A stretch of 64,000 nt of DNA from a bacterium. Its GTDB lineage: Bacteria; Verrucomicrobiota; Kiritimatiellia; CAIKKV01; CAITUY01. Location: the NCBI GenBank assembly GCA_037134355.1, contig JBAXMJ010000001.1, forward strand, positions 16,951 through 80,950, in the 5' to 3' direction. How positions within the stretch are numbered: position 1 is the first letter of the stretch; each line of letters begins with the position of its first letter. Below are positions 1 through 64,000 of this stretch, piece by piece. The translations under genes were made by a program, and so were the position numbers. Below the pieces are notes generated by a model. It was not told where the DNA came from. It was given only the letters and a program-made list of their open reading frames with translations, and ran no database searches.

Positions 1-669
1 GCGGGCCACAAAAATTCCCAGAACCAATAAGACCACCCCGGCCAGAAACATCACTGGCTCCCCGCTGAGCCGGAACACGGGAACAAAGGGATCGCAGCGG
101 CAGATAATGAAAGCCGAGCCGGTCGCCGCCAGCAGAACCGCCACTCCAAGGTAACCCGCGGGAATCATTCCCAACGCCACTGACACAGGACGTGGCAACC
201 GTGTTGGAAAAAGAATCATCATTTCCTGGATCGCACCGAGCGGACATACCGCGGCGCAAAATACACGCCCGAAAAACAGGGCAAACACCAGCGGAAGAAT
301 AAAAAATGCCGCCACGCTCAGGGAAAGACCGACCTCACTCCCCGACAACCAGGCGGCAACATTCTGGATAGACCCGATGGAACAGACACACCCCTTACGC
401 CAAAACCCGAAATACAGGAGAGAAAATGCCGTAAGCAGAAATACCCCGCGCCGAGATCGCTTCTTCAGGATCAGCCAGGCGGCAAGGGATAAGGCGCCGA
501 TGAGGACCACGACATCCAGCATCTCAACCGTCGCGGCCCGGGGCGGGGGCGTGGTTGTCACCGGCATGGTGTAGCCGCTCTCGAACTGCGGCTGCGGGAA
601 GCGGTTTTCAGCGAAGGCCGCGAGCACCGGCATCAGTAAATAAAGAATGAGCGCTACGGTTCTCATCAT
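1..669 (-). CDS. NapH/MauN-like membrane-bound polyferredoxin; partial, C-terminus lies beyond the window start
   Basis: My own minus-strand translation from ATG at 669/666: MRTVALILYLLMPVLAAFA signal, several TM helices, a 'FGRVFCAAVCPLGAIQE' CxxCP motif and 'CRCDPF'. The start overlaps the upstream gene's stop in an ATGA arrangement. Not in the ORF track because it runs off the window edge. Confidence 0.5.
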   Translation of the reverse strand, partial: MMRTVALILYLLMPVLAAFAENRFPQPQFESGYTMPVTTTPPPRAATVEMLDVVVLIGALSLAAWLILKKRSRRGVFLLTAFSLLYFGFWRKGCVCSIGSIQNVAAWLSGSEVGLSLSVAAFFILPLVFALFFGRVFCAAVCPLGAIQEMMILFPTRLPRPVSVALGMIPAGYLGVAVLLAATGSAFIICRCDPFVPVFRLSGEPVMFLAGVVLLVLGIFVAR

Positions 670-1307
670 GACGCCGCGCTTTCCGAGCGGGGATTCAAAA
701 GATAGGGAGCCGTCGCCGGCACCTGCCGAAAGGCGTCTGACGGGCAATTTCGGGCAATGGAACACTCATTACAATTCACACACCGGTCATGCCGGACCTG
801 CAACACAAGCGAACTGTTGCCGAAGGCCGAGCAGCCCTTGACACACCGGCCACACCCGACACATAGAGATTCATCAATGGTGTATTCGTAATAAGGCTCC
901 TCAACGAATTTCCGCCGGATCGCACCGGTTGGGCAAATCTGATTTTCGGCGGCACTGGTGAGGGTTGTAGAACCTGGCTGAAAAAACCCGAAGCACAACC
1001 GGCAATAGCCGCACTGCTTGGGCCGATGGACACACTTCACAGCGGACGCCTGTAGCACGCACTGAGTGGCGCACCGTCCGCACTGGGTACATTTGGAGGG
1101 ATCCAACTGCCAGACCTTGTGGCCCGCCGAAAGAACGGCCGACGGACACGAGGCCAAATCCGGGCAACCCTTGCAGAGTTTCCACTGGTCGGGACTGCCG
1201 GATGAGTGGCACCGGCGCCCCAGCAGGGCCCGGGCACCCATGCCAGCCAATCCGGCCAGCAAAACCCCGCGCAGAAGAGTCCTTAGAAATTCACGCCGAC
1301 TTTGCAT
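666..1307 (-). CDS. Tat-exported multi-[4Fe-4S] ferredoxin, NapG/MauM-like
   Basis: Twin-arginine signal 'MQSRREFLRTLL'; four Cys clusters (CTQCGRCATQC, CGYCRLC..CP, CVGCGRCVKGC, CVNCNEC..CP). The ORF-track N-terminal extension (1308-1379) is a translated REP element, so the start was moved to MQSRR. Confidence 0.6.
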   Translation of the reverse strand: MQSRREFLRTLLRGVLLAGLAGMGARALLGRRCHSSGSPDQWKLCKGCPDLASCPSAVLSAGHKVWQLDPSKCTQCGRCATQCVLQASAVKCVHRPKQCGYCRLCFGFFQPGSTTLTSAAENQICPTGAIRRKFVEEPYYEYTIDESLCVGCGRCVKGCSAFGNSSLVLQVRHDRCVNCNECSIARNCPSDAFRQVPATAPYLLNPRSESAAS

Positions 1308-1343
1308 GGCTCCTGTTGTTTTAACTTCATTCATCATTTTTTC

Positions 1344-1410
1344 GTAGCATGGGCGTCTCGCCCATGATTTCCTTTTCATTACCCAATCACGGGCGAGACG
1401 CCCGTGCTAC
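1344..1410. repeat. REP pair: forward copy 1344-1366 GTAGCATGGGCGTCTCGCCCATG and inverted copy 1388-1410, forming a hairpin
   Basis: Same 23-nt palindromic unit as at 2346-2469 and 3086-3108. A conserved ATTTCC follows the forward copy. Confidence 0.8.
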
Positions 1411-1411
1411 A

Positions 1412-2335
1412 TCAATACACCCTGACACCATCACCCGACGGATCGAGCACAAGAATCCGCCCCTTAGAATCCACCGCCAGATCCAACCCGACAACAGCCT
1501 TCTCCCACTCCCGTGGTCCCGACATGACCCCGGCAAACCGCCCAGACGCATCATACCGTTTCACCCGGACAATATGCTTCTCGCTTGTTACAAAGGAACC
1601 ATCGGGTGCCAGAGCCATATTGCTCGGATTGCAGCACCCGCAAAAGCCGTCGTCATCGACCGAGGCCTTGCCCCATGAAGACAAAAACTGGCCGTCGGCC
1701 GTGAAATGTTCAAGGCGATGCATACCGGGGTTGACGACCCATAGCGAGCCATCAGGGGCCGTCGCAATATCAAAGAACGCGCTGGGCACCACAAAGCCCT
1801 CCGGGCGACGGGCGGGATCCTTGTCGCCGATCCGTCCGGACACCTCGCCCGCCAAGGTGAACCGCCACACGATCCGATTCTGGCAATCTGCGATGAACAC
1901 AAAGTTTGACGAGACGGCCACGGAGGTGATCATCGTTTTCGCACTCGGGCTTTTCCAGATCGCCTTACGGGTGCCGTCCGGGCCAAAGACTTCAATATGA
2001 TTGTCCAGCCCGGAAAAGATGTCGCCATTAGCCGACACCGCAAGGGCTCGCACGGGGCCCGAAACAGTAAAGGACAACAGGGACTGGCCAAGAACATCAA
2101 GGACTTCAATGCCGGCCTTTGACCCCACGACGATCCTGTCGGATGGCCCGACGGCCAGAGCCGTCACATTGGAGAGGACTGGCTTGATCCAGCGGGATCC
2201 GGATGAAAGGAGGCCATTCGCGGAGATTTTCTTGACCCCGCAGACATCATAGCGGCAATCAGCAGGAGAGACGCACTCGTTGCATCTCGCCCCCATCGGC
2301 CAACAAGCTGTCAAGGCCAGAATGAGCGCCAAACA
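1412..2335 (-). CDS. NHL-repeat / six-bladed beta-propeller lipoprotein; 5' end disrupted by or fused to the REP array
   Basis: h-region plus lipobox 'LALILALTAC' but no in-frame ATG/GTG n-region; the best start is TTG at 2335. Repeated beta-strand-rich modules follow. The ORF track shows it in-frame with the upstream RAYT (ORF 1412..3256). Confidence 0.5.
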   Translation of the reverse strand, partial: CLALILALTACWPMGARCNECVSPADCRYDVCGVKKISANGLLSSGSRWIKPVLSNVTALAVGPSDRIVVGSKAGIEVLDVLGQSLLSFTVSGPVRALAVSANGDIFSGLDNHIEVFGPDGTRKAIWKSPSAKTMITSVAVSSNFVFIADCQNRIVWRFTLAGEVSGRIGDKDPARRPEGFVVPSAFFDIATAPDGSLWVVNPGMHRLEHFTADGQFLSSWGKASVDDDGFCGCCNPSNMALAPDGSFVTSEKHIVRVKRYDASGRFAGVMSGPREWEKAVVGLDLAVDSKGRILVLDPSGDGVRVY

Positions 2336-2345
2336 TAATTTTCCC

Positions 2346-2469
2346 GTAGCATGGGCGTCCCGCCCATGTCCCTCCTCCTCCGTAGCATGGGCGTCCCGCC
2401 CATGTCCCTCCTCCTCCGTAGCATGGGCGTCCCGCCCATGATTTCCCACGGGCGGGACGCCCGTGCTAC
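2346..2469. repeat. Tandem REP array: three forward copies (2346, 2382, 2418) with a 13-nt TCCCTCCTCCTCC spacer, plus one inverted copy (2447-2469)
   Basis: A 36-nt period repeated exactly. The core 'CATGGGCGTCCCGCCCATG' is self-complementary. Forward and inverted copies differ by G/T changes compatible with G-U pairs in RNA. Confidence 0.85.
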
Positions 2470-2470
2470 A

Positions 2471-3055
2471 AAATGAACCAACCCATCGCCAAGAATGTAA
2501 TCCGGCTACAGCAGGATTTTCCACCACATAGCGAACCTGCCTATTAAAGTCATTTTCATCACGAATCAAGTGGTCATAATACTCGGGCTGCCAAAAATCG
2601 CCGCTTCGACCCAACAGGCAATTGGCTTTTTTTGATGTAAAGGATTTCCACGAATGAAGAATGTTTGACATCATATTTCCAGAAAAAGGCCGAACAACAA
2701 CATGCACGTGATTTGGCATGATACACCATGAATAAAGGGCGTATCTCTGCCCATCAAAACACTTCAGCGCAGCTTCAACGACTGTCGCAATGCGATCCTC
2801 GCGCAACCAACATTTTCCATGACCCGCATCCAACCATTTGTCAACCCGTTCTGAGTGTAATTCCTGAAGGCGTAAATGTTCCTCGTCAGTAAGTTCTCGC
2901 CCCAACATTTTGGCGGTTTTGACAATGTCTTCACGCTCATCCCTCCATGATTTCAACACTGACGTCGGCAACGAATCGTGTAATCGGAAGGTCACAGCAT
3001 AGACGGCTCCTTCTTGCGTCCAGTGAGGCAAATAAGCACCCTGAGAAAGTTTCAC
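2471..3055 (-). mobile_element. REP-associated tyrosine transposase (RAYT, IS200/IS605-like HuH-Y1); no in-frame stop before the REP array
   Basis: HuH motif 'MPNHVHVVV', catalytic-Tyr region 'FWQPEYYDHLIRDENDF', C-terminal 'NPAVAGL..WRW' (cf. E. coli YafM). The start is uncertain: GTG at 3055 or GTG at 3088 at the REP edge. Confidence 0.75.
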
Positions 3056-3085
3056 ATCTGCAAAAGGATTATACCCATGCTTTTC

Positions 3086-3165
3086 CACGGGCGGGACGCC
3101 CGTGCTACAGATTGCATTTTCTTTATTCATCCTAAATAACTGACGTCTCGCCCGTGCTACAGATT
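3086..3165. repeat. REP copy (inverted orientation, 3086-3108) plus a degenerate partial copy at 3147-3165; a local direct repeat GCCCGTGCTACAGATT occurs twice
   Basis: Identical to the 2447-2469 copy. Lies between the RAYT start and the stop of the upstream PQQ-like gene. Confidence 0.75.
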
Positions 3166-4625
3166 CACCGCACATCCAAACACCGCATCGTTCCGAAATC
3201 CCTGACCAGAAGGCGGCCATCCGCCAAAGCAAGGGGCGCCCAGGCTTCCTTACCATCCAGCACTCTGGCTTGAGCCAACTTCTGATACCCTTCCGGAGTA
3301 GCCCGAATCATGGTCAGCATTCCCTCGTCATCCAGGATCAGCAATTTTCCGTCAGCCACCATAAAGGGACCCAGCCCGAACCGATCCAAAGCCCCGCTGG
3401 TCCAAACGACCCGTCCATCGGGGTCCATGCACACGGCCTGCTTTCGCATGGCCCCGGCATCCGCTGGCAGCACAGTGTAGAGGTAGCCCTGATAAAAGAC
3501 CGGGGTATGCTGCTCACAGGCGAAGAGTTTCTTATCCACCTTCTTCAGGAGCTTTACAGAAAATCGCTCCCCCTCCTTGAGGATCTGAAACAGGGCGCTC
3601 CCTGCGCCGTAACCGGAGGTGATCCAGAAACGGCCATCACCCACCGGAACGGGCGTCGGGGCAACAACCTGAATATTCCACAGGTCGGTCTCCCAGAGCA
3701 CGGTTCCGGTATCCTGTGCTTCCGCAGAGACTCCGACAATCCCGCCAATTGCACAATATAGATACATTTTCTTCCCGGCGAATTCCATCGGCATGACGGA
3801 GGAATGCGACATCTTCCACTTCCGGGGATTGGGTGTTTCCCATAGCACTTTACCGGTTTCGCAATCCACCCCCGCCGGCCGCACCTTGCCCCCCACCCCG
3901 AGCACCACCTGGGTTCCGTCGATCAGGGGACATTGGCCGGTGTACCACATCGGCACTTCCACGCCCCAATTCCGCTCCAGATCCAGCCCCCACTTGAGAT
4001 CACCCGTCACAGCATCGGCGCACATCACATGACAGCGGGGCCCAATGGTGACCACATAACGATCCGTCACCGCGGGAACGGTGCGTGAAATTCCATGGTT
4101 CCGTTTGATTCTGACCTTGTACGAACGCCGCCAGATTTCACGCCCATCCTCCATCGAAAAACACCGAAGCGCATCCGCGCCTGCAGCACCTTCATAATCC
4201 AATACATAAACGCATCCGTTCCGGATTGCCGGACCGGCATAGCCTTCGCCGAGCGGGATAGACCACAGGCGGGGCGGGCCCCCAACAGGCCAGGAGTTGG
4301 CCAGTTTTTCAGAAGCTGGCGCCAGGTTGTCATGAGCGGCTCCGCGAAAGGAAGGCCATGATCCCGGCGCTTGTGAGGGCACCCCGGCATATCGGGAAAA
4401 GGTTTCGCCAATCCGGACGGGAGTCTCCGCCGCCGCTGCAGCCTGATCGGCACCTGAAGATTCGCCAGCCAGAGGAATCCGCCTGGCCGTGGATACACCC
4501 GAGAGCGTCCCTCGCCACCAGAGCAACGCGACCGCCGAAAGTAGCACCCCGATCAGTACAATCAGTACGGCAGGAAGAATGCCCCTCCCTCGCTGTCCAC
4601 CCTGAAAGATACCCGGGAATGCCAT
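3165..4625 (-). CDS. PQQ-like beta-propeller repeat protein with an N-terminal membrane anchor and Ala/Pro-rich linker
   Basis: TM helix 'ILPAVLIVLIGVLLSAVALLWW'; repeated W/G-containing blade motifs; paralog of the next gene. Start moved to MAFPG. Confidence 0.6.
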   Translation of the reverse strand: MAFPGIFQGGQRGRGILPAVLIVLIGVLLSAVALLWWRGTLSGVSTARRIPLAGESSGADQAAAAAETPVRIGETFSRYAGVPSQAPGSWPSFRGAAHDNLAPASEKLANSWPVGGPPRLWSIPLGEGYAGPAIRNGCVYVLDYEGAAGADALRCFSMEDGREIWRRSYKVRIKRNHGISRTVPAVTDRYVVTIGPRCHVMCADAVTGDLKWGLDLERNWGVEVPMWYTGQCPLIDGTQVVLGVGGKVRPAGVDCETGKVLWETPNPRKWKMSHSSVMPMEFAGKKMYLYCAIGGIVGVSAEAQDTGTVLWETDLWNIQVVAPTPVPVGDGRFWITSGYGAGSALFQILKEGERFSVKLLKKVDKKLFACEQHTPVFYQGYLYTVLPADAGAMRKQAVCMDPDGRVVWTSGALDRFGLGPFMVADGKLLILDDEGMLTMIRATPEGYQKLAQARVLDGKEAWAPLALADGRLLVRDFGTMRCLDVR

Positions 4626-4639
4626 AAGTTCAAGCGATC

Positions 4640-5848
4640 CTACTTGCCCAGATTCAGCGCAATAAGAGTCCCTTTGCTGTTGCGACAGTACAGAACACCC
4701 CGGCACAAGACCGGCGCCGTCCAGCAGGTTTTCTCCAACACTTTACGGGCAGAGGACACCTCTTCATATTTTTCAGGCGACGCCTTGATAATGAACAAAT
4801 CTCCATTTTCATTCAGGGCAATCAGGTGATTCCCCGCTGCTGAGAGCGACCCGAACCCGATGTTCTGACTCCATTTCTCAACGCCAGTTTTGAAATCCAT
4901 GCATTTCAGGGAACCGCCTCCCACATTACCATCGAACCCGTACAAAAACCCGTTGATCAGCACACAACTACTGAACTGGTTCTTCATGGTCTTGTTCTTC
5001 CAGACCTCTATGGGTGCCGGGCCCCGGACATCAATAACGGCGCCCGCGTTGTTATACCCAGAGGAAATGAACATGAGCCCGTCCGATACAATCGGGTCGG
5101 CCGCATTGACATCATACGAGGTCTTCCAGGGAATAGACCAGAGCTTGACACCCGTTTCCAGATCGACGCCATACAGTTCCTTTGCGCTGAACAAGGCCAG
5201 GCACTCCTTCCCTCCCGCAGAGAACTCAACTGGTGCGGCATACCCCCCTGTCCCTCCCGGACTGGACCATACTTTGGCGCCGGTATTCCGGTTCAAGACC
5301 ACCCCGTATTCACCTGCATTCACCAACAACATGTCGCCCTTGATCACCGGCGATCCGGAGAATCCCCACCCCAGGTTAACGGCACCGAATTCCTTCATCA
5401 GATTCTTGTTCCACTTGACCTCGCCGGTTACCGCATCCAGGCACAACAACAGTCCTACACGGCTCAGGGAATAGACCAGTTTGCCGTCCGTGGCGGGAGT
5501 AGCGCGCGGTCCGGGATAACTCCCCGCCTCGCACGGATAGGAATGTTTCCATAACGCCTTTCCATCCTTCAGGGAAAGGGCGTAAATCGTGTCTGTATTA
5601 TCCTTATTTCCAAAGGCAAACAGCCTGTCGCCCTTGATGGAAACGGCGGAATAACCCTCTCCGACTTCTGCTTTCCACAGGATTTTCGCTCCACCTTGAA
5701 GCGCAAGCGGATTCCATTGGGTTTCCCTGGAGATCCCGTCACGATTCGCCCCGCGGAACTGAGGCCAGTCATAGACCTCTGAACCTTGCACATGACCCGC
5801 AACAATCCATCCCGCCAACCCGATTGCCGTCATAGTCTTGAAACGCAT
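4640..5848 (-). CDS. Secreted PQQ-like beta-propeller repeat protein
   Basis: Signal peptide 'MRFKTMTAIGLAGWIVAGHVQG'; repeated blade motifs (WxxxxG...). Tandem paralog of 3165-4625. Confidence 0.6.
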   Translation of the reverse strand: MRFKTMTAIGLAGWIVAGHVQGSEVYDWPQFRGANRDGISRETQWNPLALQGGAKILWKAEVGEGYSAVSIKGDRLFAFGNKDNTDTIYALSLKDGKALWKHSYPCEAGSYPGPRATPATDGKLVYSLSRVGLLLCLDAVTGEVKWNKNLMKEFGAVNLGWGFSGSPVIKGDMLLVNAGEYGVVLNRNTGAKVWSSPGGTGGYAAPVEFSAGGKECLALFSAKELYGVDLETGVKLWSIPWKTSYDVNAADPIVSDGLMFISSGYNNAGAVIDVRGPAPIEVWKNKTMKNQFSSCVLINGFLYGFDGNVGGGSLKCMDFKTGVEKWSQNIGFGSLSAAGNHLIALNENGDLFIIKASPEKYEEVSSARKVLEKTCWTAPVLCRGVLYCRNSKGTLIALNLGK

Positions 5849-5897
5849 AATCGCCCTCCTGTTTGATCCGCCTCTGTTTCTACTAAAAGGTCTCACA

Positions 5898-6368
5898 CTA
5901 GAGGATTTCGATTATGATTACGATTAAGATTATGAGGCAATTCGACGACGTACTGGGCGAACAGGAACTCCACCCGGTGCCGGTCGCTGGGAAACGCTTC
6001 GGCCCGGTAACACCGACCACGGCTCGATCTAACTCCGCATGGGCCTTCACCAGTTTCGGCGGCATCGCCACGGGATCGTGCAAGTCGGCCAGCGTTGAAC
6101 CCGGGAATTCCTTCCGGACATCCAGAACTTTCTGCGCCGTCGCTTCCACCGCCGTTTTCTGCTTCTTCGTCACCGCCTGCGGCCAGGGGAGTTGTTGTAG
6201 ACGATGTCCTTGGAGTAATGTTCCGTTCATAACCTGTCTCGAACCATCACCATCGTTAGCAAATGTTATTTGTTCCGATGTGAACCCGTACGGCCTCCAT
6301 TTGTCCGAACGTCGAAAGTCAGGGTCCGAGCGGAACGCGAGGTAACCTGGACTTTCTGGTTCGATCAC
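5898..6368 (-). pseudogene. Fragment of an N6-adenine DNA methyltransferase (RM-system C-terminal region), truncated
   Basis: 'TLADLHDPVAMPPKLVKAHAELDRAV' matches the conserved C-terminal tail of type I/IIG DNA MTases. The upstream and downstream parts are non-homologous and low-complexity. Confidence 0.45.
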
Positions 6369-6619
6369 TTTTCGTAGATTTCCCGTCTGTGGCCGATTCG
6401 CAGGACAAGGACTTGTGTTTCCAAGATGGCATAAATGACACGGTAATCACCGACTCGGAATTTCCGCAAGCCGGCAAAATGCCCCTTTAGAACAGGATAA
6501 GAATCCGCGCGCGTGGCGAGATCCTTGTCGATCTTGTCGAGTATCCGCCTGGCTTCGGCTTTACCGAGGCTTGCGAGGTCTTTCGACACGCTCTTCTTGT
6601 AGGTGATTTCAAAGGCCAA
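6365..6619 (-). CDS. Type II toxin-antitoxin system RelE/ParE family toxin
   Basis: 84 aa with typical RelE/ParE features ('...YRVIYAI....LVLRIGHRREIY'); overlaps the upstream antitoxin by 11 nt. Confidence 0.75.
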   Translation of the reverse strand: MAFEITYKKSVSKDLASLGKAEARRILDKIDKDLATRADSYPVLKGHFAGLRKFRVGDYRVIYAILETQVLVLRIGHRREIYEK

Positions 6620-6827
6620 GGGATTTCCTCAATTCACGTCCGGACACAACCGCATCCTTTTGATCGCGCAGTCGGTCAAGGGCAATTTGGACATCGGCAA
6701 AATCCGCAATATAGGATTCCAATGCTCTTTGAATATGGAAGGAGCGGGGCCTTTCCGTTTCATCCGCAATATGGGTCAGTTCATTGGCCAGACCATCAGG
6801 TAATCGAATTGATACAGCAATACTCAT
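6609..6827 (-). CDS. Ribbon-helix-helix (CopG/ParD-like) antitoxin
   Basis: 72 aa with an N-terminal RHH ('SIRLPDGLANELTHIADETERPRSFHIQRALESYI'); immediately upstream of the toxin. Confidence 0.65.
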   Translation of the reverse strand: MSIAVSIRLPDGLANELTHIADETERPRSFHIQRALESYIADFADVQIALDRLRDQKDAVVSGRELRKSLGL

Positions 6828-6839
6828 GACATCTCCTCA

Positions 6840-6858
6840 TGTATTCTTCTGTAATACA
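6840..6858. promoter_or_regulatory. Inverted repeat TGTATTcttctgtAATACA directly upstream of the antitoxin start; putative auto-repression operator
   Basis: Perfect 6-bp arms 13 nt upstream of the RHH gene start, in an AT-rich promoter region. Confidence 0.35.
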
Positions 6859-7148
6859 GTGTATGCAATGCCATCATTATTGTCAATTCCATCTTTGTCT
6901 TGAAATCAAACGAATCTGTAAGCGATTACAATTCCTGTTTTAGAAGAAAGTATTTATAAAAACCTGCTGAAAACAGATGCTTTCAGTTTACATTTGCCGG
7001 TAATTAGCAGCTTGCCCAGGCGGAACGGGCTTTGAGGCTGTATTTTGTTAATTTCTCAAAGGACACCAGCCCGATGAAAACAGTGAACGGGAATATCGCC
7101 TATTTTCCCGCTTGCTTCCCCGGCAAAATTCATCTATTTGGCACACCC

Positions 7149-9275
7149 ATGAATACATGCAAAACACCCCCACCGAAGTTCATGATTCTGACCCTTGGAA
7201 CCATGGCGTTATCTCTGATACTCATCCCGAACGCCAAATCGGCCACCAACACGATTGAAACGGTCGTGGTCTCTGCGCGGCGCTGGACGGAACCACTTCA
7301 GTCGGTGCCAGGCGCGGTGACCGTTCAAAATGCCGACACGCTTCAATCAGCTGGCATTCGGGATCTTCGCGATGCTGCCCCCAAAGTGCCAAATCTGACG
7401 CTGGGGGATTTCTCCGTGCGACGCCTCACCTTCCCCTATATGCGGGGCATCGGATCGGGCCGCAACAGCCCCGCTGTCACCACGATCATTGATGGCGTCC
7501 CCCAGCTCTCCTACGCCACCGCCAATCAGGAACTGCTCGATGTCGAGCGGATTGAATTCCTGCGCGGTGCTCAGGGTTCCCTGTATGGCCGCAACACACT
7601 CGGCGGCGCCATCAACATTGTCCCCCATCTGCCCACCCGGGATCCCGCCGCTTCCTTCAGCCTCGCTACCGGAAGTGAAAATTTCTTTGACGCCCGTGCC
7701 TCCAGCGAGGGGCCTCTCGGCACCGATAAAGCCGCCGGTAGTGCAAGCGCTGGCTATTCCCGCCGCGATGGATATACCCACAATGACATCACAGGCAACC
7801 GGCTGGACGGTCGCGAATCGTTCTTCGGCCGCGCTCAGATGCTCTGGCCCGACGAAGGACCGTGGACCTATCGTCTCAGTGCCGGCGGTGAAGTGGATCG
7901 CGATGGCGACTACGGGTTGGGCGATCTGGCGACCATCCGTTCCAAACCCCATCATGTTGCCCATGATTATGAAGGCAGCTCGGAACGCGATCTGGCGCAA
8001 CCGGTCTTTACCGCAACACGTAAAGGTGACAAGGCCGATTTTGTTTCAACCACGGCCTTTCAATGGTGGCGTTCCCATGACAGGACCGACCTGGATGCCA
8101 CCCCTGCCGACCTGATTCGCCGTGACAATGAGGAGAATCAACAGGCGACTATCGAGGAACTCCGCTTCATGTCGCCTGAGAACGCCCCGGTCACGCTCGG
8201 AGATCATCTGAGTCTCCGCTGGCTGCTCGGCGCCCTAGCGTTCCACTCGTCCTATTCCCAACGCGCCTTCAACGATTACCGGCCCGGCTCTGTCGCGATG
8301 CTCGGCCTTCCGTTCCCTTTTCAGCAGCATGATGATGCCGATCTTGCCGACACCGGACTGAGCCTCTTTGGGCACACCACGCTCACTCTGGATGAACGAT
8401 GGGAACTCGGCCTCGGTATCCGGGATGATTATGAACACCGGTCAGCCGACCGCCGGAGTTACGCCTCCATTCCCCTGATGCCGGCCTCGGGCGCGGACGA
8501 CAGCGCCGATTTCAACCAGATCAGCCCGCGCACCTCGCTCGGTTATCACCTTACGAAAAACGCCTTTGTCTACGGGGAAGCCTCAAAAGGATATAAGGCT
8601 GGCGGATTCAATACCCTGGCGATTCCCGGCCACGCCACCTATGGCGATGAAAACAGCTGGACCTATGAGACCGGACTTAAAACAGACTGGTTGAGCCGCC
8701 GCGTAACAGCCAACCTCGCCTTGTTCCACACCGACTGGAACGACCTGCAGATGGATGTCCCGACAGGTTCTCCCGGCGTCTTCTATCTCGACAACACCAG
8801 CAAGGCCGAAAGTCAGGGCGGTGAACTCGAACTGACAATCCGTCCAGTGAGCGGACTCAGCCTGTTCGGCGGACTGGGCGTCCTCTCCACCGAATTCGGA
8901 CAAGGCAGCACCACCGCCGGAATGGATGTCAGTGGCAACGACCTGCCCTTTGCCCCGCGCACAACCTGGAACGCCGGCACGGAGTACAGTCAGACGTTGC
9001 GCGGGCGCGCCATCGGCTTTATCCGGATTGAGGGTGTTGGAACCGGCCGCTATCAGTACGACGCCCTCAATGGGGCTTCCCAATCCAGTTATGCCCTGGT
9101 TAACACCCGCGTAGGTATGGCCAATGGAAGCTGGCGTGTCGAGGCCTGGGTGAAAAACCTGTTCGATAAGGATTATGTTCCCCTCGCCTTCTCCTACCCG
9201 CTTGCACCCTCGGGCTACATCGGGGAGAGCGGCACACCCCGAACCCTTGGCGTCTCCCTTGCCCGTTCGTTCTAA
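7149..9275 (+). CDS. TonB-dependent outer-membrane receptor
   Basis: Signal peptide, TonB-box-like 'ETVVVSA', plug and 22-strand barrel region, C-terminal '...SLARSF' terminal Phe. Start chosen at MNTCK; the ORF track begins at 7032. Confidence 0.8.
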   Translation: MNTCKTPPPKFMILTLGTMALSLILIPNAKSATNTIETVVVSARRWTEPLQSVPGAVTVQNADTLQSAGIRDLRDAAPKVPNLTLGDFSVRRLTFPYMRGIGSGRNSPAVTTIIDGVPQLSYATANQELLDVERIEFLRGAQGSLYGRNTLGGAINIVPHLPTRDPAASFSLATGSENFFDARASSEGPLGTDKAAGSASAGYSRRDGYTHNDITGNRLDGRESFFGRAQMLWPDEGPWTYRLSAGGEVDRDGDYGLGDLATIRSKPHHVAHDYEGSSERDLAQPVFTATRKGDKADFVSTTAFQWWRSHDRTDLDATPADLIRRDNEENQQATIEELRFMSPENAPVTLGDHLSLRWLLGALAFHSSYSQRAFNDYRPGSVAMLGLPFPFQQHDDADLADTGLSLFGHTTLTLDERWELGLGIRDDYEHRSADRRSYASIPLMPASGADDSADFNQISPRTSLGYHLTKNAFVYGEASKGYKAGGFNTLAIPGHATYGDENSWTYETGLKTDWLSRRVTANLALFHTDWNDLQMDVPTGSPGVFYLDNTSKAESQGGELELTIRPVSGLSLFGGLGVLSTEFGQGSTTAGMDVSGNDLPFAPRTTWNAGTEYSQTLRGRAIGFIRIEGVGTGRYQYDALNGASQSSYALVNTRVGMANGSWRVEAWVKNLFDKDYVPLAFSYPLAPSGYIGESGTPRTLGVSLARSF

Positions 9276-9292
9276 CCGAACGCCGATCACCC

Positions 9293-9390
9293 CTTCAGGG
9301 TAGGGAGGCCTCTCCGAGGCCTCCGCAGGCAGAATGGGTGATATTGACCAGTCGACAGCGGAGGCCTCGGAGAGGCCTCCCTACCCTGAA
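9293..9390. terminator. Very long near-perfect palindrome (about 34-nt arms, about 30-nt loop); probable bidirectional terminator or structured element
   Basis: CTTCAGGGTAGGGAGGCCTCTCCGAGGCCTCCGC ... GCGGAGGCCTCGGAGAGGCCTCCCTACCCTGAAG. Each arm contains the nested palindrome GAGGCCTC. No T-tract. Confidence 0.45.
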
Positions 9391-9439
9391 GAATCTTCTG
9401 TGCTTGCCTTAGGACCGTCACTTCTGAACAATCCAGCCC

Positions 9440-10060
9440 ATGAATCCAACACAAAGTTCCACCTTGGTCTGGTTCGATACCGAATACACCAGCCTTGACC
9501 TCGAGCAGGCGCACCTGATTCAGGTGGCCATGGTCATCACCGACATGCAGGGTCGGCGGATCGCGCCACAGGATCAGGACCTTATGACGGCTGTTCGACT
9601 TCCCGAAGGATGTTCTGTCAGTGATTTCGTTGCCAAGGAATGTCCGGACCTGGTCCGGCGGGCCCGATCTGAAAGCACGCCCACTTCGGATGAGGTCGAT
9701 GGCATGCTGACTGCACGATTGAATTCACTGCTCGGGCCGGCGCCTGAAAAAATCAAGGATCGCCCCATCCTCGCAGGAAATACTATTCACGCCGACTGGT
9801 GGTTTGCCCGGCGTTTTCTGCCCCGCTTTATCGACAGGCTCCACTATCGAAATCTGGATGTCAGCACCCTGAAAATCCTTTGGCTCGACTCCAAATTGGG
9901 GCCCGAATTTGACAAGGGAAACACCGCTCTGATCCAGGACAATCTGGATGGCTGGACACTCCCGAGTGGCACCAAACAGCATGACGCCCTCTATGATGTA
10001 ATGTGCTCGGTTGCAGAAATGAATTACTACCGTCGCCATTTTTTAAAAGACCTGAAATAA
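9440..10060 (+). CDS. orn: Oligoribonuclease-like DEDDh 3'-5' exonuclease
   Basis: 'LVWFDTEYTSLD' Exo I motif, 'H..DALYD' Exo III motif; about 200 aa. Confidence 0.6.
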   Translation: MNPTQSSTLVWFDTEYTSLDLEQAHLIQVAMVITDMQGRRIAPQDQDLMTAVRLPEGCSVSDFVAKECPDLVRRARSESTPTSDEVDGMLTARLNSLLGPAPEKIKDRPILAGNTIHADWWFARRFLPRFIDRLHYRNLDVSTLKILWLDSKLGPEFDKGNTALIQDNLDGWTLPSGTKQHDALYDVMCSVAEMNYYRRHFLKDLK

Positions 10061-10119
10061 TCTGGACATGATCCTGGAAGAGCCACGCCTTAACAGGCGC
10101 GGCTACGTAGCCGCCGCGG

Positions 10120-10926
10120 TTACGCGGTGGCCGGATCATGTAAATCGCGGAACAGGGCAGTGGCGTTCTCTGACAGGATTTTTTGAAGAAGCGGCGCGGG
10201 AAGACCCAATTCCCTCAACACCCGCAGGGGTTCCGCGGGATTACCCCACGGGGAATCACTGCCGAAAAACAATCGGTCTTCCGGATGCGCCAGGATCATC
10301 CGGCGCACCTGTTCCTGAGGCAGGAACTCCAGCGTCAGGGAAATCTCCAGATTCACCGGCTTCCCGATCAATTTAGCCTCCACGTCGTTCCAATCATTCC
10401 ACGCCCCGAAATGGGTGGCCATGAATTTCAGTTTGGGAAAACGGGTCACCAGGTCCAGGCTCCGCGACGCATCCGCCTTGCGATCCAGGGGAAAGGCCAT
10501 GTCAAATCCGGTATGAGATACCAGCACAAGCCCGGACGATTCCACTGCGGCGTAAAAGGGATCAAATGCGTGATCTGCCAGGTCAAACCCCTGATAATAG
10601 GGATGAATCTTGATTCCCTTCAATCCCGCAGCCTTGACCTCCCCCACGCGCGCCACCGCCAGGGGGTCGGCCGGATGAATCGACGCCAGAGGAATCAGCC
10701 GGTCGCTTTTTATTGCCCGCGACCACTTGAGGATGGGATCAAACTGTTCTGGCTTGGTGGCAATGGAACAGATGACGGAACGATCCACTCCCGCCGAATC
10801 CATGGAGCGGAGAAGTCCGGCCACCGTTCCATCCGAAAAGGCCCGGGCATTCCCCACCTCGAGATGAGCCATTGCCCGTGCCGCCAGGGAGTCAGGAAAG
10901 GCATGGGTATGAACGTCGATAATCAT
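10120..10926 (-). CDS. Amidohydrolase-family (TIM-barrel metal-dependent hydrolase) protein
   Basis: 'MIIDVHTHAFP' metal-binding HxH start; amidohydrolase-2-like. Confidence 0.6.
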   Translation of the reverse strand: MIIDVHTHAFPDSLAARAMAHLEVGNARAFSDGTVAGLLRSMDSAGVDRSVICSIATKPEQFDPILKWSRAIKSDRLIPLASIHPADPLAVARVGEVKAAGLKGIKIHPYYQGFDLADHAFDPFYAAVESSGLVLVSHTGFDMAFPLDRKADASRSLDLVTRFPKLKFMATHFGAWNDWNDVEAKLIGKPVNLEISLTLEFLPQEQVRRMILAHPEDRLFFGSDSPWGNPAEPLRVLRELGLPAPLLQKILSENATALFRDLHDPATA

Positions 10927-12086
10927 CAGGTTTTTTTCACGAAGGGGGAAATGGCTCTCAATTTGGCTATAATGGGAGGAAGACTCTTCAGGGTATACTC
11001 GATCTCTTCGGCTGTCGTGAACCGGCTCAGACTGAACCGTACCGAACCATGAACCGCAGTGAAGGGCACACCCATGGCGCGAAGCACATGCGAAGGCTCC
11101 AACGAACCCGAAGTGCAGGCCGACCCCGAGGAGGCCGCAATCCCGACATCACTCATCATATAGAGGATGGATTCACCCTCGATATATTCAAAACTGATGT
11201 TCAGAGTATTAGGAAGCCGGTTGACCCGGTCTCCATTGACCCGCGAATCCGGGCAGGTGGCCAGGAATCCGGCCTCAAGCCGGTCACGCAGGGCCGCTAT
11301 TACCGTCATCTCCCGACCGATTGACGCGCCGGCCAATTCCGCCGCCCGCCCCAATCCCACAATATAGGGCACATTCTCGGTACCCGCCCGACGACTGTCC
11401 TCCTGATGCCCCCCCAACATGAAGGGCTGAAGACGCGTCCCCTTGCGCACATACAATACGCCAATTCCCTTGGGCGCATGAATCTTGTGGCCGGAAAGGG
11501 AAAGCATATCGACCGGGATCTTGCGAACATCAATAGGCATCTTGCCCACCGCCTGCACGGCGTCAGTATGCATGACCCCGCCCGCGGCCTTCACCATGGC
11601 GGCGATTTCCGGTATCGGAAAAATCACACCCGTCTCATTGTTCGCCCACATCACGCTGACCACCGCAGGACCGTCCCGGAGCGCCTCACCCAATTGAACC
11701 ACATCCAACTGCCCCGCCGAATCCACGCCGATCTCGTGCAACCGGTGCCCCCGTTCTCCGAGATAGCGACACGGGCCCAGAACGGCAGGATGTTCCACCC
11801 GCGTGGTGATGATGTTATACCGTGGACCCAGAGCCTCGGCAGCACCCCGGATGGCCATGTTATCGCTCTCGGTTCCGCAACTGGTGAAAATAATTTCCGA
11901 GGGATCGGCATGAATCAGCTCAGCAACCTGACTCCGGGCCCGGTCAATGTGCTTTTTCACCTCCCCGCCAAACGCATGCATGCTGGAGGGATTCCCCCAC
12001 TGGTCATGCAAGAAAGGCATCATCGCCTCGATCACCTCGGGTGCCACGGCGCTGGTGGCGTTGTTATCCAGGTAGATGGTCTTCAT
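10926..12086 (-). CDS. nifS: Cysteine desulfurase NifS/IscS
   Basis: PLP-lysine region and 'SSGSACTSGSLEPSHVL' active-site loop. Confidence 0.85.
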   Translation of the reverse strand: MKTIYLDNNATSAVAPEVIEAMMPFLHDQWGNPSSMHAFGGEVKKHIDRARSQVAELIHADPSEIIFTSCGTESDNMAIRGAAEALGPRYNIITTRVEHPAVLGPCRYLGERGHRLHEIGVDSAGQLDVVQLGEALRDGPAVVSVMWANNETGVIFPIPEIAAMVKAAGGVMHTDAVQAVGKMPIDVRKIPVDMLSLSGHKIHAPKGIGVLYVRKGTRLQPFMLGGHQEDSRRAGTENVPYIVGLGRAAELAGASIGREMTVIAALRDRLEAGFLATCPDSRVNGDRVNRLPNTLNISFEYIEGESILYMMSDVGIAASSGSACTSGSLEPSHVLRAMGVPFTAVHGSVRFSLSRFTTAEEIEYTLKSLPPIIAKLRAISPFVKKT

Positions 12087-12937
12087 TCCCGAACCTCCTC
12101 CACCGTCAGTTCACTGGAAACAAACTCACGAAGCTTGACCTCCACCACATCCTTCAGGGTGAAATGGGCGACCTGACATCCAGCGCACATCCCACGCAGT
12201 GCGACCTTGACCCGGTTCCCATCGACATCAATCAGTTCGATATCCCCTCCGTCCCGCTTCAATAACGGACGGATTTCACGCTCGATCGTCTGTTCAATCA
12301 GCCGGATCTTTTCAATCACCGTCAGTTTCTTAGGTGCGGTTTTTGCTCCAGCCTTATGTTCGGCCTCCAGCCGTTCCACACGAGCTTTCTCCAGGATAGT
12401 CTCGATATCCGGTTTGCACTTCCCGCACCCGCCGCCCGCCTTCGTATAATTGGTCACCTGTTCCAGTGTCGAAAGGCCATTCTCACGAACCACCCGTTCG
12501 ATTTCCTCCGCGGTAACGCCAAAGCAATTGCACACCACCTTGCCGGCCAGAATTTTCTTCTCGGTCGATCCGCTCCTGTAATTCTCGATGGCCGCCTCAA
12601 GGGCCTCGCGCCCCATCACGGAACAGTGCATCTTCTGTTCGGGAAGCCCGCCCAGAAACTCAGCAATATCCTGATTGGTCACTTTTCCAGCTTCCTCTAC
12701 GGTCATGCCCTTGATCATCTCCGTCAACGCCGAGGATGAGGCAATAGCGCTGGCGCAGCCAAAGGTCTGAAACTTTACATCGGCAATCCGCCCGTCAGCG
12801 CCAAGCTTGAACATCAACCGCAGGGCATCCCCGCAGGCAAGTGAGCCCACTTCGCCGACTCCATCGGGTTTCTCAATCACGCCTACATTCCGGGGATTCC
12901 GGAAATGATCCATCACTTTTCCCGTATAGTCCCACAT
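12083..12937 (-). CDS. nifU: Fe-S cluster assembly scaffold NifU (three-domain)
   Basis: N-terminal IscU-like domain (three Cys), central BFD-like [2Fe-2S] domain (CNCFGVT), C-terminal Nfu CxxC domain. Confidence 0.85.
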   Translation of the reverse strand: MWDYTGKVMDHFRNPRNVGVIEKPDGVGEVGSLACGDALRLMFKLGADGRIADVKFQTFGCASAIASSSALTEMIKGMTVEEAGKVTNQDIAEFLGGLPEQKMHCSVMGREALEAAIENYRSGSTEKKILAGKVVCNCFGVTAEEIERVVRENGLSTLEQVTNYTKAGGGCGKCKPDIETILEKARVERLEAEHKAGAKTAPKKLTVIEKIRLIEQTIEREIRPLLKRDGGDIELIDVDGNRVKVALRGMCAGCQVAHFTLKDVVEVKLREFVSSELTVEEVRE

Positions 12938-13016
12938 AAATCATCATCCTTTCTTCTAGTAGAAACAATAGGTGTTATGAAGAGATCGGTCAAGGTTAAA
13001 TGCTACGCTATTGGTA

Positions 13017-14330
13017 TCATTTTGACGGAATCCCGTTCATTTCCTTGACAATTTTGCTGTGCTCCTTGCTGGCGGGATCAGGAAATTCCAGAATCGCCTT
13101 GTTATAGTAACTGCGTGCCTCCTCATATGACTGGCGCGCCTCAACGGGGTCCCCTGCCGAAGCCAGTAAGTCACCAATTCGTTTGGCATTCAGCCCCAGT
13201 ATCATTTCGCGGCTCACCCTGCACCCAGTCAGTGGATCCTGCTCGTCCCGATCCTGCTTTTTAATGAGACTCATGAAGTCACGGAAATATTTTACGGCCT
13301 CCCTGGGCTGCTTGTTCTTTAGGGCAAGATGGGCGTGGACTTTAGCAAGCATCTGCTGCCTCTGCTCCTCCCCGATTCCACCAGCCCCCTCCTGAATCAA
13401 TTTCAATGACGCCTCGAAGTCCTCCAGAAAATAACTGATATCCAGCATCATGCCCCGCAGCATCATCTTATCACTATCCAAGGTTAACCCTGTCTCCACA
13501 GTCCGGCACAGTGAAAACAAAGCCTGATAGGTGTCGCGATCATTGCAACCCAGCAGCACGGGATAGTATCCATTGATCAGCAGGATAATAACGCCCGGCT
13601 GGACTTTTCGGCGGTTGATCTCCTGCAACCGGTTTACCATCTCACGGGCAGATCCGTTCCGGGCCGCCATTCTCATCCATCCATCGGCGGCAGCCTCGCG
13701 GGTCAGCGTATATCCGGACGGGGACTCCAGTGCTGCGGAATACAGGGTATCGCCAGCCGAGTGATCCCCCTCCTTGAAGGCAGCCTCGCCAACGATCCTC
13801 ACGTTACGGGAAACGCCCTCATCCGGCACCTCAGATATAAGCGTTAGCAATTCGACCAAAGCGCCCTTGTACCCATCACGGGCCATCAGAAGGTCAATTC
13901 TCCCATTCGCCAGGAGGATGCGAGTGGCATGCGAATCCTTGAACTTCGCTTTTACGATGCCCAATACCTGCTCAACAGCCGTCCACTGCTTCCTCTGAAT
14001 CAGCATCGTTTCGATTGCGTTCACAATAGGAGCAACCACATCAGGAGTCTCACCGGCCGCAGCTCCGAACCGGGCCAAGGCGGCATCCATCCGGTTCGCC
14101 CCCATCTCAAGCTGAAGCATCTCCCATAATAGTATGGCTCGATTATTCATATAATGTCGACTGGTGTAATAGGAAGACAGCTTGGATAAGGCGGCATCCA
14201 CCTGCCCAGCCATAGCCATTCTCCGAGCCTCGCCCACAACACCAGCAAGATCCTGCCCGGCTTTGGGTCCGCACGATACCGTCAGAAGCATAGCGCTTAT
14301 CAAACATACACCTATTAACATCCGGGTCAT
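13017..14330 (-). CDS. Hypothetical lipoprotein with TPR-like helical repeats
   Basis: Signal plus lipobox 'LLTVSC'; alpha-helical repeat composition. Confidence 0.45.
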   Translation of the reverse strand: MTRMLIGVCLISAMLLTVSCGPKAGQDLAGVVGEARRMAMAGQVDAALSKLSSYYTSRHYMNNRAILLWEMLQLEMGANRMDAALARFGAAAGETPDVVAPIVNAIETMLIQRKQWTAVEQVLGIVKAKFKDSHATRILLANGRIDLLMARDGYKGALVELLTLISEVPDEGVSRNVRIVGEAAFKEGDHSAGDTLYSAALESPSGYTLTREAAADGWMRMAARNGSAREMVNRLQEINRRKVQPGVIILLINGYYPVLLGCNDRDTYQALFSLCRTVETGLTLDSDKMMLRGMMLDISYFLEDFEASLKLIQEGAGGIGEEQRQQMLAKVHAHLALKNKQPREAVKYFRDFMSLIKKQDRDEQDPLTGCRVSREMILGLNAKRIGDLLASAGDPVEARQSYEEARSYYNKAILEFPDPASKEHSKIVKEMNGIPSK

Positions 14331-14470
14331 GATCGTCCTCCGCTTGGCTTGTTATGTCACCCACTCCTGGTCGTAAAGTAACATTCACCGGCCTGCCCCC
14401 GTCAATCAGTAAATCCCATCAGGATATTCCTGATTGGCGGTTTTCTTCGGCTGTGATAGTTTTGACCCCT

Positions 14471-15499
14471 ATGACAGAGAAGAAAACCATTCCATTAAAG
14501 CGGCGGAAGACCCCAACAGTTAACGCCGACACCTATGTTCAACAGGGGCGAACAATCATTGACTTGGAGATTGAAGGGCTACGGAATGTCCGGACGCATC
14601 TTAACTCGGGATTCGGAAATTCCGTGGACATGATCATCAAGGCCACCCGGGCTGGGGGCAAGGTGGTCGTCACGGGAGTGGGAAAGAATCTCCATATCGG
14701 GGAAAAGATCTCGGCCACCCTGGCCAGTACCGGCACCACAAGCGTCATGCTGAATCCCATCCAGGCCATGCACGGGGATCTCGGAATCCTGGCGCCAGCC
14801 GACATCCTGCTGGCGCTCAGTTACAGTGGTGAATCTGAGGAAGTCCTCAACCTGCTTCCTCTTGTCCGCCGTCTCGGGATCAAGGTGATTGCCCTGACGG
14901 GAAAACTGAACAGTTCCATGGCGAAATTGAGCGATGAGGTTATTTCAGTCGCGATTGAACGAGAGGCATGTCCCTTCAATATGGCGCCCACCACCAGTAC
15001 CACGGCAACTCTGGCTGTCGGCGATGCCCTGGCCATGGTGCTCCTGAAGGCGCGCGGTTTCAAAATCGAGGATTACGCCAAACGCCATCCCGCAGGTGCC
15101 ATCGGCCGCACGCTCCTCCTCCGGGTATCCGACATGATGCGCAAGAGCGATCGAGTTGCCACAGTCCGGTCCGGTGCTAAAATCAAGGATTGCATCCTCG
15201 CCATGACCCGTGCCCGAACGGGATCCGCAGGTATTCTCGACTCAAAGGGACGTATTCTTGGAATCTTCACAGACGGGGATCTAAGGCGACATCTGCCCCA
15301 GCACCCGAACTTGATAAACCTTCCCGTGGAATCCCTAATGACGCGGAATCCCATCACGGTGCAGGAAGACTGCCTGGCCGCGGATGTACTCAGGATCTTC
15401 GAAAAGCACAACATTGATGATCTTCTTGTGGTTGATGCCAAAAACCGACTCGTCGGGGCGGTGGACATCCAGGACCTTCCGAAGCTGAAAATTCTATAA
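14471..15499 (+). CDS. kdsD: KpsF/GutQ-family arabinose-5-phosphate isomerase (SIS plus tandem CBS domains)
   Basis: SIS motif 'VVVTGVGKNLHIGEKISATLASTG'; CBS pair at the C-terminus. Confidence 0.8.
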   Translation: MTEKKTIPLKRRKTPTVNADTYVQQGRTIIDLEIEGLRNVRTHLNSGFGNSVDMIIKATRAGGKVVVTGVGKNLHIGEKISATLASTGTTSVMLNPIQAMHGDLGILAPADILLALSYSGESEEVLNLLPLVRRLGIKVIALTGKLNSSMAKLSDEVISVAIEREACPFNMAPTTSTTATLAVGDALAMVLLKARGFKIEDYAKRHPAGAIGRTLLLRVSDMMRKSDRVATVRSGAKIKDCILAMTRARTGSAGILDSKGRILGIFTDGDLRRHLPQHPNLINLPVESLMTRNPITVQEDCLAADVLRIFEKHNIDDLLVVDAKNRLVGAVDIQDLPKLKIL

Positions 15500-15520
15500 C
15501 CCCTTCTTCAAGGTTCTCCC

Positions 15521-16378
15521 ATGTCAGACATGACACTGATTCAATCAGCCGTCCTGGGCCTCGTCGAGGGTGTCACGGAATATCTTCCGATCAGTTCCAC
15601 CGGCCACCTTCTCCTGGCACAGAAACTCATGGGAATCGGCCAGACCGTCGGGACGCATGAGGCCTCCGAAGCCTATGCCGTCTGCATTCAGGCTGGTGCC
15701 ATCCTCGCAGTGGCTGGCCTGTATTTTCGACGATTGCGCGGCGTGATCGAGGGCGGGCTTGGGAAAAACCCTGAGGGACTCAGGTTGGGAATCAATATGA
15801 TTTTGGCATTCCTGCCCGCCGCCATCATCGGCCTGACCCTTGAAAAATGGATCAAGCAGAACCTGTTCGGAGGCGGCCATTACGGATTGTGGCCGATAGT
15901 GGCAGCCTGGTTTGTCGGGGGGCTTGCGATCCTTCTGATCGAACGCCGTCGAAAGGCACTTCGACAGGACAGCACAACGGGCATTAGCGTTTCCTCGATC
16001 ACCTGGAAAATGGCCCTGCTTATCGGGTCTGTTCAAGTTATTGCCATGTGGCCTGGTGTCAGCCGAAGTCTGGCAACCATTCTGGGCGGACTCTGGGCCG
16101 GCCTGTCTCTGGTTGCCGCAGTCGAATTCAGTTTTCTGCTGGGACTCATCACCCTCAGCGCCGCCACCGCCTTGGACACCCTGAAGTATGGTCATGAAAT
16201 CCTCGCCCATTACGGATGGCAGACCCCCCTGCTCGGGGTGGTGGTCTCGTTTATTTCCGCTGCCGTGGCCATAAAATGGCTCGTTACGTATCTCCAAAAA
16301 CACCCCCTATCGTGCTTCGGCTACTATCGGATTGCCCTCGCCATCGGGGTGGCCGCCTTCCTGCTTTTGGGTTCCTGA
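15521..16378 (+). CDS. uppP: Undecaprenyl-diphosphatase
   Basis: 'EYLPISSTGHL' BacA signature; 8 TM segments. Confidence 0.85.
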   Translation: MSDMTLIQSAVLGLVEGVTEYLPISSTGHLLLAQKLMGIGQTVGTHEASEAYAVCIQAGAILAVAGLYFRRLRGVIEGGLGKNPEGLRLGINMILAFLPAAIIGLTLEKWIKQNLFGGGHYGLWPIVAAWFVGGLAILLIERRRKALRQDSTTGISVSSITWKMALLIGSVQVIAMWPGVSRSLATILGGLWAGLSLVAAVEFSFLLGLITLSAATALDTLKYGHEILAHYGWQTPLLGVVVSFISAAVAIKWLVTYLQKHPLSCFGYYRIALAIGVAAFLLLGS

Positions 16379-16443
16379 AACATTTCTTCCTTTTTATATT
16401 GAAATCCCGATTGAGTTTCGACAGACTGCGCACCTGTTTTTGG

Positions 16444-16520
16444 GGGGACGTAGCTCAATTGGTTAGAGCGCTGCCCTGTCACGGCAGAGGTCGCGGGTTC
16501 GAGCCCCGTCGTCCCCGCCA
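16444..16520 (+). tRNA. tRNA-Asp (anticodon GTC), with encoded CCA
   Basis: Cloverleaf: acceptor GGGGACG/CGTCCCC, anticodon loop CTGTCAC, T-loop TTCGAGC. Confidence 0.9.
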
Positions 16521-16656
16521 TCCTTCGCTCCGCGCCCTACGGGCTTGAGCTTCGGATGGCAAGCCAGATCCCCCACTCATTCTTCATTTCTCATGTCTTG
16601 CTCTCTTTCACGCCTTTTGCTTTGATTCAACAGAACTCTCGCACAGGAGCATCCGC

Positions 16657-17751
16657 ATGTTTCAAATAGATGATTTTCTACGGCAGGCCGTCACATTGGG
16701 CGCGTCTGATGTCCATCTCAAAGCGGGACAAAGCCCTTACCTTCGATTGCATAGTGAACTCGTCGCCATCGATGCCCCTCCTCTAACAGAGGCCGATCTT
16801 GTGGAGGTGATCAACCTGATTCTGCCACGCCATCTGCAGAAATCATACGAGGAGCAGCATGAGGCCGACTTTTCGCATTCCGTTGAGAATGCGGGACGTT
16901 TCCGCGTGAATGCATTTATGAGCCAAGGTCTGCCGTCCTTGGCGTTCCGCCATGTCAAAACCAAAGTCCCCACCGTCGAGGAATTGAATCTTCCTTCGTG
17001 TATCAAAACTATCGCAGGTGCCAAACGCGGCATCGTCATCGTCAGTGGCGCCACAGGCAGTGGAAAATCCACCACCCTTGCCGCCATGCTGAATCACATG
17101 AACGAAACGGAACCGCTCCGGGTGATTACCATTGAGGATCCCATCGAATACCTGTTCATCGATAAAAAATGCGTTATTTCACAGCGCGAAGTGGGTCTGG
17201 ACACATTGAGTTTCCAGGCTGCGCTCAAGCATGTCCTGCGTCAGGATCCAGATGTGATCGTCATCGGCGAAATGCGAGACCAGACCACATTTCGGACGGC
17301 CCTTTCCGCCGCTGAAACCGGGCATTTGGTTCTCACCACCCTGCACTCTGGAACAGCGGCCATCGCCGTACAGCGCCTGCTCGAACTCTTCCCGGCCTCC
17401 GAGTGGGACCAAATCCGGCTAAACCTTGCCAGTAACCTTCAGGCCGTGATCTGCCAGCGATTGATCAAGGGGAATCAAGGCGGCGTCGTACCCGCCGTGG
17501 AAATCATGATCAATACCCCCACCGTCAGGAAACTGCTTGAAAAGAACAAACTCGATGTCCTGCCCGCTGCCATCGAAACGGGCAAGGAAGACGGCATGCA
17601 AACCTTCAATCAATCCATCTATACCCTCATCAAGACCGGCATGATCTCCCAGGAGGAAGGCATGACCTACGCCACGAATCCGCAGGCGTTGAGAATGAAC
17701 CTGCAGGGGATATTCCTGGATGAATCCAACCGGATTCTGGCCACGATTTAA
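16657..17751 (+). CDS. pilT: Type IV pilus twitching-motility ATPase PilT
   Basis: Walker A 'GATGSGKST', PilT-type N-terminus. Confidence 0.85.
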   Translation: MFQIDDFLRQAVTLGASDVHLKAGQSPYLRLHSELVAIDAPPLTEADLVEVINLILPRHLQKSYEEQHEADFSHSVENAGRFRVNAFMSQGLPSLAFRHVKTKVPTVEELNLPSCIKTIAGAKRGIVIVSGATGSGKSTTLAAMLNHMNETEPLRVITIEDPIEYLFIDKKCVISQREVGLDTLSFQAALKHVLRQDPDVIVIGEMRDQTTFRTALSAAETGHLVLTTLHSGTAAIAVQRLLELFPASEWDQIRLNLASNLQAVICQRLIKGNQGGVVPAVEIMINTPTVRKLLEKNKLDVLPAAIETGKEDGMQTFNQSIYTLIKTGMISQEEGMTYATNPQALRMNLQGIFLDESNRILATI

Positions 17752-17753
17752 TT

Positions 17754-18614
17754 ATGAAAACCGCTTCCTTCCCCCAAGATATCACAGAAATCGGCATTCT
17801 AGCTGGAAAGGGTGACTACCCGATCCAACTCGCCCAATCAGCCCGGGCACAGGGGGTAAAGAAAATCTTCGTGATCGCCTTCCGGCATGAAACCGATCGC
17901 GCTATCACCCGCTATGCCGATGAAGTTCAATGGCTTTATCTCGGCCAGTTCGGAGCCGTTCGCGATGCCTTTCAGTCACGGGGCATCAAAGTGGCCGTCA
18001 TGGCAGGCCAGATCACCCCGACTCACCTCTTCAGCCTTCGTTTCGACAAATTCACGCTGGATCTTCTCTCCCGATTGAAACAACGTAACGCGCACACCAT
18101 TTACGGAACCGCCTGTGATGAACTGAAGGCTGTTGGTGTTGAATTGCTCCCCGCCTGTCTGTTCATGGAAAACGCCATGCCCGAGGCGGGCTTGATCGGT
18201 GGACGCCCGCCAACGGAATCAGAAATGGCCGACATCCGGTTCGGCCTTGATGTGGCCAAAATCACCAGCGGTATTGATATCGGGCAAACCGTGGTGGTCA
18301 AGGGTGGAACTATCCTCGCTGTGGAAGCTTATGAGGGAACCGATGACACCATTCTCAGGGCCGGTCGCCTCGTCAAAGGAGGCGGCGCTATCGTCGTCAA
18401 GGTCGCTAAGAAAGGCCATGACATGCGGTTCGATATCCCGATTGTCGGAATGCGTACCATGAAGATTCTGCGCAAAAGCAAAACCGCCGTCCTGGCGGTA
18501 GAAGCCAAGCGCACCATTCTTCTGGATCGCGTCAAACTGATTGCCGAAGCCAACCGGCTGGGAATCTGTCTCATTGCCATGAACACCGAGGACTCCACCG
18601 CGGGGGCTTCATGA
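17754..18614 (+). CDS. lpxI: UDP-2,3-diacylglucosamine diphosphatase LpxI (DUF1009)
   Basis: LpxI-like N-terminus 'IGILAGKGDYP', 'DIGQTVVVKGGTILAVEAYEGTDDTILR'; located upstream of lpxB. Confidence 0.7.
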   Translation: MKTASFPQDITEIGILAGKGDYPIQLAQSARAQGVKKIFVIAFRHETDRAITRYADEVQWLYLGQFGAVRDAFQSRGIKVAVMAGQITPTHLFSLRFDKFTLDLLSRLKQRNAHTIYGTACDELKAVGVELLPACLFMENAMPEAGLIGGRPPTESEMADIRFGLDVAKITSGIDIGQTVVVKGGTILAVEAYEGTDDTILRAGRLVKGGGAIVVKVAKKGHDMRFDIPIVGMRTMKILRKSKTAVLAVEAKRTILLDRVKLIAEANRLGICLIAMNTEDSTAGAS

Positions 18615-19759
18615 GCCGTCCCCGCGAACTGCTCGTCATTGCCGGCGAAATTTCCGGTGACATGCACGCCGCCGGATTGATCCAGGAACTCAAAAAGCTT
18701 GATCCTTCCATCCAGTATTACGGAATCGGGGGCCCTCGACTCAGAGCTGAAGGAGTTGAAACTTTTCATGATGTCCGCGAGATGGGAGTGATGGGCTTTG
18801 TGGAAGTTCTGAAGCGTATTGTATTTTTCAGGCGCGTCTTCCAGGAAATGGAAGCCCTGGCCCGGAACCGGAAGCCTGATGCGGTGCTCCTTGTTGACTA
18901 TCCGGGATTCAACCTCCGATTTGCCGCCAGCGCCCATGCCATGGGGATCAAGGTGATCTATTACATCTGTCCCCAGGTTTGGGCCTGGAACCGCGGACGC
19001 ATCCCGAAAATGGCGGCCGTGGTGGATCGCTTGATGGCCATTTTCCCGTTTGAGCCGAAAGTCTTCGAGAGAACAACTCTGAAGGTTGATTTCGTGGGTC
19101 ATCCCCTGGTCACCGAGATTCAGGAAATACTTCACGCCCCCCTCACGTCGTTGCCTTGGCAAGGGGATCCGAAAATTGGAATGCTTCCCGGAAGCCGTCA
19201 CACTGAAATCGACCGCATGTTGCCTGCGTTCTGTGCTGCGGCAAAACGTGTGGAGCAACACTTTCCAAACGCCTCATTCATTATTCCTGCCCCCACCCCC
19301 GAAATTGAAACCCATATCCGGAAACTCCTGAAATCGTTGCGGGAGGTTCCCCGCCACATCTCAATCGTACAGGGTGAAGCCAGGCAAGTTTTCCGGCAAA
19401 GTCGGGCGGCCTTGGTAAAATCGGGAACTGCCACCATGGAATCCGCCCTGGCCGGATGTCCCACGGTCATCGCCTACATCGTCTCTCCAATCACCTGCTG
19501 GATCGGCCGGAAGCTGGCCACCGTCAAGTTCATGGGAATCGTGAACATCATCGCCAACCGGCGGATATGTCCTGAGTTCCTTCAGGAACAAGCCGCACCG
19601 GAAGCCCTCGCCGAGGCTCTGATCCCGCTGCTGACGGACACCCCGGAGCGTGCGGCTATGCTGAAGGGCTATGATGAGGTTCGCGAAATGCTCGGCAATG
19701 GCGGAGCCGCTGAGCGCGCGGCCCGAGTCGTCCATGAAGAACTCGCCTGTTGCCCCTGA
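18611..19759 (+). CDS. lpxB: Lipid-A-disaccharide synthase
   Basis: 'LVIAGEISGDMHAAGLI' N-terminus, GT19. Confidence 0.85.
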   Translation: MSRPRELLVIAGEISGDMHAAGLIQELKKLDPSIQYYGIGGPRLRAEGVETFHDVREMGVMGFVEVLKRIVFFRRVFQEMEALARNRKPDAVLLVDYPGFNLRFAASAHAMGIKVIYYICPQVWAWNRGRIPKMAAVVDRLMAIFPFEPKVFERTTLKVDFVGHPLVTEIQEILHAPLTSLPWQGDPKIGMLPGSRHTEIDRMLPAFCAAAKRVEQHFPNASFIIPAPTPEIETHIRKLLKSLREVPRHISIVQGEARQVFRQSRAALVKSGTATMESALAGCPTVIAYIVSPITCWIGRKLATVKFMGIVNIIANRRICPEFLQEQAAPEALAEALIPLLTDTPERAAMLKGYDEVREMLGNGGAAERAARVVHEELACCP

Positions 19760-19762
19760 TTA

Positions 19763-20431
19763 TCAGGCTTGCCAGATCTCAATTGAAATCGCATTACGCA
19801 GCGCCAAGCCAGCCACAACCTGAGCCGGAGACTCGATCAGCTGCGTGACAATGGCTTTCTTTTCAGGACCCGCAACCAGGATGACCAACCGTTCTACCCG
19901 GCGCAACAGTTCGGGCGTAACCGAGATACGGTCCGGTTTAGGTTCATGGGGAACCGCCACCGCATAGAGGTTTTCGCCCCTGGCCACATCCTCAGGAGTG
20001 AACAGAGACGCTGTATGGCCATCCGCCCCGAGCCCCAGCAGCCCAAACGTGATACGTCCATTGCCATTCATGAAACGGCGAAGCTCCTCGTGATACCGGG
20101 TGGACGCAGCCTGCCACGCCAGCTCTGTGTGGACCCGGAACACCCGCGATTCAGGAAGGCTCAATTGCTTCAGAAGAGGAATGGTTGCGCCGTAATTGCT
20201 GTCGGTCGAGCCGGCGGGCACATATCGCTCGTCGGAGTAAAGTAGCCGTACCGAGTCCGAGGCCTTTCTTTGCCGCCGGCACAGTTCCTGGTAGACCCGA
20301 ACCGGGGTTGTTCCCCCGGAGAGCATGACGGCAACGGGTCCTGTCTCCATAAGATGGCGTTCCAGATGATCAGCCGTTTCCTGCGCCAAGGCCTCCGCCG
20401 AGGCAAAATGCCGGAGCGTGTACCGGGTCAC
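19763..20431 (-). CDS. pgl: 6-phosphogluconolactonase
   Basis: 'VMLSGGTTP' motif; overlaps the zwf stop. Confidence 0.8.
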   Translation of the reverse strand: MTRYTLRHFASAEALAQETADHLERHLMETGPVAVMLSGGTTPVRVYQELCRRQRKASDSVRLLYSDERYVPAGSTDSNYGATIPLLKQLSLPESRVFRVHTELAWQAASTRYHEELRRFMNGNGRITFGLLGLGADGHTASLFTPEDVARGENLYAVAVPHEPKPDRISVTPELLRRVERLVILVAGPEKKAIVTQLIESPAQVVAGLALRNAISIEIWQA

Positions 20432-21906
20432 GATGACTTCCCCTGCTGAAACCCGTATCGCCGGGCCAGCCTGCGCCCCGCTTCAGGGCCGGCGCTTCCA
20501 TAGGGATAGGACTCGGGGACGGTTTTCCGGGATTCGAGCTCGTGAAGGACGGGAGTGAAAATATCCCAGGCCGCCGCCAACTCGTCGGCCCTTATGAAAA
20601 GGTTGCGATCCCCCTCTATCACATCAAGCAGGAGGCATTCATAGGCATCTGGAATCAACACATTAAACGCCGACTGGTAGCGAAGGTTGAGTTCGGTCCG
20701 GGCGAGTTCCAACCCCAGCCCCGGAACCTTATTCATGATCTTGAGTGTGATCGCCTCATCCGGCTGAATGCGGATCACCAACTCATTGGCCTCCACCCGC
20801 GCCTGCTGCCCTCCCCACAACTCACTTGGAACCTCATGAAACCGGATCCGGACCTCGTTGATACGTTCATCCAGCGCCTTACCAGCCTCAATCAGGAAAG
20901 GCACCCCTTCCCAGCGGGGATTATTGATTTTCAGGAGGGCGGCGGCATAAGTGGGCGACAGGGAACCGGGAGGAACCATAGGCTCCGCCGCATAGGCGGA
21001 TTGTCGTCCGGATTCCGAAGCGCCATACTGGCCGACCACAAGGTCGTCCAGAGACAACGGCTGGATCGCCTTGAGTAACTGTACCTTGGCGTCGCGAATT
21101 GCCCCCGCATCAAACTTCACGGGTCGTTCCATTGCCAGGAGCGACAGGATCTGCAACAAGTGATTCTGCATCACGTCCCGGATAATCCCGAACCCGTCAA
21201 AATAGCCCCCGCGCGGCCCCACACCAACCGGCTCGGCCCATTTAATGTGAACACTGTGGATCGTCCTCCGGTTCCAAAGCGGCTCGAAAATGAGATTGGC
21301 AAACCTTAGAACCAGGAGATTCTGGACAATTTCCTTTCCGAGATAATGATCGATCCGATAGGTCATGTCCTCGGTAAAAACCTTCTGCATTTCCTGAATC
21401 AGGATATCGGAGCTCTGCCGATCCCGCCCAAAAGGTTTCTCAATGACAATCCGGGACCATTCATCACGGTCTCCGCAGGCCACCAGCCCCGAATCACCCA
21501 ACGCCTGAGCCACATCCATAAAGACAGAAGGAGGAATGGCCATGTAAAAAATCCGGTTCACCGGCCCGTCGCCTTCCAGTTCGTGCATAAGTTGGAAGAG
21601 GTCCAGGAACGAGTCTGGCGAGGAATACTGCCCCTGGCAATAATAGCACCGGTTCAGAAACGCTTCCGTCCTGTCGGCGCAAGACGCTACTTCCGGGGTA
21701 TACCGGCAGGTTAGGTTTTCCGCGATCTTCCGGCGAAACCCCACGTGATCAAAATCGCTTCGGGCCAAACCGTAAAGATGAAAGTCTGCAGGAAGGTAAC
21801 CCTGGCAAAAAAGCGAAAATAGCGCGGGAATCACTTTCCTCTGGGCGAGATCTCCTGAGGCCCCGACCACAACGATCCCGAGCTTGTTTTTCAGGCTCAT
21901 GAGCAT
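20428..21906 (-). CDS. zwf: Glucose-6-phosphate 1-dehydrogenase
   Basis: 'VVGASGDLAQRK' NADP motif, 'DHYLGKE' active site. Confidence 0.9.
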   Translation of the reverse strand: MLMSLKNKLGIVVVGASGDLAQRKVIPALFSLFCQGYLPADFHLYGLARSDFDHVGFRRKIAENLTCRYTPEVASCADRTEAFLNRCYYCQGQYSSPDSFLDLFQLMHELEGDGPVNRIFYMAIPPSVFMDVAQALGDSGLVACGDRDEWSRIVIEKPFGRDRQSSDILIQEMQKVFTEDMTYRIDHYLGKEIVQNLLVLRFANLIFEPLWNRRTIHSVHIKWAEPVGVGPRGGYFDGFGIIRDVMQNHLLQILSLLAMERPVKFDAGAIRDAKVQLLKAIQPLSLDDLVVGQYGASESGRQSAYAAEPMVPPGSLSPTYAAALLKINNPRWEGVPFLIEAGKALDERINEVRIRFHEVPSELWGGQQARVEANELVIRIQPDEAITLKIMNKVPGLGLELARTELNLRYQSAFNVLIPDAYECLLLDVIEGDRNLFIRADELAAAWDIFTPVLHELESRKTVPESYPYGSAGPEAGRRLARRYGFQQGKSS

Positions 21907-22052
21907 ATTCCTTCAGGTTCCCCGACAACTCTTGCATCGGGCATCCGAACACCACTGACACATCCGGCAATCCGTACAGGGATGCTTTTTATCCCGGCAT
22001 TTCCCCTTTTTCAACTTCCCTGTCCCGAGGCAAGGCTTTGTCCCCTTATCTC

Positions 22053-23720
22053 TCATGGCCGGGTTGCCTCCCGCGTTGGCTTGAGAACGACATAGGAGGG
22101 AAGTCCCCTGACACCAAAAGTCTCAAGTGCTTCGCGGGTTGCCGGATCCGTCGACTTTTCCGCTTGGAATTTGACAACCAGATAATGGGAAAGACGTCCC
22201 TTCACCTTGGCATCCTTAAAGGTCGTCAACTCCATTGCCTCGCAATTTTTGCACCAGGTCGCCCAGAAATCTATTAAGACCGGCTTCCCGGATCCCGCCG
22301 ATTCGCGAAGAATATCCGTCCACCGGTCATGATCCGATGCGGTGATTTGATAAACGCCCACACCGGCCTGTTGAGACACCTGTGCTCCCCGCAAACCCTG
22401 ATAGGCCAGGGAAAAATAATACACCGCAAACAACAGGATGAACACACCGAACCCTTTCTTGATCCAAGTCATCCAATTACCCGGTTTGGGAAGAAAGGTG
22501 AGCCCGGCGCCCGCCAACGGCCAGGGCAAGGCCATCCCAAGCCCCAAAATAAAGGGAAGCGCTAACCCGATCCCGGCCCCATGGGAATACAGATTGCCGG
22601 ACAGCAACAGCACCGCAATCACCACGGGGGCCACACAGGCACCGGCAAGAAGGGCGGCCACCCCGCCCATGATGAAGGCGGCAGCCACCCGGCCCTGCCC
22701 TGGACTCCCCGACCCGGTTCCAACACTCTGGAATCGGGTAAAATCAATCGTGAAGACATCAAACATTGCCAGGGCCAACGCCACAAAGATGATCCCAATT
22801 ACCCCATTGAACCACGGCATCGAATTGAGTGCCCCGAACTGGGAGCCGGTCAACACAACCACAAGACCCAATACTCCATACACGAGGGCAATTCCGAGAC
22901 CATAACACGAACCCAACAGCAGTCCCCGCGCGCGAGTGCTGTTCTGCGCCCCAACCCCCAGAATAGCGAGATTGATCGGAATCATTGGCAAAACACAGGG
23001 GGTAAGATTCAAGAGGAGTCCCCCAATGACAATCAAAAGAATAGTCCACCAAGCCCCATGAATCTTCAAGAACTCGACGGGGTTAATTCCGAAAAGAAGA
23101 AAGCCAGCCTTGATCCTGGACGCCCACGTCGTCCGCCCCGGTATTCCAGAAACATCCTTTCCCTCGGCACGATCCAGAAATACCAGGAAGTCAGAAGCGC
23201 CCATATAACCGGAAGCTCGCGCTGAAATGACCGGGGTTCCCGTCATTCCTATCCAGCCGGAAGTGCGTTCGGCGATGCGTTCCCCGCCCCCCTTTACTAT
23301 CGCTTCAGCCGGTTCCAAGCCCACAGTCCGGAGTGTGTAAAAAAGGGTTTTCGGGAAAAAGCATTCCTGTTCATTGCAGCCCTGATATGAAAATTTCACT
23401 ACCGAACGCCCGGGAGTCGGAACTCCGGCATTGTAGATCAATTTGACATCCCGACTGAACGCAGGTCGTTCGGAATCACTCAAGGAATCATGGATCGTAA
23501 CAGGACTATCCCCGCCCACTTGGCGTAAACGAGCACCCCCCTCCAGACTGGCCTCAACCTGATCGGCATATACGTGATGTCCCGAGGGAACCGAAACTGA
23601 AACCGATACCAGAACATTTGAACCCTCAGTAGCTTGGCTAAACGCAATACGAAAAGGATCCGCCGCATACGCTGAAACGACACCCGCCAAGGCCAACAGC
23701 CCTATGATTAGCTTTTTCAT
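22053..23720 (-). CDS. dsbD: Thiol:disulfide interchange protein DsbD-like (TM core plus C-terminal thioredoxin domain)
   Basis: Signal peptide, multiple TM helices with Cys, C-terminal 'WATWCKNC'. Confidence 0.75.
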   Translation of the reverse strand: MKKLIIGLLALAGVVSAYAADPFRIAFSQATEGSNVLVSVSVSVPSGHHVYADQVEASLEGGARLRQVGGDSPVTIHDSLSDSERPAFSRDVKLIYNAGVPTPGRSVVKFSYQGCNEQECFFPKTLFYTLRTVGLEPAEAIVKGGGERIAERTSGWIGMTGTPVISARASGYMGASDFLVFLDRAEGKDVSGIPGRTTWASRIKAGFLLFGINPVEFLKIHGAWWTILLIVIGGLLLNLTPCVLPMIPINLAILGVGAQNSTRARGLLLGSCYGLGIALVYGVLGLVVVLTGSQFGALNSMPWFNGVIGIIFVALALAMFDVFTIDFTRFQSVGTGSGSPGQGRVAAAFIMGGVAALLAGACVAPVVIAVLLLSGNLYSHGAGIGLALPFILGLGMALPWPLAGAGLTFLPKPGNWMTWIKKGFGVFILLFAVYYFSLAYQGLRGAQVSQQAGVGVYQITASDHDRWTDILRESAGSGKPVLIDFWATWCKNCEAMELTTFKDAKVKGRLSHYLVVKFQAEKSTDPATREALETFGVRGLPSYVVLKPTREATRP

Positions 23721-24073
23721 GCTGCGGACCGCTTCGGCCAATTTTTGACGAGGTTCACCACTTCCAGAACATAGGCGCACTCACATTGGGCCGGACAGGG
23801 AGCAAGATTGCTTTGATGCAGGCATTGCCCCGAACATTTAGCAGAGCCTTCACGCCGCTCCTGAAAGATTGTTCCGTTGTAGAGATCGAGAAATTCCGCG
23901 GCCTGAATCGACATTGTTGTAAAACATTTATTCTCAAGGTGATTAAAGAGAAAAAAACCTTCCCTTAAATGCTCGAAATTGACTTGATAGCCAACAATAC
24001 TGATGTTTGGATCCCCCAGAAAATCCTCCCTGGTCTTCCACGAAAACCCACATGTGCAATCTCGAAAATTCAT
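23717..24073 (-). CDS. Hypothetical Cys-rich protein
   Basis: About 118 aa from MNFRDCTCGF...; several CxxC-like pairs (CSGQC, CPAQCEC). Sits between the ferritin and dsbD genes. Confidence 0.35.
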   Translation of the reverse strand: MNFRDCTCGFSWKTREDFLGDPNISIVGYQVNFEHLREGFFLFNHLENKCFTTMSIQAAEFLDLYNGTIFQERREGSAKCSGQCLHQSNLAPCPAQCECAYVLEVVNLVKNWPKRSAA

Positions 24074-24146
24074 TATCTCGCTCCTGCCCCTAAAAACAGT
24101 GCGGGCGGCCGGGGCCGCCCACACCGCCCCCATCATTCCGCGACGT

Positions 24147-24659
24147 TTATGACGCGGCTCCCCGCTTCCCCAACTGCTTATCAATCATCAACAGCGTCCC
24201 CGTTGAACTTCCCGCCATCCGAAGCATCGAGAGAATATCGATATCATTCGATTCTTCTTCAATCTGTTCTGTGATGTACCATTGCACCAGTGACTGGGTG
24301 GCATAATCCTTCCCAGCCACGGCAACATCCATCAGTTCGTTCAATGACTTCGTGATGAACTGCTCATGCTTGAGCGTAGACTCATACATCTCAAGGAGAG
24401 ACTTCCACGTCCACTTCGGCTTTTTGATCTCATTCAAGGTAACTCCCGCCCCCTGACTCTGGAGATAATCATAAAACTTCAGGGCGTGCCCCTGTTCCTC
24501 CTGGAACTGAACGCGAAACCACTTTCCTGCCCCCTTATAACCCTTAGCGGTCGCATCGGCGGACATCGCGAGGTACAAATAAGCTGAATAGAGTTCCCGG
24601 TTGAGCTGCTCGTTAATTGCCTTTTCAATTTTTTTAGTGATCATTGTCAGACCTTCCAT
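24147..24659 (-). CDS. ftnA: Non-heme bacterial ferritin
   Basis: Ferritin diiron ligand pattern 'ELYSAYLYLAMS...EEQGHALKF...QWYITEQIEEE'. Confidence 0.8.
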   Translation of the reverse strand: MEGLTMITKKIEKAINEQLNRELYSAYLYLAMSADATAKGYKGAGKWFRVQFQEEQGHALKFYDYLQSQGAGVTLNEIKKPKWTWKSLLEMYESTLKHEQFITKSLNELMDVAVAGKDYATQSLVQWYITEQIEEESNDIDILSMLRMAGSSTGTLLMIDKQLGKRGAAS

Positions 24660-25024
24660 AAACCATGCAGATTACAAAACTCGCGTACAACTACTGTCGT
24701 AGCCTTGACGCCCTCAAAAACGGCAATGGCAGGCTGCCCGGGCTTCAAATACTGGCGCAACACGGTGTCACCAGCAATCAATTCAATCCACTCTATGAAA
24801 TGCTTCTCTTCCATCGGATGCGGCACGCTGCCTACAGTCACCTTGAACCCGTTGGTCAGGCGCTCCACCACAGGAATATGCTTCTCCTTAGAGGCATCCA
24901 CAGTGTTTTCCGAAAGTCGCTTCATCTCAGCCCCGCAACACACCAGTGTGCCGCCAGAAGCGTGCACCACTTCAACAATATTGCCGCATACTTCGCACTT
25001 ATAAATTTCCGACCTGTTTGTCAT
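24647..25024 (-). CDS. dfx: Desulfoferrodoxin (2Fe superoxide reductase)
   Basis: N-terminal desulforedoxin 'CEVCGNIVEV...LVCCG' plus center-II domain with His and Cys ligands. Confidence 0.85.
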   Translation of the reverse strand: MTNRSEIYKCEVCGNIVEVVHASGGTLVCCGAEMKRLSENTVDASKEKHIPVVERLTNGFKVTVGSVPHPMEEKHFIEWIELIAGDTVLRQYLKPGQPAIAVFEGVKATTVVVREFCNLHGLWKV

Positions 25025-25061
25025 GCCCTTACTCCTTAATTATTGCTTTACCAACGCCCCG

Positions 25062-25217
25062 TCACTGGGGAGAAAAATCATCCTTGCCCACACCACAGTC
25101 CGGACAGGCCCAATCCGCCGGGATATCTTCAAACGAAGTTCCCGGCGCGATTCCATGGTCCGGATCACCTATTTTCGGATCGTATACATATCCACACACA
25201 TTACACACAAACTTCAT
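25062..25217 (-). CDS. rub: Rubredoxin (51 aa); not in the ORF track because it is shorter than 60 aa
   Basis: My own translation: [51 protein letters not shown], with canonical CxxCG...CPxCG pairs. Confidence 0.85.
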
Positions 25218-25255
25218 TCCCGCATCCTCCACCATTATTTATTCGTTTATCCGTG

Positions 25256-25711
25256 CTATTTTTTCCCGACCAAAGATTTTACATGTTTGACATACGCCTC
25301 AGCCCCACCAGGCATATACCCGGTCCGGGCCAATTCTTTTCCCTGCCCATTCAGGAGTAGAACCGTCGGAAACCCCTGAACATCAAACTTCTCAGCCAGC
25401 AGGTCGTTCTGCTTTTTGACATCCTCCGGAAGTTTTGATTTCCGGGGAAAATCTACCAGAAGCAACACAAGATCAGTCTTGGCGTAGGCCTTAAACTCTT
25501 CTTTTGAAAACACTTCCTTGTCCAGTTTGATACACCATCCACACCAGTCTGACCCCGAGAAATCAACCAGGATGGGAACTTGTCGCTTAACGGCTTCCGT
25601 CTTGGCCGCCTCCAGAGACGTCAACCACCCGTCACCACCCGCCAGTGATGGAACAGTCAACGCGCAGATCAACGCCACACCCGAAACAAATCCATTAACC
25701 TTCATTGTCAT
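25256..25711 (-). CDS. Secreted thioredoxin-family protein
   Basis: Signal peptide plus 'WCGWC' active site. Confidence 0.75.
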   Translation of the reverse strand: MTMKVNGFVSGVALICALTVPSLAGGDGWLTSLEAAKTEAVKRQVPILVDFSGSDWCGWCIKLDKEVFSKEEFKAYAKTDLVLLLVDFPRKSKLPEDVKKQNDLLAEKFDVQGFPTVLLLNGQGKELARTGYMPGGAEAYVKHVKSLVGKK

Positions 25712-25716
25712 ACTCC

Positions 25717-25929
25717 TTAATTAAACCTTTTTTGAGGCCTTGCCAAATGGGCTGCAAACTCACGCTCCGCTTCAGCCCGTATACGGTATCCACAATCCTT
25801 CGCCAAGCCAAATAACCCGACACAATTTTCGTCTACGCACTCGGCGTGACCGGTATCAGCCACCTCAATGAGATTGGCCGCAACATCGAGTAACCGCCTC
25901 ACATTTTTATTATTATCATGCATTCTCAT
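25717..25929 (-). CDS. Small hypothetical Cys-containing protein; first gene after the sigma-54 promoter
   Basis: 70 aa; GGAG RBS 6 nt upstream; 'HAECVDENC..C'. Confidence 0.35.
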   Translation of the reverse strand: MRMHDNNKNVRRLLDVAANLIEVADTGHAECVDENCVGLFGLAKDCGYRIRAEAEREFAAHLARPQKRFN

Positions 25930-25959
25930 CTCCGTTATAAGCCGTGCTAGTTACCTCAG

Positions 25960-25975
25960 TGCAAGAGTTGTGCCA
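25960..25975 (-). promoter_or_regulatory. Sigma-54 (RpoN) -24/-12 promoter: minus strand reads TGGCACaactcTTGCA
   Basis: Perfect match to TGGCAC-N5-TTGCW, about 30 nt upstream of the 25929 ORF and 128 nt downstream of the bEBP gene on the same strand. Confidence 0.7.
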
Positions 25976-26102
25976 GAACGAATAAAAGACTTCTTAAAAA
26001 TCCATAACCTGCACGGAGAAAACAGGTTGTGAGTTTATCGGTCCGTTTTGGATCCCACAGTCGAGTGTCTCACAGTGTCGCCTGGCTGTATCAGGAGACG
26101 AC

Positions 26103-27866
26103 TTATCCGTTCTCATCAAGAAAACGGTAGAGGGTGGCGCGAGACACACCTAACAACTTGGCGGCCTCAACCTTATTGCCGCCTGCCTGCAAAATGGCGG
26201 CTTCAATACTCTCACGAGTCAGGCGTTGACGTCCCCGCATCGGAGGCGGAGCGGGCCGCTCGGGAGGTGGCGGTGTTTTCGCAAGTGCCATCGGATTCAG
26301 GGCAATCGGCGGCAAATGATCGCGCTGGATTACTCCACCCTTGCATTTGATCAGTGCAAATTGGATCCAGTTCTGAAGTTCCCGGACATTGCCGGGCCAA
26401 TTATAATCCAACATGAAGTCAATGGCGTCTGGTGAAAAACTAATAGTCTTCCCTACAGCCAATTGCTTTAAAAAGTGATTGGCCAGCAGGGGAATGTCGA
26501 GCCGCCGTTCCCGGAGAGGTGGCACCACCAAGGGGACTACGCTCAAACGGTAAAACAAGTCTTCCCGGAATTTTCCCGCCGCCATTTCCTTCTGGAGGTT
26601 TCGATGGGTCGCACTCACTACCCGGACGTTCACTTTGATGGTTTGTTCGCCCCCCACCCTTTCAAAAGACCCTTCCTGCAAAACGCGCAGCAATTTAACC
26701 TGCATAGCCGGCGAAATATCACCGATTTCATCCAGAAAAATGGTGCCGCCGTCAGCGAGCTCGAAACGCCCCTTCTTGTCACGGATCGCGCCGGTAAACG
26801 CCCCCTTGACGTGCCCGAACAGCTCGCTCTCCAGCAATCCTTCTGGAAGCGCACCGCAATTCACGGGCACAAACATTTTTCCGGCACGTGGCCCCTCGTT
26901 GTGAAGCGCTGCGGCAACCAGCTCTTTTCCTGTTCCGCTTTCTCCCTGGATGAGCACTGAAGCGGAGGATTCCGCAAGCTCGGGAATCAGGTCATACAAG
27001 GCCAGCATTTTAGGATCACGCCCCACAATTCCCGCAAACTGCTCAATGACGCCCAACCGGCGCGCCAATTGCAGCTCCCGTGTGACATCCCGGAAACAGG
27101 CCAGAACGCCGACATTTTTTCCTGCCAGGTCGGCCATGCTATTGACCGTCATGGAAATCCTGCGGTGCTCGCCGCTGGCGGTTACAATTTCAACCTCCTT
27201 GTTCAGAGCGTCCTTCGGGGGCTCACCCCCGTTACAAAACAAACACTTAGCCCCGCATAAGCCCCCGGGAATGACCTTATGGCAATCCCGGTTCAGAAGA
27301 GACTCACGCGAATAACCAGTTATTTTCTCGGCGGCGGCATTGAAATAAAAAACGCGGCGATTGAGGTCATGCGCAATCACCCCGTCTGACATACTCTCAA
27401 GAACCTGATCCCCCGTGCGCTTTGATTGCAGAAACGCATCCAGGTATCCCCGCTCATAAAAGTCATCCACCAATCTCCGGATCGTCTCACACCACCGCCG
27501 CAAGGAGTCCAACACCGCAGCCTGATCCTCGGCACGATCCGAAAAATCATCCAGAGTCCAGTGCAACTGAAGAGGATTACCCGGTAATACGGCGCAGGGC
27601 CCATCCGCCGCGTTGCACAAGGAAACCGCGACATCAAAAACAGTATTGCCCATCTGGCTCGGGATTCCGCCATCCCGTTCCTCGGGAACCACGCGAAATT
27701 CAGACAGCACGCGCCACGCCAGAGGGGAAACCCGCCCTGAGGAGATCCCGGCATAGTGAACCACCACGTCTGCACGGCCTCTTGCCCGGGCAAAAGCCGC
27801 CGCGATCGCGCTGACGGTGGCGTCTTTCCCTCCAACAAAAATCAATTGATTGATCGGTTTAGCCAT
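26103..27866 (-). CDS. Sigma-54-dependent Fis-family transcriptional activator (bEBP) with a degenerate ArsC/LMW-PTP-like N-domain and a Cys-rich PAS domain
   Basis: AAA+ 'GESGTGKE', exact 'GAFTGA' sigma-54 contact motif, C-terminal Fis HTH. N-terminal domain aligns to thioredoxin-coupled ArsC with the P-loop replaced ('VGGKDATVS') but the Cys pair 'CNAADGPC' retained. PAS domain carries 'CHKVIPGGLCGAKCLFC'. Confidence 0.8.
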   Translation of the reverse strand: MAKPINQLIFVGGKDATVSAIAAAFARARGRADVVVHYAGISSGRVSPLAWRVLSEFRVVPEERDGGIPSQMGNTVFDVAVSLCNAADGPCAVLPGNPLQLHWTLDDFSDRAEDQAAVLDSLRRWCETIRRLVDDFYERGYLDAFLQSKRTGDQVLESMSDGVIAHDLNRRVFYFNAAAEKITGYSRESLLNRDCHKVIPGGLCGAKCLFCNGGEPPKDALNKEVEIVTASGEHRRISMTVNSMADLAGKNVGVLACFRDVTRELQLARRLGVIEQFAGIVGRDPKMLALYDLIPELAESSASVLIQGESGTGKELVAAALHNEGPRAGKMFVPVNCGALPEGLLESELFGHVKGAFTGAIRDKKGRFELADGGTIFLDEIGDISPAMQVKLLRVLQEGSFERVGGEQTIKVNVRVVSATHRNLQKEMAAGKFREDLFYRLSVVPLVVPPLRERRLDIPLLANHFLKQLAVGKTISFSPDAIDFMLDYNWPGNVRELQNWIQFALIKCKGGVIQRDHLPPIALNPMALAKTPPPPERPAPPPMRGRQRLTRESIEAAILQAGGNKVEAAKLLGVSRATLYRFLDENG

Positions 27867-27867
27867 A

Positions 27868-29157
27868 TCATGAATCCAAATACCCGCGCTTCACGGCATC
27901 CCGGATCATATTTTCAGCGAATTCCCACAATACACGGGACCCTTCCTCAACATGCCGGTTACGCTCCAGCACCTGTCCGCTACGAACCCCGTGCTTTTTC
28001 CACACCACTCCTGCCGTTCCGAAATTATGCATCAGAGGCTGAACCCGATCCAACGCCGCGGCAAATTTTGCCTCAGGGGTCTCACGAGCCTCGAATTCCG
28101 CCCAGATCGACATCAGATCCTGCCCCTGTTCATCCGGCAAAAGCCCAAACAAACGTTTTGCAGCAACCTGTTCACGAGCCACTTTATCACGGTTTCCAAT
28201 CTCGTCATAACAATAGGTGTCGCCGGCATCGATTTCCACGATGTCATGAACCAGAACCATCCTGATCACCCGTGCCAAATCCAGCCGGGGCTCATTCGCG
28301 TGTTCACACAGCAACACGGCCATAACCGCCAGATGCCAGGAATGTTCCGCATCATTCTCATAGCGGCTCCCGTCCAGCAACAGGGTGCGCCGTAATACGG
28401 ACTTCAATTTATCAATTTCCCGGATGAAATCCCACTGCTTTGCCAGACGACTCACCCCTGGTAATGGTTGCCCCCCATCCTGTCGTCGGGGTTCAGAAAT
28501 CCTGGCTCCGGGTCTTGCCTGTTCCACCCACTTCACGATTCGCTCGGCCACCTCGCGCTTGGACATCACCGGAAAGGGAATTGCCGGAGCGTCAGCCGTG
28601 ATAAACATCACCCGGTTGGTATCGACATCGAATCCTGCGTCGGGCTGGCTGACATCATTGGCGACGATCATATCCAGCCTTTTGGTCGTCACCTTGCGTC
28701 GCGCTTCGGCTTCTACATCAGTCGTCTCCGCTGCGAATCCCACAACCGTCCGGCTCCCTTTCCGGGGCTTCAGGGCCATCAGGATATCCGTTGTGGGCTC
28801 AAGCGTGAGCGTGGAGGACGCCTGGCGTTTTTTTACCTTCAGGCGGCTTACCTCTACCGGTCGCCAGTCGGCGACGGCAGCCGCCATCACCAGGGCATCA
28901 CAAGACTCGAAGTGGGTCGACACGGCGTCCAGCATCTCGGCGGCGGAGACCACGGACACCACGCGAATTCCCGCCGGGGCCGATAGGGAAACAGGACCGG
29001 AAATGAGAACCACCTCGTGCCCCCGATCGCGGGCCGAAACGGCAATGGCGTAGCCCATCTTTCCGGAAGAGCGATTACTGAGGAATCGAACGGGATCCAT
29101 GAACTCGCGAGTCGGCCCTGCTGTGATGAGAAAACGCATGCCGCTACCTTGCGTCAA
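27868..29157 (-). CDS. coaB: Fusion protein: phosphopantothenate-cysteine ligase (CoaB) N-domain plus HD-domain (YfbR-like 5'-deoxynucleotidase, HD_3) C-domain
   Basis: 'LITAGPTREFMDPVRFLSNRSSGKMG...AAAVADWRP' is CoaB. The C-terminal 'ENDAEHSWHLAVMAVLL...VLVHDIVEIDAGDT' is an HD metal-binding domain. Confidence 0.6.
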   Translation of the reverse strand: MTQGSGMRFLITAGPTREFMDPVRFLSNRSSGKMGYAIAVSARDRGHEVVLISGPVSLSAPAGIRVVSVVSAAEMLDAVSTHFESCDALVMAAAVADWRPVEVSRLKVKKRQASSTLTLEPTTDILMALKPRKGSRTVVGFAAETTDVEAEARRKVTTKRLDMIVANDVSQPDAGFDVDTNRVMFITADAPAIPFPVMSKREVAERIVKWVEQARPGARISEPRRQDGGQPLPGVSRLAKQWDFIREIDKLKSVLRRTLLLDGSRYENDAEHSWHLAVMAVLLCEHANEPRLDLARVIRMVLVHDIVEIDAGDTYCYDEIGNRDKVAREQVAAKRLFGLLPDEQGQDLMSIWAEFEARETPEAKFAAALDRVQPLMHNFGTAGVVWKKHGVRSGQVLERNRHVEEGSRVLWEFAENMIRDAVKRGYLDS

Positions 29158-30067
29158 ACTCGCGAATCTTTTCGCGAACGGTCGCTTCCGCCTCTGTGTA
29201 AATCTCCTGGATCATCTCGTCATTGAAACAATAGACTCGATCCTCGAAGGACGTTGTTTTGATCCGGTCGAAAAGACGCTGGCGGGCCAGATCAATGTCC
29301 TTGCCGTAAATGTGGAAGGAATCCGCCTGCCAGTTCAGTCGGCCGAGCTTGACCGTTTTTCCGGAACGGCGTGCCACTTCAGCGGCGATGACATCCCGGT
29401 TGAACAGCACAAAGCCGAACATATTCATGAAGTTTGCGCCCCAGGCATCATTACTGCGGAACCGGATATTGCAATTCAGCCACCACACCCCGTCCTTACC
29501 CTCCAGGATACGGTACCAGAGCGACTGGAGACAGGGGGGGTCGTAGCAATCGAGATCCATGTTAGGCATCCACGTGATCATCTGGGCCTGGCGGGTAAAA
29601 GGCTGCTTCACCAACTTGTTGATAACGGCCTCGACTTGATTGACCTTGAAAAACCCTGTCTCGATGGATTCGTAATTGCGAAGTTCCTTCCAGGCACCGT
29701 AATTCGCAAGCCGCCCGTGATAGGTATACTCCCACCGCGTGTCGGCCGGGTCATTCATGTTCTTGACCCAGTGATCCTTGACTCCCTGGAGTTCCATCAC
29801 ATACTCGCGGAGATCCTCAATTCCGCCTGGGAATGCCTTGTGGATCATGGGATCGGCCAAAGGATTCTCGACCGTGATATTCATGGTTGAATCCAGACTG
29901 GCGGGATCGCCGGGCTTGTCATACTGGGTGCGGAACCGAGTTCCGTTTTCATGAAGGGCAAGCAACGCCTTTTCATAAGCCTCCGCCAAAGACACTCCCG
30001 CCACATGAAGAACCGGTATGTTTTCCATTCCACCCTCTCCTTTATTGGATTCCATAACCCCACTCAA
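29144..30067 (-). CDS. Divergent thymidylate synthase (ThyA) family protein
   Basis: Active-site equivalents 'PPCLQSLWYRI' (cf. PCHAFFQFYV) and 'LNCNIRFRSNDAWGANFMNMFGF' (cf. [22 protein letters not shown]), plus 'ADSFHIYGKD'. Overlaps the coaB-HD start by 14 nt. Confidence 0.55.
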   Translation of the reverse strand: MSGVMESNKGEGGMENIPVLHVAGVSLAEAYEKALLALHENGTRFRTQYDKPGDPASLDSTMNITVENPLADPMIHKAFPGGIEDLREYVMELQGVKDHWVKNMNDPADTRWEYTYHGRLANYGAWKELRNYESIETGFFKVNQVEAVINKLVKQPFTRQAQMITWMPNMDLDCYDPPCLQSLWYRILEGKDGVWWLNCNIRFRSNDAWGANFMNMFGFVLFNRDVIAAEVARRSGKTVKLGRLNWQADSFHIYGKDIDLARQRLFDRIKTTSFEDRVYCFNDEMIQEIYTEAEATVREKIREFDAR

Positions 30068-30171
30068 GCTGGCCGAATTATGGCGGCTTGTTCCGAAATG
30101 GAAAGCACTTTCTGATTTTCCGAGAGTTTTCTATTGCCCCACGCCCCCCACCGTCAGTATCTTCCTACCCC

Positions 30172-30927
30172 ATGGACGACATTTTAAAACAATCGCTGAT
30201 CATCATCCCGGCCTTCAATGAGGAGGCCGCCCTGCCCGGTCTTCTGGCGGAAATCCGGGCGGTGGCTCCGGACTCGGATATCGCCGTCCTGAACGATTGC
30301 TCGCTTGATCATACGGCGACCGTTGCCAGGAAACACGGAGCGCTCGTTCTGGATCTCCCCTGTAATCTAGGGGTCGGCGGCGCAGTTCAGGCCGGCTTCC
30401 AGTACGCCTTCCAGCGCGGTTACCGGTATGTGATCCGTTGCGATGGCGACGGCCAGCACCCCCCCTCCGAAATCCCCAAGCTGATTGACGCCATGCGCGC
30501 CGGTGATGTCGACCTGGTGGTGGGCTCCCGATTTCTTGAGAACGATAAGGACTCCTACAAAAGCACCGCCCTGCGTAGCATCGGAATCCGTGGCCTCGCC
30601 TTCCTTCTCACCCTTACCTGCCGGGCCCGCGTGACGGATCCGACATCCGGCTTTCAAATGTTGAACCGGCCGCTACTGACCTACTTCGCACACTCCTACC
30701 CGCTGGATTATCCGGAGCCGGAATCGCTGGCCCTACTTCGGCGGCAGGGATATCGCTTCCGTGAAGTGGGAACCCGCTTCAGAGCACGCACCACGGGAAT
30801 CTCCTCCATCAAATCCTGGGGCGCGCTGTATTACATGCTTAAGGTCGGCCTGGCCCTGGTGGTCGATCGCGCCCGAACCGTCAACCCCCGCTATGCCCGC
30901 CACAACCTTGTCAGTGAGGATTTATGA
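30172..30927 (+). CDS. Family 2 glycosyltransferase (polyprenyl-phosphate sugar transferase-like)
   Basis: 'IIIPAFNEE' and DxD region 'VLNDCSLD'. Confidence 0.7.
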   Translation: MDDILKQSLIIIPAFNEEAALPGLLAEIRAVAPDSDIAVLNDCSLDHTATVARKHGALVLDLPCNLGVGGAVQAGFQYAFQRGYRYVIRCDGDGQHPPSEIPKLIDAMRAGDVDLVVGSRFLENDKDSYKSTALRSIGIRGLAFLLTLTCRARVTDPTSGFQMLNRPLLTYFAHSYPLDYPEPESLALLRRQGYRFREVGTRFRARTTGISSIKSWGALYYMLKVGLALVVDRARTVNPRYARHNLVSEDL

Positions 30928-31460
30928 CCTTTCGCGCACTACTTCTTTGTTTCCTCAGTCTGGCCATGTTGATCATGGGAATCCGCATGACCGCGCAAAA
31001 ACAAAAACGATTTTTCCTCGGCTGGGCGTGGATTGCCGTAGGAATCGCCATGGCTGTGGCCGTGTTCAAGCCGGAACTCTTTCAGGGCGAGACTCCCGCT
31101 TCGCTCACCTTGCGCATGCGTATGGCGCTGGGATTCCTGAGCTTTCTCGTTCTCATGATCACGCTTGAGGCGGTGCGACGGTTCGCCATGGAGGAACGTT
31201 ATGCCCTGTTGTGGGTATCAACGGGCATCATCCTGGTAGTTTTCGCCGTTTATCCCGATGCGGTCGGCTGGCTCGCCAAGTTGACCGGAATGCAGTATGT
31301 GAGCGCCATCACCATGGTGGTGTTCGCGTTCCTCTTGCTGGTTGCCTTTCACTTCTCCCTCGCGCTCTCGGAGTTGCGTGCCGACCAGAAACGGGTCTGC
31401 CAGTTCGCCGCCAGCCTCGAATTACGGGTCGCGGAATTGGAAAAGAAGCAGAAAGGTTAA
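30924..31460 (+). CDS. DUF2304-type small membrane protein (GT2 partner)
   Basis: Four TM helices plus a C-terminal coiled coil; typical genomic partner of DPM-like GT2 genes. Confidence 0.5.
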   Translation: MTFRALLLCFLSLAMLIMGIRMTAQKQKRFFLGWAWIAVGIAMAVAVFKPELFQGETPASLTLRMRMALGFLSFLVLMITLEAVRRFAMEERYALLWVSTGIILVVFAVYPDAVGWLAKLTGMQYVSAITMVVFAFLLLVAFHFSLALSELRADQKRVCQFAASLELRVAELEKKQKG

Positions 31461-32245
31461 CCTCGCCGCCTTCTCTCCATCATCTTGTAAATGGTGACTA
31501 TCCACAGACGGACACCGCGATGCAGAAGAACCTGGGGAGAATATCGCCCCGCATCGGCAATGGCAGCGTCAAGTTCCTCCTGAAATTGTCTGACATAGCC
31601 CTGCCCGCTGATGGACCCGGGATGCCAGCGGAATTCCGCCAGCGGCCCGCCAAGAACATGTACTGCGCCCCCCTGCTTCCACAGACGCAGGATAAAGTCA
31701 TAATCCCAAGCCGCATGCCAATCTTCCCGCAGGAATCCAGCCTTCTCCAGTGCCGACCGGCGAAAGAACATGGCGGGTTGGGAAACATAATTGATGCTCT
31801 GAATCATAAACCGGCATGAAAATGGGAAAAACAGCTCCTTGAACCGCGTAATGCCCTTCCGGATTTCGCCACCCTGCTCATCGATAATCGGGCAATGACC
31901 AAAACACAGTGCCTTGTCGGGATGTTGCTGCATCACCTCAGCAACCCGCTCCAGCGCGCCGGGGCAATAGCGGTCATCTGCATTCAACCAGCCGATAATC
32001 TCTCCGGTCGCCAGCCTCAGTCCCTTGTTGATCGCCGAGGCTGCCCCCTTGTCCGGCTCCGACACCAGATGCGACAGACCCGACCGATGGCGTTTAAGAA
32101 TCTCCAGCGAAGAATCCGTGCTACCCCCGTCGATCACACACTGCTCGATCTCCAATCCCGGACGGACTTGAGACCGAACACTTTGAATCGACTCCTCCAG
32201 GAAACGGGCACTGTTATAATTGGGCGTAATAATTGAAATTTTCAT
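31457..32245 (-). CDS. Family 2 glycosyltransferase
   Basis: 'ISIITPNYNSARFLEESIQS' GT2 N-terminus, DxD 'DGGSTD'. Confidence 0.7.
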   Translation of the reverse strand: MKISIITPNYNSARFLEESIQSVRSQVRPGLEIEQCVIDGGSTDSSLEILKRHRSGLSHLVSEPDKGAASAINKGLRLATGEIIGWLNADDRYCPGALERVAEVMQQHPDKALCFGHCPIIDEQGGEIRKGITRFKELFFPFSCRFMIQSINYVSQPAMFFRRSALEKAGFLREDWHAAWDYDFILRLWKQGGAVHVLGGPLAEFRWHPGSISGQGYVRQFQEELDAAIADAGRYSPQVLLHRGVRLWIVTIYKMMERRRRG

Positions 32246-32389
32246 GGTTATTCCAAGCTGCGGTTGATTGGAGCAAAAAAACGGCAAACATGAAACTGCG
32301 AAAAGGATAATTCTGGTTTTATTCTTGCCTAACCCCTTCTCTTTGTGTCAAATGCGCCCGATTCATTTGCAACGAAGGAAGTGATTTTT

Positions 32390-34099
32390 ATGCGTTTGAC
32401 ACAGACTTTGATCCCCACCCTGCGCGAAGCGCCGCAGGATGCCGAAATCCCCAGCCACAAACTCATGATGCGGGCCGGCCTGATCACGAAACTCGGAGGC
32501 GGACTCTATACCTTTCTCCCTGCCGGTCTGAAAGCCCTTCGCAAAGTCGAACGGATCGTGCGGGAGGAAATGGACCGGGCTGGCGCCCTGGAAGTCCTCA
32601 TGCCTGCCCTGCAACCCCGCGAAATCTGGGAAAAATCAGGGCGTTACGCCGTTCTCAAGGAATCCATGTTCAAGGTCAAGGACCGCCAGCAGCGCGACAT
32701 GGTGCTGGGCCCGACCCATGAGGAAGTCATCACGGATCTTGTTTCACGCCTGATCAGCTCCTACCGCCAGTTGCCGAAAACCTTCTACCAGATCCAGACC
32801 AAGTTCCGGGATGAGATCCGGCCCCGCTTCGGCCTGATGCGCGCAAAGGAATTCAGCATGAAGGACGCCTATAGCTTTGATGTGAGCTGGGAAGCCGCCG
32901 ATGTCAGCTACCAGGCCATGTACGACGCCTATGTCCGGATCTTTAAACGGTGCGGACTGCGCACTAAGATCGTCGAAGCCGATACCGGCGCCATGGGAGG
33001 CAATTTCTCACACGAGTTCATGGTTCTCGCGGATTCCGGCGAGGATGGCATCGTGGAGTGCGAAGCCTGCTCCTACGCCGCCAATCTGGAACGGGCGGAA
33101 CGCAAAGCCCCGGTTCCCAAGGCCTCCAGCACTGACCAGCCCCCGACTGTGGTGGCCACCCCCGGCCAGCGCACAATCGAGGAGGTCTCCTCCTTCCTCA
33201 AACTCAAACCCTGGGATCTGATCAAGACCCTGATCTATATCGCCGACGGCAACCCGATTGCCGTCCTGGTGGCCGGCCACCGCGATCTGAACGAACACAA
33301 GCTCGCCCGCATCCTCGGCAGCGTCTCCCTTGAGATGGCAGACGACCAGACCATCGCCAAGGTCACGGGCGCTCCAGTCGGCTTTGCCGGTCCAGTGGGA
33401 CTCAAGATCCCCATCTATGCCGATGTGGAACTGCAGACGCCCCGTATCATGGCTACCGGCGCCAATATCGCCGAAAGCCACCTGATCAATGTCATGATCG
33501 AGCGGGACTTCCAGGTCACCTCCTTCCATGATCTCGTCATTGCCAAAGAGGGTGACAAGTGCCCCCGTTGTAGCATCCGCATGCGAGAAAAGCGCGGCAT
33601 CGAGGTCGGGCATGTCTTCAAGCTGGGCACCAAATACAGTCAGGCGTTTGATGCCGGCTTCCTTGATGACAAGGGAACCCGCCAGATCAGCGTCATGGGA
33701 TGCTACGGCATCGGAGTCACGCGCACCCTGCAGGCCATTATTGAACAGAGTTTTGATGAGGATGGTATCATCTGGCCCATGGCCATTGCACCCTATCAAG
33801 TCTGCGTGGTGGTTCCTAATACAGGGCACGCGGAAAGCGTCCGGGTCGCCGAGGAACTTATCAAGGATCTGGAGGCCAAGGGTATTGAAGTGCTGTTCGA
33901 CGATCGTGATGAGCGACCGGGCGTCAAATTCAAGGACGCTGACTTGATGGGACTGCCCATCAGGGCTGTAATCAGTGAGCGATCCCTTGCCGAAGGCAAG
34001 GTTGAAGTCAAGCGGCGCACGGAGAAGGATAAGCAGATGATTTCCGTCACCGATACCGTTTCTGTTATTCAAAGTATTATTCAGGGAGAACTCGCATGA
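32390..34099 (+). CDS. proS: Proline--tRNA ligase
   Basis: 'MRLTQTLIPTLRE' N-terminus, class II motifs, anticodon-binding domain. Confidence 0.9.
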   Translation: MRLTQTLIPTLREAPQDAEIPSHKLMMRAGLITKLGGGLYTFLPAGLKALRKVERIVREEMDRAGALEVLMPALQPREIWEKSGRYAVLKESMFKVKDRQQRDMVLGPTHEEVITDLVSRLISSYRQLPKTFYQIQTKFRDEIRPRFGLMRAKEFSMKDAYSFDVSWEAADVSYQAMYDAYVRIFKRCGLRTKIVEADTGAMGGNFSHEFMVLADSGEDGIVECEACSYAANLERAERKAPVPKASSTDQPPTVVATPGQRTIEEVSSFLKLKPWDLIKTLIYIADGNPIAVLVAGHRDLNEHKLARILGSVSLEMADDQTIAKVTGAPVGFAGPVGLKIPIYADVELQTPRIMATGANIAESHLINVMIERDFQVTSFHDLVIAKEGDKCPRCSIRMREKRGIEVGHVFKLGTKYSQAFDAGFLDDKGTRQISVMGCYGIGVTRTLQAIIEQSFDEDGIIWPMAIAPYQVCVVVPNTGHAESVRVAEELIKDLEAKGIEVLFDDRDERPGVKFKDADLMGLPIRAVISERSLAEGKVEVKRRTEKDKQMISVTDTVSVIQSIIQGELA

Positions 34100-34377
34100 C
34101 CAAACGTGAACTTGTCGTCCGCATCGCCGAAGAAACGAACTTGTCGCAACTTGAGGTTTTTTCAGTGGTTCAAAAAACACTGGACTACATCACCGAAAGC
34201 CTCGAAAAAGGTGAAAACATTGAATTCCGCGACTTTGGCGTCTTTGAAATCAAGACCCGGAAGCCACGTATCGGGCGCAATCCGAACAAGCCGGAAAACA
34301 CCGTGATCATTCCTGAACGACGAGTTGTCAAATTCAAGCCGGGCAAGGAAATGAAAGCCAAGGTATTGAAGGGCTAA
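34096..34377 (+). CDS. HU/IHF-family DNA-binding protein
   Basis: 'GENIEFRDFGVFEIKTRKPRIGRNPNKPE' beta-arm motif. Confidence 0.8.
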   Translation: MTKRELVVRIAEETNLSQLEVFSVVQKTLDYITESLEKGENIEFRDFGVFEIKTRKPRIGRNPNKPENTVIIPERRVVKFKPGKEMKAKVLKG

Positions 34378-34384
34378 TCAAAAG

Positions 34385-34430
34385 GTTTAAGGGTTCAGGG
34401 TTCGGGGTTCAGGAATCTGAATACTGAATA
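34385..34430. repeat. Short tandem repeats (GGGTTCA)x3 followed by (CTGAATA)x2
   Basis: aagGGTTCAGGGTTCGGGGTTCAGGaatCTGAATACTGAATAC between the HU gene and hisS. Confidence 0.5.
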
Positions 34431-34454
34431 CCGAACACTACACCTGAGGACAAC

Positions 34455-35732
34455 ATGAGTGAACCGACTAGTTACTCCGCACCGCGTGGCATGCGGGACT
34501 TTTACCCGGACGATATGGCCGTCCGGAACACGATCTTTGAGGCCTGGGCCCTAGCGGCACGCCGTTTCGGCTTCGAGCAATACGATGCCTGCGTCGTCGA
34601 AAGTCTGGAGCTGCTCAAGCGCAAGGGCGGCGAGGAAATCCAGGACCAGATTTACTGGTTCAAGGACAAAAGTGATCGGGAACTCGCGCTTCGGGCTGAG
34701 ATGACCCCCACCCTAGCCAGAATGATTGTCGCCAAACAGAACGAACTCACATTTCCTCTCAAGTGGTTTACCATCGCCCAATGCTTCCGCTACGAGCGAA
34801 TGACTCGCGGGCGCAAACGCGAACATTACCAGTGGAATCTGGATATCGTTGGCGAACCATCCGTCCTCGCTGAAGCGGAAGTGGTGATGGCCGCCGTGGA
34901 CGCACTGAAACAGCTTGGCCTGGGAAGCCAGGATGTCCACGTTCATGTGAACAGCCGGGCCGTCCTGTCGGATCTCCTCGCTAAACTTGGAATTCCCCGG
35001 GATCACCACGCCGCCACCTTCCTCGCACTGGACAAACGCGGAAAGATATCCGACGAGGAGATTGCCAAACTGCTGACCGGAGAGGGACTCACCCAGAGCA
35101 GCATTGACGCCACATTCAAGATTCTCAGTCTCACCACGCTGGAAAGCGTGATCGAGGCCCTCGGCGAGAGAACTCCGGCACTGGAGCATTTCCTGTCCTT
35201 CTTCAACCTCATGAAGCTCTACGGGGCCGGGGATAGTGTAACGTTCGACATCTCCGTCATCCGTGGCCTCGGGTATTACACTGGCATCGTCTTCGAAGGG
35301 TTCGATACAGGCAAAAGCCTCCGGGCCATCTTCGGCGGAGGCCGCTACGACAACTTGCTCGGCGACCTCGGTGGAAAGCCCATGACCGCCGTTGGCCTAG
35401 GCTTCGGAGATGTTGTCATCGCCGAATTGCTGGCGGAAAAGGCCAAACTTCCCCACCCGTCCGCCCGCAAGGATCTCGCCATCTCCTATATGGAAGACGC
35501 CCAGCGCGACACGGCTATCCGGCTGGCCAAGGCGATGCGCGGCGAAGGCTCCAACGTCGACATCGCCCTTCATCCAGAAAAGCCAAAACATTTCTTCGCC
35601 AGAACCGGAAAGACCGGTTTCCGAAGGGGAATTTATATCGGGCCGGACGATATAACGAAGGGAAACATCAGGATAAAGAACCTGCTGGACCGGACGGAAC
35701 AGGAAGTCGCATTATCTAGTCTGAACGCTTAA
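34455..35732 (+). CDS. hisS: Histidine--tRNA ligase
   Basis: 'APRGMRDFYPDDM' N-terminus, class II motifs. Confidence 0.9.
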   Translation: MSEPTSYSAPRGMRDFYPDDMAVRNTIFEAWALAARRFGFEQYDACVVESLELLKRKGGEEIQDQIYWFKDKSDRELALRAEMTPTLARMIVAKQNELTFPLKWFTIAQCFRYERMTRGRKREHYQWNLDIVGEPSVLAEAEVVMAAVDALKQLGLGSQDVHVHVNSRAVLSDLLAKLGIPRDHHAATFLALDKRGKISDEEIAKLLTGEGLTQSSIDATFKILSLTTLESVIEALGERTPALEHFLSFFNLMKLYGAGDSVTFDISVIRGLGYYTGIVFEGFDTGKSLRAIFGGGRYDNLLGDLGGKPMTAVGLGFGDVVIAELLAEKAKLPHPSARKDLAISYMEDAQRDTAIRLAKAMRGEGSNVDIALHPEKPKHFFARTGKTGFRRGIYIGPDDITKGNIRIKNLLDRTEQEVALSSLNA

Positions 35733-35737
35733 ACAAA

Positions 35738-35817
35738 CCCCTCACCCCAACCCTCTCCCCCAAGGGGCGAGGGAGGCGTCTTCCTCTCCCCTTGGGGGAG
35801 AGGATTGAGGTGAGGGG
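35738..35817. terminator. Long GC-rich palindrome (about 30-nt arms) after hisS; putative terminator
   Basis: CCCCTCACCCCAACCCTCTCCCCCAAGGGG...CCCCTTGGGGGAGAGGATTGAGGTGAGGGG. Confidence 0.45.
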
Positions 35818-35836
35818 ATTTAGCCAAAGGAAGTCC

Positions 35837-36469
35837 ATGAACATCATCCCCATCGTCGTTGGCGCCTTTCAAGTTAACTGTTACCTAGTCGCATCAGACA
35901 GCGGGCAGGCACTGGTGATTGATCCGGGCGAGGATGCCGGACAGATAGCCGTCGCCCTGCGTGAAAGGACACTGACGGTGGCCGCTTACCTGATCACCCA
36001 CGGGCATATGGATCACATTGGAGGATTGGAGGAACTGACCCGGCTATTCCCCGCCCCAGTGTCCATGCATCCCGCAGATGAGGTATGGGCCTTTAGTGCT
36101 GACAATAAAATGCTCCCTTACTACGACACTCCGGAGCGCCCGGTCGGAAAAATCCGTGCTCTAGTCGACGGACAGCCGGGTGACGACGGGGGCCTTCACT
36201 ACGAGATCATTACAACGCCGGGCCATTCTCCAGGTTGTGTTTGCTATTATTTTCCGGTCGAAAAAACCCTGTTTACCGGCGACACCCTGTTCAGCGGCTC
36301 TATCGGACGGACAGACTTCGAGGGAAGTGACGAGGCCCTGATGGAGAAATCCTTGCGTCGTTTGGCCCAATTGCCGGACGATACCCTGGTTTATCCCGGC
36401 CACGGCCCCCTCACCACAATCGAGCGGGAGAAGAAAAATAATCCGTTTCTGCGATTTCTGGCGCAGTAA
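35837..36469 (+). CDS. MBL-fold metallo-hydrolase (glyoxalase II-like)
   Basis: 'ITHGHMDHIGG' HxHxDH motif. Confidence 0.75.
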   Translation: MNIIPIVVGAFQVNCYLVASDSGQALVIDPGEDAGQIAVALRERTLTVAAYLITHGHMDHIGGLEELTRLFPAPVSMHPADEVWAFSADNKMLPYYDTPERPVGKIRALVDGQPGDDGGLHYEIITTPGHSPGCVCYYFPVEKTLFTGDTLFSGSIGRTDFEGSDEALMEKSLRRLAQLPDDTLVYPGHGPLTTIEREKKNNPFLRFLAQ

Positions 36470-36472
36470 GGC

Positions 36473-37252
36473 TTACGCATCGCGCTGGCGACGAATTTCG
36501 TAGCAGAAAATACCGGTGGCGACGGCCACATTCAGGGATCCAATTCGACCCATTTGCGGGATCTTGATCACGGCATCGCATTGTGAAAGCAGAACGGAAC
36601 GTGGCCCCACCCCCTCGTTTCCCATCAGCAACGCCGTCCCCTGAGTAAAATCATAAGCTGCGGCCACCCTCTCAGCCTTCTCGCTGGCGGCCACAACCCG
36701 GATGCCAGTTGCACGCAACCGGCCAACCAGCGCCTCCATGTCGCCTACCCTGACAATCGGGACCCGGTTTACCGCTCCGGCAGAACTCCTAACCACCATG
36801 CTGGTCACCCCGACCTGCCCGGTCTCACCAATAAACACGGCATTCGCGCCGAACACTTCAGCTGACCTGATAATTGCACCAAAATTATAGGGATCCTGAA
36901 TGCCGTCCAGAACAATGCAAAAAGGAAGTGAAGGAAATCCGGCCATGATCTGCGCTTCATCAGAATACGGAAAATCGGTCATCCGGGCCAGATACCCCTG
37001 ATGCTCCGTGGTGTGACACAACCGGGAAAGAACTTCAGGATCTTCAATGACGGGAACAATCCCTAAAGGGGCACAGAGGGTGCAAGCCTGGTCAAGACAA
37101 TCACGGGAAAGCTGTCGGGACAGATAGAGGTCCACAATCGACCACCGCCCCGCCTGCAGGGTCTCCACCACGGAGTTTCGGCCCCAGATCCAGCATTTCT
37201 GGTGACTACCGAGCAGTTTTTGCTTTCCCTTACCCCGGCTATGTCGCTCCAT
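36473..37252 (-). CDS. TrmH/SpoU-family RNA 2'-O-methyltransferase (RlmB-like)
   Basis: SpoU motifs 'LDGIQDPYNFGAIIRSA', 'GNEGVG'. Confidence 0.7.
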   Translation of the reverse strand: MERHSRGKGKQKLLGSHQKCWIWGRNSVVETLQAGRWSIVDLYLSRQLSRDCLDQACTLCAPLGIVPVIEDPEVLSRLCHTTEHQGYLARMTDFPYSDEAQIMAGFPSLPFCIVLDGIQDPYNFGAIIRSAEVFGANAVFIGETGQVGVTSMVVRSSAGAVNRVPIVRVGDMEALVGRLRATGIRVVAASEKAERVAAAYDFTQGTALLMGNEGVGPRSVLLSQCDAVIKIPQMGRIGSLNVAVATGIFCYEIRRQRDA

Positions 37253-37284
37253 GGCCCGCTTCCCTCTCTTTGCGCAAGGGAATA

Positions 37285-37896
37285 TTACCGGCGGGGCGCA
37301 GCGCCACCAAGCGCCGGGTCAATCAAGGGCATATCCTTAGCGAAGAATTCCTTTGCCGCAGTCACGACATCTTCCGTCAGGTCAGATTTGTTCCGGACAT
37401 ACAGGATGTTCGGACCGGCATAGACCACAACATCCAGTCCCCGCTTCTGGGCCACCTTGTTGATGAAAGGCTGCAGACGCTTCCGGAAGGTCGCCACCGC
37501 GCCCGCCTCAAACTGTTGCATCTGTCCCTGAATAGGCTGAATACCCTGCTGGAACATTTCATTGGAGGCCTTGATTTGGGCGGTAAGTTTATCCTTTTCC
37601 GCCTGGGTCTTGGCATCATCCATTTTATCCTTAAGAGACTTGATTCGCGTGTTGTAGGCCTGCAGCATGGCCGTTCCCTTGTTGTAAAACTCAGTCTTCT
37701 GGCGCTCCCTTTCGATTTTCTGGAGCATTCCCACATCCTTGAACACGCGATCCATGTCCACCACGGCAACCTTGTGCGGATTCATGAAAAACACGCTCCA
37801 GGCCAGCAACCCGACCAGCACCACCACATACATCACTTCGTACCAACGCACTTTTCGAGTCTCATTCATATCCATATAACTCCTTTTGAAATGCAA
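37285..37896 (-). CDS. OmpH/Skp-family periplasmic chaperone
   Basis: N-terminal TM or signal, long coiled-coil, Lys/Gln-rich. Confidence 0.5.
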   Translation of the reverse strand: MHFKRSYMDMNETRKVRWYEVMYVVVLVGLLAWSVFFMNPHKVAVVDMDRVFKDVGMLQKIERERQKTEFYNKGTAMLQAYNTRIKSLKDKMDDAKTQAEKDKLTAQIKASNEMFQQGIQPIQGQMQQFEAGAVATFRKRLQPFINKVAQKRGLDVVVYAGPNILYVRNKSDLTEDVVTAAKEFFAKDMPLIDPALGGAAPRR

Positions 37897-37990
37897 TGAT
37901 TAACACATGCTGTGACACGGAGGCAAACAACAAATCATGGAAAATCCCTTGACCTTTGCCGTCCACTCCGAACAATACCCTTCTTTTCCA

Positions 37991-38076
37991 GCCCGGGTGG
38001 CGAAATGGCAGACGCAAGGGACTTAAAATCCCTTATCCGCAAGGGTGTGTGGGTTCGAGTCCCACCCCGGGCACCA
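37991..38076 (+). tRNA. tRNA-Leu (anticodon TAA), long variable arm, CCA encoded
   Basis: Acceptor GCCCGGG/CCCGGGC, anticodon loop CTTAAAA, T-loop TTCGAGT. Confidence 0.85.
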
Positions 38077-38077
38077 C

Positions 38078-38299
38078 TTATTTCAATTGGGTAGCGAGTT
38101 GCTTGAGTTCATCCGGATCCAACGATTTTGCAAAGTCAGCATCCGCTTCAGCAAGAACTTGCCTAGCGGCACCGGGATCGCTTGATGCCTTCCGCAGACT
38201 CTTTACCTCGTCCGGCATCAGATCAACTTTTGTTCCATTCTTCTTGATAATCGAGCAGATACCCGTTTCCGGGCACAATTCAATGTTCAGCTTATCCAT
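38078..38299 (-). CDS. Small hypothetical protein downstream of rubrerythrin
   Basis: 73 aa from MDKLNIELCPETGICSI. Confidence 0.3.
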   Translation of the reverse strand: MDKLNIELCPETGICSIIKKNGTKVDLMPDEVKSLRKASSDPGAARQVLAEADADFAKSLDPDELKQLATQLK

Positions 38300-38350
38300 A
38301 ATATGTCCTTCCTTCTTGTTTCCCGTATCCGAACACAAACCCACCACCGT

Positions 38351-38887
38351 TCAATAATTCACAGGCACCAGTTCAAAGAAGGACTGGGGATGATCGCAAA
38401 CCGGGCACTTGGCCAGGGCCGCCGTTCCTTCATGGACAAACCCGCACTCCCGGCAACGCCACTTGACCTTTGCCTCTTTCTTGAACACTTTGCCCTCTTC
38501 CAGGTTTTTCAAAAGGGCCAGATAGCGTGCCTGATGTTCCTTTTCGATCTTGGCAATATTTTCAAACAGACGGGCGATGACATCAAACCCCTCGGCACGG
38601 GCCTCCTGGGCCATCCTTGGATACATCTGTGTCCATTCCTCATGCTCTCCGCCGGCCGCCGCCTTCAGGTTGGCCAGCGTGTCACCAATCCCGCTGAGCG
38701 CCTTGAAATGCAATTTGGCATGCGTCTTTTCCTGGTCAGCCGTCTCCAAAAAAACAGCCGCAATCTGCTCATAGCCCTCTTTCTTGGCAACCGAGGCGAA
38801 ATAGGTGTACTTGTTTCGCGCCTGCGATTCTCCTGCGAACGCGTCCTGCAGATTCTTTTCTGTTTTCGAACCAATTAATTCTGTCAT
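38351..38887 (-). CDS. rbr: Rubrerythrin
   Basis: Diiron ferritin-like domain plus C-terminal rubredoxin-like 'CRECGFVH...CPVCDHP'. Confidence 0.85.
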   Translation of the reverse strand: MTELIGSKTEKNLQDAFAGESQARNKYTYFASVAKKEGYEQIAAVFLETADQEKTHAKLHFKALSGIGDTLANLKAAAGGEHEEWTQMYPRMAQEARAEGFDVIARLFENIAKIEKEHQARYLALLKNLEEGKVFKKEAKVKWRCRECGFVHEGTAALAKCPVCDHPQSFFELVPVNY

Positions 38888-38985
38888 AACAGTTCCTCCT
38901 TTATTTTTATGATGTAAGACTCTACAACGAACTTTGAAATTTGTGAACACTAGAGAATTAAAATAAGATATTATCACGCTAATCT

Positions 38986-39909
38986 ATGGACCTGAAAGAA
39001 CAGATCAAGTCACTTGCCTCAGACCTCGGCTATCACGCCTGCGGAATCGCCGGCGTGCATCCCTTTGAGGATTATCGGGCCAGCATTCATGAACTCACAC
39101 AACGTTTCCCGGAATCAGCGGAACTGTGTCGTCGCATGGAACGGCGTGTAGAACCCCTAAGCATGAATCCCTGGGCCAGATCCATCGTGGTCTGCGTTCG
39201 TCGCTACGGGAAATATGCCATCCCTGAATCGGTAGCCAACCATATCGGACGCAACTACCTTTGCGACCGGCGGATCAAGGACTGCCCCGACACCACGATG
39301 CCGAAGCGGATGAAAGACGGCATGGCGGCCTTGGGAATTCGGGTTCGAACCGGCGGGGTCCCATCCCGCGAAGCCGCCGTACGGGCGGGAGTCGTCCAAA
39401 TCGGAAAAAACGGGTTTGCCTACGCGCCAGGATGCGGATCCTGGATCAATATCGAGGCCTGGATGATCGATGCCGCCCTGGAGCCTGACACCTCCTCCTC
39501 GCCACTTGCCTGCCCTGAGGGATGCCATGCCTGCCTAGACGCCTGCCGCACCAAGGCTCTTGTGGAACCCTACGTCACCCGTATCCATCACTGCATCGCT
39601 TATCTGACCTATGAGGCTCCGGAACCGATATCCCCGGAACTGGAATCAAGAATGAACCCCTGGATCTACGGGTGCGACGATTGCCAGCGGGCATGCCCCA
39701 TGAACCAGGGCCAGTGGAGCAATCTCGAACCTGCGCCTTGGATAACAGGGGTTGCCGATGCCTTAACCCCTGCGGCGCTCGCCGTCATGGATCAGGACAC
39801 TTATGCCAAGGTGGTTCATCCCCTCTTCGGCTATATCCCGTTGAACAATCTCGACCGATGGCACGCGAATGCCCGAAGGGCGTTAAAGCCCGTTGGCCCG
39901 CTTGGCTGA
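38986..39909 (+). CDS. queG: Epoxyqueuosine reductase QueG-like (DUF1730 plus 2x[4Fe-4S]), short form
   Basis: '[17 protein letters not shown]' and '[10 protein letters not shown]...[13 protein letters not shown]' match QueG Fe-S motifs. Confidence 0.65.
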
Positions 39910-40767
39910 TTCGACGGTATTGTACAGGAGCATCGTGATGGTCATAGGGCCGACTCCGCCGGGAACTGGGGTAATCAGAGAAGCTTTCGCCTTGCAGGCC
40001 TCAAAATCTACATCACCAACCAACCGGAAGCCCGCCTTCTTTGTAGCGTCCTCAATTCGATTGACGCCCACGTCAATCACCACAGCACCATCCTTGATCA
40101 TATCGGCGGTCACGGTGTTGGGCCGTCCGGCCGCGGCAATCACGATGTCCGCCTGCCGGGTATGATAACCGATGTCTTTCGTCTTCGTATGACAGACCGT
40201 CACCGTCGCATTGGCCATCTTCCCCTTGGCCATGAGCAGATTTGCCAGAGGCTTTCCCACAATATTGCTACGCCCTACAATAACGACATGCGCTCCCTCA
40301 ATTTTGACACCGCTTCGAGCCATCATCTGCAACACGCCATGCGGGGTGCACGGCAGAAACGCCTTTTCACCCACCACCATCCGCCCGACATTCAGCGGAT
40401 GGAACCCGTCCACATCCTTGTCCGGATCAATGGCAAGGAGCACTTCACTCTCATTCAGGTGCTTGGGAAGCGGAAGCTGGACGAGAATCCCATTGATCTT
40501 GGGATTCGCATTCATCGCCGCGATCAGGGCCAGAAGTTCCACCTGAGTCGTAGTCGCCGGAAGACGATTGTCATTCGAAAAAATACCGATTTCATGACAC
40601 GCTTTTTCCTTGGCTGTAACATAGGATCGGGATGCTGGATCTTCCCCGACCAGGATAACACCCAGGCCCGGAACTATACCCAGCGTCTTGAGGTTCTGAA
40701 TTTCCGTCGCCAGTTCATCCCGGATCTGCTGGGCAATCTCTTTTCCATCAATGTTTTTCGCAGTCAT
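39883..40767 (-). CDS. folD: Bifunctional methylene-THF dehydrogenase/methenyl-THF cyclohydrolase
   Basis: 'YVTAKEKAC...GILVQLPLP' signatures. Confidence 0.9.
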
Positions 40768-40807
40768 AATACTCCTTAATATATGAATTCCAGAAAAGCG
40801 CCGAAAA

Positions 40808-43507
40808 TTATCCTAGCATTTCCAGGAGACGTTTTGTTTTGAGATACTTTTCCTGAAGGTCCTGGCGAGATTTTTCAAACTGCGCCACGACCTCAGGCTT
40901 TGCCTTGCTGATGAAGGCCTGGTTATTGAGCTTCTGGTTGGCTCGCTCCAAGTGCCCGCCAAATTCCTCGAGTTGTTTGGTCAACTTGGCGGACTCCGCC
41001 TTGGCATCAATCAACCCCTCAATAGGCATATAAATCGTTCCTATTCCGGTCAGCGTGCCTGGCATAGCCGTACTCGGCGTGAAGGTTTCGTCGATGGTCA
41101 TCCCCCCTGCCTTGAGCATGGCCTTCAGCGTGGCCGTATCGGCTTTCAGCCAGGCGGCGAGCACAGCCGAATTGGGTTTAATGATGTAGTCAATCTTCTG
41201 GCCCGGGGCAATCCCGCAATCGGTTCGAAGCATCCGGCCAGCCCGTATCAATTCATGGCGGGCATCAACATACCCGACCCGATCCGAAGTCGCGCCCCAT
41301 TGCGCCAGTTCGGCCGTCAGAGGTTTAGGCCATGGTGCGGTCATGATCGTCTCGTCATCCGCCCCGTAGCCCATGCCATGCCAGAGTTCCTCGGTCAGGT
41401 GCGGCATGAAGGGATGAAGCAGACGTAACGCCGTGGAAAAGGCGTAATGCATGACCTTGAGGACTTCCACGCGACGGGCAGGATCCTGACCGTAGAGCAC
41501 ATCCTTGGAGTATTCCACATACCAGTCGCAGTACTCGTGCCAGATAAACCCGTATAAGTCCTGAGACGCGTCATTAAATCGAAACCGTGTCAGGTTTTCG
41601 GTACAGGACTCGGTAGCCCGGCTCAGCTTGGCCAGAATATGGAGATCATCAGCACTTAACAGGGTGGGATCAAGAGCGGGAACAAGGGCGGATGGGCGGG
41701 CTCCGGGGACAACTCCTTCCCCTTTCTCCTGCATCTGCATGTAGCGGGCGGCATTCCATATCTTGGTGCCGAAATTCCGCCCGATTTCAAACTTATCGTT
41801 CGACAGGAACACATCCTGCCCCGTAGCCGTAATCATCATGAGGCTATAGCGGAGCGCATCGGCGCTATACTCGTCAATGATGGTGAGCGGATCGATAGAG
41901 TTCCCGAGACTCTTGCTCATCTTGCGACCTTTATCATCGCGCACCGTTCCATGGATGTAGACCTCCCGGAAGGGAATATCGCCCATGAACTCAATGCCTG
42001 CCATAACCATGCGGGCCACCCAGAAAAAAATGATCTCCGATGCCGTAACCAGCGTGTTGCCGGGATAATAGAGCTTAAGATCGGGATTGTCCTGCGGCCA
42101 ACCAAAGGTGCTGAACGGCCATAACCAGGAGGAAAACCAGGTATCCAGAACATCCTCATCCTGCCGGATTGTGGTCGCCTTGCACTTAGGACAATCCACC
42201 TGTTTTCCGCGCCCGGCCCACTGATGGTTGCAGGCGTCGCAATAATACACAGGAATACGGTGCCCCCACCAAATCTGTCTGGAAATACACCAATCCCGGA
42301 TATTCGTCATCCATTCGACATAAACCTTGTTCCAGCGTTCCGGGACAAACTTGATCCGTCCATCCTGAACCGCCTGGAGTGCGGGTCCGGCAAGAGGCTT
42401 CATGCTGACAAACCACTGAAGAGAAAGGCGCGGCTCGACCACCGTATCGCACCGGTAGCAATGCCCCACCGCATGCTGATGGGGATCGATTTTTTCAATC
42501 AAGCCGGCGGCCGTCAGGTCGGTGATAATCCGTTTCCGGCATTCAAAACGATCCAGCCCGGCATAGGGACCCGCGCCCTCGTTCATCGAGCCGTCCTGAT
42601 TCATCACATTGATAGGGGTCAGGCTATGTCGGCGCCCCATCTCGAAATCGTTAGGGTCATGAGCTGGTGTTACCTTGACAGCACCGGTTCCGAAGGCGGG
42701 ATCCACAAAATCATCGGCAATGACAGGCAATTCGCGGTGCAGAACCGGAAGACTCAGGGTCTTTCCGATCAACGCCTTATACCGGTCATCCTTCGGACTG
42801 ACGGCCACCGCTACATCGCCCAACAGCGTTTCTGGCCGGGTTGTCGCCACCACCACAAACTCGCTGGCAGTCAACTTGCCGTCACGTTTGACGGGGTACC
42901 GGATATAATAGAGCTTGCCGGTGGTGTCCTGATGTTCACTCTCCTCATCCGACAAGGCTGTATGGCAGCGCGGGCACCAGTTGGTGATATAGTTGGCGCG
43001 GTAGATCAGGCCTTTGTCATACAACCGGCAGAACACTTCCTCGACCGCCTGGCTTAGGCCGGCGTCCATGGTGAAGCGCTCCCGCTCCCAGTCACAGGAG
43101 GCTCCGAGGCGCTTGAGCTGGCGAACAATCGTCCCGCCATATTCTTCCTTCCATTCCCACACCTTGCCGACAAACGCCTCGCGTCCGAGGTCATGACGGG
43201 TCTTACCCTCCTTGCGCAAGGCGCGTTCGACCACATTCTGGGTGGCAATTCCGGCATGATCCGTACCCGGCATCCACACCGTATTTTTGCCATCCATGCG
43301 TTGCCATCGGACCAGGATATCCTGAATGGTGTTGTTCAGTGCATGACCAATGTGAAGAATGCCCGTGACATTAGGGGGGGGGATTACGATGCAATAGGGC
43401 GTGCCGCCACGGGCCGCGTCCCCATGAAAACATCCCTTTTCCTGCCACCAGTTATACCAGCGGGTCTCAACGGTCTTCGAATCGTACTGCTTTTCCAGTT
43501 CTTTCAT
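40808..43507 (-). CDS. valS: Valine--tRNA ligase
   Basis: '[15 protein letters not shown]' HIGH motif and 'KMSKS'; C-terminal coiled coil. Confidence 0.9.
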
Positions 43508-45108
43508 TTTTCCTCTTCCCGGAACAGCTTGTACTCCACACTATCCACAAGGGCCTCCCACGAGGCTTCAATGATGTTGCCTGAAACACCGACCGTGCCC
43601 CAGTGCTGTTCACCATCACTCGACTCAATGATTACCCGTGTTTTGGCCGCGGTGGCTTCCTCGGGATCGAGAATGCGAACCCGGAAATCGGTCAGGAACA
43701 CTTTTTCAATCTCTGGATAAAACCGGGTCAACGCATTCCGCAGGGCGCGATCCAGAGCGTTAACAGGCCCATCTCCCTCAGCCACGCCGTGTTCCACCTC
43801 TTTCCCGACGCGAACCTTGACGCTCGCTTCCGAAACACAGGGCTTGTCCTTGCCGTTTTTTTCAATGACGACCCGGAACCCCTCCAATTCGAAAAACGGC
43901 TTATGCTTGCGTAGCACCTTTTGCACGAGAATCCGAAACGAGGCATCCGCCGCCTCATATGAATACCCCTGCTTCTCCAGTGCCTTCAGCGCCTCGAGGA
44001 TCTCCTTCACTTCGGGAGATGATTTCTTGAGATCCATGCCCAGTTCGATGGCCTTCAGCAGGACGCTACTCGACCCAGACCCATCAGAAATGAGAATGTG
44101 GCGCTCATTCCCCACGCTTTCCGGAAGAATGTGCTCAAAACTGCGGGGGTTTTTCTGAACCGCATTCACATGCATACCTGCCTTGTGCGAAAAGGCGCTG
44201 GCACCAACATAAGGTGACTTGCCGTCATGCCGCAGGTTCACCAGATCGTCCACAAACAACGACAGGTTACGCAACTGCTTCAAGGATCCGTCGGGAACGG
44301 CACGGCAGCCCATTTTTAATTCCAGTGCGGGAATAATAGAACACAGATTCGCGTTTCCGGTTCGCTCGCCATACCCGTTAATGGTTCCCTGAACCTGAAT
44401 GGCACCAGCCCGAATAGCCTCCAAACTGTTGGCCACAGCAAGCCCGGAATCGTTATGGGTATGAATCCCGACCGGAATGGGGAATGCCTTCACGACCTCG
44501 GCGGTAATGCCAAACACCTCATGGGAAAGCGAGCCGCCATTGGTATCACACAGAACAATCGAATCGGCCCCGGCGTCTACCGCCGCCTTAAGCACATCTA
44601 AAGCGAAGGAGGGACTGTCTTTGTATCCATCAAAGAAATGCTCCGCGTCAAATATCACTTCCCTGCCCTGCTGCTTGAGGTACTGAACCGTTTCAAAAAC
44701 CATTCGCCGATTCTCCGCAGTCGAGGTGCGCAATACATCGGTAACATGCAGTTGCCAGGTTTTTCCGAAAATTGTGACCACCGGTGTCTTTGCCTCGATC
44801 AGGCGCAGGACATTATCATCCTCCCCCACCGCGATATCCGCCCGACGGGTACTTCCGAAGGCGGCAATTTTGGCATGGCGCAGGGTCTGCTTCCTGATTT
44901 CATGAAAAAACTCCATGTCCTTGGGATTGGAACCGGCATAGCCACCCTCAATATAATCCACGCCGAACTCGTCCAGCTTCAGCGCCACCTGGATCTTGGA
45001 GGATCCGGAGAACGAGATCCCCTCCCCCTGCGAACCATCCCGCAGGGTGGTGTCATAGATAAAAACTTTTTTCCGCTGGTTCATGCTGTACCGCCCGGAT
45101 TGTCTCAT
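43504..45108 (-). CDS. cimA: Citramalate synthase / 2-isopropylmalate synthase family (CimA-like)
   Basis: 'IYDTTLRDGSQGEG' HMGL-like N-terminus, LeuA dimerisation C-domain; about 525 aa. Confidence 0.75.
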   Translation of the reverse strand: MRQSGRYSMNQRKKVFIYDTTLRDGSQGEGISFSGSSKIQVALKLDEFGVDYIEGGYAGSNPKDMEFFHEIRKQTLRHAKIAAFGSTRRADIAVGEDDNVLRLIEAKTPVVTIFGKTWQLHVTDVLRTSTAENRRMVFETVQYLKQQGREVIFDAEHFFDGYKDSPSFALDVLKAAVDAGADSIVLCDTNGGSLSHEVFGITAEVVKAFPIPVGIHTHNDSGLAVANSLEAIRAGAIQVQGTINGYGERTGNANLCSIIPALELKMGCRAVPDGSLKQLRNLSLFVDDLVNLRHDGKSPYVGASAFSHKAGMHVNAVQKNPRSFEHILPESVGNERHILISDGSGSSSVLLKAIELGMDLKKSSPEVKEILEALKALEKQGYSYEAADASFRILVQKVLRKHKPFFELEGFRVVIEKNGKDKPCVSEASVKVRVGKEVEHGVAEGDGPVNALDRALRNALTRFYPEIEKVFLTDFRVRILDPEEATAAKTRVIIESSDGEQHWGTVGVSGNIIEASWEALVDSVEYKLFREEEK

Positions 45109-46490
45109 TCACCATTCTTCTTAAAAAACGCCTCATACAGGGCCTGAACCGCCTTTTTCCGATCCATGGCTTTGACGCCGAACATCATGCTGATTTCCGA
45201 AGAACCCTGGTTCTGCATCTCGATATTCACGCCAGCATTTGCCAGAGCCGTGGTTGCCCGCGCCGCCACACCCACCGTGTAATGCATCCCCTCGCCCACG
45301 ATCATGACCAGAGCGAGTCCGCGGTCGAGGTCGATATTATCCGATCCAAGCTCAGTCCGGATCCGGGAGAGCACACGGTCCTCCGCTTCCTTGGTAAAAT
45401 CCTTTTCCCGGAAAATCACGGAGATGTTGTCAATTCCCGAGGGCGAATGTTCATAAGACAGCCCCTCCTCTTCCATGATCTGGAGCAATCGCCGACCGAA
45501 CCCCACTTCGCGGTTCATCATATACTTGTCTACATAAACCGCGCAGAAGCCGTCCGCGCTGGCGATCCCGACCACTGCCCCGCCCGCATATTTCCGGTTT
45601 GGAACGATGCGAGTACCGGGTGCCTCTGGGCGGTTTGTATTTTTCACGCAAATCGGAATCTTGGCATGCACGGCGGGAATGATGGCTTCATCATGAAACA
45701 CGCCGAACCCGGCGTAGGCCAGTTCGCGCATTTCCCGGTAGGTCAACAATTCTATCGGCGCGGCATCGGGAACAATACGCGGATCAGCCGAATACACGGA
45801 GTCGACATCAGTGAAATTCTCATACAGGTCGGCCTGCACCGCCGCCGCCAGGATGGCCCCGGTGATATCCGAACCGCCGCGGGGAAACGTAGCCACCGCG
45901 CCTGAGGTCGTATATCCAAAAAAGCCCGGGAAAATGCTGATACCGGGAGCCGTTTTCAGGGATGCCAGTTTCGCATAAGATTCCTGAAGCACCATGGCGT
46001 TTCCGAAGTCGTCGCTCAACAACATCCCCGCAGACTTGGGGTTCACATAATGCGCATCCAGGCCGTTCATGCGGAATATTTCGGCCACGAGCTTAGCGCT
46101 GTTATCCTCGCCCGCCGCCTTCATCAAATCCAGAAAACGGCCGCGATGCGAACAATCGGAAGCCAGCCGGCCGCGCAGGTCGGTTTCAATTTCACGAATC
46201 ACGGCGTCCCCGACGCCCGCGTCCCGCTGGATCTCGGCGTAGCGTTCCACAATGGCCTTCAACTCCGCATCTGCCGGCCGGCCAGCCAGCCTCGCCTCGG
46301 CGCAGGCAATCAGCATGTCGGTCACCTTGGTGTCGTCAGACCGGCGTTTACCCGGCGCCGAGACCACCACAATCCGGCGATCAGCATCCATTTTGATAAT
46401 GGAACAGACCTTCAGGATCTGGACGGCATCCGACACAGAAGAGCCACCGAACTTCGCCACCTTTAGCCCGCATTTCAATTTCGCTGTCAT
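45105..46490 (-). CDS. lysC: Aspartate kinase
   Basis: 'VAKFGGSSV' motif, ACT domains. Start MTAKLK overlaps the hom stop by 4 nt. Confidence 0.85.
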   Translation of the reverse strand: MTAKLKCGLKVAKFGGSSVSDAVQILKVCSIIKMDADRRIVVVSAPGKRRSDDTKVTDMLIACAEARLAGRPADAELKAIVERYAEIQRDAGVGDAVIREIETDLRGRLASDCSHRGRFLDLMKAAGEDNSAKLVAEIFRMNGLDAHYVNPKSAGMLLSDDFGNAMVLQESYAKLASLKTAPGISIFPGFFGYTTSGAVATFPRGGSDITGAILAAAVQADLYENFTDVDSVYSADPRIVPDAAPIELLTYREMRELAYAGFGVFHDEAIIPAVHAKIPICVKNTNRPEAPGTRIVPNRKYAGGAVVGIASADGFCAVYVDKYMMNREVGFGRRLLQIMEEEGLSYEHSPSGIDNISVIFREKDFTKEAEDRVLSRIRTELGSDNIDLDRGLALVMIVGEGMHYTVGVAARATTALANAGVNIEMQNQGSSEISMMFGVKAMDRKKAVQALYEAFFKKNGE

Positions 46491-47803
46491 GATGCTTTCT
46501 CGATTCCCGGATCCTCGATCCGTAAACATACTGCCTTAGCCCCCAAAGCCTGGCGATCCTCCAGGATCCGCAAGGCCTCCATAATATTCTTCTCCACTGC
46601 GCGGTGCGTCAGGATTACCACGGACACATGGCGTCCCGACCGGTTCGGCTCCTTCTGGAGGATGGATGCCAGGCTGATTCCGTACTGTCCCAAAACCGTA
46701 GCCACGACGCCGAGAATACCCGGCTTATCGAGAAGGGACAGGCGCAGGTAATAGCGGCATTCCACCTTGCCCATAGGGCGGAAGGTAATTGTTCCGGACG
46801 GACTGGCCGGACTGTAACGTGCCTTTCGACCGCCGTCGGCCAGAATACGCGCCACTTCAGCCAGATCGCTTACCACGGCGCTGGCCGTTGGCAACCGCCC
46901 AGCCCCGCGCCCGGTGTAAACGGTCTGACCGACAATATCCCCATCAACCACCACGGCGTTGAAAACCCCCATGACCGAGGACAGCATGTGATCGTGAGGA
47001 ACAAGGGTTGGATGAACCCGGACTTCCACTTCACCACCCGCCGCCTTGATCACCGCCAATTGTTTCACGCGGTACCCGAAATCACGTGCGTACTCGATGT
47101 CCGCCTTATTCAGGCCGCGGATCCCTTCCACATGAATCTTCTCCATCGGCACTTGGACACCATAGGCCAGGGAAGCCAGAATGGCGGCCTTGTGCGCGGT
47201 GTCGAATCCGTCAATGTCCAGTCCGGGATCCGCCTCCGCGTACCCGGCGGCCTGTGCCTCCTTCAGAGCATGCTCGAAGGTCACCTGTTCCCGCTCCATT
47301 TTGGTCAGGATATAGTTGCAGGTGCCATTCAGAATTCCAAAAATGCGGTCAATCCGGTTGGCCACCAGGCCTTCCCTCAAGGCACGGATAATCGGAACGC
47401 CGCCGGCAACGCTGGCCTCAAACCAGACCCCGGTATTGTTCGCGGCAGCCAGGGCAAAGATCTCACCGCCATGATCGGCAAGAAGCGCCTTGTTAGCCGT
47501 GATCACTGGTTTTCCGAGACGCAATGCGCGCAGGACGAAATCTTTGGCCAGGGTGGTGCCGCCGACCAGTTCAATCACGACATCCACCGCCGGGTCATCA
47601 ATCAGGGCCGCGGCATCCCGGGTCAGAAGGGACCGGTCAACCGTGACGCCCCGATCACGATCCAAATCCACATCCGCGATGCGTCGCAGCACAAGCTTCA
47701 CCCCGATGCGTCCGGCCAGGAGGTCTCCATTGCACTGAAGCGCCTCGACTACGCCCGCGCCAACGGTGCCAAATCCAAGAAGTCCAATTCCAATTTCTTT
47801 CAT
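46487..47803 (-). CDS. hom: Homoserine dehydrogenase
   Basis: 'IGLLGFGTVGAGV' NAD motif, C-terminal ACT. Confidence 0.85.
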   Translation of the reverse strand: MKEIGIGLLGFGTVGAGVVEALQCNGDLLAGRIGVKLVLRRIADVDLDRDRGVTVDRSLLTRDAAALIDDPAVDVVIELVGGTTLAKDFVLRALRLGKPVITANKALLADHGGEIFALAAANNTGVWFEASVAGGVPIIRALREGLVANRIDRIFGILNGTCNYILTKMEREQVTFEHALKEAQAAGYAEADPGLDIDGFDTAHKAAILASLAYGVQVPMEKIHVEGIRGLNKADIEYARDFGYRVKQLAVIKAAGGEVEVRVHPTLVPHDHMLSSVMGVFNAVVVDGDIVGQTVYTGRGAGRLPTASAVVSDLAEVARILADGGRKARYSPASPSGTITFRPMGKVECRYYLRLSLLDKPGILGVVATVLGQYGISLASILQKEPNRSGRHVSVVILTHRAVEKNIMEALRILEDRQALGAKAVCLRIEDPGIEKAS

Positions 47804-47907
47804 GATGCATTCCTCATCCTTCGAACCGGGCGATACTCTATAAGGAATCACGCCGGAAACAAGAATAAAGGCCGCATCGAAAGGAATTTTGAGCGCCTGG
47901 GGGAGCC

Positions 47908-48129
47908 TTAGGCGACGATTACTGCCAGTGGATTGGATTTTCCACAATGCGGACAGCGGTAGGTTTCCGAATTCGGATTCTTGTCCTGCTCAGACAACAT
48001 CAGGCCGCACTTGCAGTTGCCTCTGAAACGACGTATCACAAGAGTTTTTGCCAAAGCGCGCGCAAGGTCCTCTTTGCCGGTTTTGATTTCAGCTTCCCGA
48101 CGACAAAGAATAGCTTCCTGACTTTTCAT
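47908..48129 (-). CDS. Small zinc-ribbon protein (hypothetical)
   Basis: 73 aa; 'CKCG...CPHCG' pairs. Upstream of hom on the same strand. Confidence 0.3.
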   Translation of the reverse strand: MKSQEAILCRREAEIKTGKEDLARALAKTLVIRRFRGNCKCGLMLSEQDKNPNSETYRCPHCGKSNPLAVIVA

Positions 48130-48321
48130 AACGACTCCAATTCTGCAATGGCATCAGCTCAGACCGGTGCGTTGTGCATGGTTTCTGACGGGAGACCCGC
48201 CTCTCATGTGATTTTCTATTGGCTGACTATGCCACATATAGGCCTGAATCACCAGAGGATTCTCACACAGGCTGTTGAGCTTGCCTCTCTGACGCGTTCC
48301 TTGTCATACTCGCACTTATAT

Positions 48322-48882
48322 ATGAACCACTCTACTGAACACCCCATTGCCTCTGACGAAGTTATCATTTATGCCGACGGGGCGGCTTCGCCCAATCCCG
48401 GAAAAGGTGGTTATGGAGTTGTCATCATCCAGAACGGTTGTCGACATGAACTCTCTGGCGGCTTCCGCGCCACGACCAACAACCGGATGGAACTGATGGG
48501 GGCGATTGTGGGACTCCGGGCGATTTCCTCTTGCGAAGGCAACAAGGAAAAAGTGGTTCTTTATAGTGACGCCAAGTATGTGGTGGACATGTTTAACGAG
48601 GGGCATGCCTTGAAATGGCGCAAAAATGGATGGACTCGAAGCAATGGCCGTGAAAAAGCCCGTAACCCCGACCAATGGAATGAACTATTGACTCTGGCAG
48701 AACGCCATGACGTCAGGATGGTGTGGGTCAAGGGCCACGCCGATAACCAGGAGAATGCCCACTGCGATGAATTGGCAGTCGCGGCCAGACAAGCGGATGA
48801 TCTACCTGCCGATGAAGGGTTTGAAAACTCCACAACCCCCACCCGACATATTGCTTCGCAACAAACCCTTTTCGATTGGTAA
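48322..48882 (+). CDS. rnhA: Ribonuclease HI
   Basis: 'IYADGAASPNPGKGGYG', 'RMEL', 'YSDAKYV', 'HADNQENAHCDELA' catalytic DEDD. The ORF-track N-terminal extension was rejected. Confidence 0.8.
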   Translation: MNHSTEHPIASDEVIIYADGAASPNPGKGGYGVVIIQNGCRHELSGGFRATTNNRMELMGAIVGLRAISSCEGNKEKVVLYSDAKYVVDMFNEGHALKWRKNGWTRSNGREKARNPDQWNELLTLAERHDVRMVWVKGHADNQENAHCDELAVAARQADDLPADEGFENSTTPTRHIASQQTLFDW

Positions 48883-48967
48883 AGCCCGAATTATCGCTGG
48901 AAGAATGGATAGGATTTTGTTATCAGGACTGACCAGAACCTTCAAGAGGAAGTTTGGAGGCACATCC

Positions 48968-51742
48968 ATGAATACTCGACTGAACACATTAGGCGATGAA
49001 AAGTGCTCGCCCGAGGAACTCCTGACTCTCCGGAAACGCGAAGAACACCTCCGCATCACACTGGCGTCCATCGGCGATGCCGTCATTGCCACGGACGACA
49101 AAGGACGAGTCACCACCATGAACCCGGTGGCCGAAACCTTGACTGGGTGGACCGAAAAGAATGCCCTAGGCAAAGACTTGCACGATGTTTTCCACATTAT
49201 CAACGCCAAAACACGGGAAAAGGTTGAAAATCCAATTTCTCTTGTGCTAGCCAGTAAAAAAACTGTCGGCCTGGCTAACCACACGATCCTTATTTCAAAA
49301 GAAGGCGCCGAGTACCAAATCGCCGACTCTGCGGCACCCATTAAAGATATAAAGGGTCATATCTCAGGCGTCATCCTTGTTTTTAGGGATGTCACCCGGG
49401 AGTACAGGGCGGAAGAGGCACTTCGGGAAAGCGAAAGCCGCTATAGGGGACTAATTGATCTCGCTGTTGATGGAATACTTCTCGGAAACCAAAAGGGTCT
49501 TATTACAGAGGCCAATCAGTGCATGTGCACAATAACGGGCATGGCCAAGCATGAGCTTATTGGACGACACATCACTGATTTACCTTTCACGCAAAAGAGT
49601 CTCCTCGCCACTCCACTCCGCTTTGATCGTTTGCAAAAAGGCGAAATTGTTATTAGCGAGCGCGTGCTGATTCGCCCCGATGGCTCTGAAGTAATTGTCG
49701 AGATGCGATCCAAGATGATGCCCGACGGCACCTATCAGTCCATCTATCGCGATGTATCCGAACGCAAAAGGGCCGCCAAATTCCTGAAGCTGATTCTAGA
49801 CAATATTCCCGATTACGTTTTTTGGAAAGACCGGAATTCCGTCTTTCTAGGCTGCAACAACAATGTTGCCAGAGCCGCCGGCCTGAGCTCCCCTGACGAA
49901 ATAATCGGCAAAACCGACTTCGATCTCGGCTGGAAAAAGGAAGAGTCCGACTTCTTTGTCGCCACTGATCGCCGGATCATGAAGAGTAATACAGCCGAGT
50001 ATCACATTATTGAGCCACAACTTCAGGCAGACGGCAAACAGGCCTGGCTCGATACCTGTAAAATTCCACTCCATGACGAACAAGGCCATGTCATAGGCAT
50101 TTTAGGCTCATTTGTCGATATCACCGAGCGAAAGAAAATGGAAGAAGCACTTCGCGAAAGCGAATCCTCCCTTCACACCATTCTGCAATCCACAGCCGAC
50201 GGAATTCTGGCTGTCGACAGCGAAAACAAGGTTTTAAGCGCCAATGCTCGGTTTGCTGAAATGTGGAATATACCACCTGCGTTGACCGCCAGTCGGAATG
50301 ACGCCGCCCTCCTTCACCATGTTCTTGATCAACTGATCAATCCGCAAGAATTTCTTGAAAAAGTTCAGGACGTTTACAAATCAACGGAAGACAGTTTTGA
50401 CACCTTGTCTTTCAAGGATGGACGGGTGTTTGAGCGGTTATCGCGCCCCCTCATTCGTGAAAACAAGCCGAATGGCAGAGTGTGGTCATTTCGCGACGTA
50501 ACGACGCGAAAAATTGCGGAGGAGCGTGAAAAAGAGTTTCTTGTTAAGTTGGAACGAAGCGCAAGATTGGAATCATTGGGTGTACTTGCTGGAGGAGTGG
50601 CGCATGACCTGAATAATATTCTAGGCCCCGTTGTTGCTCTGCCGGATGTTGCAATCGAGTACATTCGTCGGCACGGAAATCCAGTCGACCCAGATCACGC
50701 CGCAACACTGGATTCACTGCATATGATGAAGTCTTCAGCGTTACGGGCGGCGAGTGTCGTCAGTGACCTGGTGGTATTAGGTAGACGGGCACAGTTCCAG
50801 AAAAAGTCATCGAATATAAATCGGGTTGCGGAATACCTTCTGAAGTCAAAGCAAATTCAGGCCATGCAGGCCAAACGACCCGACGTGCAAATATCAAACC
50901 ATTTGTCTCCCGCGTCCCTCTGGTGCCAGGGCTCAGAATCGAGACTAACACGAATCCTGGAGAATTTGACAAACAATGCCGCGGAGGCGATCTCCGAAAA
51001 AGGCGAGATCATTATTAGCACCAGCCGGACAAGATTTGAAACCCCCTATCAGGGGTACGAACTGATCCCGGCGGGAGAGTATGTCGCGCTCGAAGTCAAA
51101 GATACAGGGTGCGGCATAGACGCTAAAACCATTGCCAGGATCTTTGAGCCGTTCTTTTCAACAAAATCACCTACTGAACGAAGTGGCAGCGGCTTGGGCC
51201 TCTCCGTAGTGCATGGACTGGTAAAGGATCATGCCGGATATCTGGATGTGAAAAGTTCACCCGGCAAGGGGGCAACCTTTACTGTTTTCCTGCCAGCCGT
51301 CCCTGAGGAAAAAGAAGACGAGATTCCTCCTGAAGTCGCCATAAGTCGCCTGCCGGGAGGGACCGAACGGATCCTGGTCGTGGATGATGAGCCGGGGCAG
51401 AGATTCTTGACCCAGATGTATTTGACGAAAATGGGATACGCCTCAACCGTGGTATCCACGGGGACAGAAGCGGTGGCACTATTTGAAACAGCAGGACGAG
51501 AAGGCAAAGCATCGCCATTCGACTTGGTCTTGACGGATATGGTCATGGAGGGATTGGATGGACTGGCCACCTGTAGGCTGATCCGCAAACTGTATCCGAC
51601 ACAAGAACTGGTCATCATGAGCGGCCAGGTCCCGGACGGATATGCACCTCAAATCAAAGAATTGGCCGCCGAATGGCTAAATAAACCCTTTACGCCCATT
51701 GAACTGGCCCGAGCCATCCGGCTTCGAATGGATCGGCACTAA
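48968..51742 (+). CDS. Hybrid sensor histidine kinase / response regulator with multiple PAS domains
   Basis: Four PAS-like segments, HisKA 'AHDLNNILGPV', HATPase_c, C-terminal receiver 'ILVVDDE...DLVLTDMVM'. Confidence 0.8.
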   Translation: MNTRLNTLGDEKCSPEELLTLRKREEHLRITLASIGDAVIATDDKGRVTTMNPVAETLTGWTEKNALGKDLHDVFHIINAKTREKVENPISLVLASKKTVGLANHTILISKEGAEYQIADSAAPIKDIKGHISGVILVFRDVTREYRAEEALRESESRYRGLIDLAVDGILLGNQKGLITEANQCMCTITGMAKHELIGRHITDLPFTQKSLLATPLRFDRLQKGEIVISERVLIRPDGSEVIVEMRSKMMPDGTYQSIYRDVSERKRAAKFLKLILDNIPDYVFWKDRNSVFLGCNNNVARAAGLSSPDEIIGKTDFDLGWKKEESDFFVATDRRIMKSNTAEYHIIEPQLQADGKQAWLDTCKIPLHDEQGHVIGILGSFVDITERKKMEEALRESESSLHTILQSTADGILAVDSENKVLSANARFAEMWNIPPALTASRNDAALLHHVLDQLINPQEFLEKVQDVYKSTEDSFDTLSFKDGRVFERLSRPLIRENKPNGRVWSFRDVTTRKIAEEREKEFLVKLERSARLESLGVLAGGVAHDLNNILGPVVALPDVAIEYIRRHGNPVDPDHAATLDSLHMMKSSALRAASVVSDLVVLGRRAQFQKKSSNINRVAEYLLKSKQIQAMQAKRPDVQISNHLSPASLWCQGSESRLTRILENLTNNAAEAISEKGEIIISTSRTRFETPYQGYELIPAGEYVALEVKDTGCGIDAKTIARIFEPFFSTKSPTERSGSGLGLSVVHGLVKDHAGYLDVKSSPGKGATFTVFLPAVPEEKEDEIPPEVAISRLPGGTERILVVDDEPGQRFLTQMYLTKMGYASTVVSTGTEAVALFETAGREGKASPFDLVLTDMVMEGLDGLATCRLIRKLYPTQELVIMSGQVPDGYAPQIKELAAEWLNKPFTPIELARAIRLRMDRH

Positions 51743-51747
51743 CCCTG

Positions 51748-52443
51748 TCACCCGCGCCACCACCGGTCGAAATACGCCGGCGCGTCGGCTTCAAACATCA
51801 TACGCTGCCCGGTGAAGGGATGATCGATAGCGATCGACCTGGCGTGCAGGGCAAGGAATTTATGGGAATCATGAGATCGCCCGTATTTATCATCACCCAC
51901 AACCGGATGGCCCAACTCAGACAGGTGAACCCGGATCTGGTGCTTCCGCCCGGTCAATAGCGTAATATCCAGCACACTGAACGCAGGCGTCTCTCGGATC
52001 ACCCGATAGGCCGTATGGGATATCAACCCTTTTGCAGGATCAGGGGTTGAATAGACCCTGAAAGCAGTATTTTCAGTCAAATATGAGGTCAGTGTCCCTT
52101 CTTTTCGAGTCAAAATCCCATGGACTACCGCGAAGTAGTGCTTCTCGGTCGTCTCCCAGTGAGCCTGCAATTGCCTCTTGGCCGTTTCCGTCCGCGCAAA
52201 TACCAGAACCCCTGAGGTATCGCGATCCAATCGGTGAACAATAAAGACTCGCTCCCGCGATTTCGCAGTACCCTTGCGAACATAGTCAGTCAACAGGTAA
52301 TACGCAGTCCGCACCCTGTCGGTCTCCGTAGCAATGGTCAAAAGCCCCGGCGCCTTGTTCACAACAATGATATCACGATCCTCATGGAGGATGGCCAACC
52401 CCTTGGGTTGGCGCCACCGCGAGCGACTATCAGGCTTCGACAT
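51748..52443 (-). CDS. RluA-family pseudouridine synthase
   Basis: 'HRLDRDTSGVLVFA' catalytic Asp motif. Confidence 0.8.
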   Translation of the reverse strand: MSKPDSRSRWRQPKGLAILHEDRDIIVVNKAPGLLTIATETDRVRTAYYLLTDYVRKGTAKSRERVFIVHRLDRDTSGVLVFARTETAKRQLQAHWETTEKHYFAVVHGILTRKEGTLTSYLTENTAFRVYSTPDPAKGLISHTAYRVIRETPAFSVLDITLLTGRKHQIRVHLSELGHPVVGDDKYGRSHDSHKFLALHARSIAIDHPFTGQRMMFEADAPAYFDRWWRG

Positions 52444-52553
52444 GGCTGTTTTGTACAACCTCAGGCCTTTATAAGAAATAGGTTTTTTCACATCCAGAAC
52501 CTGATGCAAACTTCCACCTTGATTCCTTCCCCCGTCTCTTTCATCCTGTACCC

Positions 52554-53294
52554 ATGAGTTTACGTCAACTACTTCACGCCGTCGCCGGTGGGGAACTGGC
52601 ACCTGATAAGGCGTTTCGCCAACTTGAGGCTGCCCGTGAAAAAAATCTGGGCTACGCCAGAGTGGATACCGACCGCATGCGCCGCAGGGGTTTCCCGGAA
52701 GTCATCTTCTGCCAGGGAAAGACCCCGGAACAAGTCACTGGAATCGTCAAGGCGCTTCATGAGGCCGGCCAGAATGTACTCGCCACCCGCGCCTCACGGG
52801 AGCAGGCAGAAGCAGTGAAAAAAGAATTTCCAAAGAGCCGGTACCATGAAGTCGCCCGCGTGATCACGCTGGAAACACGCAAGCGGATCAGGCCGGCCGG
52901 ATGCGTCGTGGTGTTATCCGCCGGAACCACCGATATCCCCGTAGCAGAGGAATCCGCCCTCGTCGCCGAGGCCATGGGCGCCCGGGTGGTGCGGGTCTAT
53001 GATGTCGGCGTCGCCGGACTTCACCGCCTGCTGCATCAGCTTCCGATTCTCAAGAAGGCGCGGGTGCTGATTGTGGTTGCCGGCATGGAAGGTGCCCTTC
53101 CCTCGGTTGTCGGAGGTCTCACCAACTGCCCCATCATAGCCGTTCCCACCAGCATCGGCTACGGGACCAGCCTTGGCGGAATCACGGCGCTTCTGGCCAT
53201 GCTGAACAGCTGCGTGCCCGGGATCACCGTGGTGAACATCGACAACGGATTTGGTGCAGGCGTTGCGGCGGCGATGATCAACAGGGGAAAGTGA
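52554..53294 (+). CDS. larB: Nickel-pincer cofactor biosynthesis protein LarB (PurE-like carboxylase)
   Basis: PurE-fold 'VVLSAGTTDIPVAEE...VAGMEGALP'; LarB-type N-terminal extension. Confidence 0.7.
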   Translation: MSLRQLLHAVAGGELAPDKAFRQLEAAREKNLGYARVDTDRMRRRGFPEVIFCQGKTPEQVTGIVKALHEAGQNVLATRASREQAEAVKKEFPKSRYHEVARVITLETRKRIRPAGCVVVLSAGTTDIPVAEESALVAEAMGARVVRVYDVGVAGLHRLLHQLPILKKARVLIVVAGMEGALPSVVGGLTNCPIIAVPTSIGYGTSLGGITALLAMLNSCVPGITVVNIDNGFGAGVAAAMINRGK

Positions 53295-54508
53295 AACGTG
53301 AGGAGAGAGACGTGAATCGGGTACTGTGGTTCGACAGTGTGGGCGGTGCAAGCGGGGACATGATCCTGGCCTGCCTCGTCGATCTGGGGGTTCGCCCTGC
53401 GGATCTGAACGAGGCGCTCAGCTCGCTTGGTGATGTCCACCTCTCGCTCGAGGCCCGGCAACACTCAGAACATGGAATGCATGGAACACGGGTCACGGTT
53501 CATGCCCATGAAAGCCATGCCCACGTCCATGCGTCGCACCGTCATCTTTCGGATATTCGCCAGCGCATCCAGCAAAGCGCCGTTTCCGGGACGGTGAAAA
53601 GCCAGAGCATTGCGGTCTTCGAGCGTCTGGCCCATGCTGAAGCACAGGTTCACGGCAAGACCGCGGAAGATATCCATTTTCATGAGGTTGGAGCCCTCGA
53701 TGCCATTCTGGATGTGGTCGGTGCCTGTCAGGCGCTCCACCTCCTGCACATCGATCAAGTAGGATTCTCGCCGCTTCCGCAGGGACATGGCACGATCGAG
53801 TGCGCCCACGGCAGGCTTCCAAACCCCGCACCGGGCACGGTAGAACTGCTTAAGGGCTTTCCGGTCTGCCATGCAGACGAACCCTTTGAACTTGTGACGC
53901 CAACGGGCGCAGCCCTGCTCACAACCTGGAAAACCCTCACCACCTGGCCCGATGGCTGGGTGATCAAGGCGGTTGGCCACGGATTCGGATCCCGTACTCT
54001 CAACCACCGCCCCAACCTACTGCGCGCGACCCTGCTGGAGGCCCCGCCCCCGAAGGTCGAGGATCCGGAAATCTGCCTCGTTCTGGAAACCAATATCGAC
54101 GACACCACTCCTGAGTTGGTTGGGGCGCTCGTTCAAAAACTCATGGCCGACGGGGCTTATGACGCCTTTACCACTGCCATTCAGATGAAAAAACAGAGAC
54201 CCGGCACTTTGCTCACCGTCCTCTGCGCCCCCGATCTCAAGCCGGTCATGTTGGATCTCATCTTCACCGAAAGCACCACGTTCGGCATTCGCGAACACCT
54301 GACCCGTCGAACGATGCTAGAGCGCGAAATCCTGAATGTCGAGACCGCTTACGGGCTGATCCGGGCCAAGATCGGACGCTGGCATGGAACACCCGTTACC
54401 GCCTCGCCAGAGTATGAGGATTGTGTTAAAGCGGCGACCCTCCACAATGTCCCGGTTCGCGTCGTCTATGAGTGCGCACAAACCGAAAGCCGCAAACAAC
54501 TGGAATAG
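53291..54508 (+). CDS. larC: Nickel insertion protein LarC (DUF111)
   Basis: 'VLWFDSVGGASGDM' N-terminus, His-rich 'HAHESHAHVHASHRH' segment. Confidence 0.7.
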   Translation: MKREERDVNRVLWFDSVGGASGDMILACLVDLGVRPADLNEALSSLGDVHLSLEARQHSEHGMHGTRVTVHAHESHAHVHASHRHLSDIRQRIQQSAVSGTVKSQSIAVFERLAHAEAQVHGKTAEDIHFHEVGALDAILDVVGACQALHLLHIDQVGFSPLPQGHGTIECAHGRLPNPAPGTVELLKGFPVCHADEPFELVTPTGAALLTTWKTLTTWPDGWVIKAVGHGFGSRTLNHRPNLLRATLLEAPPPKVEDPEICLVLETNIDDTTPELVGALVQKLMADGAYDAFTTAIQMKKQRPGTLLTVLCAPDLKPVMLDLIFTESTTFGIREHLTRRTMLEREILNVETAYGLIRAKIGRWHGTPVTASPEYEDCVKAATLHNVPVRVVYECAQTESRKQLE

Positions 54509-54514
54509 CACCGG

Positions 54515-55384
54515 TTAGACGTTGGATCCGCGCCAATGGAGTTTCTGGCGCAGGACGGAAAAATAGTTATAGCCGGGAAGATGAATGAACCGGACGCCGT
54601 TTCTGCTTCGGGTAACTCGAACAATATCACCGATTTCAAGGGGTTGTCCGATCTGGCCATCCACAGAGAGTCTCCCCCCGACCACCCGCTCCACAACCTG
54701 GACTTCAATCTTGGATTCATTCGTCAGCACCAGGGGCCGGGTACTCAGGGTATGAGGGCAAATCAGGCTCACCACAACAGCCGGAGAGGTGGGCATCAGC
54801 ACCGGCCCGCCCGCCGACAACGAGTGCCCGGTGCTCCCGGTGGGAGTTGAGACAATCAGACCGTCACAAACAAAATCTCCCACTTCCTGCCCGTCAACTG
54901 ACATCCGGAGTGTTCCCACTCGGGCCCCGCAAAAAATTACCGAATCGTTCAGGGCCTGATATGCGCCCACCACAGCCTCATCACGCAGCACCGAACAATC
55001 CATCATCACTCTGAGAGACGTGGTGTAGTTTTTCTGAACCAGACAATCCAGCGCACGTTCCAAGTCATTCTCGGTAACGCTGGTCATGAAACCCAGAGCG
55101 CCCAGGTTCACGCCAATGACAGGGATGTCGCGGCCATCCAACTCGCGAACCACACGCAACATGGAGCCATCGCCCCCGAGCACCATGACCACATCAGCCT
55201 GCTGGCAAACATCATAGGGGGTCGCCTCGGAATTCAACCCCATCAGGCCGGCCGTCGCGGTGTCGGGGAACAGGGTCAGTCCGAGGGATTTCGCCTTCTT
55301 TCTCAGGCGGGCCAAAACCACAGGGGCCCGTTCTTTTGCACAGTTCGCAATAACACCAAGTGTTTTCATAGTATTTTCCGCCAC
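54515..55384 (-). CDS. nadK: NAD+ kinase
   Basis: 'GGDGSML' and 'NDSV...DGLIVSTPTGSTGHSLSAGGP' motifs. Confidence 0.85.
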   Translation of the reverse strand: MAENTMKTLGVIANCAKERAPVVLARLRKKAKSLGLTLFPDTATAGLMGLNSEATPYDVCQQADVVMVLGGDGSMLRVVRELDGRDIPVIGVNLGALGFMTSVTENDLERALDCLVQKNYTTSLRVMMDCSVLRDEAVVGAYQALNDSVIFCGARVGTLRMSVDGQEVGDFVCDGLIVSTPTGSTGHSLSAGGPVLMPTSPAVVVSLICPHTLSTRPLVLTNESKIEVQVVERVVGGRLSVDGQIGQPLEIGDIVRVTRSRNGVRFIHLPGYNYFSVLRQKLHWRGSNV

Positions 55385-56106
55385 CAGGCAAGAAACTCAA
55401 CATTCCCCGCTGGCCCCTTGAGGGGCGACTCGCACAATCCCATCCAGTCTAGCGGCAATGTCCGGGTTCCAAACTGGCGGATCCGCTCAATCACATCCTC
55501 CCGAACCGCCGGGTCACGCACCACGCCACCCTTGCCTACCAAATCACGACCGGCTTCAAACTGGGGCTTGATTAGGGATACAATTTGACCGCCCGGCGCG
55601 ATTAATTTTGTAACAGGAGGAAGGATCAGGGTCAAGGAGATGAATGACACATCCACCACGGCAAACTGGAACCGCTCAGGGATGTCTCGCTCTGAAAGAA
55701 ACCGGGCATTCAACCCCTCCCGGACCACCACACGGGGATCATTACGGAGCCGCCAGTCGATCTGGCCCTTCCCCACATCAATGGCATACACCTTCGCCGC
55801 CCCGTGCTGGAGAAGACAATCGGTAAAGCCACCCGTGGACGCTCCAATATCCGCGCAGATCAGCCCGGCAACATCCAGGGAAAATGCCTCAAAGGCGGCT
55901 TCCAGTTTTCCACCGCCACGACTGACGAATTTCTCGCCAGCCTCAACCTCAATAACGGCGTCGGCATCGCACGGTCGCCCCGCCTTGTCAGCCACCTGAC
56001 CATCAACCCGCACGGCTCCGGCCAGAATGAGGCGCTGTGCCTTCTCCCGACTTTCCGCCAATCCCCGCTCGACCACGGCTATATCAAGACGCTGTTTTAC
56101 CATAAT
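55366..56106 (-). CDS. tlyA: TlyA-family rRNA 2'-O-methyltransferase
   Basis: S4 domain plus FtsJ-like 'DIGASTGGFTD'. Confidence 0.75.
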   Translation of the reverse strand: MMVKQRLDIAVVERGLAESREKAQRLILAGAVRVDGQVADKAGRPCDADAVIEVEAGEKFVSRGGGKLEAAFEAFSLDVAGLICADIGASTGGFTDCLLQHGAAKVYAIDVGKGQIDWRLRNDPRVVVREGLNARFLSERDIPERFQFAVVDVSFISLTLILPPVTKLIAPGGQIVSLIKPQFEAGRDLVGKGGVVRDPAVREDVIERIRQFGTRTLPLDWMGLCESPLKGPAGNVEFLAWWRKIL

Positions 56107-56136
56107 TTTCACCGTACCGCGTGAGCATGCCCCAGA

Positions 56137-57213
56137 TCACCCGGCTGGCGCAATAGAAATGAGTTTTCCGGAGTCAGCAGCCAGCATCCCACAGGCGGCA
56201 TGAATATCCTGTCCCCCGCTATATCGGCGGGCCACGGGCATCCGGAGGTGCAAACGCAGGGCATCCCGGAAATTATCGAGCTCGGACCGGTCAGGTGGCC
56301 GGAACTGCCCGGTGGCATCATTCACATCGATTAGATCCAGAGTAATAGGTAAGCCGCCGGTCAATCTCGCCAACTGCACCCCATCTTCCGCTCGGGTATT
56401 GAACCCTGAAATCAGAGGCCAGGCCAGAGTCACCCGTCGCCCCGAGACAAGATGATAATCGCGAATCGCGGCCATGAGATCCTCCAGCGGATAGGTCGAC
56501 TCGACCGGCATCACCTCGCGCCGGCGTGCGGAATCAGCGCTGGTAAGGGATACGACAAGACGGAATGGCAAACGATCGGCCGTGAAGCGTCTGATCCCGG
56601 GAACAATACCAGCCGTTGAAATACTAATGGCTTTCCCGGCTATCGCCATTCCGCACGGTTCCGCCAAGATCCGGGCCGCCCGAATCACCGATTCATAGTT
56701 GAGCAGGGGCTCCCCCATGCCCATGAACACCACGCCACGGACCGGATGTTCTGAGTCTGCCTGAATGCGGATGACCTGATCAACGATTTCCCATGCAGAT
56801 AAATCACGCGCAAAGCCCTGCCGCCCTGTGGCGCAAAACAGGCATCCCATGGCACAGCCAGCCTGGGAGCTGACGCACACGATGTATTTCGGGTCATCGG
56901 CTCGATTCAGGATGGGAATGCGCACCGCTTCAAAGGACTCCGGCCCATCCCCTCGAAACAGGTATTTTGCAAACCCGTCACAGGGAGAGACCACCTTGTT
57001 GAGCGTGACCAACCGGGGCAGCCTGACCACCCGCCCCACCCGCTCCAATAACTTTCCGGAAACGGCTGGAAGTGATTCTGGGATTTCATCGCGCTTCACC
57101 GCCGCCGCTTGGAGTTGCCGCGCCAGATGGAGCGATACCCCCAGAGAAGCCAGCGCGCTGTGCAGCTCTGAGGAGGTTAAATCTTTGAGGTTAACAGGCA
57201 TGTATCTCGACAA
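56137..57213 (-). CDS. rlmN: 23S rRNA/tRNA adenine-C2 methyltransferase RlmN (radical SAM)
   Basis: 'CVSSQAGCAMGCLFCATG' radical-SAM cluster motif. Confidence 0.8.
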   Translation of the reverse strand: MSRYMPVNLKDLTSSELHSALASLGVSLHLARQLQAAAVKRDEIPESLPAVSGKLLERVGRVVRLPRLVTLNKVVSPCDGFAKYLFRGDGPESFEAVRIPILNRADDPKYIVCVSSQAGCAMGCLFCATGRQGFARDLSAWEIVDQVIRIQADSEHPVRGVVFMGMGEPLLNYESVIRAARILAEPCGMAIAGKAISISTAGIVPGIRRFTADRLPFRLVVSLTSADSARRREVMPVESTYPLEDLMAAIRDYHLVSGRRVTLAWPLISGFNTRAEDGVQLARLTGGLPITLDLIDVNDATGQFRPPDRSELDNFRDALRLHLRMPVARRYSGGQDIHAACGMLAADSGKLISIAPAG

Positions 57214-57248
57214 TCGCCAATGTTCTGGGTGTTGCGCAACTCATCCAA

Positions 57249-58550
57249 CTACCTCAGACAGCGCTCGACCGCCTTGATGGCATCAATCGCGGAACTCGTG
57301 ATTCCGCCAGAATAACCGGATCCTTCACCGATAGGGATCAGGTTCTTTACGGCCACGGATTCGTAGTTCTCATTGCGACATATTCGAACGGACGAAGAGG
57401 TTCGTGTTTCGGGCGCCAGCAGGACGGCCTGTTCGGAAATGAATAGCGGCTCATCCTGCTTCCATTTCGCAAAGGCGCATAAAAGCTCATCGCCTACAAA
57501 TTTCGGAAAAAGTGATCTCAAGTCAACAGCCACAACGCCCATTTTACAGGAATTCGCATGGATCCCAACAGAGACCTGCCCGGCTATGAAATCTATGAGA
57601 TTCTGTGCGGGGACCTTCCACTCACGCCCCGCCGCCTCAAAAGCCTTTTGCTCAATTTCCGCCTGAAACTCAAGTCCGGCAAGGGGATGAGCCGACGGAT
57701 AATCCTCCGTGTGGCACCGCACCACCAGCGCTGAGTTAGAAAAGGCCGACGCCCGTGCGGCGTAACTCATGCCGTTTAAAACAAGCCGCCCGCTTTCAGA
57801 CGAGGCATTCACAATCTCACCCCCGGGGCACATACAGAAAGTGGCGACTCCCCTTCCCGTCTTTCGATCGGTGTGATTGAAAGAATAGGTGGCCGCTTCA
57901 AGCATTGGGTCATTGTGGTATTTTGCGCCATATCTGACCCGGTTGATGATATCGACCGGATGCTCAATTCGCACCCCGACGGAAATCGACTTCTGCTCAA
58001 GCGACACACCCTTTTCATGAAGCATCCGGAAGGTATCCCGGGCAGAATGTCCCACGGCTAGATAGAGGGTTGATACCAGATAGTCTTTCACCCCGTTGAT
58101 CACAATTCCGGCAACGCTCCCGTCGGATATCCGCACATCTGTCAATCGCGACGAATAATGGATCTCACCGCCATGTTCGAGGATATGATTCCGGATCGAA
58201 CGGACAATTCCGCACAGGACATCAGTCCCAAGATGCGGTTTGCGGACGACCCGGATGTCTTCAGGGGCGCCAAAGCGAATTAATGTTTCCAAAACCCGGT
58301 TGGCATAAGGGGAATTATTGACTCGCGAGAACAATTTCCCATCCGAATAAGATCCCGCCCCACCTTCACCGAACTGGATATTGGACTCGGAATCAAGCGT
58401 TCTTTCCCTTATGAATCGCTGGATGTCGCAATCCCGTTCCTCGATCTTTTTCCCCCGCTCAAAGATCAGGGGTTTGATCCCGGCATCGAGAAGTTCCAGA
58501 GCGGCGAACATTCCGGCAGGGCCGAATCCGATGATAACAGGTCGTTCCAA
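57249..58550 (-). CDS. FAD-dependent oxidoreductase (COG2509-like)
   Basis: 'IIGFGPAGMFAALEL' dinucleotide-binding motif. Confidence 0.6.
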   Translation of the reverse strand: MERPVIIGFGPAGMFAALELLDAGIKPLIFERGKKIEERDCDIQRFIRERTLDSESNIQFGEGGAGSYSDGKLFSRVNNSPYANRVLETLIRFGAPEDIRVVRKPHLGTDVLCGIVRSIRNHILEHGGEIHYSSRLTDVRISDGSVAGIVINGVKDYLVSTLYLAVGHSARDTFRMLHEKGVSLEQKSISVGVRIEHPVDIINRVRYGAKYHNDPMLEAATYSFNHTDRKTGRGVATFCMCPGGEIVNASSESGRLVLNGMSYAARASAFSNSALVVRCHTEDYPSAHPLAGLEFQAEIEQKAFEAAGREWKVPAQNLIDFIAGQVSVGIHANSCKMGVVAVDLRSLFPKFVGDELLCAFAKWKQDEPLFISEQAVLLAPETRTSSSVRICRNENYESVAVKNLIPIGEGSGYSGGITSSAIDAIKAVERCLR

Positions 58551-58732
58551 TGGAATAGTAATGCTCCTCGCCTGAATCTAAATCGTTTTGCAAAACCCGG
58601 AACATAATCGGATTTCACCAATTGGACAATAGCATTCCTCAAATCTGACCTTAAAACCAGCCGAGGAAAAAATTTCACAATGCAAAAACAATTTGATAAC
58701 TTCGCAGCCTTTTGAAGAAAAGGTGAAGTAAT

Positions 58733-59977
58733 ATGAAAGCAACACTCAACGACCTGACAATCCGGGACGATCTGATCCGGATTGCGAAACAAAAACGACT
58801 GAATGTCACAGGCGGAATGATCCGCCGCACTTCCTCGCGCTTTTGTCTTGGCGTGGAGCATGGCGATTACAATGGCACCGAGTTATTCGGTGTCGGAACC
58901 GACCGGTTCATCTGGATGGCCTATAAGCCTAATGGAACGAACCGGTTCCGGCTTTATAGCGACAACTTTCCAGGGGATGGCGTCATCGAGTTCCAGTCCG
59001 GAAAGATTCCCCCACCCTGCCACAAGTCGACCGCCGACACCTGGGCCCGATTCGCTTATGGGTGCGACTATATCCTGCGCAAAGCGGGATTTGAACTGAA
59101 GGCGGGATTTGATGCGGTTCTGATCGGCAATATCCCCGGTGGCGGCATGTCCCGTTCGGCCTCACTCACGCTAAACCTCCTCCTGACCATGATGGAAGTC
59201 AATGGGATCAAGCTCGGCAAAAACCCGATGCAGATCATTGATCTGGCTCAGACGGTTGAAAACGATTACATCGGCTCACCCTGCGGCCAGCTTGACCAAA
59301 TCATGATCTATTTTGCAAAAGCCGGAATGGGAACCCATTACGACCCCAAAACCCGCGCGATCAAGTACATCCCGCTGGGTAAAGAAGCCTCGGACTTCCG
59401 CATCGTTAGTCTCGACACCGCCACCGTGCGGCCCGGCCTTGAAAAATCAACCTACCGGTTGCGCCGGGCGGAATGCGACGCGTTTGCCGCATTGGCCGGA
59501 AAGAAATTTGGCTTCACGATGCTGGCGGATGTCCGTGACGACAAGCTTTATCAAAAAATCCTGTCTGCATTCGGCAAAACCCACCCGGATCATTGCGACC
59601 GCCTGACTTACATCTACGGTGCCCAGAAACGCTTCTACAAGATGCTCAAGGCCTGGCGGTCCGGAGATATTGAGACCGTGGGTGCGATTTTTCGCGAGGA
59701 TGGTCTCGGTCTGCGCGATCAGTATAAAATCTCTGGCCCCGAACTCGAGACGATGTGCGACATCGCCCGAACGATCCCTGGTGTTTACGGCGAGCGAATG
59801 CTGGGGGGAGGCGATAAAGGAGCCGCAGGCGCCCTTGTGGCCGCCAAGAGCGTCAAGGCACTTCAGGATGCCGTTGCCGTTGCCTATCCCCGTAGTGTCC
59901 CGGCTCTGTCCGGGAAATTCGCGGTGCATGCCTTGAAGGTGGTTGACGGAGTGACGGTGTTCGACAGCCTGCTCTAA
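58733..59977 (+). CDS. Galactokinase-family GHMP sugar kinase
   Basis: 'GVEHGDYNG' galactokinase signature, GHMP motif 'PGGGMSRSASL', 'GGGDKGAAGALV'. Confidence 0.65.
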   Translation: MKATLNDLTIRDDLIRIAKQKRLNVTGGMIRRTSSRFCLGVEHGDYNGTELFGVGTDRFIWMAYKPNGTNRFRLYSDNFPGDGVIEFQSGKIPPPCHKSTADTWARFAYGCDYILRKAGFELKAGFDAVLIGNIPGGGMSRSASLTLNLLLTMMEVNGIKLGKNPMQIIDLAQTVENDYIGSPCGQLDQIMIYFAKAGMGTHYDPKTRAIKYIPLGKEASDFRIVSLDTATVRPGLEKSTYRLRRAECDAFAALAGKKFGFTMLADVRDDKLYQKILSAFGKTHPDHCDRLTYIYGAQKRFYKMLKAWRSGDIETVGAIFREDGLGLRDQYKISGPELETMCDIARTIPGVYGERMLGGGDKGAAGALVAAKSVKALQDAVAVAYPRSVPALSGKFAVHALKVVDGVTVFDSLL

Positions 59978-60984
59978 ATCAGCCCGTGGCTGATAAAAAC
60001 CAACCCTGGCACAGTTACCAGACTGATCAGGGTTGAGCAGAAGATGGAGCTGGCGCTTAATGCACTGTCTCCATCGAACCGTTCCGCAAACATGGTGCAA
60101 CTGATCGCGACCGGCATAGCGACAATAATCACGGCCGTAATGAATTCTGCTTCCGTCAGACTGATACCACTTACCAGCATTCCTCCCTTCAACAGGAGGA
60201 TCGTGAGCACGGGCGCAACAAGCAGTCTGGCGGTTGTAACACCGACCAGCGGGCGCCATTGAAAATGGCTTGTCTTGACCATACCGCCCAGTTGCGCACC
60301 AGTTGCCAGAAGGGATAAGGGAATCGTCAAATCCCCGATCATTTTCAGGGCACCTATAACCACATCCCCGAAAATCAACAGGCCGGAACTCGACTCGGAA
60401 TGGCCCAGCCGGGCCGCGCATGGGAAGAACAATGCTACAGCGGCACCGCCCAATGTGGCCCAAATCCCGGCATTCCCGAGAAGCGTGCGCCACGCCGACA
60501 GACCCGGTTTGCCCCCCTGAAGAATCCTGATGCCGAATGACCACAGAACAATCTGCGCCCCAAAATTGTTGAGCAACACGAACCGCACCCCCTCAGCACC
60601 GTAAAGCGCCTCGGCAATAGGAAGTGGCAGAAAAACCCAATTTGGAATCGCAACGAGAAATGTGAATGTGCGGCGACTCACCGGATTCAATCCGAAAAAC
60701 GAAACAAACAGACGACCCACTCCGGCGGCCAGAACAATGCTGATCAAGGCGAAGAGAGGCACCCACCACCCCCGACTCAAGGCCGCCGGGCTAACCGTTC
60801 CGATCATTTGAACAATAATAAGGCAGGGGAAAGTCAGTTGAACCACAAGGAGGCCAAGGGCCTTCGTCAAGGCAGGAGTCAAATAATCACGGCGGGACGC
60901 CCACCCCCCTGCCATCATCACCATGAACATGACGGCGATTTTTAGGAACACAACCTGACTTTGATGCATAACATCACCCCGCAA
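59974..60984 (-). CDS. AEC-family (auxin efflux carrier-like) membrane transporter
   Basis: About 10 TM helices, AEC topology. Confidence 0.6.
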   Translation of the reverse strand: MRGDVMHQSQVVFLKIAVMFMVMMAGGWASRRDYLTPALTKALGLLVVQLTFPCLIIVQMIGTVSPAALSRGWWVPLFALISIVLAAGVGRLFVSFFGLNPVSRRTFTFLVAIPNWVFLPLPIAEALYGAEGVRFVLLNNFGAQIVLWSFGIRILQGGKPGLSAWRTLLGNAGIWATLGGAAVALFFPCAARLGHSESSSGLLIFGDVVIGALKMIGDLTIPLSLLATGAQLGGMVKTSHFQWRPLVGVTTARLLVAPVLTILLLKGGMLVSGISLTEAEFITAVIIVAMPVAISCTMFAERFDGDSALSASSIFCSTLISLVTVPGLVFISHGLI

Positions 60985-62845
60985 GCGCGTTTACAACCCG
61001 ATCCGCAATCGCATCAGGAGTGAGGCCATATTTTTCCATGAGAATGGAGGGGGCCCCCTGGGGCACAAATTCAGTCGGCCACCCGTTTCTAATGACCCGA
61101 CCGCGATAGCCCTCATCCAAAAGCTTTTCCGCAATCGCCGATCCAAACCCTCCGGAAGCCACGGCATTCTCAATCGTCACAAAGGCACGTGCCAAACTAC
61201 TTTGAGACAGGATCATCTCCTTGTCGAGCGGAGCGGTAAATCGACCATTTACCACACCGACCGAATACCCTTTTGTAACCAGGATATCCGCTGTGGCAAT
61301 GGCGAGCGGCAACATATCGCCCAGCGCCCATATCTGGATCTCCCAGCCTGCCCGCAGGACATGCGCACGACCCCGCGGAATTTCCTCGAACTGTTCAGGG
61401 GCCACATATCCCGGGCAAGCTCCCCGTGGGTAGCGGATCACGACTGGACGCTTCCACAACAGTGCAGAATAAAGCATGTGCGCCAGTTCAACCCCGTCCG
61501 CCGGTTGCATCAGGGTCAGGTTCGGGAAACTGCGCATCATCGCCAGGTCAAAAACGCCATGATGGGTCGGGCCGTCATCCCCCACAATGCCCGCCCGATC
61601 CAGGCAAATCACCACGGGCAAATTCTGCAGGCACACATCATGCAGAATGTAATCCATCGCCCGCTGGGAAAAAGTTGAATAAACGGCGAAAACAGGGCTC
61701 ATCCCCTGGGTTGCCAATCCTGCGGCAAAAACAACCGCATGCTCCTCCGAGATCCCTACATCATGGAAACGGGTTGGGAAACGCGAGGCAAAGGAGGACA
61801 AGCCTGTCCCGGTCTGCATGGCCGCCGTGATGGCAACAATGGACGGGTCACGGGCGGCCAACCGCTCCAGCGTGCTTCCGAAAACATGGGAGAAAGAAGG
61901 CGCCACGGAAGGCGTACAGGCCAAACCGGACTCAATGTCAAACGAGCCGATGCCATGCCAGCTTTCGGGGCTCTTCTCGGCATATTCATAACCACGCCCC
62001 TTCTGAGTGACGACATGCAGGAGTACCGGAACGGCATCATCACTCGCAATCTCAAGCGCGGCAATCAAACGGGGAATATCGTGCCCATCAATCGGGCCGA
62101 TATACCGGAACCCGAATTCTTCAAACATGACACTTTTCAGGAAAAGATTTTTGATGGACTCTTCGAGACGATAATAGATGCGGCGCAATGTGGTTGACTC
62201 TCCCGACAACCGCTTGACCACGCCCTCAATGAAATGCTTCCACCGGTTATAGCGGGGATTTGCCAATAGTTCGCCCAGATATTTCGACACCGCACCAACA
62301 TTTGCGGAAATGGACATTTCATTGTCGTTCAGAATCACAATGAGGCGTTTTGCGGACGATTCAACGTTATTCAAGGCTTCAAACGACACTCCACACGCCA
62401 AGGAGGCATCTCCGACAACAGCCACAATATGCTCATGCCCCCCCTTTTCATCCCGCGCCGCCGCCATGCCCAATGCTGCGGAAAGGGCCGTGCCGGAGTG
62501 TCCCGCCCCGAAGGCATCATAAGGGCTCTCCCTGCGGCTCAGGAATCCGGAAATCCCTCCATATTGCCGAAGCGTTTGGAATCGATCCTTGCGCCCCGTC
62601 AGGATCTTGTAGGTATAGGCCTGGTGGCTCACATCGAAAAGGATCTTATCCTCAGGTGGGCTGAATACTCTCAAGAGGGCAATTGTCAGCTCTACCGTGC
62701 CAAGATTGGACGCCAAATGCCCGCCCGTCTTGCTGACAGTGTCGATGATCAGCGCCCGGATGTCCCCCGATAGTTGATTCAAGTCCTCCTTCACAAGGCC
62801 CTTGAGATCCGCCGGCTCATTTACTTTTTCAAGAACGCTACTCAT
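60974..62845 (-). CDS. dxs: 1-deoxy-D-xylulose-5-phosphate synthase
   Basis: 'GGHLASNLGTVELT', TPP-binding and transketolase domains. Start at MSSVLEK (about 62844). Confidence 0.9.
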   Translation of the reverse strand: MSSVLEKVNEPADLKGLVKEDLNQLSGDIRALIIDTVSKTGGHLASNLGTVELTIALLRVFSPPEDKILFDVSHQAYTYKILTGRKDRFQTLRQYGGISGFLSRRESPYDAFGAGHSGTALSAALGMAAARDEKGGHEHIVAVVGDASLACGVSFEALNNVESSAKRLIVILNDNEMSISANVGAVSKYLGELLANPRYNRWKHFIEGVVKRLSGESTTLRRIYYRLEESIKNLFLKSVMFEEFGFRYIGPIDGHDIPRLIAALEIASDDAVPVLLHVVTQKGRGYEYAEKSPESWHGIGSFDIESGLACTPSVAPSFSHVFGSTLERLAARDPSIVAITAAMQTGTGLSSFASRFPTRFHDVGISEEHAVVFAAGLATQGMSPVFAVYSTFSQRAMDYILHDVCLQNLPVVICLDRAGIVGDDGPTHHGVFDLAMMRSFPNLTLMQPADGVELAHMLYSALLWKRPVVIRYPRGACPGYVAPEQFEEIPRGRAHVLRAGWEIQIWALGDMLPLAIATADILVTKGYSVGVVNGRFTAPLDKEMILSQSSLARAFVTIENAVASGGFGSAIAEKLLDEGYRGRVIRNGWPTEFVPQGAPSILMEKYGLTPDAIADRVVNALAG

Positions 62846-62980
62846 AGCATCAACCCTATTCCCCACTTTTTGATTAGAAAGTTGTTTCAAGTTAGGGGAA
62901 GACACCCTTGGAGTCAAGACGTGGCGAACCCTTCCAGATGAGGATTGTGGATTCAGTCTGTGTTTGTTTTAATAAGTCAA

Positions 62981-64000
62981 ATGAACATTCTTCTGCTCGC
63001 TCCCCATCCCTTCTATCAGGAACGTGGAACCCCCATCGCGGTCAACCTTTTGCTGAAGGCACTTTCTCGACTGGGACACACCGTGGATGTATTGACTTAT
63101 CATGAAGGGAACGATGTCACTTACCCGAATGTGACGATTCATCGCATCACCCCTCCTCCATTTACGAGGAATGTGCCGCCAGGGCCTTCGCTCAAAAAGA
63201 TCCTCTGCGACCTGTATATGCTTCCCAAAGCCCTCGCCATGGCGCGTCGCAAACCCTATGACCTCGTTCATGCCATTGAAGAGTCGGTTTACATGGCTAT
63301 GCTGATCCGGCACCGGCGGGGGATTCCCTATTTTTATGACATGGATTCTTCACTTGCCCGCCAGATCGCTGAAAAGTTTTCATTTTTAGGGTTTTTGTTG
63401 CCGATCATGACGCGCACGGAACGCGCCGCAATCCGGGGTGCCCTGACAGTGGTTCCGGTCTGTGATGCCCTCGCTCGAATTGCAAAAAAGGATGGGGCTG
63501 CCAGAGTTGTGCTACTGCGGGATATTTCCTTACTATCTCCCGCTTCACCGGAAGACCTTGAGCGCGTCAGGAAATTGGTGCCCCGGCATGAATCCCTGTG
63601 CTTCATGTATGTCGGCAATCTCGAGGTCTACCAGGGCGTCGACCTCATGCTGAACAGTTTTTCTGAATTTTTGAAAGCCGGAAACAAGGCCCGACTCGTT
63701 ATCGCCGGGGGCCAGGAAGCAGACATCCTACGTTACCGGGCGAAAACCGAAAAACTGGGCATCGACGAAAACACCCTGTTTCTTGGCCCCCAACCCGTCA
63801 GTCGCATGTCAGCTCTTTTTGAAGTCGCCGATGTCCTGATCTCCCCCCGCATTACGGGAAATAACACGCCCATGAAAATTTATTCCTATCTGGCGTCAGG
63901 AAAAGCGATTCTCGCCACAGCGCTTCCGACCCATACCCAGGTACTCACCCCCGAGGTTGCCCTGCTCGTTCCGCCCGACATTCGAAGTTTTGCCGGGGCC
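62981..64000 (+). CDS. Family 4 (group 1) glycosyltransferase; partial, runs off the window end
   Basis: My own translation from ATG 62981: MNILLLAPHPFYQERGTPIAV...; a GT4 N-terminal domain and the start of a C-terminal domain. No stop in the window. Confidence 0.6.
   Translation, partial: MNILLLAPHPFYQERGTPIAVNLLLKALSRLGHTVDVLTYHEGNDVTYPNVTIHRITPPPFTRNVPPGPSLKKILCDLYMLPKALAMARRKPYDLVHAIEESVYMAMLIRHRRGIPYFYDMDSSLARQIAEKFSFLGFLLPIMTRTERAAIRGALTVVPVCDALARIAKKDGAARVVLLRDISLLSPASPEDLERVRKLVPRHESLCFMYVGNLEVYQGVDLMLNSFSEFLKAGNKARLVIAGGQEADILRYRAKTEKLGIDENTLFLGPQPVSRMSALFEVADVLISPRITGNNTPMKIYSYLASGKAILATALPTHTQVLTPEVALLVPPDIRSFAGA

Follow-up and report, generated by a model that had tools for sequence, protein, structure and literature searches.

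The window analysed here, a stretch of 64 kb of DNA from an uncultured anaerobe, carries on its minus strand a gene for a sigma-54 activator (bEBP), a predicted sigma-54 promoter and a block of oxygen-detoxification and thiol-redox genes (Table 1). The seven genes that the sequence-only reading had placed downstream of the promoter, encoding a small Cys protein, a thioredoxin, rubredoxin, desulfoferrodoxin, ferritin, a Cys-rich protein and DsbD, are all present, and a second gene call, made independently, returned the same genes. The cluster does not end there, however: the tight same-strand block runs past 22053 via sm47, zwf and pgl to 19763. The gaps do not exceed 73 nt and three junctions are 4-nt ATGA overlaps; lpxB follows pgl on the opposite strand, in convergent orientation. 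The transcription unit probably comprises ten genes and about 6.2 kb (25923-19763). Internal promoters may conceivably lie in the gaps of 73 nt and 38 nt.

Table 1. Features of the locus, in window coordinates
Feature	Position	Strand	Basis or remark
bEBP, 587 aa: ArsC/LMW-PTP-like N-domain, Cys3 PAS, AAA+ with GAFTGA, Fis-type HTH	26103..27866	-	Pfam
ArsC/LMW-phosphatase-like domain at the bEBP N-terminus (aa 1-140), catalytically degenerate	27447..27866	-	phmmer against PDB
PAS Cys motif D194-C195-H196 ... C204-G ... C208 .. C211 (C-x8-C-x3-C)	27234..27284	-	alignments
Distal candidate UAS half-site TGATACA	26087..26093	-	119 nt upstream of -24 GG
Proximal candidate UAS half-site TGAGACA	26066..26072	-	98 nt upstream of -24 GG
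Inverted repeat AACCTG-N11-CAGGTT, between UAS and promoter	26006..26028	-	family form TAAC-N17-GTTA
Sigma-54 -24/-12 promoter TGGCACAACTCTTGCA	25960..25975	-	pattern match, shuffles, orthologous elements
sm70, 68 aa, helical hairpin, first operon gene	25717..25923	-	conserved, no family match
Secreted WCGWC thioredoxin, DsbH-like	25256..25705	-	Pfam Thioredoxin_7, Thioredoxin_2, Thioredox_DsbH; signal peptide
Rubredoxin (rub), 51 aa from second ATG	25062..25217	-	Pfam Rubredoxin 2e-24; 51 aa in source-contig call
Desulfoferrodoxin (dfx), 2Fe superoxide reductase	24647..25024	-	Pfam Desulfoferrod_N 6e-18 and Desulfoferrodox 3e-19
Ferritin (ftn), 165 aa	24147..24644	-	Pfam Ferritin 1.5e-36
cys118, Cys-rich 118-aa protein	23717..24073	-	position before dsbD kept in relatives
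DsbD, 555 aa, thiol:disulfide electron transporter	22053..23720	-	Pfam DsbD_N, DsbD_TM 3e-40, Thioredoxin_7
sm47, uncalled 47-aa Cys-rich ORF	21913..22056	-	ATGA overlap with dsbD stop
zwf, glucose-6-phosphate dehydrogenase, probable operon member	20428..21900	-	start 12 nt after sm47
pgl, 6-phosphogluconolactonase, last gene	19763..20431	-	4-nt overlap with zwf; Pfam Glucosamine_iso (source contig)

The product of the first gene, sm70, contains three Cys and has no sequence match in Pfam, NCBIfam or PDB. Its homologues form at least 1161 clusters, all named hypothetical, and its AF2 model (pLDDT 88.5) consists of two helices and gave no significant fold match. The WCGWC thioredoxin matches NCBIfam DsbH with E 1e-35, below the family cutoff. 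Cys118 matches neither Pfam nor NCBIfam and has 53 homologues, again all named hypothetical. The motif KKHxCPDCxMCQWCSDxRCxxC of sm47 is found at the same position in loci L004, L009, L011, L014, L015 and L017, and in many relatives zwf comes after dsbD in the same orientation.

Promoter, upstream sites and their recurrence

The minus strand at 25975-25960, TGGCACAACTCTTGCA, matches the sigma-54 -24/-12 consensus exactly, as the sequence-only reading had stated. It is the sole match in the window to TGGCAC-N5-TTGCW, even with one mismatch allowed, and the exact pattern appeared in none of 100 dinucleotide-preserving shuffles. The promoter is located 128 nt downstream of the bEBP gene, and the TSS is expected at about 25950. 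Orthologous elements with at most two mismatches lie about 47 nt ahead of the sm70 start in relatives.

A palindrome, TGTGAG..CTCACA, had been proposed as the UAS. The repeat is present (26074-26069 and 26033-26028), but relatives conserve only the left of its two arms, and it was rejected; the conserved sites are TGATACA and TGAGACA, a pair that has no second instance in the window. In 12 loci of the Kiritimatiellia clade the distal half-site has the form TGAnACA and lies at -116 to -122. The proximal one lies 95-99 nt from the GG in 16 of 26 predicted UAS-promoter combinations from Kiritimatiellia, Lentisphaerota, Eisenbacteria and Thermodesulfobacteriota (four or more phyla), and reads TGAGACA in most combinations and TGATACA in two. 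Its partner in distant lineages is an inverted TGTCTCA, located some 30 nt further upstream. The outer arms of the inverted repeat between UAS and promoter, TAAC/GTTA (or GCAAC/GTTGC), are kept across the aligned intergenic regions; its candidate roles are an IHF-type bend site and the site of a second regulator.

A sigma-54-like promoter ahead of an sm70 gene of about 68 aa, beside the same bEBP family, was found in Kiritimatiellia, Lentisphaerota, Eisenbacteria and Thermodesulfobacteriota, and most of the sm70 loci inspected have such a promoter. The order in orthologous loci is bEBP, sigma-54 element, sm70 and then rub/dfx/ftn/trx/dsbD/zwf, and it is kept over a dozen relatives. The putative regulon in relatives also takes in ahpC, rbr, FDP and cyt bd. 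When sampling was started from the sm70 side (n=7), all seven loci adjoined O2/ROS/NO detoxification genes and had sigma-54-like promoters, with TGTCTCA-type sites also in six; an LMWPc-PAS bEBP was directly upstream in four, and a fifth had a PAS bEBP 5 kb off. Phylogenetic footprinting across several phyla, with the -24/-12 element, both half-sites and the order of the genes repeated at orthologous loci, supports the core of the earlier reading, namely a sigma-54 promoter and adjacent bEBP serving an oxygen-detoxification/thiol-redox operon. The comparative data indicate that the sigma-54 site is functional, and by its position sm70 is the most faithfully linked putative target of the bEBP family. 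The arrangement of promoter, bEBP and sm70 is widespread across several anaerobic phyla and not peculiar to one genome; no paper describing an sm70/bEBP oxygen-defence regulon was found in the literature.

The activator and comparable systems

The bEBP gene, correctly placed immediately upstream on the same strand by the sequence-only reading, gives Pfam matches to Sigma54_activat (E 1e-70), AAA_lid_14, PAS (1e-10) and HTH_8, and encodes the GAFTGA loop at 26804-26787; the family has GAFTGA or GAFSGA. The coaB-HD gene ends 2 nt before the bEBP start, and co-transcription of the bEBP gene with thyA-coaB is therefore probable. The N-terminal domain is homologous to the thioredoxin-coupled ArsC of S. 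aureus pI258 and B. subtilis, which has the LMW-PTP fold (E 3e-6 to 4e-5; in PDB, 8p5n 2.8e-6 and S. aureus ArsC 1jf8 4e-5). It keeps the DD motif and the C-x6-C of 1jf8, which we take to be the Cys82/Cys89 pair, as C94-x6-C101. In contrast to ArsC, it is fused to a transcription factor and has VGGKDATVS in place of the P-loop CX5R with its nucleophilic Cys and Arg, and can therefore be neither an arsenate reductase nor a phosphatase. Relatives from Lentisphaerota and Eisenbacteria retain CX5R, as ArsC does, in an intact CxxNSCRS loop.

In the PAS domain C195, H196, C204 and C208 are invariant (alignments A1 and A2), and C-x8-C-x3-C is present in 83/83 bEBPs of the fetched loci, with the same spacing as C52/C61/C65 of OrpR, the reported [4Fe-4S] site. 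OrpR (DVU2106) of Desulfovibrio vulgaris Hildenborough is a sigma-54 bEBP that senses redox state through a [4Fe-4S] cluster in its PAS domain; the reduced form is ON and the oxidised form OFF. Its regulon consists of the orp operons only, and OrpR is described as confined to deltaproteobacteria carrying orp genes (PMC8359166). The label 'redox-sensor', originally given without argument, is backed by this signature, and we infer that a redox-labile metal or Fe-S centre in the PAS domain gates the bEBP. The likeness to OrpR is one of motif spacing and domain architecture only: both are single-component bEBPs with PAS, AAA+ and HTH, three conserved PAS cysteines at identical spacing and a gene adjoining its own sigma-54 target promoter. 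At position +2 from the first Cys, OrpR homologues and most members of the present family have D or E, and the window bEBP has K. OrpR differs in its loop, GAFTDA, and in its UAS, GGGCGYRTTTTGCGCCC as against TGAGACA/TGTCTCA. The present family has the extra ArsC-like N-domain, hosts that include PVC phyla, and sm70 and oxygen-defence genes as its putative targets; no orp-like neighbours were found at its loci.

Sigma-54 control of such an operon had been called an unusual solution; unusual it is, but there are precedents. In E. coli, NorR-norVW places a rubredoxin-linked detoxifier under sigma-54 control, and in D. gigas the NorR-type bEBP NorR1L regulates roo. Both systems, like the putative one of the window, have a sigma-54 bEBP whose sensor domain is iron-based and which activates an adjacent rubredoxin-linked detoxification operon. 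NorR, however, senses NO through mononuclear iron in a GAF domain and controls an NO/O2 reductase, whereas here a Cys3 PAS is combined with superoxide reductase, ferritin, DsbD/DsbH and zwf as putative targets. In its output the window operon is the functional equivalent of PerR/Fur-type and SoxR/OxyR regulons, which likewise provide SOR/rubredoxin, store iron, supply thiol reductants and use zwf as a source of NADPH; those regulators are sigma-70 repressors or activators, in contrast to the ATP-dependent sigma-54 activator with upstream enhancer proposed here.

In the PspF-PspA system the first gene of the sigma-54 operon encodes the partner of the activator. There, as here, the bEBP gene adjoins a sigma-54 promoter from which a small helical protein is the first to be encoded, but sm70 has no sequence or significant fold similarity to PspA. 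One may guess that sm70 serves the activator as a partner or in feedback; a direct sm70-bEBP interaction is pure conjecture.

Proposed regulation and alternatives

The best reading, with a probability of about 0.6, is a sigma-54 operon under redox gating that serves superoxide, iron and thiol defence. The promoter would drive all genes from sm70 to pgl as one operon, and open-complex formation would need the bEBP encoded just upstream, the gene of which is probably expressed constitutively. The bEBP would bind TGATACA and TGAGACA and reach the polymerase through DNA looping. D194, C195, H196, C204 and C208 would hold the redox centre, as in Desulfovibrio OrpR, and the ArsC-like N-domain would be an accessory module, degenerate in the window clade. 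Judging from known family functions, rubredoxin would pass electrons to superoxide reductase, ferritin would withhold iron, DsbD would supply electrons to the periplasmic DsbH-like reductase, and zwf and pgl would provide NADPH. Activation upon oxidation of the sensor is favoured because the gene set resembles the inducible SoxRS/OxyR/PerR regulons. The polarity of OrpR is the opposite.

It is possible, though rather unlikely, that the operon follows OrpR, being ON while the redox potential is low and the cluster intact and OFF on oxidation, as pre-emptive anaerobic housekeeping. No characterised protein other than OrpR has this Cys3 PAS motif, both rubredoxin and Dfx contain iron, and in some strict anaerobes the sor/rub genes are not induced by O2. 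Shut-off on oxidation would, however, remove the defence when it is needed; zwf, ferritin, the DsbD/DsbH path and the additional genes of the relatives are typical of oxidant-induced regulons, and many relatives have an intact ArsC-like thiol module that OrpR lacks. A NorR-like role, in which nitric oxide or nitrosative stress is sensed rather than O2, ROS or redox potential, is improbable: hcp, FDP and other NO-specific enzymes are absent from the window operon, which centres on superoxide reductase, ferritin, thiol reduction and NADPH supply. Fe-S clusters nevertheless react with NO, roo of D. gigas is under NorR-type control, several sm70 operons encode flavodiiron proteins, and the gene most often found beside family members without sm70 is hcp (hybrid cluster protein), which in locus L020 has its own UAS and sigma-54 promoter.

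We also doubt strongly that the promoter and bEBP control sm70 only, with the detoxification genes transcribed mainly from internal, for example PerR-controlled, sigma-70 promoters. Sm70 alone invariably adjoins the promoter while the downstream content varies by lineage, FUR-family genes lie beside sm70-dfx in two Desulfobacterota loci, and the gaps of 38 nt and 73 nt could house promoters; but no sigma-70-like site or convincing terminator was found on the minus strand at 28500-21500, there are three 4-nt overlaps and gaps of 2-12 nt, the gene order is conserved, and in locus L084 the UAS and promoter precede fer4-HD-hcp, with sm70 last. A fortuitous -24/-12 match, with the cluster read through from the thyA-coaB-bEBP transcript, is very improbable. 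There is no terminator between the bEBP gene and sm70, so that basal transcription by read-through is possible, and rpoN was not found within the window; the match, however, is exact and absent from the shuffles, and the element and its spacing to the half-sites are kept across phyla while the flanks diverge.

Promoter, activator and gene block

The gap between the gene of the sigma-54 activator (bEBP) and the first gene of the redox block contains a -24/-12 element, TGGCACAACTCTTGCA, in which exactly ten bases separate the GG at -24 from the GC at -12. The element is an exact TGGCAC-N5-TTGCW and the single match to this pattern in the 64-kb window, still single when one mismatch is tolerated; the exact form occurs in 0 of 100 dinucleotide-preserving shuffles. 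It is intergenic, begins 128 nt downstream of the end of the bEBP gene and ends 37 nt ahead of the start of sm70, the gene of a 68-aa protein that heads the block. The sequence-only reading had claimed an exact RpoN consensus at this place and a GAFTGA-bearing bEBP gene upstream on the same strand, and both claims hold. The activator matches Sigma54_activat (PF00158) at E 1e-70, contains AAA_lid_14, PAS and HTH_8 (PF02954, a C-terminal Fis-type HTH) domains, and has a GESGTGKE Walker A besides the GAFTGA loop, as an NtrC-type AAA+ bEBP does. Equivalent -24/-12 elements are present in more than 25 loci of several phyla. With at most two mismatches, the element lies 25-110 nt ahead of sm70 in most loci where the bEBP is followed by sm70, and in the Kiritimatiellia clade it begins about 47 nt before the sm70 start codon. 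At L027, one of the fetched loci of relatives, sm70 is displaced by 1 kb and an element of this quality still precedes it. No sigma-70 promoter was found on the minus strand between 21500 and 28500, and no ORF with an RpoN box within the 64-kb window. That the sigma-54 promoter is real is strongly supported.

The genes following the promoter on the same strand encode the 3-Cys small protein sm70, a thioredoxin with a signal peptide and a WCGWC motif, rubredoxin, a two-domain desulfoferrodoxin, ferritin, a Cys-rich protein (Cys118) and DsbD. Independent gene calls on a 100 %-identical public contig agree with these seven identities, which had been proposed from the sequence, and give likely sizes of 68 aa for sm70, 149 for the thioredoxin, 51 for rubredoxin, 125 for desulfoferrodoxin, 165 for ferritin, 118 for Cys118, 555 for DsbD, 490 for glucose-6-phosphate dehydrogenase (G6PD) and 222 for PGL. 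The proposed extent of seven genes was too short. Past dsbD the same strand continues unbroken through a 47-aa ORF (sm47), zwf, which starts 12 nt past sm47, and pgl, which overlaps zwf by 4 nt, and the next gene is the convergent lpxB. The gaps within the block are 11, 38, 37, 2, 73, -4, -4, 12 and -4 nt. Because of these tight gaps, and because neither a sigma-70-like promoter nor a convincing terminator was found on the strand between 28500 and 21500, the block is probably a single ten-gene operon; its tight packing is strongly supported. The desulfoferrodoxin has an N-terminal desulforedoxin-like domain (PF06397 at 6e-18) and a superoxide reductase (SOR) catalytic domain (PF01880 at 3e-19), and is thus a 2Fe superoxide reductase. 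DsbD has its DsbD_N (PF11412), transmembrane (PF02683 at 3e-40) and thioredoxin-like (PF13899) domains. The thioredoxin resembles DsbH (NCBIfam DsbH, E 1e-35, below the cutoff).

Coordinates of the principal features in the window
Feature	Position	Strand	Remark
coaB-HD gene	27868-29157	-	CoaB-type DFP C-terminal domain fused to HD_3/YfbR-like phosphohydrolase domain
bEBP gene	27866-26103	-	587 aa
GAFTGA loop	26804-26787	-	within the AAA+ part of the bEBP
Candidate hairpin	~26100-26075		z = 0.38, no better than shuffles
Distal 7-mer	26093-26087		119 nt upstream of GG
Proximal 7-mer	26072-26066		98 nt upstream of GG
Inverted repeat TAAC-N17-GTTA (GCAAC..GTTGC in some loci)	26006-26028	-	kept at aligned positions in L004-L017
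-24/-12 element	25975-25960	-	sigma-54 promoter
sm70	25717-25923	-	first gene of the block
Probable ten-gene operon	25923-19763	-	sm70 to pgl
sm47, uncalled 47-aa ORF, 9 Cys	21913-22056	-	ATGA-coupled to dsbD stop
Rfam rpsB sRNA match	21680-21786	+	antisense within zwf

The idea that the gap between the bEBP gene and sm70 contains a terminator or a structured RNA was considered and rejected: the hairpin is indistinguishable from shuffled sequence, the gap has no terminator-like site and no Rfam family occurs there. Between 19000 and 29000 Rfam gave one sub-threshold hit only, the rpsB sRNA match (26 bits, where the gathering score is 40; E 0.07), which is most likely due to chance. In the Kiritimatiellia MAG locus L015, a palindrome-rich insert of about 140 nt, resembling a small repeat element, lies between the sigma-54 promoter and sm70 (~11490-11650). 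The coaB-HD gene upstream of the bEBP, in which no CoaC half was detected, sits after thyA, and the thyA/coaB-HD/bEBP synteny is kept in Kiritimatiellia-type relatives.

Probable sensory domains of the activator

Residues 1-140 of the bEBP are homologous to ArsC and the LMW phosphatases (PDB 8p5n, E 2.8e-6; S. aureus ArsC 1jf8, E 4e-5). Compared with thioredoxin-coupled ArsC/LMW-PTP proteins, the fold homology and a C-x6-C pair are shared, whereas the CX5R nucleophile is missing: the P-loop CX5R(S/T) is replaced by VGGKDATVS where 8p5n has CTGNTARS. C94-x6-C101 aligns with the pair of 1jf8 (vslCnaadgpCavlp vs vtlCsdadnnCpilp), its Cys82/Cys89 disulfide pair. Six bEBPs of Lentisphaerota and Eisenbacteria (L018, L020, L022, L023, L025 and L027) retain both a CxxNSCRS P-loop and the C-x6-C pair, while in some close Kiritimatiellia relatives even the pair is gone. 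The complete ArsC-type cysteine set of the former suggests a working thiol-relay sensor fused to an Fe-S PAS domain. Since some relatives keep the P-loop and the pair and close ones have lost them, the ancestral bEBP probably joined a thiol-based module with the PAS centre, and the N-terminal domain in the clade of the window appears to be a degenerate remnant.

The PAS domain, by its conservation, appears to be the sensor retained in this clade. Its residues D194-C195-H196, C204-G205 and C208 are invariant in the two protein alignments, and the C-x8-C-x3-C motif is present in 83 of 83 bEBPs of the fetched loci, commonly with a fourth Cys three residues past it. Two residues after the first PAS Cys the window bEBP has K197, in the position where most relatives have E or D (DCH[E/D]). 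The AlphaFold model of the whole protein has a moderate pLDDT of 71 and fits the order ArsC-like, PAS, AAA+.

OrpR (DVU2106) of Desulfovibrio vulgaris Hildenborough is the only characterised bEBP with such a PAS motif; its PAS domain senses redox state by a [4Fe-4S] cluster, and its C52, C61 and C65 likewise follow the C-x8-C-x3-C pattern (PMC8359166). The three cysteines of the window bEBP are spaced identically. The proteins differ in that OrpR homologues conserve Asp/Glu two residues past the first Cys (PMC8359166), the position of K197 in the window, and DVU2106 has a GAFTDA loop, in contrast to GAFTGA in the window and GAFTGA/GAFSGA in the present family. The OrpR regulon comprises the orp operons only and is described as limited to deltaproteobacteria with orp genes (PMC8359166). 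No orp-like families were found among 122 neighbour ORFs of family members without sm70, the commonest neighbour of which is hcp. The proposal that PAS-only Desulfobacterales relatives are true OrpR orthologues, recognizable by orp neighbours, was rejected, as their neighbours are hcp, DUF2400 and others. The term OrpR-like denotes a likeness of motif and architecture, and is set apart from orthology.

Upstream sites and relatives in other phyla

A protein search with the sensory half of the bEBP gave few close relatives. A genome scan with the PAS alignment gave 462, of which 80 loci were fetched. Closest among them are MAGs from fresh water that bear the label Verrucomicrobiota or Kiritimatiellia; the others belong to Lentisphaerota/Victivallales, Eisenbacteria and many Thermodesulfobacteriota. 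In tblastn comparisons with the window proteins, the order thyA, coaB-HD, bEBP, sm70, (trx), rub, dfx, ftn, cys118, dsbD, sm47, zwf, pgl was found in about 12 Kiritimatiellia-type loci, and the succession of bEBP and sm70 reaches other phyla too. Co-occurrence of the bEBP family with an adjacent sigma-54 promoter is strongly supported.

When the intergenic regions of relatives are aligned, the spacer is mostly diverged and four blocks are kept: the -24/-12 element, two 7-mers TGA(T/G/C)ACA at -116 to -122 and -94 to -99 from the GG, and the inverted repeat TAAC-N17-GTTA. The two 7-mers are the candidate half-sites of the window, which co-occur with the bEBP family and lie in the 80-150 nt range expected of an upstream activating sequence (UAS). 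The window has 11 such 7-mers, about the chance expectation, and only this one pair within 40 nt. In Lentisphaerota, Eisenbacteria and Thermodesulfobacteriota loci the 7-mer takes the form of TGTCTCA near -124 and TGAGACA near -94, in some of them with an extra TGTCTCA one helical turn off. A blind scan of L001-L088 and the window for paired half-sites with a promoter downstream of them gave 26 combinations. The proximal site has the orientation of the window and lies 95-99 nt from the GG in 16 of these; in 4 others the site closest ahead of the promoter is TGTnTCA, at a distance of about 125 nt. Conservation of these enhancer-like half-sites is strongly supported, and their fixed helical phasing is what a UAS of a co-inherited bEBP would be expected to look like; the bEBP is predicted to bind there. 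The palindrome TGTGAG-N36-CTCACA, earlier suggested as the UAS, is present and was rejected: only the TGAGACA within its left arm is conserved in relatives. The inverted repeat has its centre some 44 nt ahead of the GG, between the half-sites and the -24 element. As read from the intergenic alignment, it matches the IHF consensus WATCAANNNNTTR only partially; it could be the site of a bending protein or the operator of a second regulator.

The same association was seen from the side of sm70, in seven family members on long contigs. A bEBP of LMWPc-PAS-Sigma54 architecture is directly upstream in four, a PAS bEBP lies 5 kb upstream in one, and two have none within 6 kb. All seven belong to oxygen/ROS/NO defence clusters, with genes for dfx, rubredoxin, flavodiiron proteins, rubrerythrin, AhpC-type peroxiredoxin, ferritin, hybrid cluster protein, cytochrome bd, DsbD/DsbH-like thioredoxins and zwf. 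A sigma-54-like promoter precedes sm70 or its operon in every case (7/7; the -12 element is degenerate in two), and TGTCTCA-type sites do so in 6/7, the exception being L085, whose TGAAACA/TGTATCA sites are weaker and lie about 300 nt upstream. Because these loci share defence clusters and sigma-54-like promoters, the function of the regulon appears consistent among lineages though its member genes vary. In two Thermodesulfobacteriota loci, sm70-dfx is directly preceded by a PerR-like gene of the FUR family (L085, 5196-5612; L086, 3898-4344), which hints at dual PerR and sigma-54 control in some lineages.

Proposed regulation and the small products

From what is known of the protein families, the bEBP would bind the half-sites and remodel the closed complex, its ATPase being gated by a Cys3(+His/Asp) metal or Fe-S centre. 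The products could then act jointly: zwf and pgl would supply NADPH, rubredoxin would reduce SOR, ferritin would limit Fenton chemistry and DsbD would pass electrons to the periplasmic DsbH-like reductase. Induction upon oxidation is favoured, by analogy, because the genes together resemble inducible oxidative-stress regulons. The opposite polarity has its precedent in OrpR, which is active at low redox potential, inactive once oxidised, and works with IHF (PMC8359166). Nitric oxide as the signal is also in play, given the links of the sm70/bEBP family to hcp and flavodiiron protein; a second UAS and sigma-54 promoter stand ahead of hcp in L020 (~18200-20027). The hcp gene is also co-operonic with sm70 in L084 (2673-6243), and in the Desulfosarcina loci L063/L065 (~11390-13500) it is convergent to a PAS-only bEBP, with glutaredoxin and the ferredoxin-thioredoxin reductase beta subunit. 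For the gene block of the window, induction upon oxidation remains the preferred polarity.

NorR-norVW of E. coli is a precedent for an iron-sensing bEBP that controls a rubredoxin-linked detoxifier. NorR-roo of D. gigas is another, so that the principle as such has been described, and the novelty lies in the regulon, the domain architecture, the UAS, the small lead protein and the phylogenetic breadth. In the paper on the sigma-54 regulome of D. vulgaris no oxidative-stress regulon is listed, and there is no mention of redox, ferritin, rubrerythrin or thioredoxin. A 2025 cross-phylum sigma-54 survey mentions only an enrichment of peroxiredoxin in Proteobacteria, and full-text literature searches found no paper in which dfx, rub or SOR is tied to sigma-54 or to a bEBP.

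With a probability of roughly one in four, the locus is the type case of a hitherto undescribed master regulon that spans phyla and serves strict anaerobes (Kiritimatiellia, Lentisphaerota, Eisenbacteria, Thermodesulfobacteriota) in oxygen/ROS/NO defence. A dual-sensor bEBP, combining the ArsC-like thiol module with the Fe-S PAS, would run this regulon. Its obligatory first target, sm70, a helical hairpin of about 68 aa whose Asp/Cys/Glu/His face is conserved, would then be a novel partner of the activator, redox-active or metal-binding, that feeds back on it. If true, the regulon is in effect the sigma-54 counterpart of SoxR, OxyR or PerR. We know of little on oxygen sensing in strict anaerobes beyond model clostridia and Desulfovibrio, and the carriers of the module are mostly uncultured lake and sediment bacteria. 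The Fe-S PAS chemistry of which OrpR is the one known case among bEBPs would be linked to a quite different, ecologically important output, namely superoxide reductase, iron storage, periplasmic thiol reduction and NADPH supply. The signature of the regulon is compact and testable: a -24/-12 element that has TGTCTCA/TGAGACA half-sites about 97 nt ahead of it and is followed by sm70. Promoter, bEBP and UAS are compact enough to be rebuilt in E. coli for a direct test of the redox switch.

Three conserved, unannotated products, sm70, Cys118 and sm47, are candidate components of the oxidative-stress response. At 90 % identity the sm70 family comprises at least 1161 clusters; every one is named hypothetical, and none has a Pfam domain. 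The protein is predicted to be a two-helix hairpin (pLDDT 88.5), in which the invariant residues A24, G27, D33, C36, L39, G41, D45, A54, E55, E57 and H61 would, on our reading, form a stripe along helix 2. Searches of Pfam, NCBIfam, PDB sequence profiles and Foldseek-PDB gave nothing significant, encapsulated-ferritin-like hairpins appearing only at E > 2. As sm70 is the obligatory first product of the promoter, a partner/feedback or metal-handling role may be conjectured. Cys118 and sm47 belong to no family that could be found, and their homologues are all hypothetical. The C-terminal motif of sm47, KKHxCPDCxMCQWCSDxRCxxC, occurs in six relatives at the same place between dsbD and zwf.

Follow-up and report, generated by a model that had tools for sequence, protein, structure and literature searches.

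Genes and regulatory elements at the locus

The stretch of DNA analysed here (the window, 64 kb) encodes on its minus strand a 587-aa protein that combines, in this order, an ArsC-like domain, a PAS domain, an AAA+ domain with a GAFTGA motif and an HTH_8 domain, as seen from the ORF together with Pfam and NCBIfam searches. Pfam placed PAS at residues 153-261 and Sigma54_activat at residues 280-446, and additionally reported AAA_lid_14 and HTH_8. The expected AAA+ motifs could all be located, with Walker A (GESGTGKE) at residue 308, GAFTGA at 355 and Walker B (DEIGD) at 379. With both the motor motifs and a C-terminal HTH present, the window protein is, as judged from its sequence, a bacterial enhancer-binding protein (bEBP), that is, a sigma-54 transcription activator.

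26103-27866, minus strand: bEBP gene, 587 aa
26529-27029, minus strand: sigma-54 interaction AAA+ domain, residues 280-446 (PF00158, E 1e-70)
26124-26216, minus strand: Fis-type HTH_8 DNA-binding domain, residues 551-581 (PF02954)

The only perfect match to a sigma-54 promoter in the 64 kb lies 128 bp past the stop codon of this gene, and phylogenetic footprinting revealed further conserved elements between the two.

26066-26100, minus strand: candidate enhancer (UAS) with cGTCTCc at 26100-26094, TGATACA at 26093-26087 and TGAGACA at 26072-26066 (phylogenetic footprinting)
26006-26028, minus strand: inverted repeat AACCTG-N11-CAGGTT, flanked by UAS and promoter (phylogenetic footprint)
25960-25975, minus strand: sigma-54 promoter (-24/-12), TGGCACaactcTTGCA

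The promoter is conserved in 17 related loci, ∼50 bp upstream of a small ORF; at locus L003, no sigma-54 promoter was detected at up to one mismatch. The TGAGACA half-site, ∼96 bp upstream of the promoter in the window, keeps a fixed position relative to the promoter (-93 to -98) in 14 of 18 loci, independently of where the stop codon falls, and in distant lineages its partner is TGTCTCA, giving an inverted repeat. The bEBP therefore has a predicted cognate -24/-12 promoter with a predicted upstream enhancer. The TAAC...GTTA portion of the AACCTG-N11-CAGGTT repeat is kept in the clade, and the repeat could possibly serve as a site for a bending protein or as a second binding site. A scan of 19.5-30.2 kb for sigma-70 promoters and terminators yielded matches at or below the shuffle expectation.

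Downstream of the promoter lies a series of genes for redox proteins and iron storage, ending in genes for NADPH supply:

25717-25929, minus strand: conserved small protein, first gene, ∼68-70 aa, probable start at 25923 (HMM)
25256-25711, minus strand: thioredoxin-like protein, DsbH-like with CGWC, N-terminus hydrophobic (Pfam Thioredoxin_7/_2)
25062-25235, minus strand: rubredoxin (PF00301, E 2e-24)
24647-25024, minus strand: desulfoferrodoxin, a 2Fe superoxide reductase (TIGR00320, 190.8 bits, above cut-off)
24147-24659, minus strand: ferritin (PF00210, E 1.5e-36)
23717-24184, minus strand: Cys-rich protein with no assigned function (conserved synteny)
22053-23780, minus strand: DsbD-type thiol:disulfide reductase (conserved synteny)
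19763-21906, minus strand: glucose-6-phosphate dehydrogenase (G6PD) and 6-phosphogluconolactonase (PGL), NADPH supply (end of the syntenic cluster)

The small protein carries two conserved cysteines (D-E-N-C ... K-D-C-G-Y-R-I-R) and matched no Pfam or NCBIfam family, and an HMM built from 28 of its homologues detects it in 33 loci. The thioredoxin-like protein, which scored E 1e-35 against NCBIfam DsbH (below the cut-off), is probably exported. As for the G6PD and PGL genes, they probably belong to the bEBP-controlled operon and may have a promoter of their own. The gene order, from the EBP through the small ORF to the thioredoxin-like, rubredoxin, desulfoferrodoxin, ferritin, DsbD and G6PD genes, extends over the whole clade and reaches distant lineages in which the EBP is as little as 42% identical. 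A first-pass annotation of this DNA had proposed that the N-terminal part of the bEBP is plausibly an oxidant sensor driving the AAA+ domain; the sigma-54 promoter and the rubredoxin/desulfoferrodoxin/ferritin/DsbD operon directly downstream support this proposal.

An arsenate reductase fold without the catalytic P-loop

The same annotation, which concerned positions 27230-27866 (residues 1-212 of the 587-aa bEBP), had taken residues 1-145 to be ArsC/LMW-PTP-like and had suggested comparing a predicted structure with ArsC. Residues 1-150 matched no Pfam family: LMWPc (PF01451) did not match residues 1-152 even at E ≤ 10, and a MoCF_biosynth match to the same residues in the Pfam/NCBIfam search (E 0.12) was spurious. 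Searching the PDB with phmmer, we found 8p5n (E 2.9e-6) and pI258 ArsC (E 4.4e-5) for residues 1-150, and with a four-sequence family profile the best 14 matches were all ArsC (E 4e-9 to 3e-4). AlphaFold modelling of the domain reached a pLDDT of only 47 from a four-sequence alignment and 92.4 once 77 distant relatives had joined it (81 sequences). In Foldseek, the best matches of this model were 1jl3, 8p5n and 1jf8, the ArsC proteins of B. subtilis, D. indicus and S. aureus (probability 1.0, TM 0.7-0.8), and LMW-PTPs ranked lower. Profile, model and structural matches thus bear out the annotated fold, with both the B. subtilis and the S. aureus enzyme among the top matches.

27417-27866, minus strand: ArsC/LMW-phosphatase-fold domain, residues 1-150, catalytically degenerate (PDB sequence and profile matches, AF2, Foldseek, dN/dS)
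27810-27836, minus strand: degenerate P-loop, residues 11-19, reading VGGKDATVS (aligned without gaps to pI258 ArsC by HMM)
27594-27617, minus strand: C84...C91 (CNAADGPC, residues 84-91), aligned with the ArsC Cys82/Cys89 pair (alignments, conservation table)
27420-27524, minus strand: long helices at the C-terminal end of the N-domain (residues 115-149), with the motif IRRLVDDFYERGYLDAFLQ joining the PAS N-cap (AF2)

The likeness to ArsC (S. aureus pI258, B. subtilis and D. indicus ArsC2) extends to the order and spacing of the elements. In the gapless alignment, ArsC Ser17, Cys82, Cys89 and Asp105 correspond to Ser19, Cys84, Cys91 and Asp106 of the window protein, whereas Cys10 and Arg16 are replaced by Gly12 and Val18; the window domain further differs in being fused to a transcription factor via an extended C-terminal helix. 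The catalytic C-X5-R(S/T) P-loop is accordingly missing, with Ser19 its only remaining residue, and the same holds for all close relatives, a GGxDAxxS loop being common to the entire clade. That VGGKDATVS replaces the catalytic loop had been noticed before; the string indeed occupies residues 11-19, without the Cys and the Arg. Having lost the nucleophilic Cys as well as the Arg of the P-loop, the N-domain is not an enzyme with reductase or phosphatase chemistry: by its sequence, it is a homologue of LMWP-type ArsC and LMW-PTPs and not a functional member of that superfamily. Its ancestor is a thioredoxin-coupled arsenate reductase. An arsenic-related role was ruled out by the loss of the catalytic residues and the absence of ars genes nearby.

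The N-domain shows a dN/dS of 0.14-0.16, the same as the PAS domain, which rules out a decaying remnant. Purifying selection at this level (∼0.15) and a linker helix that is kept across the family indicate that it is still functional. In the AF2 model, the domain ends in two helices (H115-138 and H141-149); V133 and G140 are invariant in a diverse family alignment, and the linker motif IRRLVDDFYERGYLDAFLQ is present at all loci. Based on the purifying selection and the conserved helix leading to the PAS domain, we read the N-domain as a structural or allosteric sensor module, for dimerisation or partner docking, which would be joined to the PAS N-cap by this strongly conserved helix (RLVDDFxxRGYL). 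Alternatively, it could be a receptor that binds an oxyanion (phosphate, sulfate or arsenate) or a phosphorylated partner without turnover, as pseudophosphatases do. The retained Gly-rich loop and Ser19 would suit such a receptor, as would the purifying selection. However, the anion-clamping Arg is gone, the loop contains an Asp (D15) across the clade, the P-loop sequences differ wildly from sub-clade to sub-clade, and the bEBP neighbourhood contains no ars or phosphate genes, all of which makes a ligand receptor very improbable.

Uneven conservation of the C84/C91 pair

The first-pass annotation had also stressed a retained redox Cys pair and had made its proposal depend on the conservation of the cysteines among orthologues. 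CNAADGPC at residues 84-91 does align with the ArsC pair; a functional thiol switch, on the other hand, did not find support. Comparing ∼80 related loci for Cys conservation, we found both C84 and C91 in just 5 of 13 orthologues (≥63% identity), with most of the others retaining one. A single Cys of the pair is missing at L008, L009, L012 and L016 despite the same promoter and operon, and L014 has neither, yet the same operon lies downstream. Family-wide, both cysteines are present in 27 of 74 members, split into 17 of the 20 with an intact P-loop and 10 of the 54 with a degenerate one. The sub-clade nearest to the window protein (L005, L006 and L007) retains both, and so does L025.

These patterns bear on a model in which an oxidant would form a C84-C91 disulfide in the N-domain, thioredoxin would re-reduce it and the resulting loop-out would be passed to PAS/AAA+, with participation of the PAS cysteines. 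The exact alignment with ArsC Cys82/Cys89, the retention of both cysteines by the window protein, by its closest relatives and by most intact-loop members, and the thioredoxin-like and DsbD proteins encoded in the operon are all consistent with it. We nevertheless consider it unlikely, given the same-operon orthologues that lack one or both cysteines, the low retention among degenerate-loop members and the fact that the ArsC 82-89 disulfide forms via Cys10, which is missing here. Because it is not conserved, the pair is unlikely to be the core switch; it would be at most a lineage-specific modulator, and a local thiol switch at C84/C91 may operate in the nearest sub-clade of the window protein.

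A conserved cysteine cluster in the PAS domain

27075-27410, minus strand: PAS domain, residues 153-264 (Pfam PAS, PAS_9 and PAS_4)
27234-27287, minus strand: Cys cluster D194-C195-H196...C204-G205...C208...C211, putative Fe-S (or metal) ligands (conservation, spacing)

The PAS domain carries the sequence CHKVIPGGLCGAKCLFC at residues 195-211, that is, C-x8-C-x3-C-x2-C. C195, C204 and C208 are present in all 80 related EBPs (loci) and C211 in 70 of the 80, and the triad is invariant in two family alignments as well, a degree of conservation that, on the aligned sequences, is far beyond chance. It also supports the first-pass view of the four cysteines, which probably bind a cofactor or serve in redox sensing. 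When its sequence was compared with the PDB, the domain came closest to LOV domains and to the haem-PAS of DosP, whose segment RPAHPEYI pairs with C204-C211. We take this segment to be the F-alpha helix bearing the haem-ligating His, and the cluster would with this assignment map to the E-alpha/F-alpha cofactor helices. In NreB/AirS-type sensor kinases, PAS Cys ligands hold an O2-labile Fe-S cluster; these differ in Cys spacing (C-x2-C-x11-C-x2-C in NreB) and have a histidine kinase rather than a bEBP as output.

Among bEBPs, OrpR (DVU2106) of Desulfovibrio vulgaris Hildenborough is an Fe-S PAS sigma-54 activator whose Cys triad C52/C61/C65 is required for redox sensing, and UV-vis and EPR of the purified protein indicate [4Fe-4S] (PMC8359166). 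Reduced OrpR is active and oxidation switches it off; its Cys-to-Ser (apo) form is constitutively active, and the protein is seemingly confined to delta-Proteobacteria harbouring Orp proteins (PMC8359166). Our comparison is one of motif spacing and architecture, with OrpR positions as given in PMC8359166: both are single-component bEBPs from anaerobes in which a PAS sensor precedes AAA+ and HTH, both have C-x8-C-x3-C (C195/C204/C208 in the window protein, an offset of 143 residues), and in both the target promoter, a predicted one for the window protein, adjoins the gene of the regulator; the UAS of OrpR is palindromic. The window protein, which comes from PVC bacteria, differs in the additional ArsC-fold domain of 143-150 residues before PAS, a mostly conserved fourth Cys (C211), GAFTGA in place of GAFTDA, and Lys197 at the Cys+2 position, where OrpR has a conserved Asp/Glu; this position is Glu in the close relatives P0001 and P0002 and variable elsewhere. 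UAS and regulon differ as well (ROS defence here, orp genes for OrpR). Indeed, orp genes were found neither beside the window bEBP nor beside PAS-only Cys-triad relatives, whose neighbours are hcp/glutaredoxin/FTR, Usp and DUF2400.

By analogy with OrpR, the most likely role of C195, C204 and C208 together with C211, and perhaps H196, is that of ligands to an oxidant-labile [4Fe-4S] cluster. The cysteines might instead bind Zn2+ or another metal, bind haem via Cys/His, or form intramolecular disulfides, in which case the PAS domain would act as a sensor of the PexR or Hsp33 kind, based on thiols or on metal release. Four cysteines with an adjacent conserved His could make a Zn or haem-thiolate site, and the cofactor of the window protein is assigned by comparison. 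PexR of Myxococcus xanthus is a precedent for such chemistry: the Zn/Fe site of this H2O2-sensing bEBP lies in a GAF domain, sensing is by metal release, and the genes controlled are ahpC and katB (PMC12754779). However, the spacing identical to the OrpR triad, with its spectroscopically supported cluster, and the nature of the hosts, anaerobes rich in Fe-S sensors, make a site of this other kind improbable.

Proposed regulation of the downstream operon

Taking the locus as a whole, we favour, with moderate confidence, a single-component Fe-S PAS bEBP with a dead ArsC module that activates the downstream O2/ROS-defence operon, comprising the genes for the small 2-Cys protein, the thioredoxin-like protein, rubredoxin, desulfoferrodoxin, ferritin, the Cys-rich protein and DsbD. 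Its C-terminal HTH would bind a TGTCTCA/TGAGACA-type enhancer centred ∼100-110 bp upstream of the TGGCAC-N5-TTGCA promoter. The sensor region probably keeps the AAA+ ATPase inactive, as in OrpR, NorR and PexR. O2/ROS or a raised redox potential would then change the state of the cluster and free the ATPase, leading to oligomerisation, ATP hydrolysis and open-complex formation.

The OrpR sign (reduced = active) is opposite to the one proposed for the defence operon. If the window protein followed OrpR, its reduced [4Fe-4S]2+ holo form would be active, and the operon would be expressed pre-emptively in anoxia and shut off or handed over on oxidation. No other behaviour has been established by experiment for a Cys-triad PAS bEBP; still, shutting off superoxide reductase, rubredoxin and ferritin under oxidants would be physiologically odd, and as apo OrpR is constitutively active, full cluster loss could equally activate. 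We therefore regard this logic as somewhat unlikely.

Peroxide defence under the control of a bEBP has a precedent in PexR (PMC12754779). As is proposed for the window protein, PexR is a sigma-54 activator of oxidative-stress defence, and it is autoinhibited by an N-terminal metal-binding sensor domain. The window protein differs in its ArsC-like and PAS-Cys domains and in its rubredoxin/desulfoferrodoxin/ferritin operon.

A widespread family with intact and degenerate ArsC domains

The architecture is not unique to the window. Word-indexed protein searches returned ∼5 proteins with the N-domain; an exhaustive HMM search and genome scan showed far more, with ArsC-PAS-AAA+ in at least ∼65 species-level genomes, among them many from PVC, Desulfobacterota and Bacillota. 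Some of these carriers have an intact C-X5-R loop (20 of 74 family members), and one relative with both cysteines of the pair (P0178) matches PF01451. Of the 57 family loci whose flanks are long enough to tell, only 27 have the small ORF and operon downstream, and membership in the family thus does not always go with that regulon. The first-pass annotation had considered the architecture unfamiliar among EBPs, and our literature search found no paper describing ArsC-PAS-AAA+; the PAS-Cys part, however, has its match in OrpR (PMC8359166).

A broader reading, which we put forward as speculative and rather doubtful, is that ArsC-PAS-AAA+ proteins form an unrecognised class of two-input redox regulators, in which intact-loop ArsC with the Cys82/Cys89 pair acts as a thioredoxin-coupled relay and the window lineage is a 'relay-dead' derivative. 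The intact module would sense peroxide or disulfide stress via its low-pKa Cys, or reset the Fe-S or thiol state of the PAS domain, and the window lineage would keep the scaffold, and partly C84/C91, as an allosteric lid. If true, one family would display the conversion of an enzyme to a sensor at several stages, and it would govern, in anaerobic PVC bacteria, the principal operon for O2 defence.

With the promoter, enhancer half-sites and candidate Cys ligands defined, the proposed regulation is directly testable, and the sensor might serve as a genetically encoded redox/O2 switch for anaerobes. The series from intact to degenerate loops offers natural material on how the ArsC/phosphatase fold is recruited as a regulatory pseudoenzyme. 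OrpR, the single characterised Fe-S PAS bEBP, would now be extended to a larger, phylogenetically wider family with a different regulon. PerR/Fur-type repressors are usually credited with controlling superoxide reductase, rubredoxin and ferritin, the O2 defence of strict anaerobes. For Kiritimatiellia/Verrucomicrobiota, Lentisphaerota and some Desulfobacterota, our comparative data suggest that the controller of this defence is a sigma-54 activator carrying a PAS domain of the Fe-S type.

A sigma-54 activator with an ArsC-like N-terminal domain

The span 27230–27866 singled out in the first-pass annotation is the 5′ third of an ORF encoding a 587-aa protein with the N-terminus MAKPINQ, which lies directly behind two other genes:

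29144–30067 (−), archaeal-type thymidylate-synthase-like gene
27868–29157 (−), phosphopantothenate-cysteine ligase (DFP/CoaB) domain fused to an HD_3/YfbR-like 5′-nucleotidase domain (CoaB-HD)
26103–27866 (−), sigma-54 activator (bEBP)

Pfam and NCBIfam models matched a PAS domain (residues 153–261), Sigma54_activat (residues 280–446, E 1e-70), AAA_lid_14 and HTH_8 (residues 551–581), and the Walker A, GAFTGA and Walker B motifs are all intact; the protein is therefore a complete single-component bEBP. It is probably co-transcribed with the CoaB-HD and thymidylate-synthase-like genes, because its ATG lies 1 nt past the CoaB-HD stop codon. Both upstream genes are syntenic with the EBP across the whole clade. 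The three strings on which the first-pass annotation was built, VGGKDATVS (residues 11–19), CNAADGPC (residues 84–91) and CHKVIPGGLCGAKCLFC (residues 195–211), were found exactly where it had placed them.

The ArsC-PAS-AAA+ architecture is a widespread family, not a singleton. Word-indexed searches returned only ∼5 proteins with the N-domain; against 1.84 billion cluster representatives, an exhaustive HMM search returned 1005 relatives, many of them 580–620 aa long with the same order of ArsC-like domain, PAS cysteines and AAA+ domain (e.g. proteins P0039, P0045, P0074 and P0088). Among GTDB species, with one genome scanned for each, 469 relatives of the sensor region were found, and most of the best 80 of these span residues 1–275. 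They come mainly from Verrucomicrobiota/Kiritimatiellia and Lentisphaerota/Victivallales, with further members in Planctomycetota, Desulfobacterota, Bacillota (Ammonifex), Fibrobacterota and others. The closest relative, from an uncultured Verrucomicrobiota MAG, is 86% identical in the sensor region and 91% over the whole protein, which assigns the window to a presumed anaerobe of the PVC group. One NCBI protein ('PVC group bacterium', P0178) carries a precomputed Pfam assignment of LMWPc, PAS and Sigma54_activat. We found no mention of this domain combination, and no work on the family, in the published literature.

The N-terminal domain is a constrained pseudoenzyme

No Pfam model matched residues 1–152, even at E ≤ 10. 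Searched against PDB sequences with phmmer, residues 1–150 matched D. indicus ArsC2 (8p5n) at E 2.9e-6 and the pI258 ArsC of S. aureus at E 4.4e-5. For a four-member family profile the 14 best PDB matches were all LMWP-type arsenate reductases (E 4e-9 to 3e-4), and the alignments ran from end to end. AlphaFold gave a pLDDT of 47 with a 4-sequence alignment and of 92.4 (pTM 0.89) with 81 sequences. For this model, the top Foldseek matches were B. subtilis, D. indicus and S. aureus ArsC (probability 1.0, TM 0.7–0.8), with LMW-PTPs, Wzb and YwlE ranked beneath them, all in agreement with the ArsC/LMW-PTP-like fold originally proposed.

Chemistry in this superfamily proceeds by thiolate attack from a C-X5-R loop. 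In a gapless alignment, ArsC Cys10 and Arg16 are replaced by Gly12 and Val18 and only Ser17 is kept (Ser19); as the mechanism needs this loop, the domain, as aligned, cannot be a reductase or phosphatase, which upholds the earlier claim. C84, C91 and D106 occupy the positions of ArsC Cys82, Cys89 and Asp105. The domain is not decaying, since its dN/dS against two unsaturated relatives is 0.14–0.16, equal to that of the PAS domain. The domain is thus an ArsC-fold pseudoenzyme, dead but constrained. Its best-conserved stretch family-wide is the long C-terminal helix (IRRLVDDFxxRGYLxAL, with V133 and G140 invariant), which in the AlphaFold model extends towards the PAS N-cap.

The PAS cysteines are invariant and the ArsC-like pair is not

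Conservation was scored among related EBPs, in 80 proteins for PAS residues and in 74 for N-domain residues.

Conservation of sensor cysteines and of the P-loop
PAS C195, C204, C208: 80/80 each
PAS C211: 70/80
P-loop wholly intact (C...R): 20/74
P-loop with just one of C/R: 18/74
P-loop with neither: 36/74
Complete C84/C91 pair, entire family: 27/74
Complete C84/C91 pair, members with intact loop: 17/20
Complete C84/C91 pair, members with degenerate loop: 10/54

Conservation among orthologues therefore holds for the PAS cluster, with three cysteines present in every protein scored. Among PDB sequences, the PAS domain matched best the E. coli DosP haem-PAS and LOV domains. C204–C211 fall on RPAHPEYI of DosP, the segment that forms its haem-ligating F-alpha helix, and C195 falls where LOV domains have their photoactive Cys (motif NCRFL); on these alignments, the cysteines line the canonical PAS cofactor pocket.

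Degenerate P-loops differ between sub-clades (GGxDAxxS, GDGGNNLHL, GDEFRTAPV), which suggests repeated, independent loss. The window's own clade comprises 13 proteins at ≥63% identity (L numbers denote related loci).

Cysteines at positions 84 and 91 in the 13-protein clade
Both: window protein, L005, L006, L007, L025
C91 only: L008, L009, L001, L015, L016, L017
C84 only: L012
Neither: L014

The retained Cys pair of the first-pass annotation is thus present in the window protein at the ArsC positions, but complete in only 5 of 13 clade members. It fails as a conserved feature. L008, L009, L012, L014 and L016, all among the eight with an incomplete pair, nevertheless keep the same promoter and operon. 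From this distribution, C84/C91 may be an extra thiol input in the sub-clade closest to the window and cannot be the core mechanism of the family. L008, L009, L012, L014, L015 and L025 carry a Cys at the ArsC Arg16 position (GGxDAxCSA; Val18 in the window), with no consistent pairing with C84 or C91 among clade members. In one close relative (L002 = L010, 2132–3896; JGI 3300045671 / CAJBSZ010000556), the EBP is frameshifted exactly at the C91-equivalent codon, giving called genes of 106 and 500 aa, which may reflect an assembly error or a real pseudogene.

A sigma-54 promoter precedes an O2/ROS-defence operon

Across the 64-kb window, TGGCAC-N5-TTGC is matched perfectly just once, 128 bp past the EBP stop and in the orientation of the EBP. 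Behind this site follow a 68–70-aa ORF without known family, a thioredoxin-like (DsbH-like) protein whose hydrophobic N-terminus suggests that it is probably exported, rubredoxin, desulfoferrodoxin, ferritin, a Cys-rich protein and DsbD:

26028–26006, second conserved inverted repeat (AACCTG-N11-CAGGTT), between enhancer and promoter
25975–25961 (−), sigma-54 promoter
25717–25929 (−), small ORF, probable start 25923, ∼68 aa, no Pfam/NCBIfam family
23717–24184 (−), Cys-rich ORF between ferritin and DsbD
19763–21906 (−), glucose-6-phosphate dehydrogenase (G6PD) and 6-phosphogluconolactonase

Using tblastn of the operon proteins against 84 related loci, we found the order EBP, small ORF, (thioredoxin-like), rubredoxin, desulfoferrodoxin, ferritin, unknown, DsbD, G6PD in all clade members with sufficient flank, and partly kept at only 42–59% EBP identity, Desulfobacterota included. 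An HMM of the small ORF found it in 33 related loci, almost always directly downstream of an ArsC-PAS EBP; among loci with at least 1.6 kb of flank, 27/57 had it there. The sigma-54 promoter lies ∼50 bp ahead of it in 17 loci. Always the first gene behind this promoter, the small ORF has two conserved Cys (motifs D-[DE]-[NG]-C and [RK]-D-C-[AG]-Y-[KR]-I-[RK]), and its product could be a feedback partner of the EBP.

In 14/18 loci, footprinting revealed TGAGACA between −93 and −98 relative to the promoter, independent of where the EBP stop codon falls (−113 to −277), with a partner site at about −115 to −126 that is an inverted TGTCTCA in distant lineages and cGTCTCc/TGAtACA in the window's clade. 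This is the geometry expected of a bEBP enhancer and marks a candidate site.

The Cys-rich ORF, whose placement is conserved in the clade, has a likely true internal start (MNFRDCTCGF) and the pattern C-x-C ... C-x3-C ... C-x3-C-x-C; being Cys-rich and without family match, its product may be a metal or Fe-S protein. The conserved cluster of this presumed anaerobe ends with G6PD and 6-phosphogluconolactonase. They plausibly supply NADPH to the thiol and rubredoxin systems, and may have their own promoter, since 147 bp separate them from DsbD. The operon is not the target of every family member: in a Chitinivibrionales MAG (L066, 8871–11293), the ArsC-PAS EBP is followed by hypC-, hypD- and hypE-like ORFs (N-terminal sequences only).

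Relation to OrpR and proposed mechanism

Among characterised bEBPs, only OrpR (DVU2106) of D. vulgaris is known to sense through an Fe-S PAS domain. The OrpR residues C52, C61 and C65 (C-x8-C-x3-C) are fully conserved and needed for redox sensing, and mild oxidation converts the [4Fe-4S]2+ cluster of the purified protein to [3Fe-4S]1+ (PMC8359166). The OrpR PAS exerts negative control over the AAA+ domain; the reduced protein is active, and the Cys-less form is constitutively active (PMC8359166). C195, C204 and C208 have exactly this spacing, and subtracting the 143-residue N-domain from their numbering gives 52/61/65, as in OrpR. The window protein differs in having GAFTGA instead of GAFTDA, Lys instead of Asp/Glu at Cys+2, a fourth Cys that is mostly conserved, and another regulon. 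From motif and architecture, we argue that it belongs to the OrpR family.

PAS-only Cys-triad EBPs from Desulfobacterales have PAS domains ∼45% identical to the window's. Two of them (L003, 8001–12382; L085, 6110–8810) are located after a DUF2400 gene and have no orp genes among their neighbours, which are instead hybrid-cluster protein (Prismane, hcp), glutaredoxin, ferredoxin-thioredoxin reductase and nitroreductase (L003) or Usp (L085). These differing neighbours suggest that the Cys-triad PAS module serves several redox or nitrosative regulons. L003 has no sigma-54 promoter at ≤1 mismatch.

In the mechanism we propose, the PAS domain would carry an oxidant-labile Fe-S cluster, the sensor region would hold the AAA+ domain inhibited until the cluster state shifts, and the operon would then be transcribed. 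Full cluster loss could mean activation, by analogy with the constitutively active Cys-less OrpR, which would fit a defence operon. The ArsC-like domain would have a structural or allosteric role, its conserved helix coupling it to the PAS N-cap. The small ORF accompanies intact-loop members no less often than degenerate ones (11/15 vs. 16/42), so the ancestral ArsC module was probably redox-related, not arsenic-related, in this regulator; on this ground one could propose a two-input redox regulator, a reading that seems unlikely to us.

The first-pass annotation was thus right in its observation and only partly in its interpretation: an Fe-S or thiol oxidant sensor driving the AAA+ domain is favoured by the invariant PAS cluster and the downstream ROS-defence operon, but not by the unconserved C84/C91. 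The window protein is best described as an OrpR-like Cys-cluster PAS bEBP with an acquired, ArsC-derived pseudoenzyme domain, probably governing a rubredoxin/desulfoferrodoxin/ferritin/DsbD operon.
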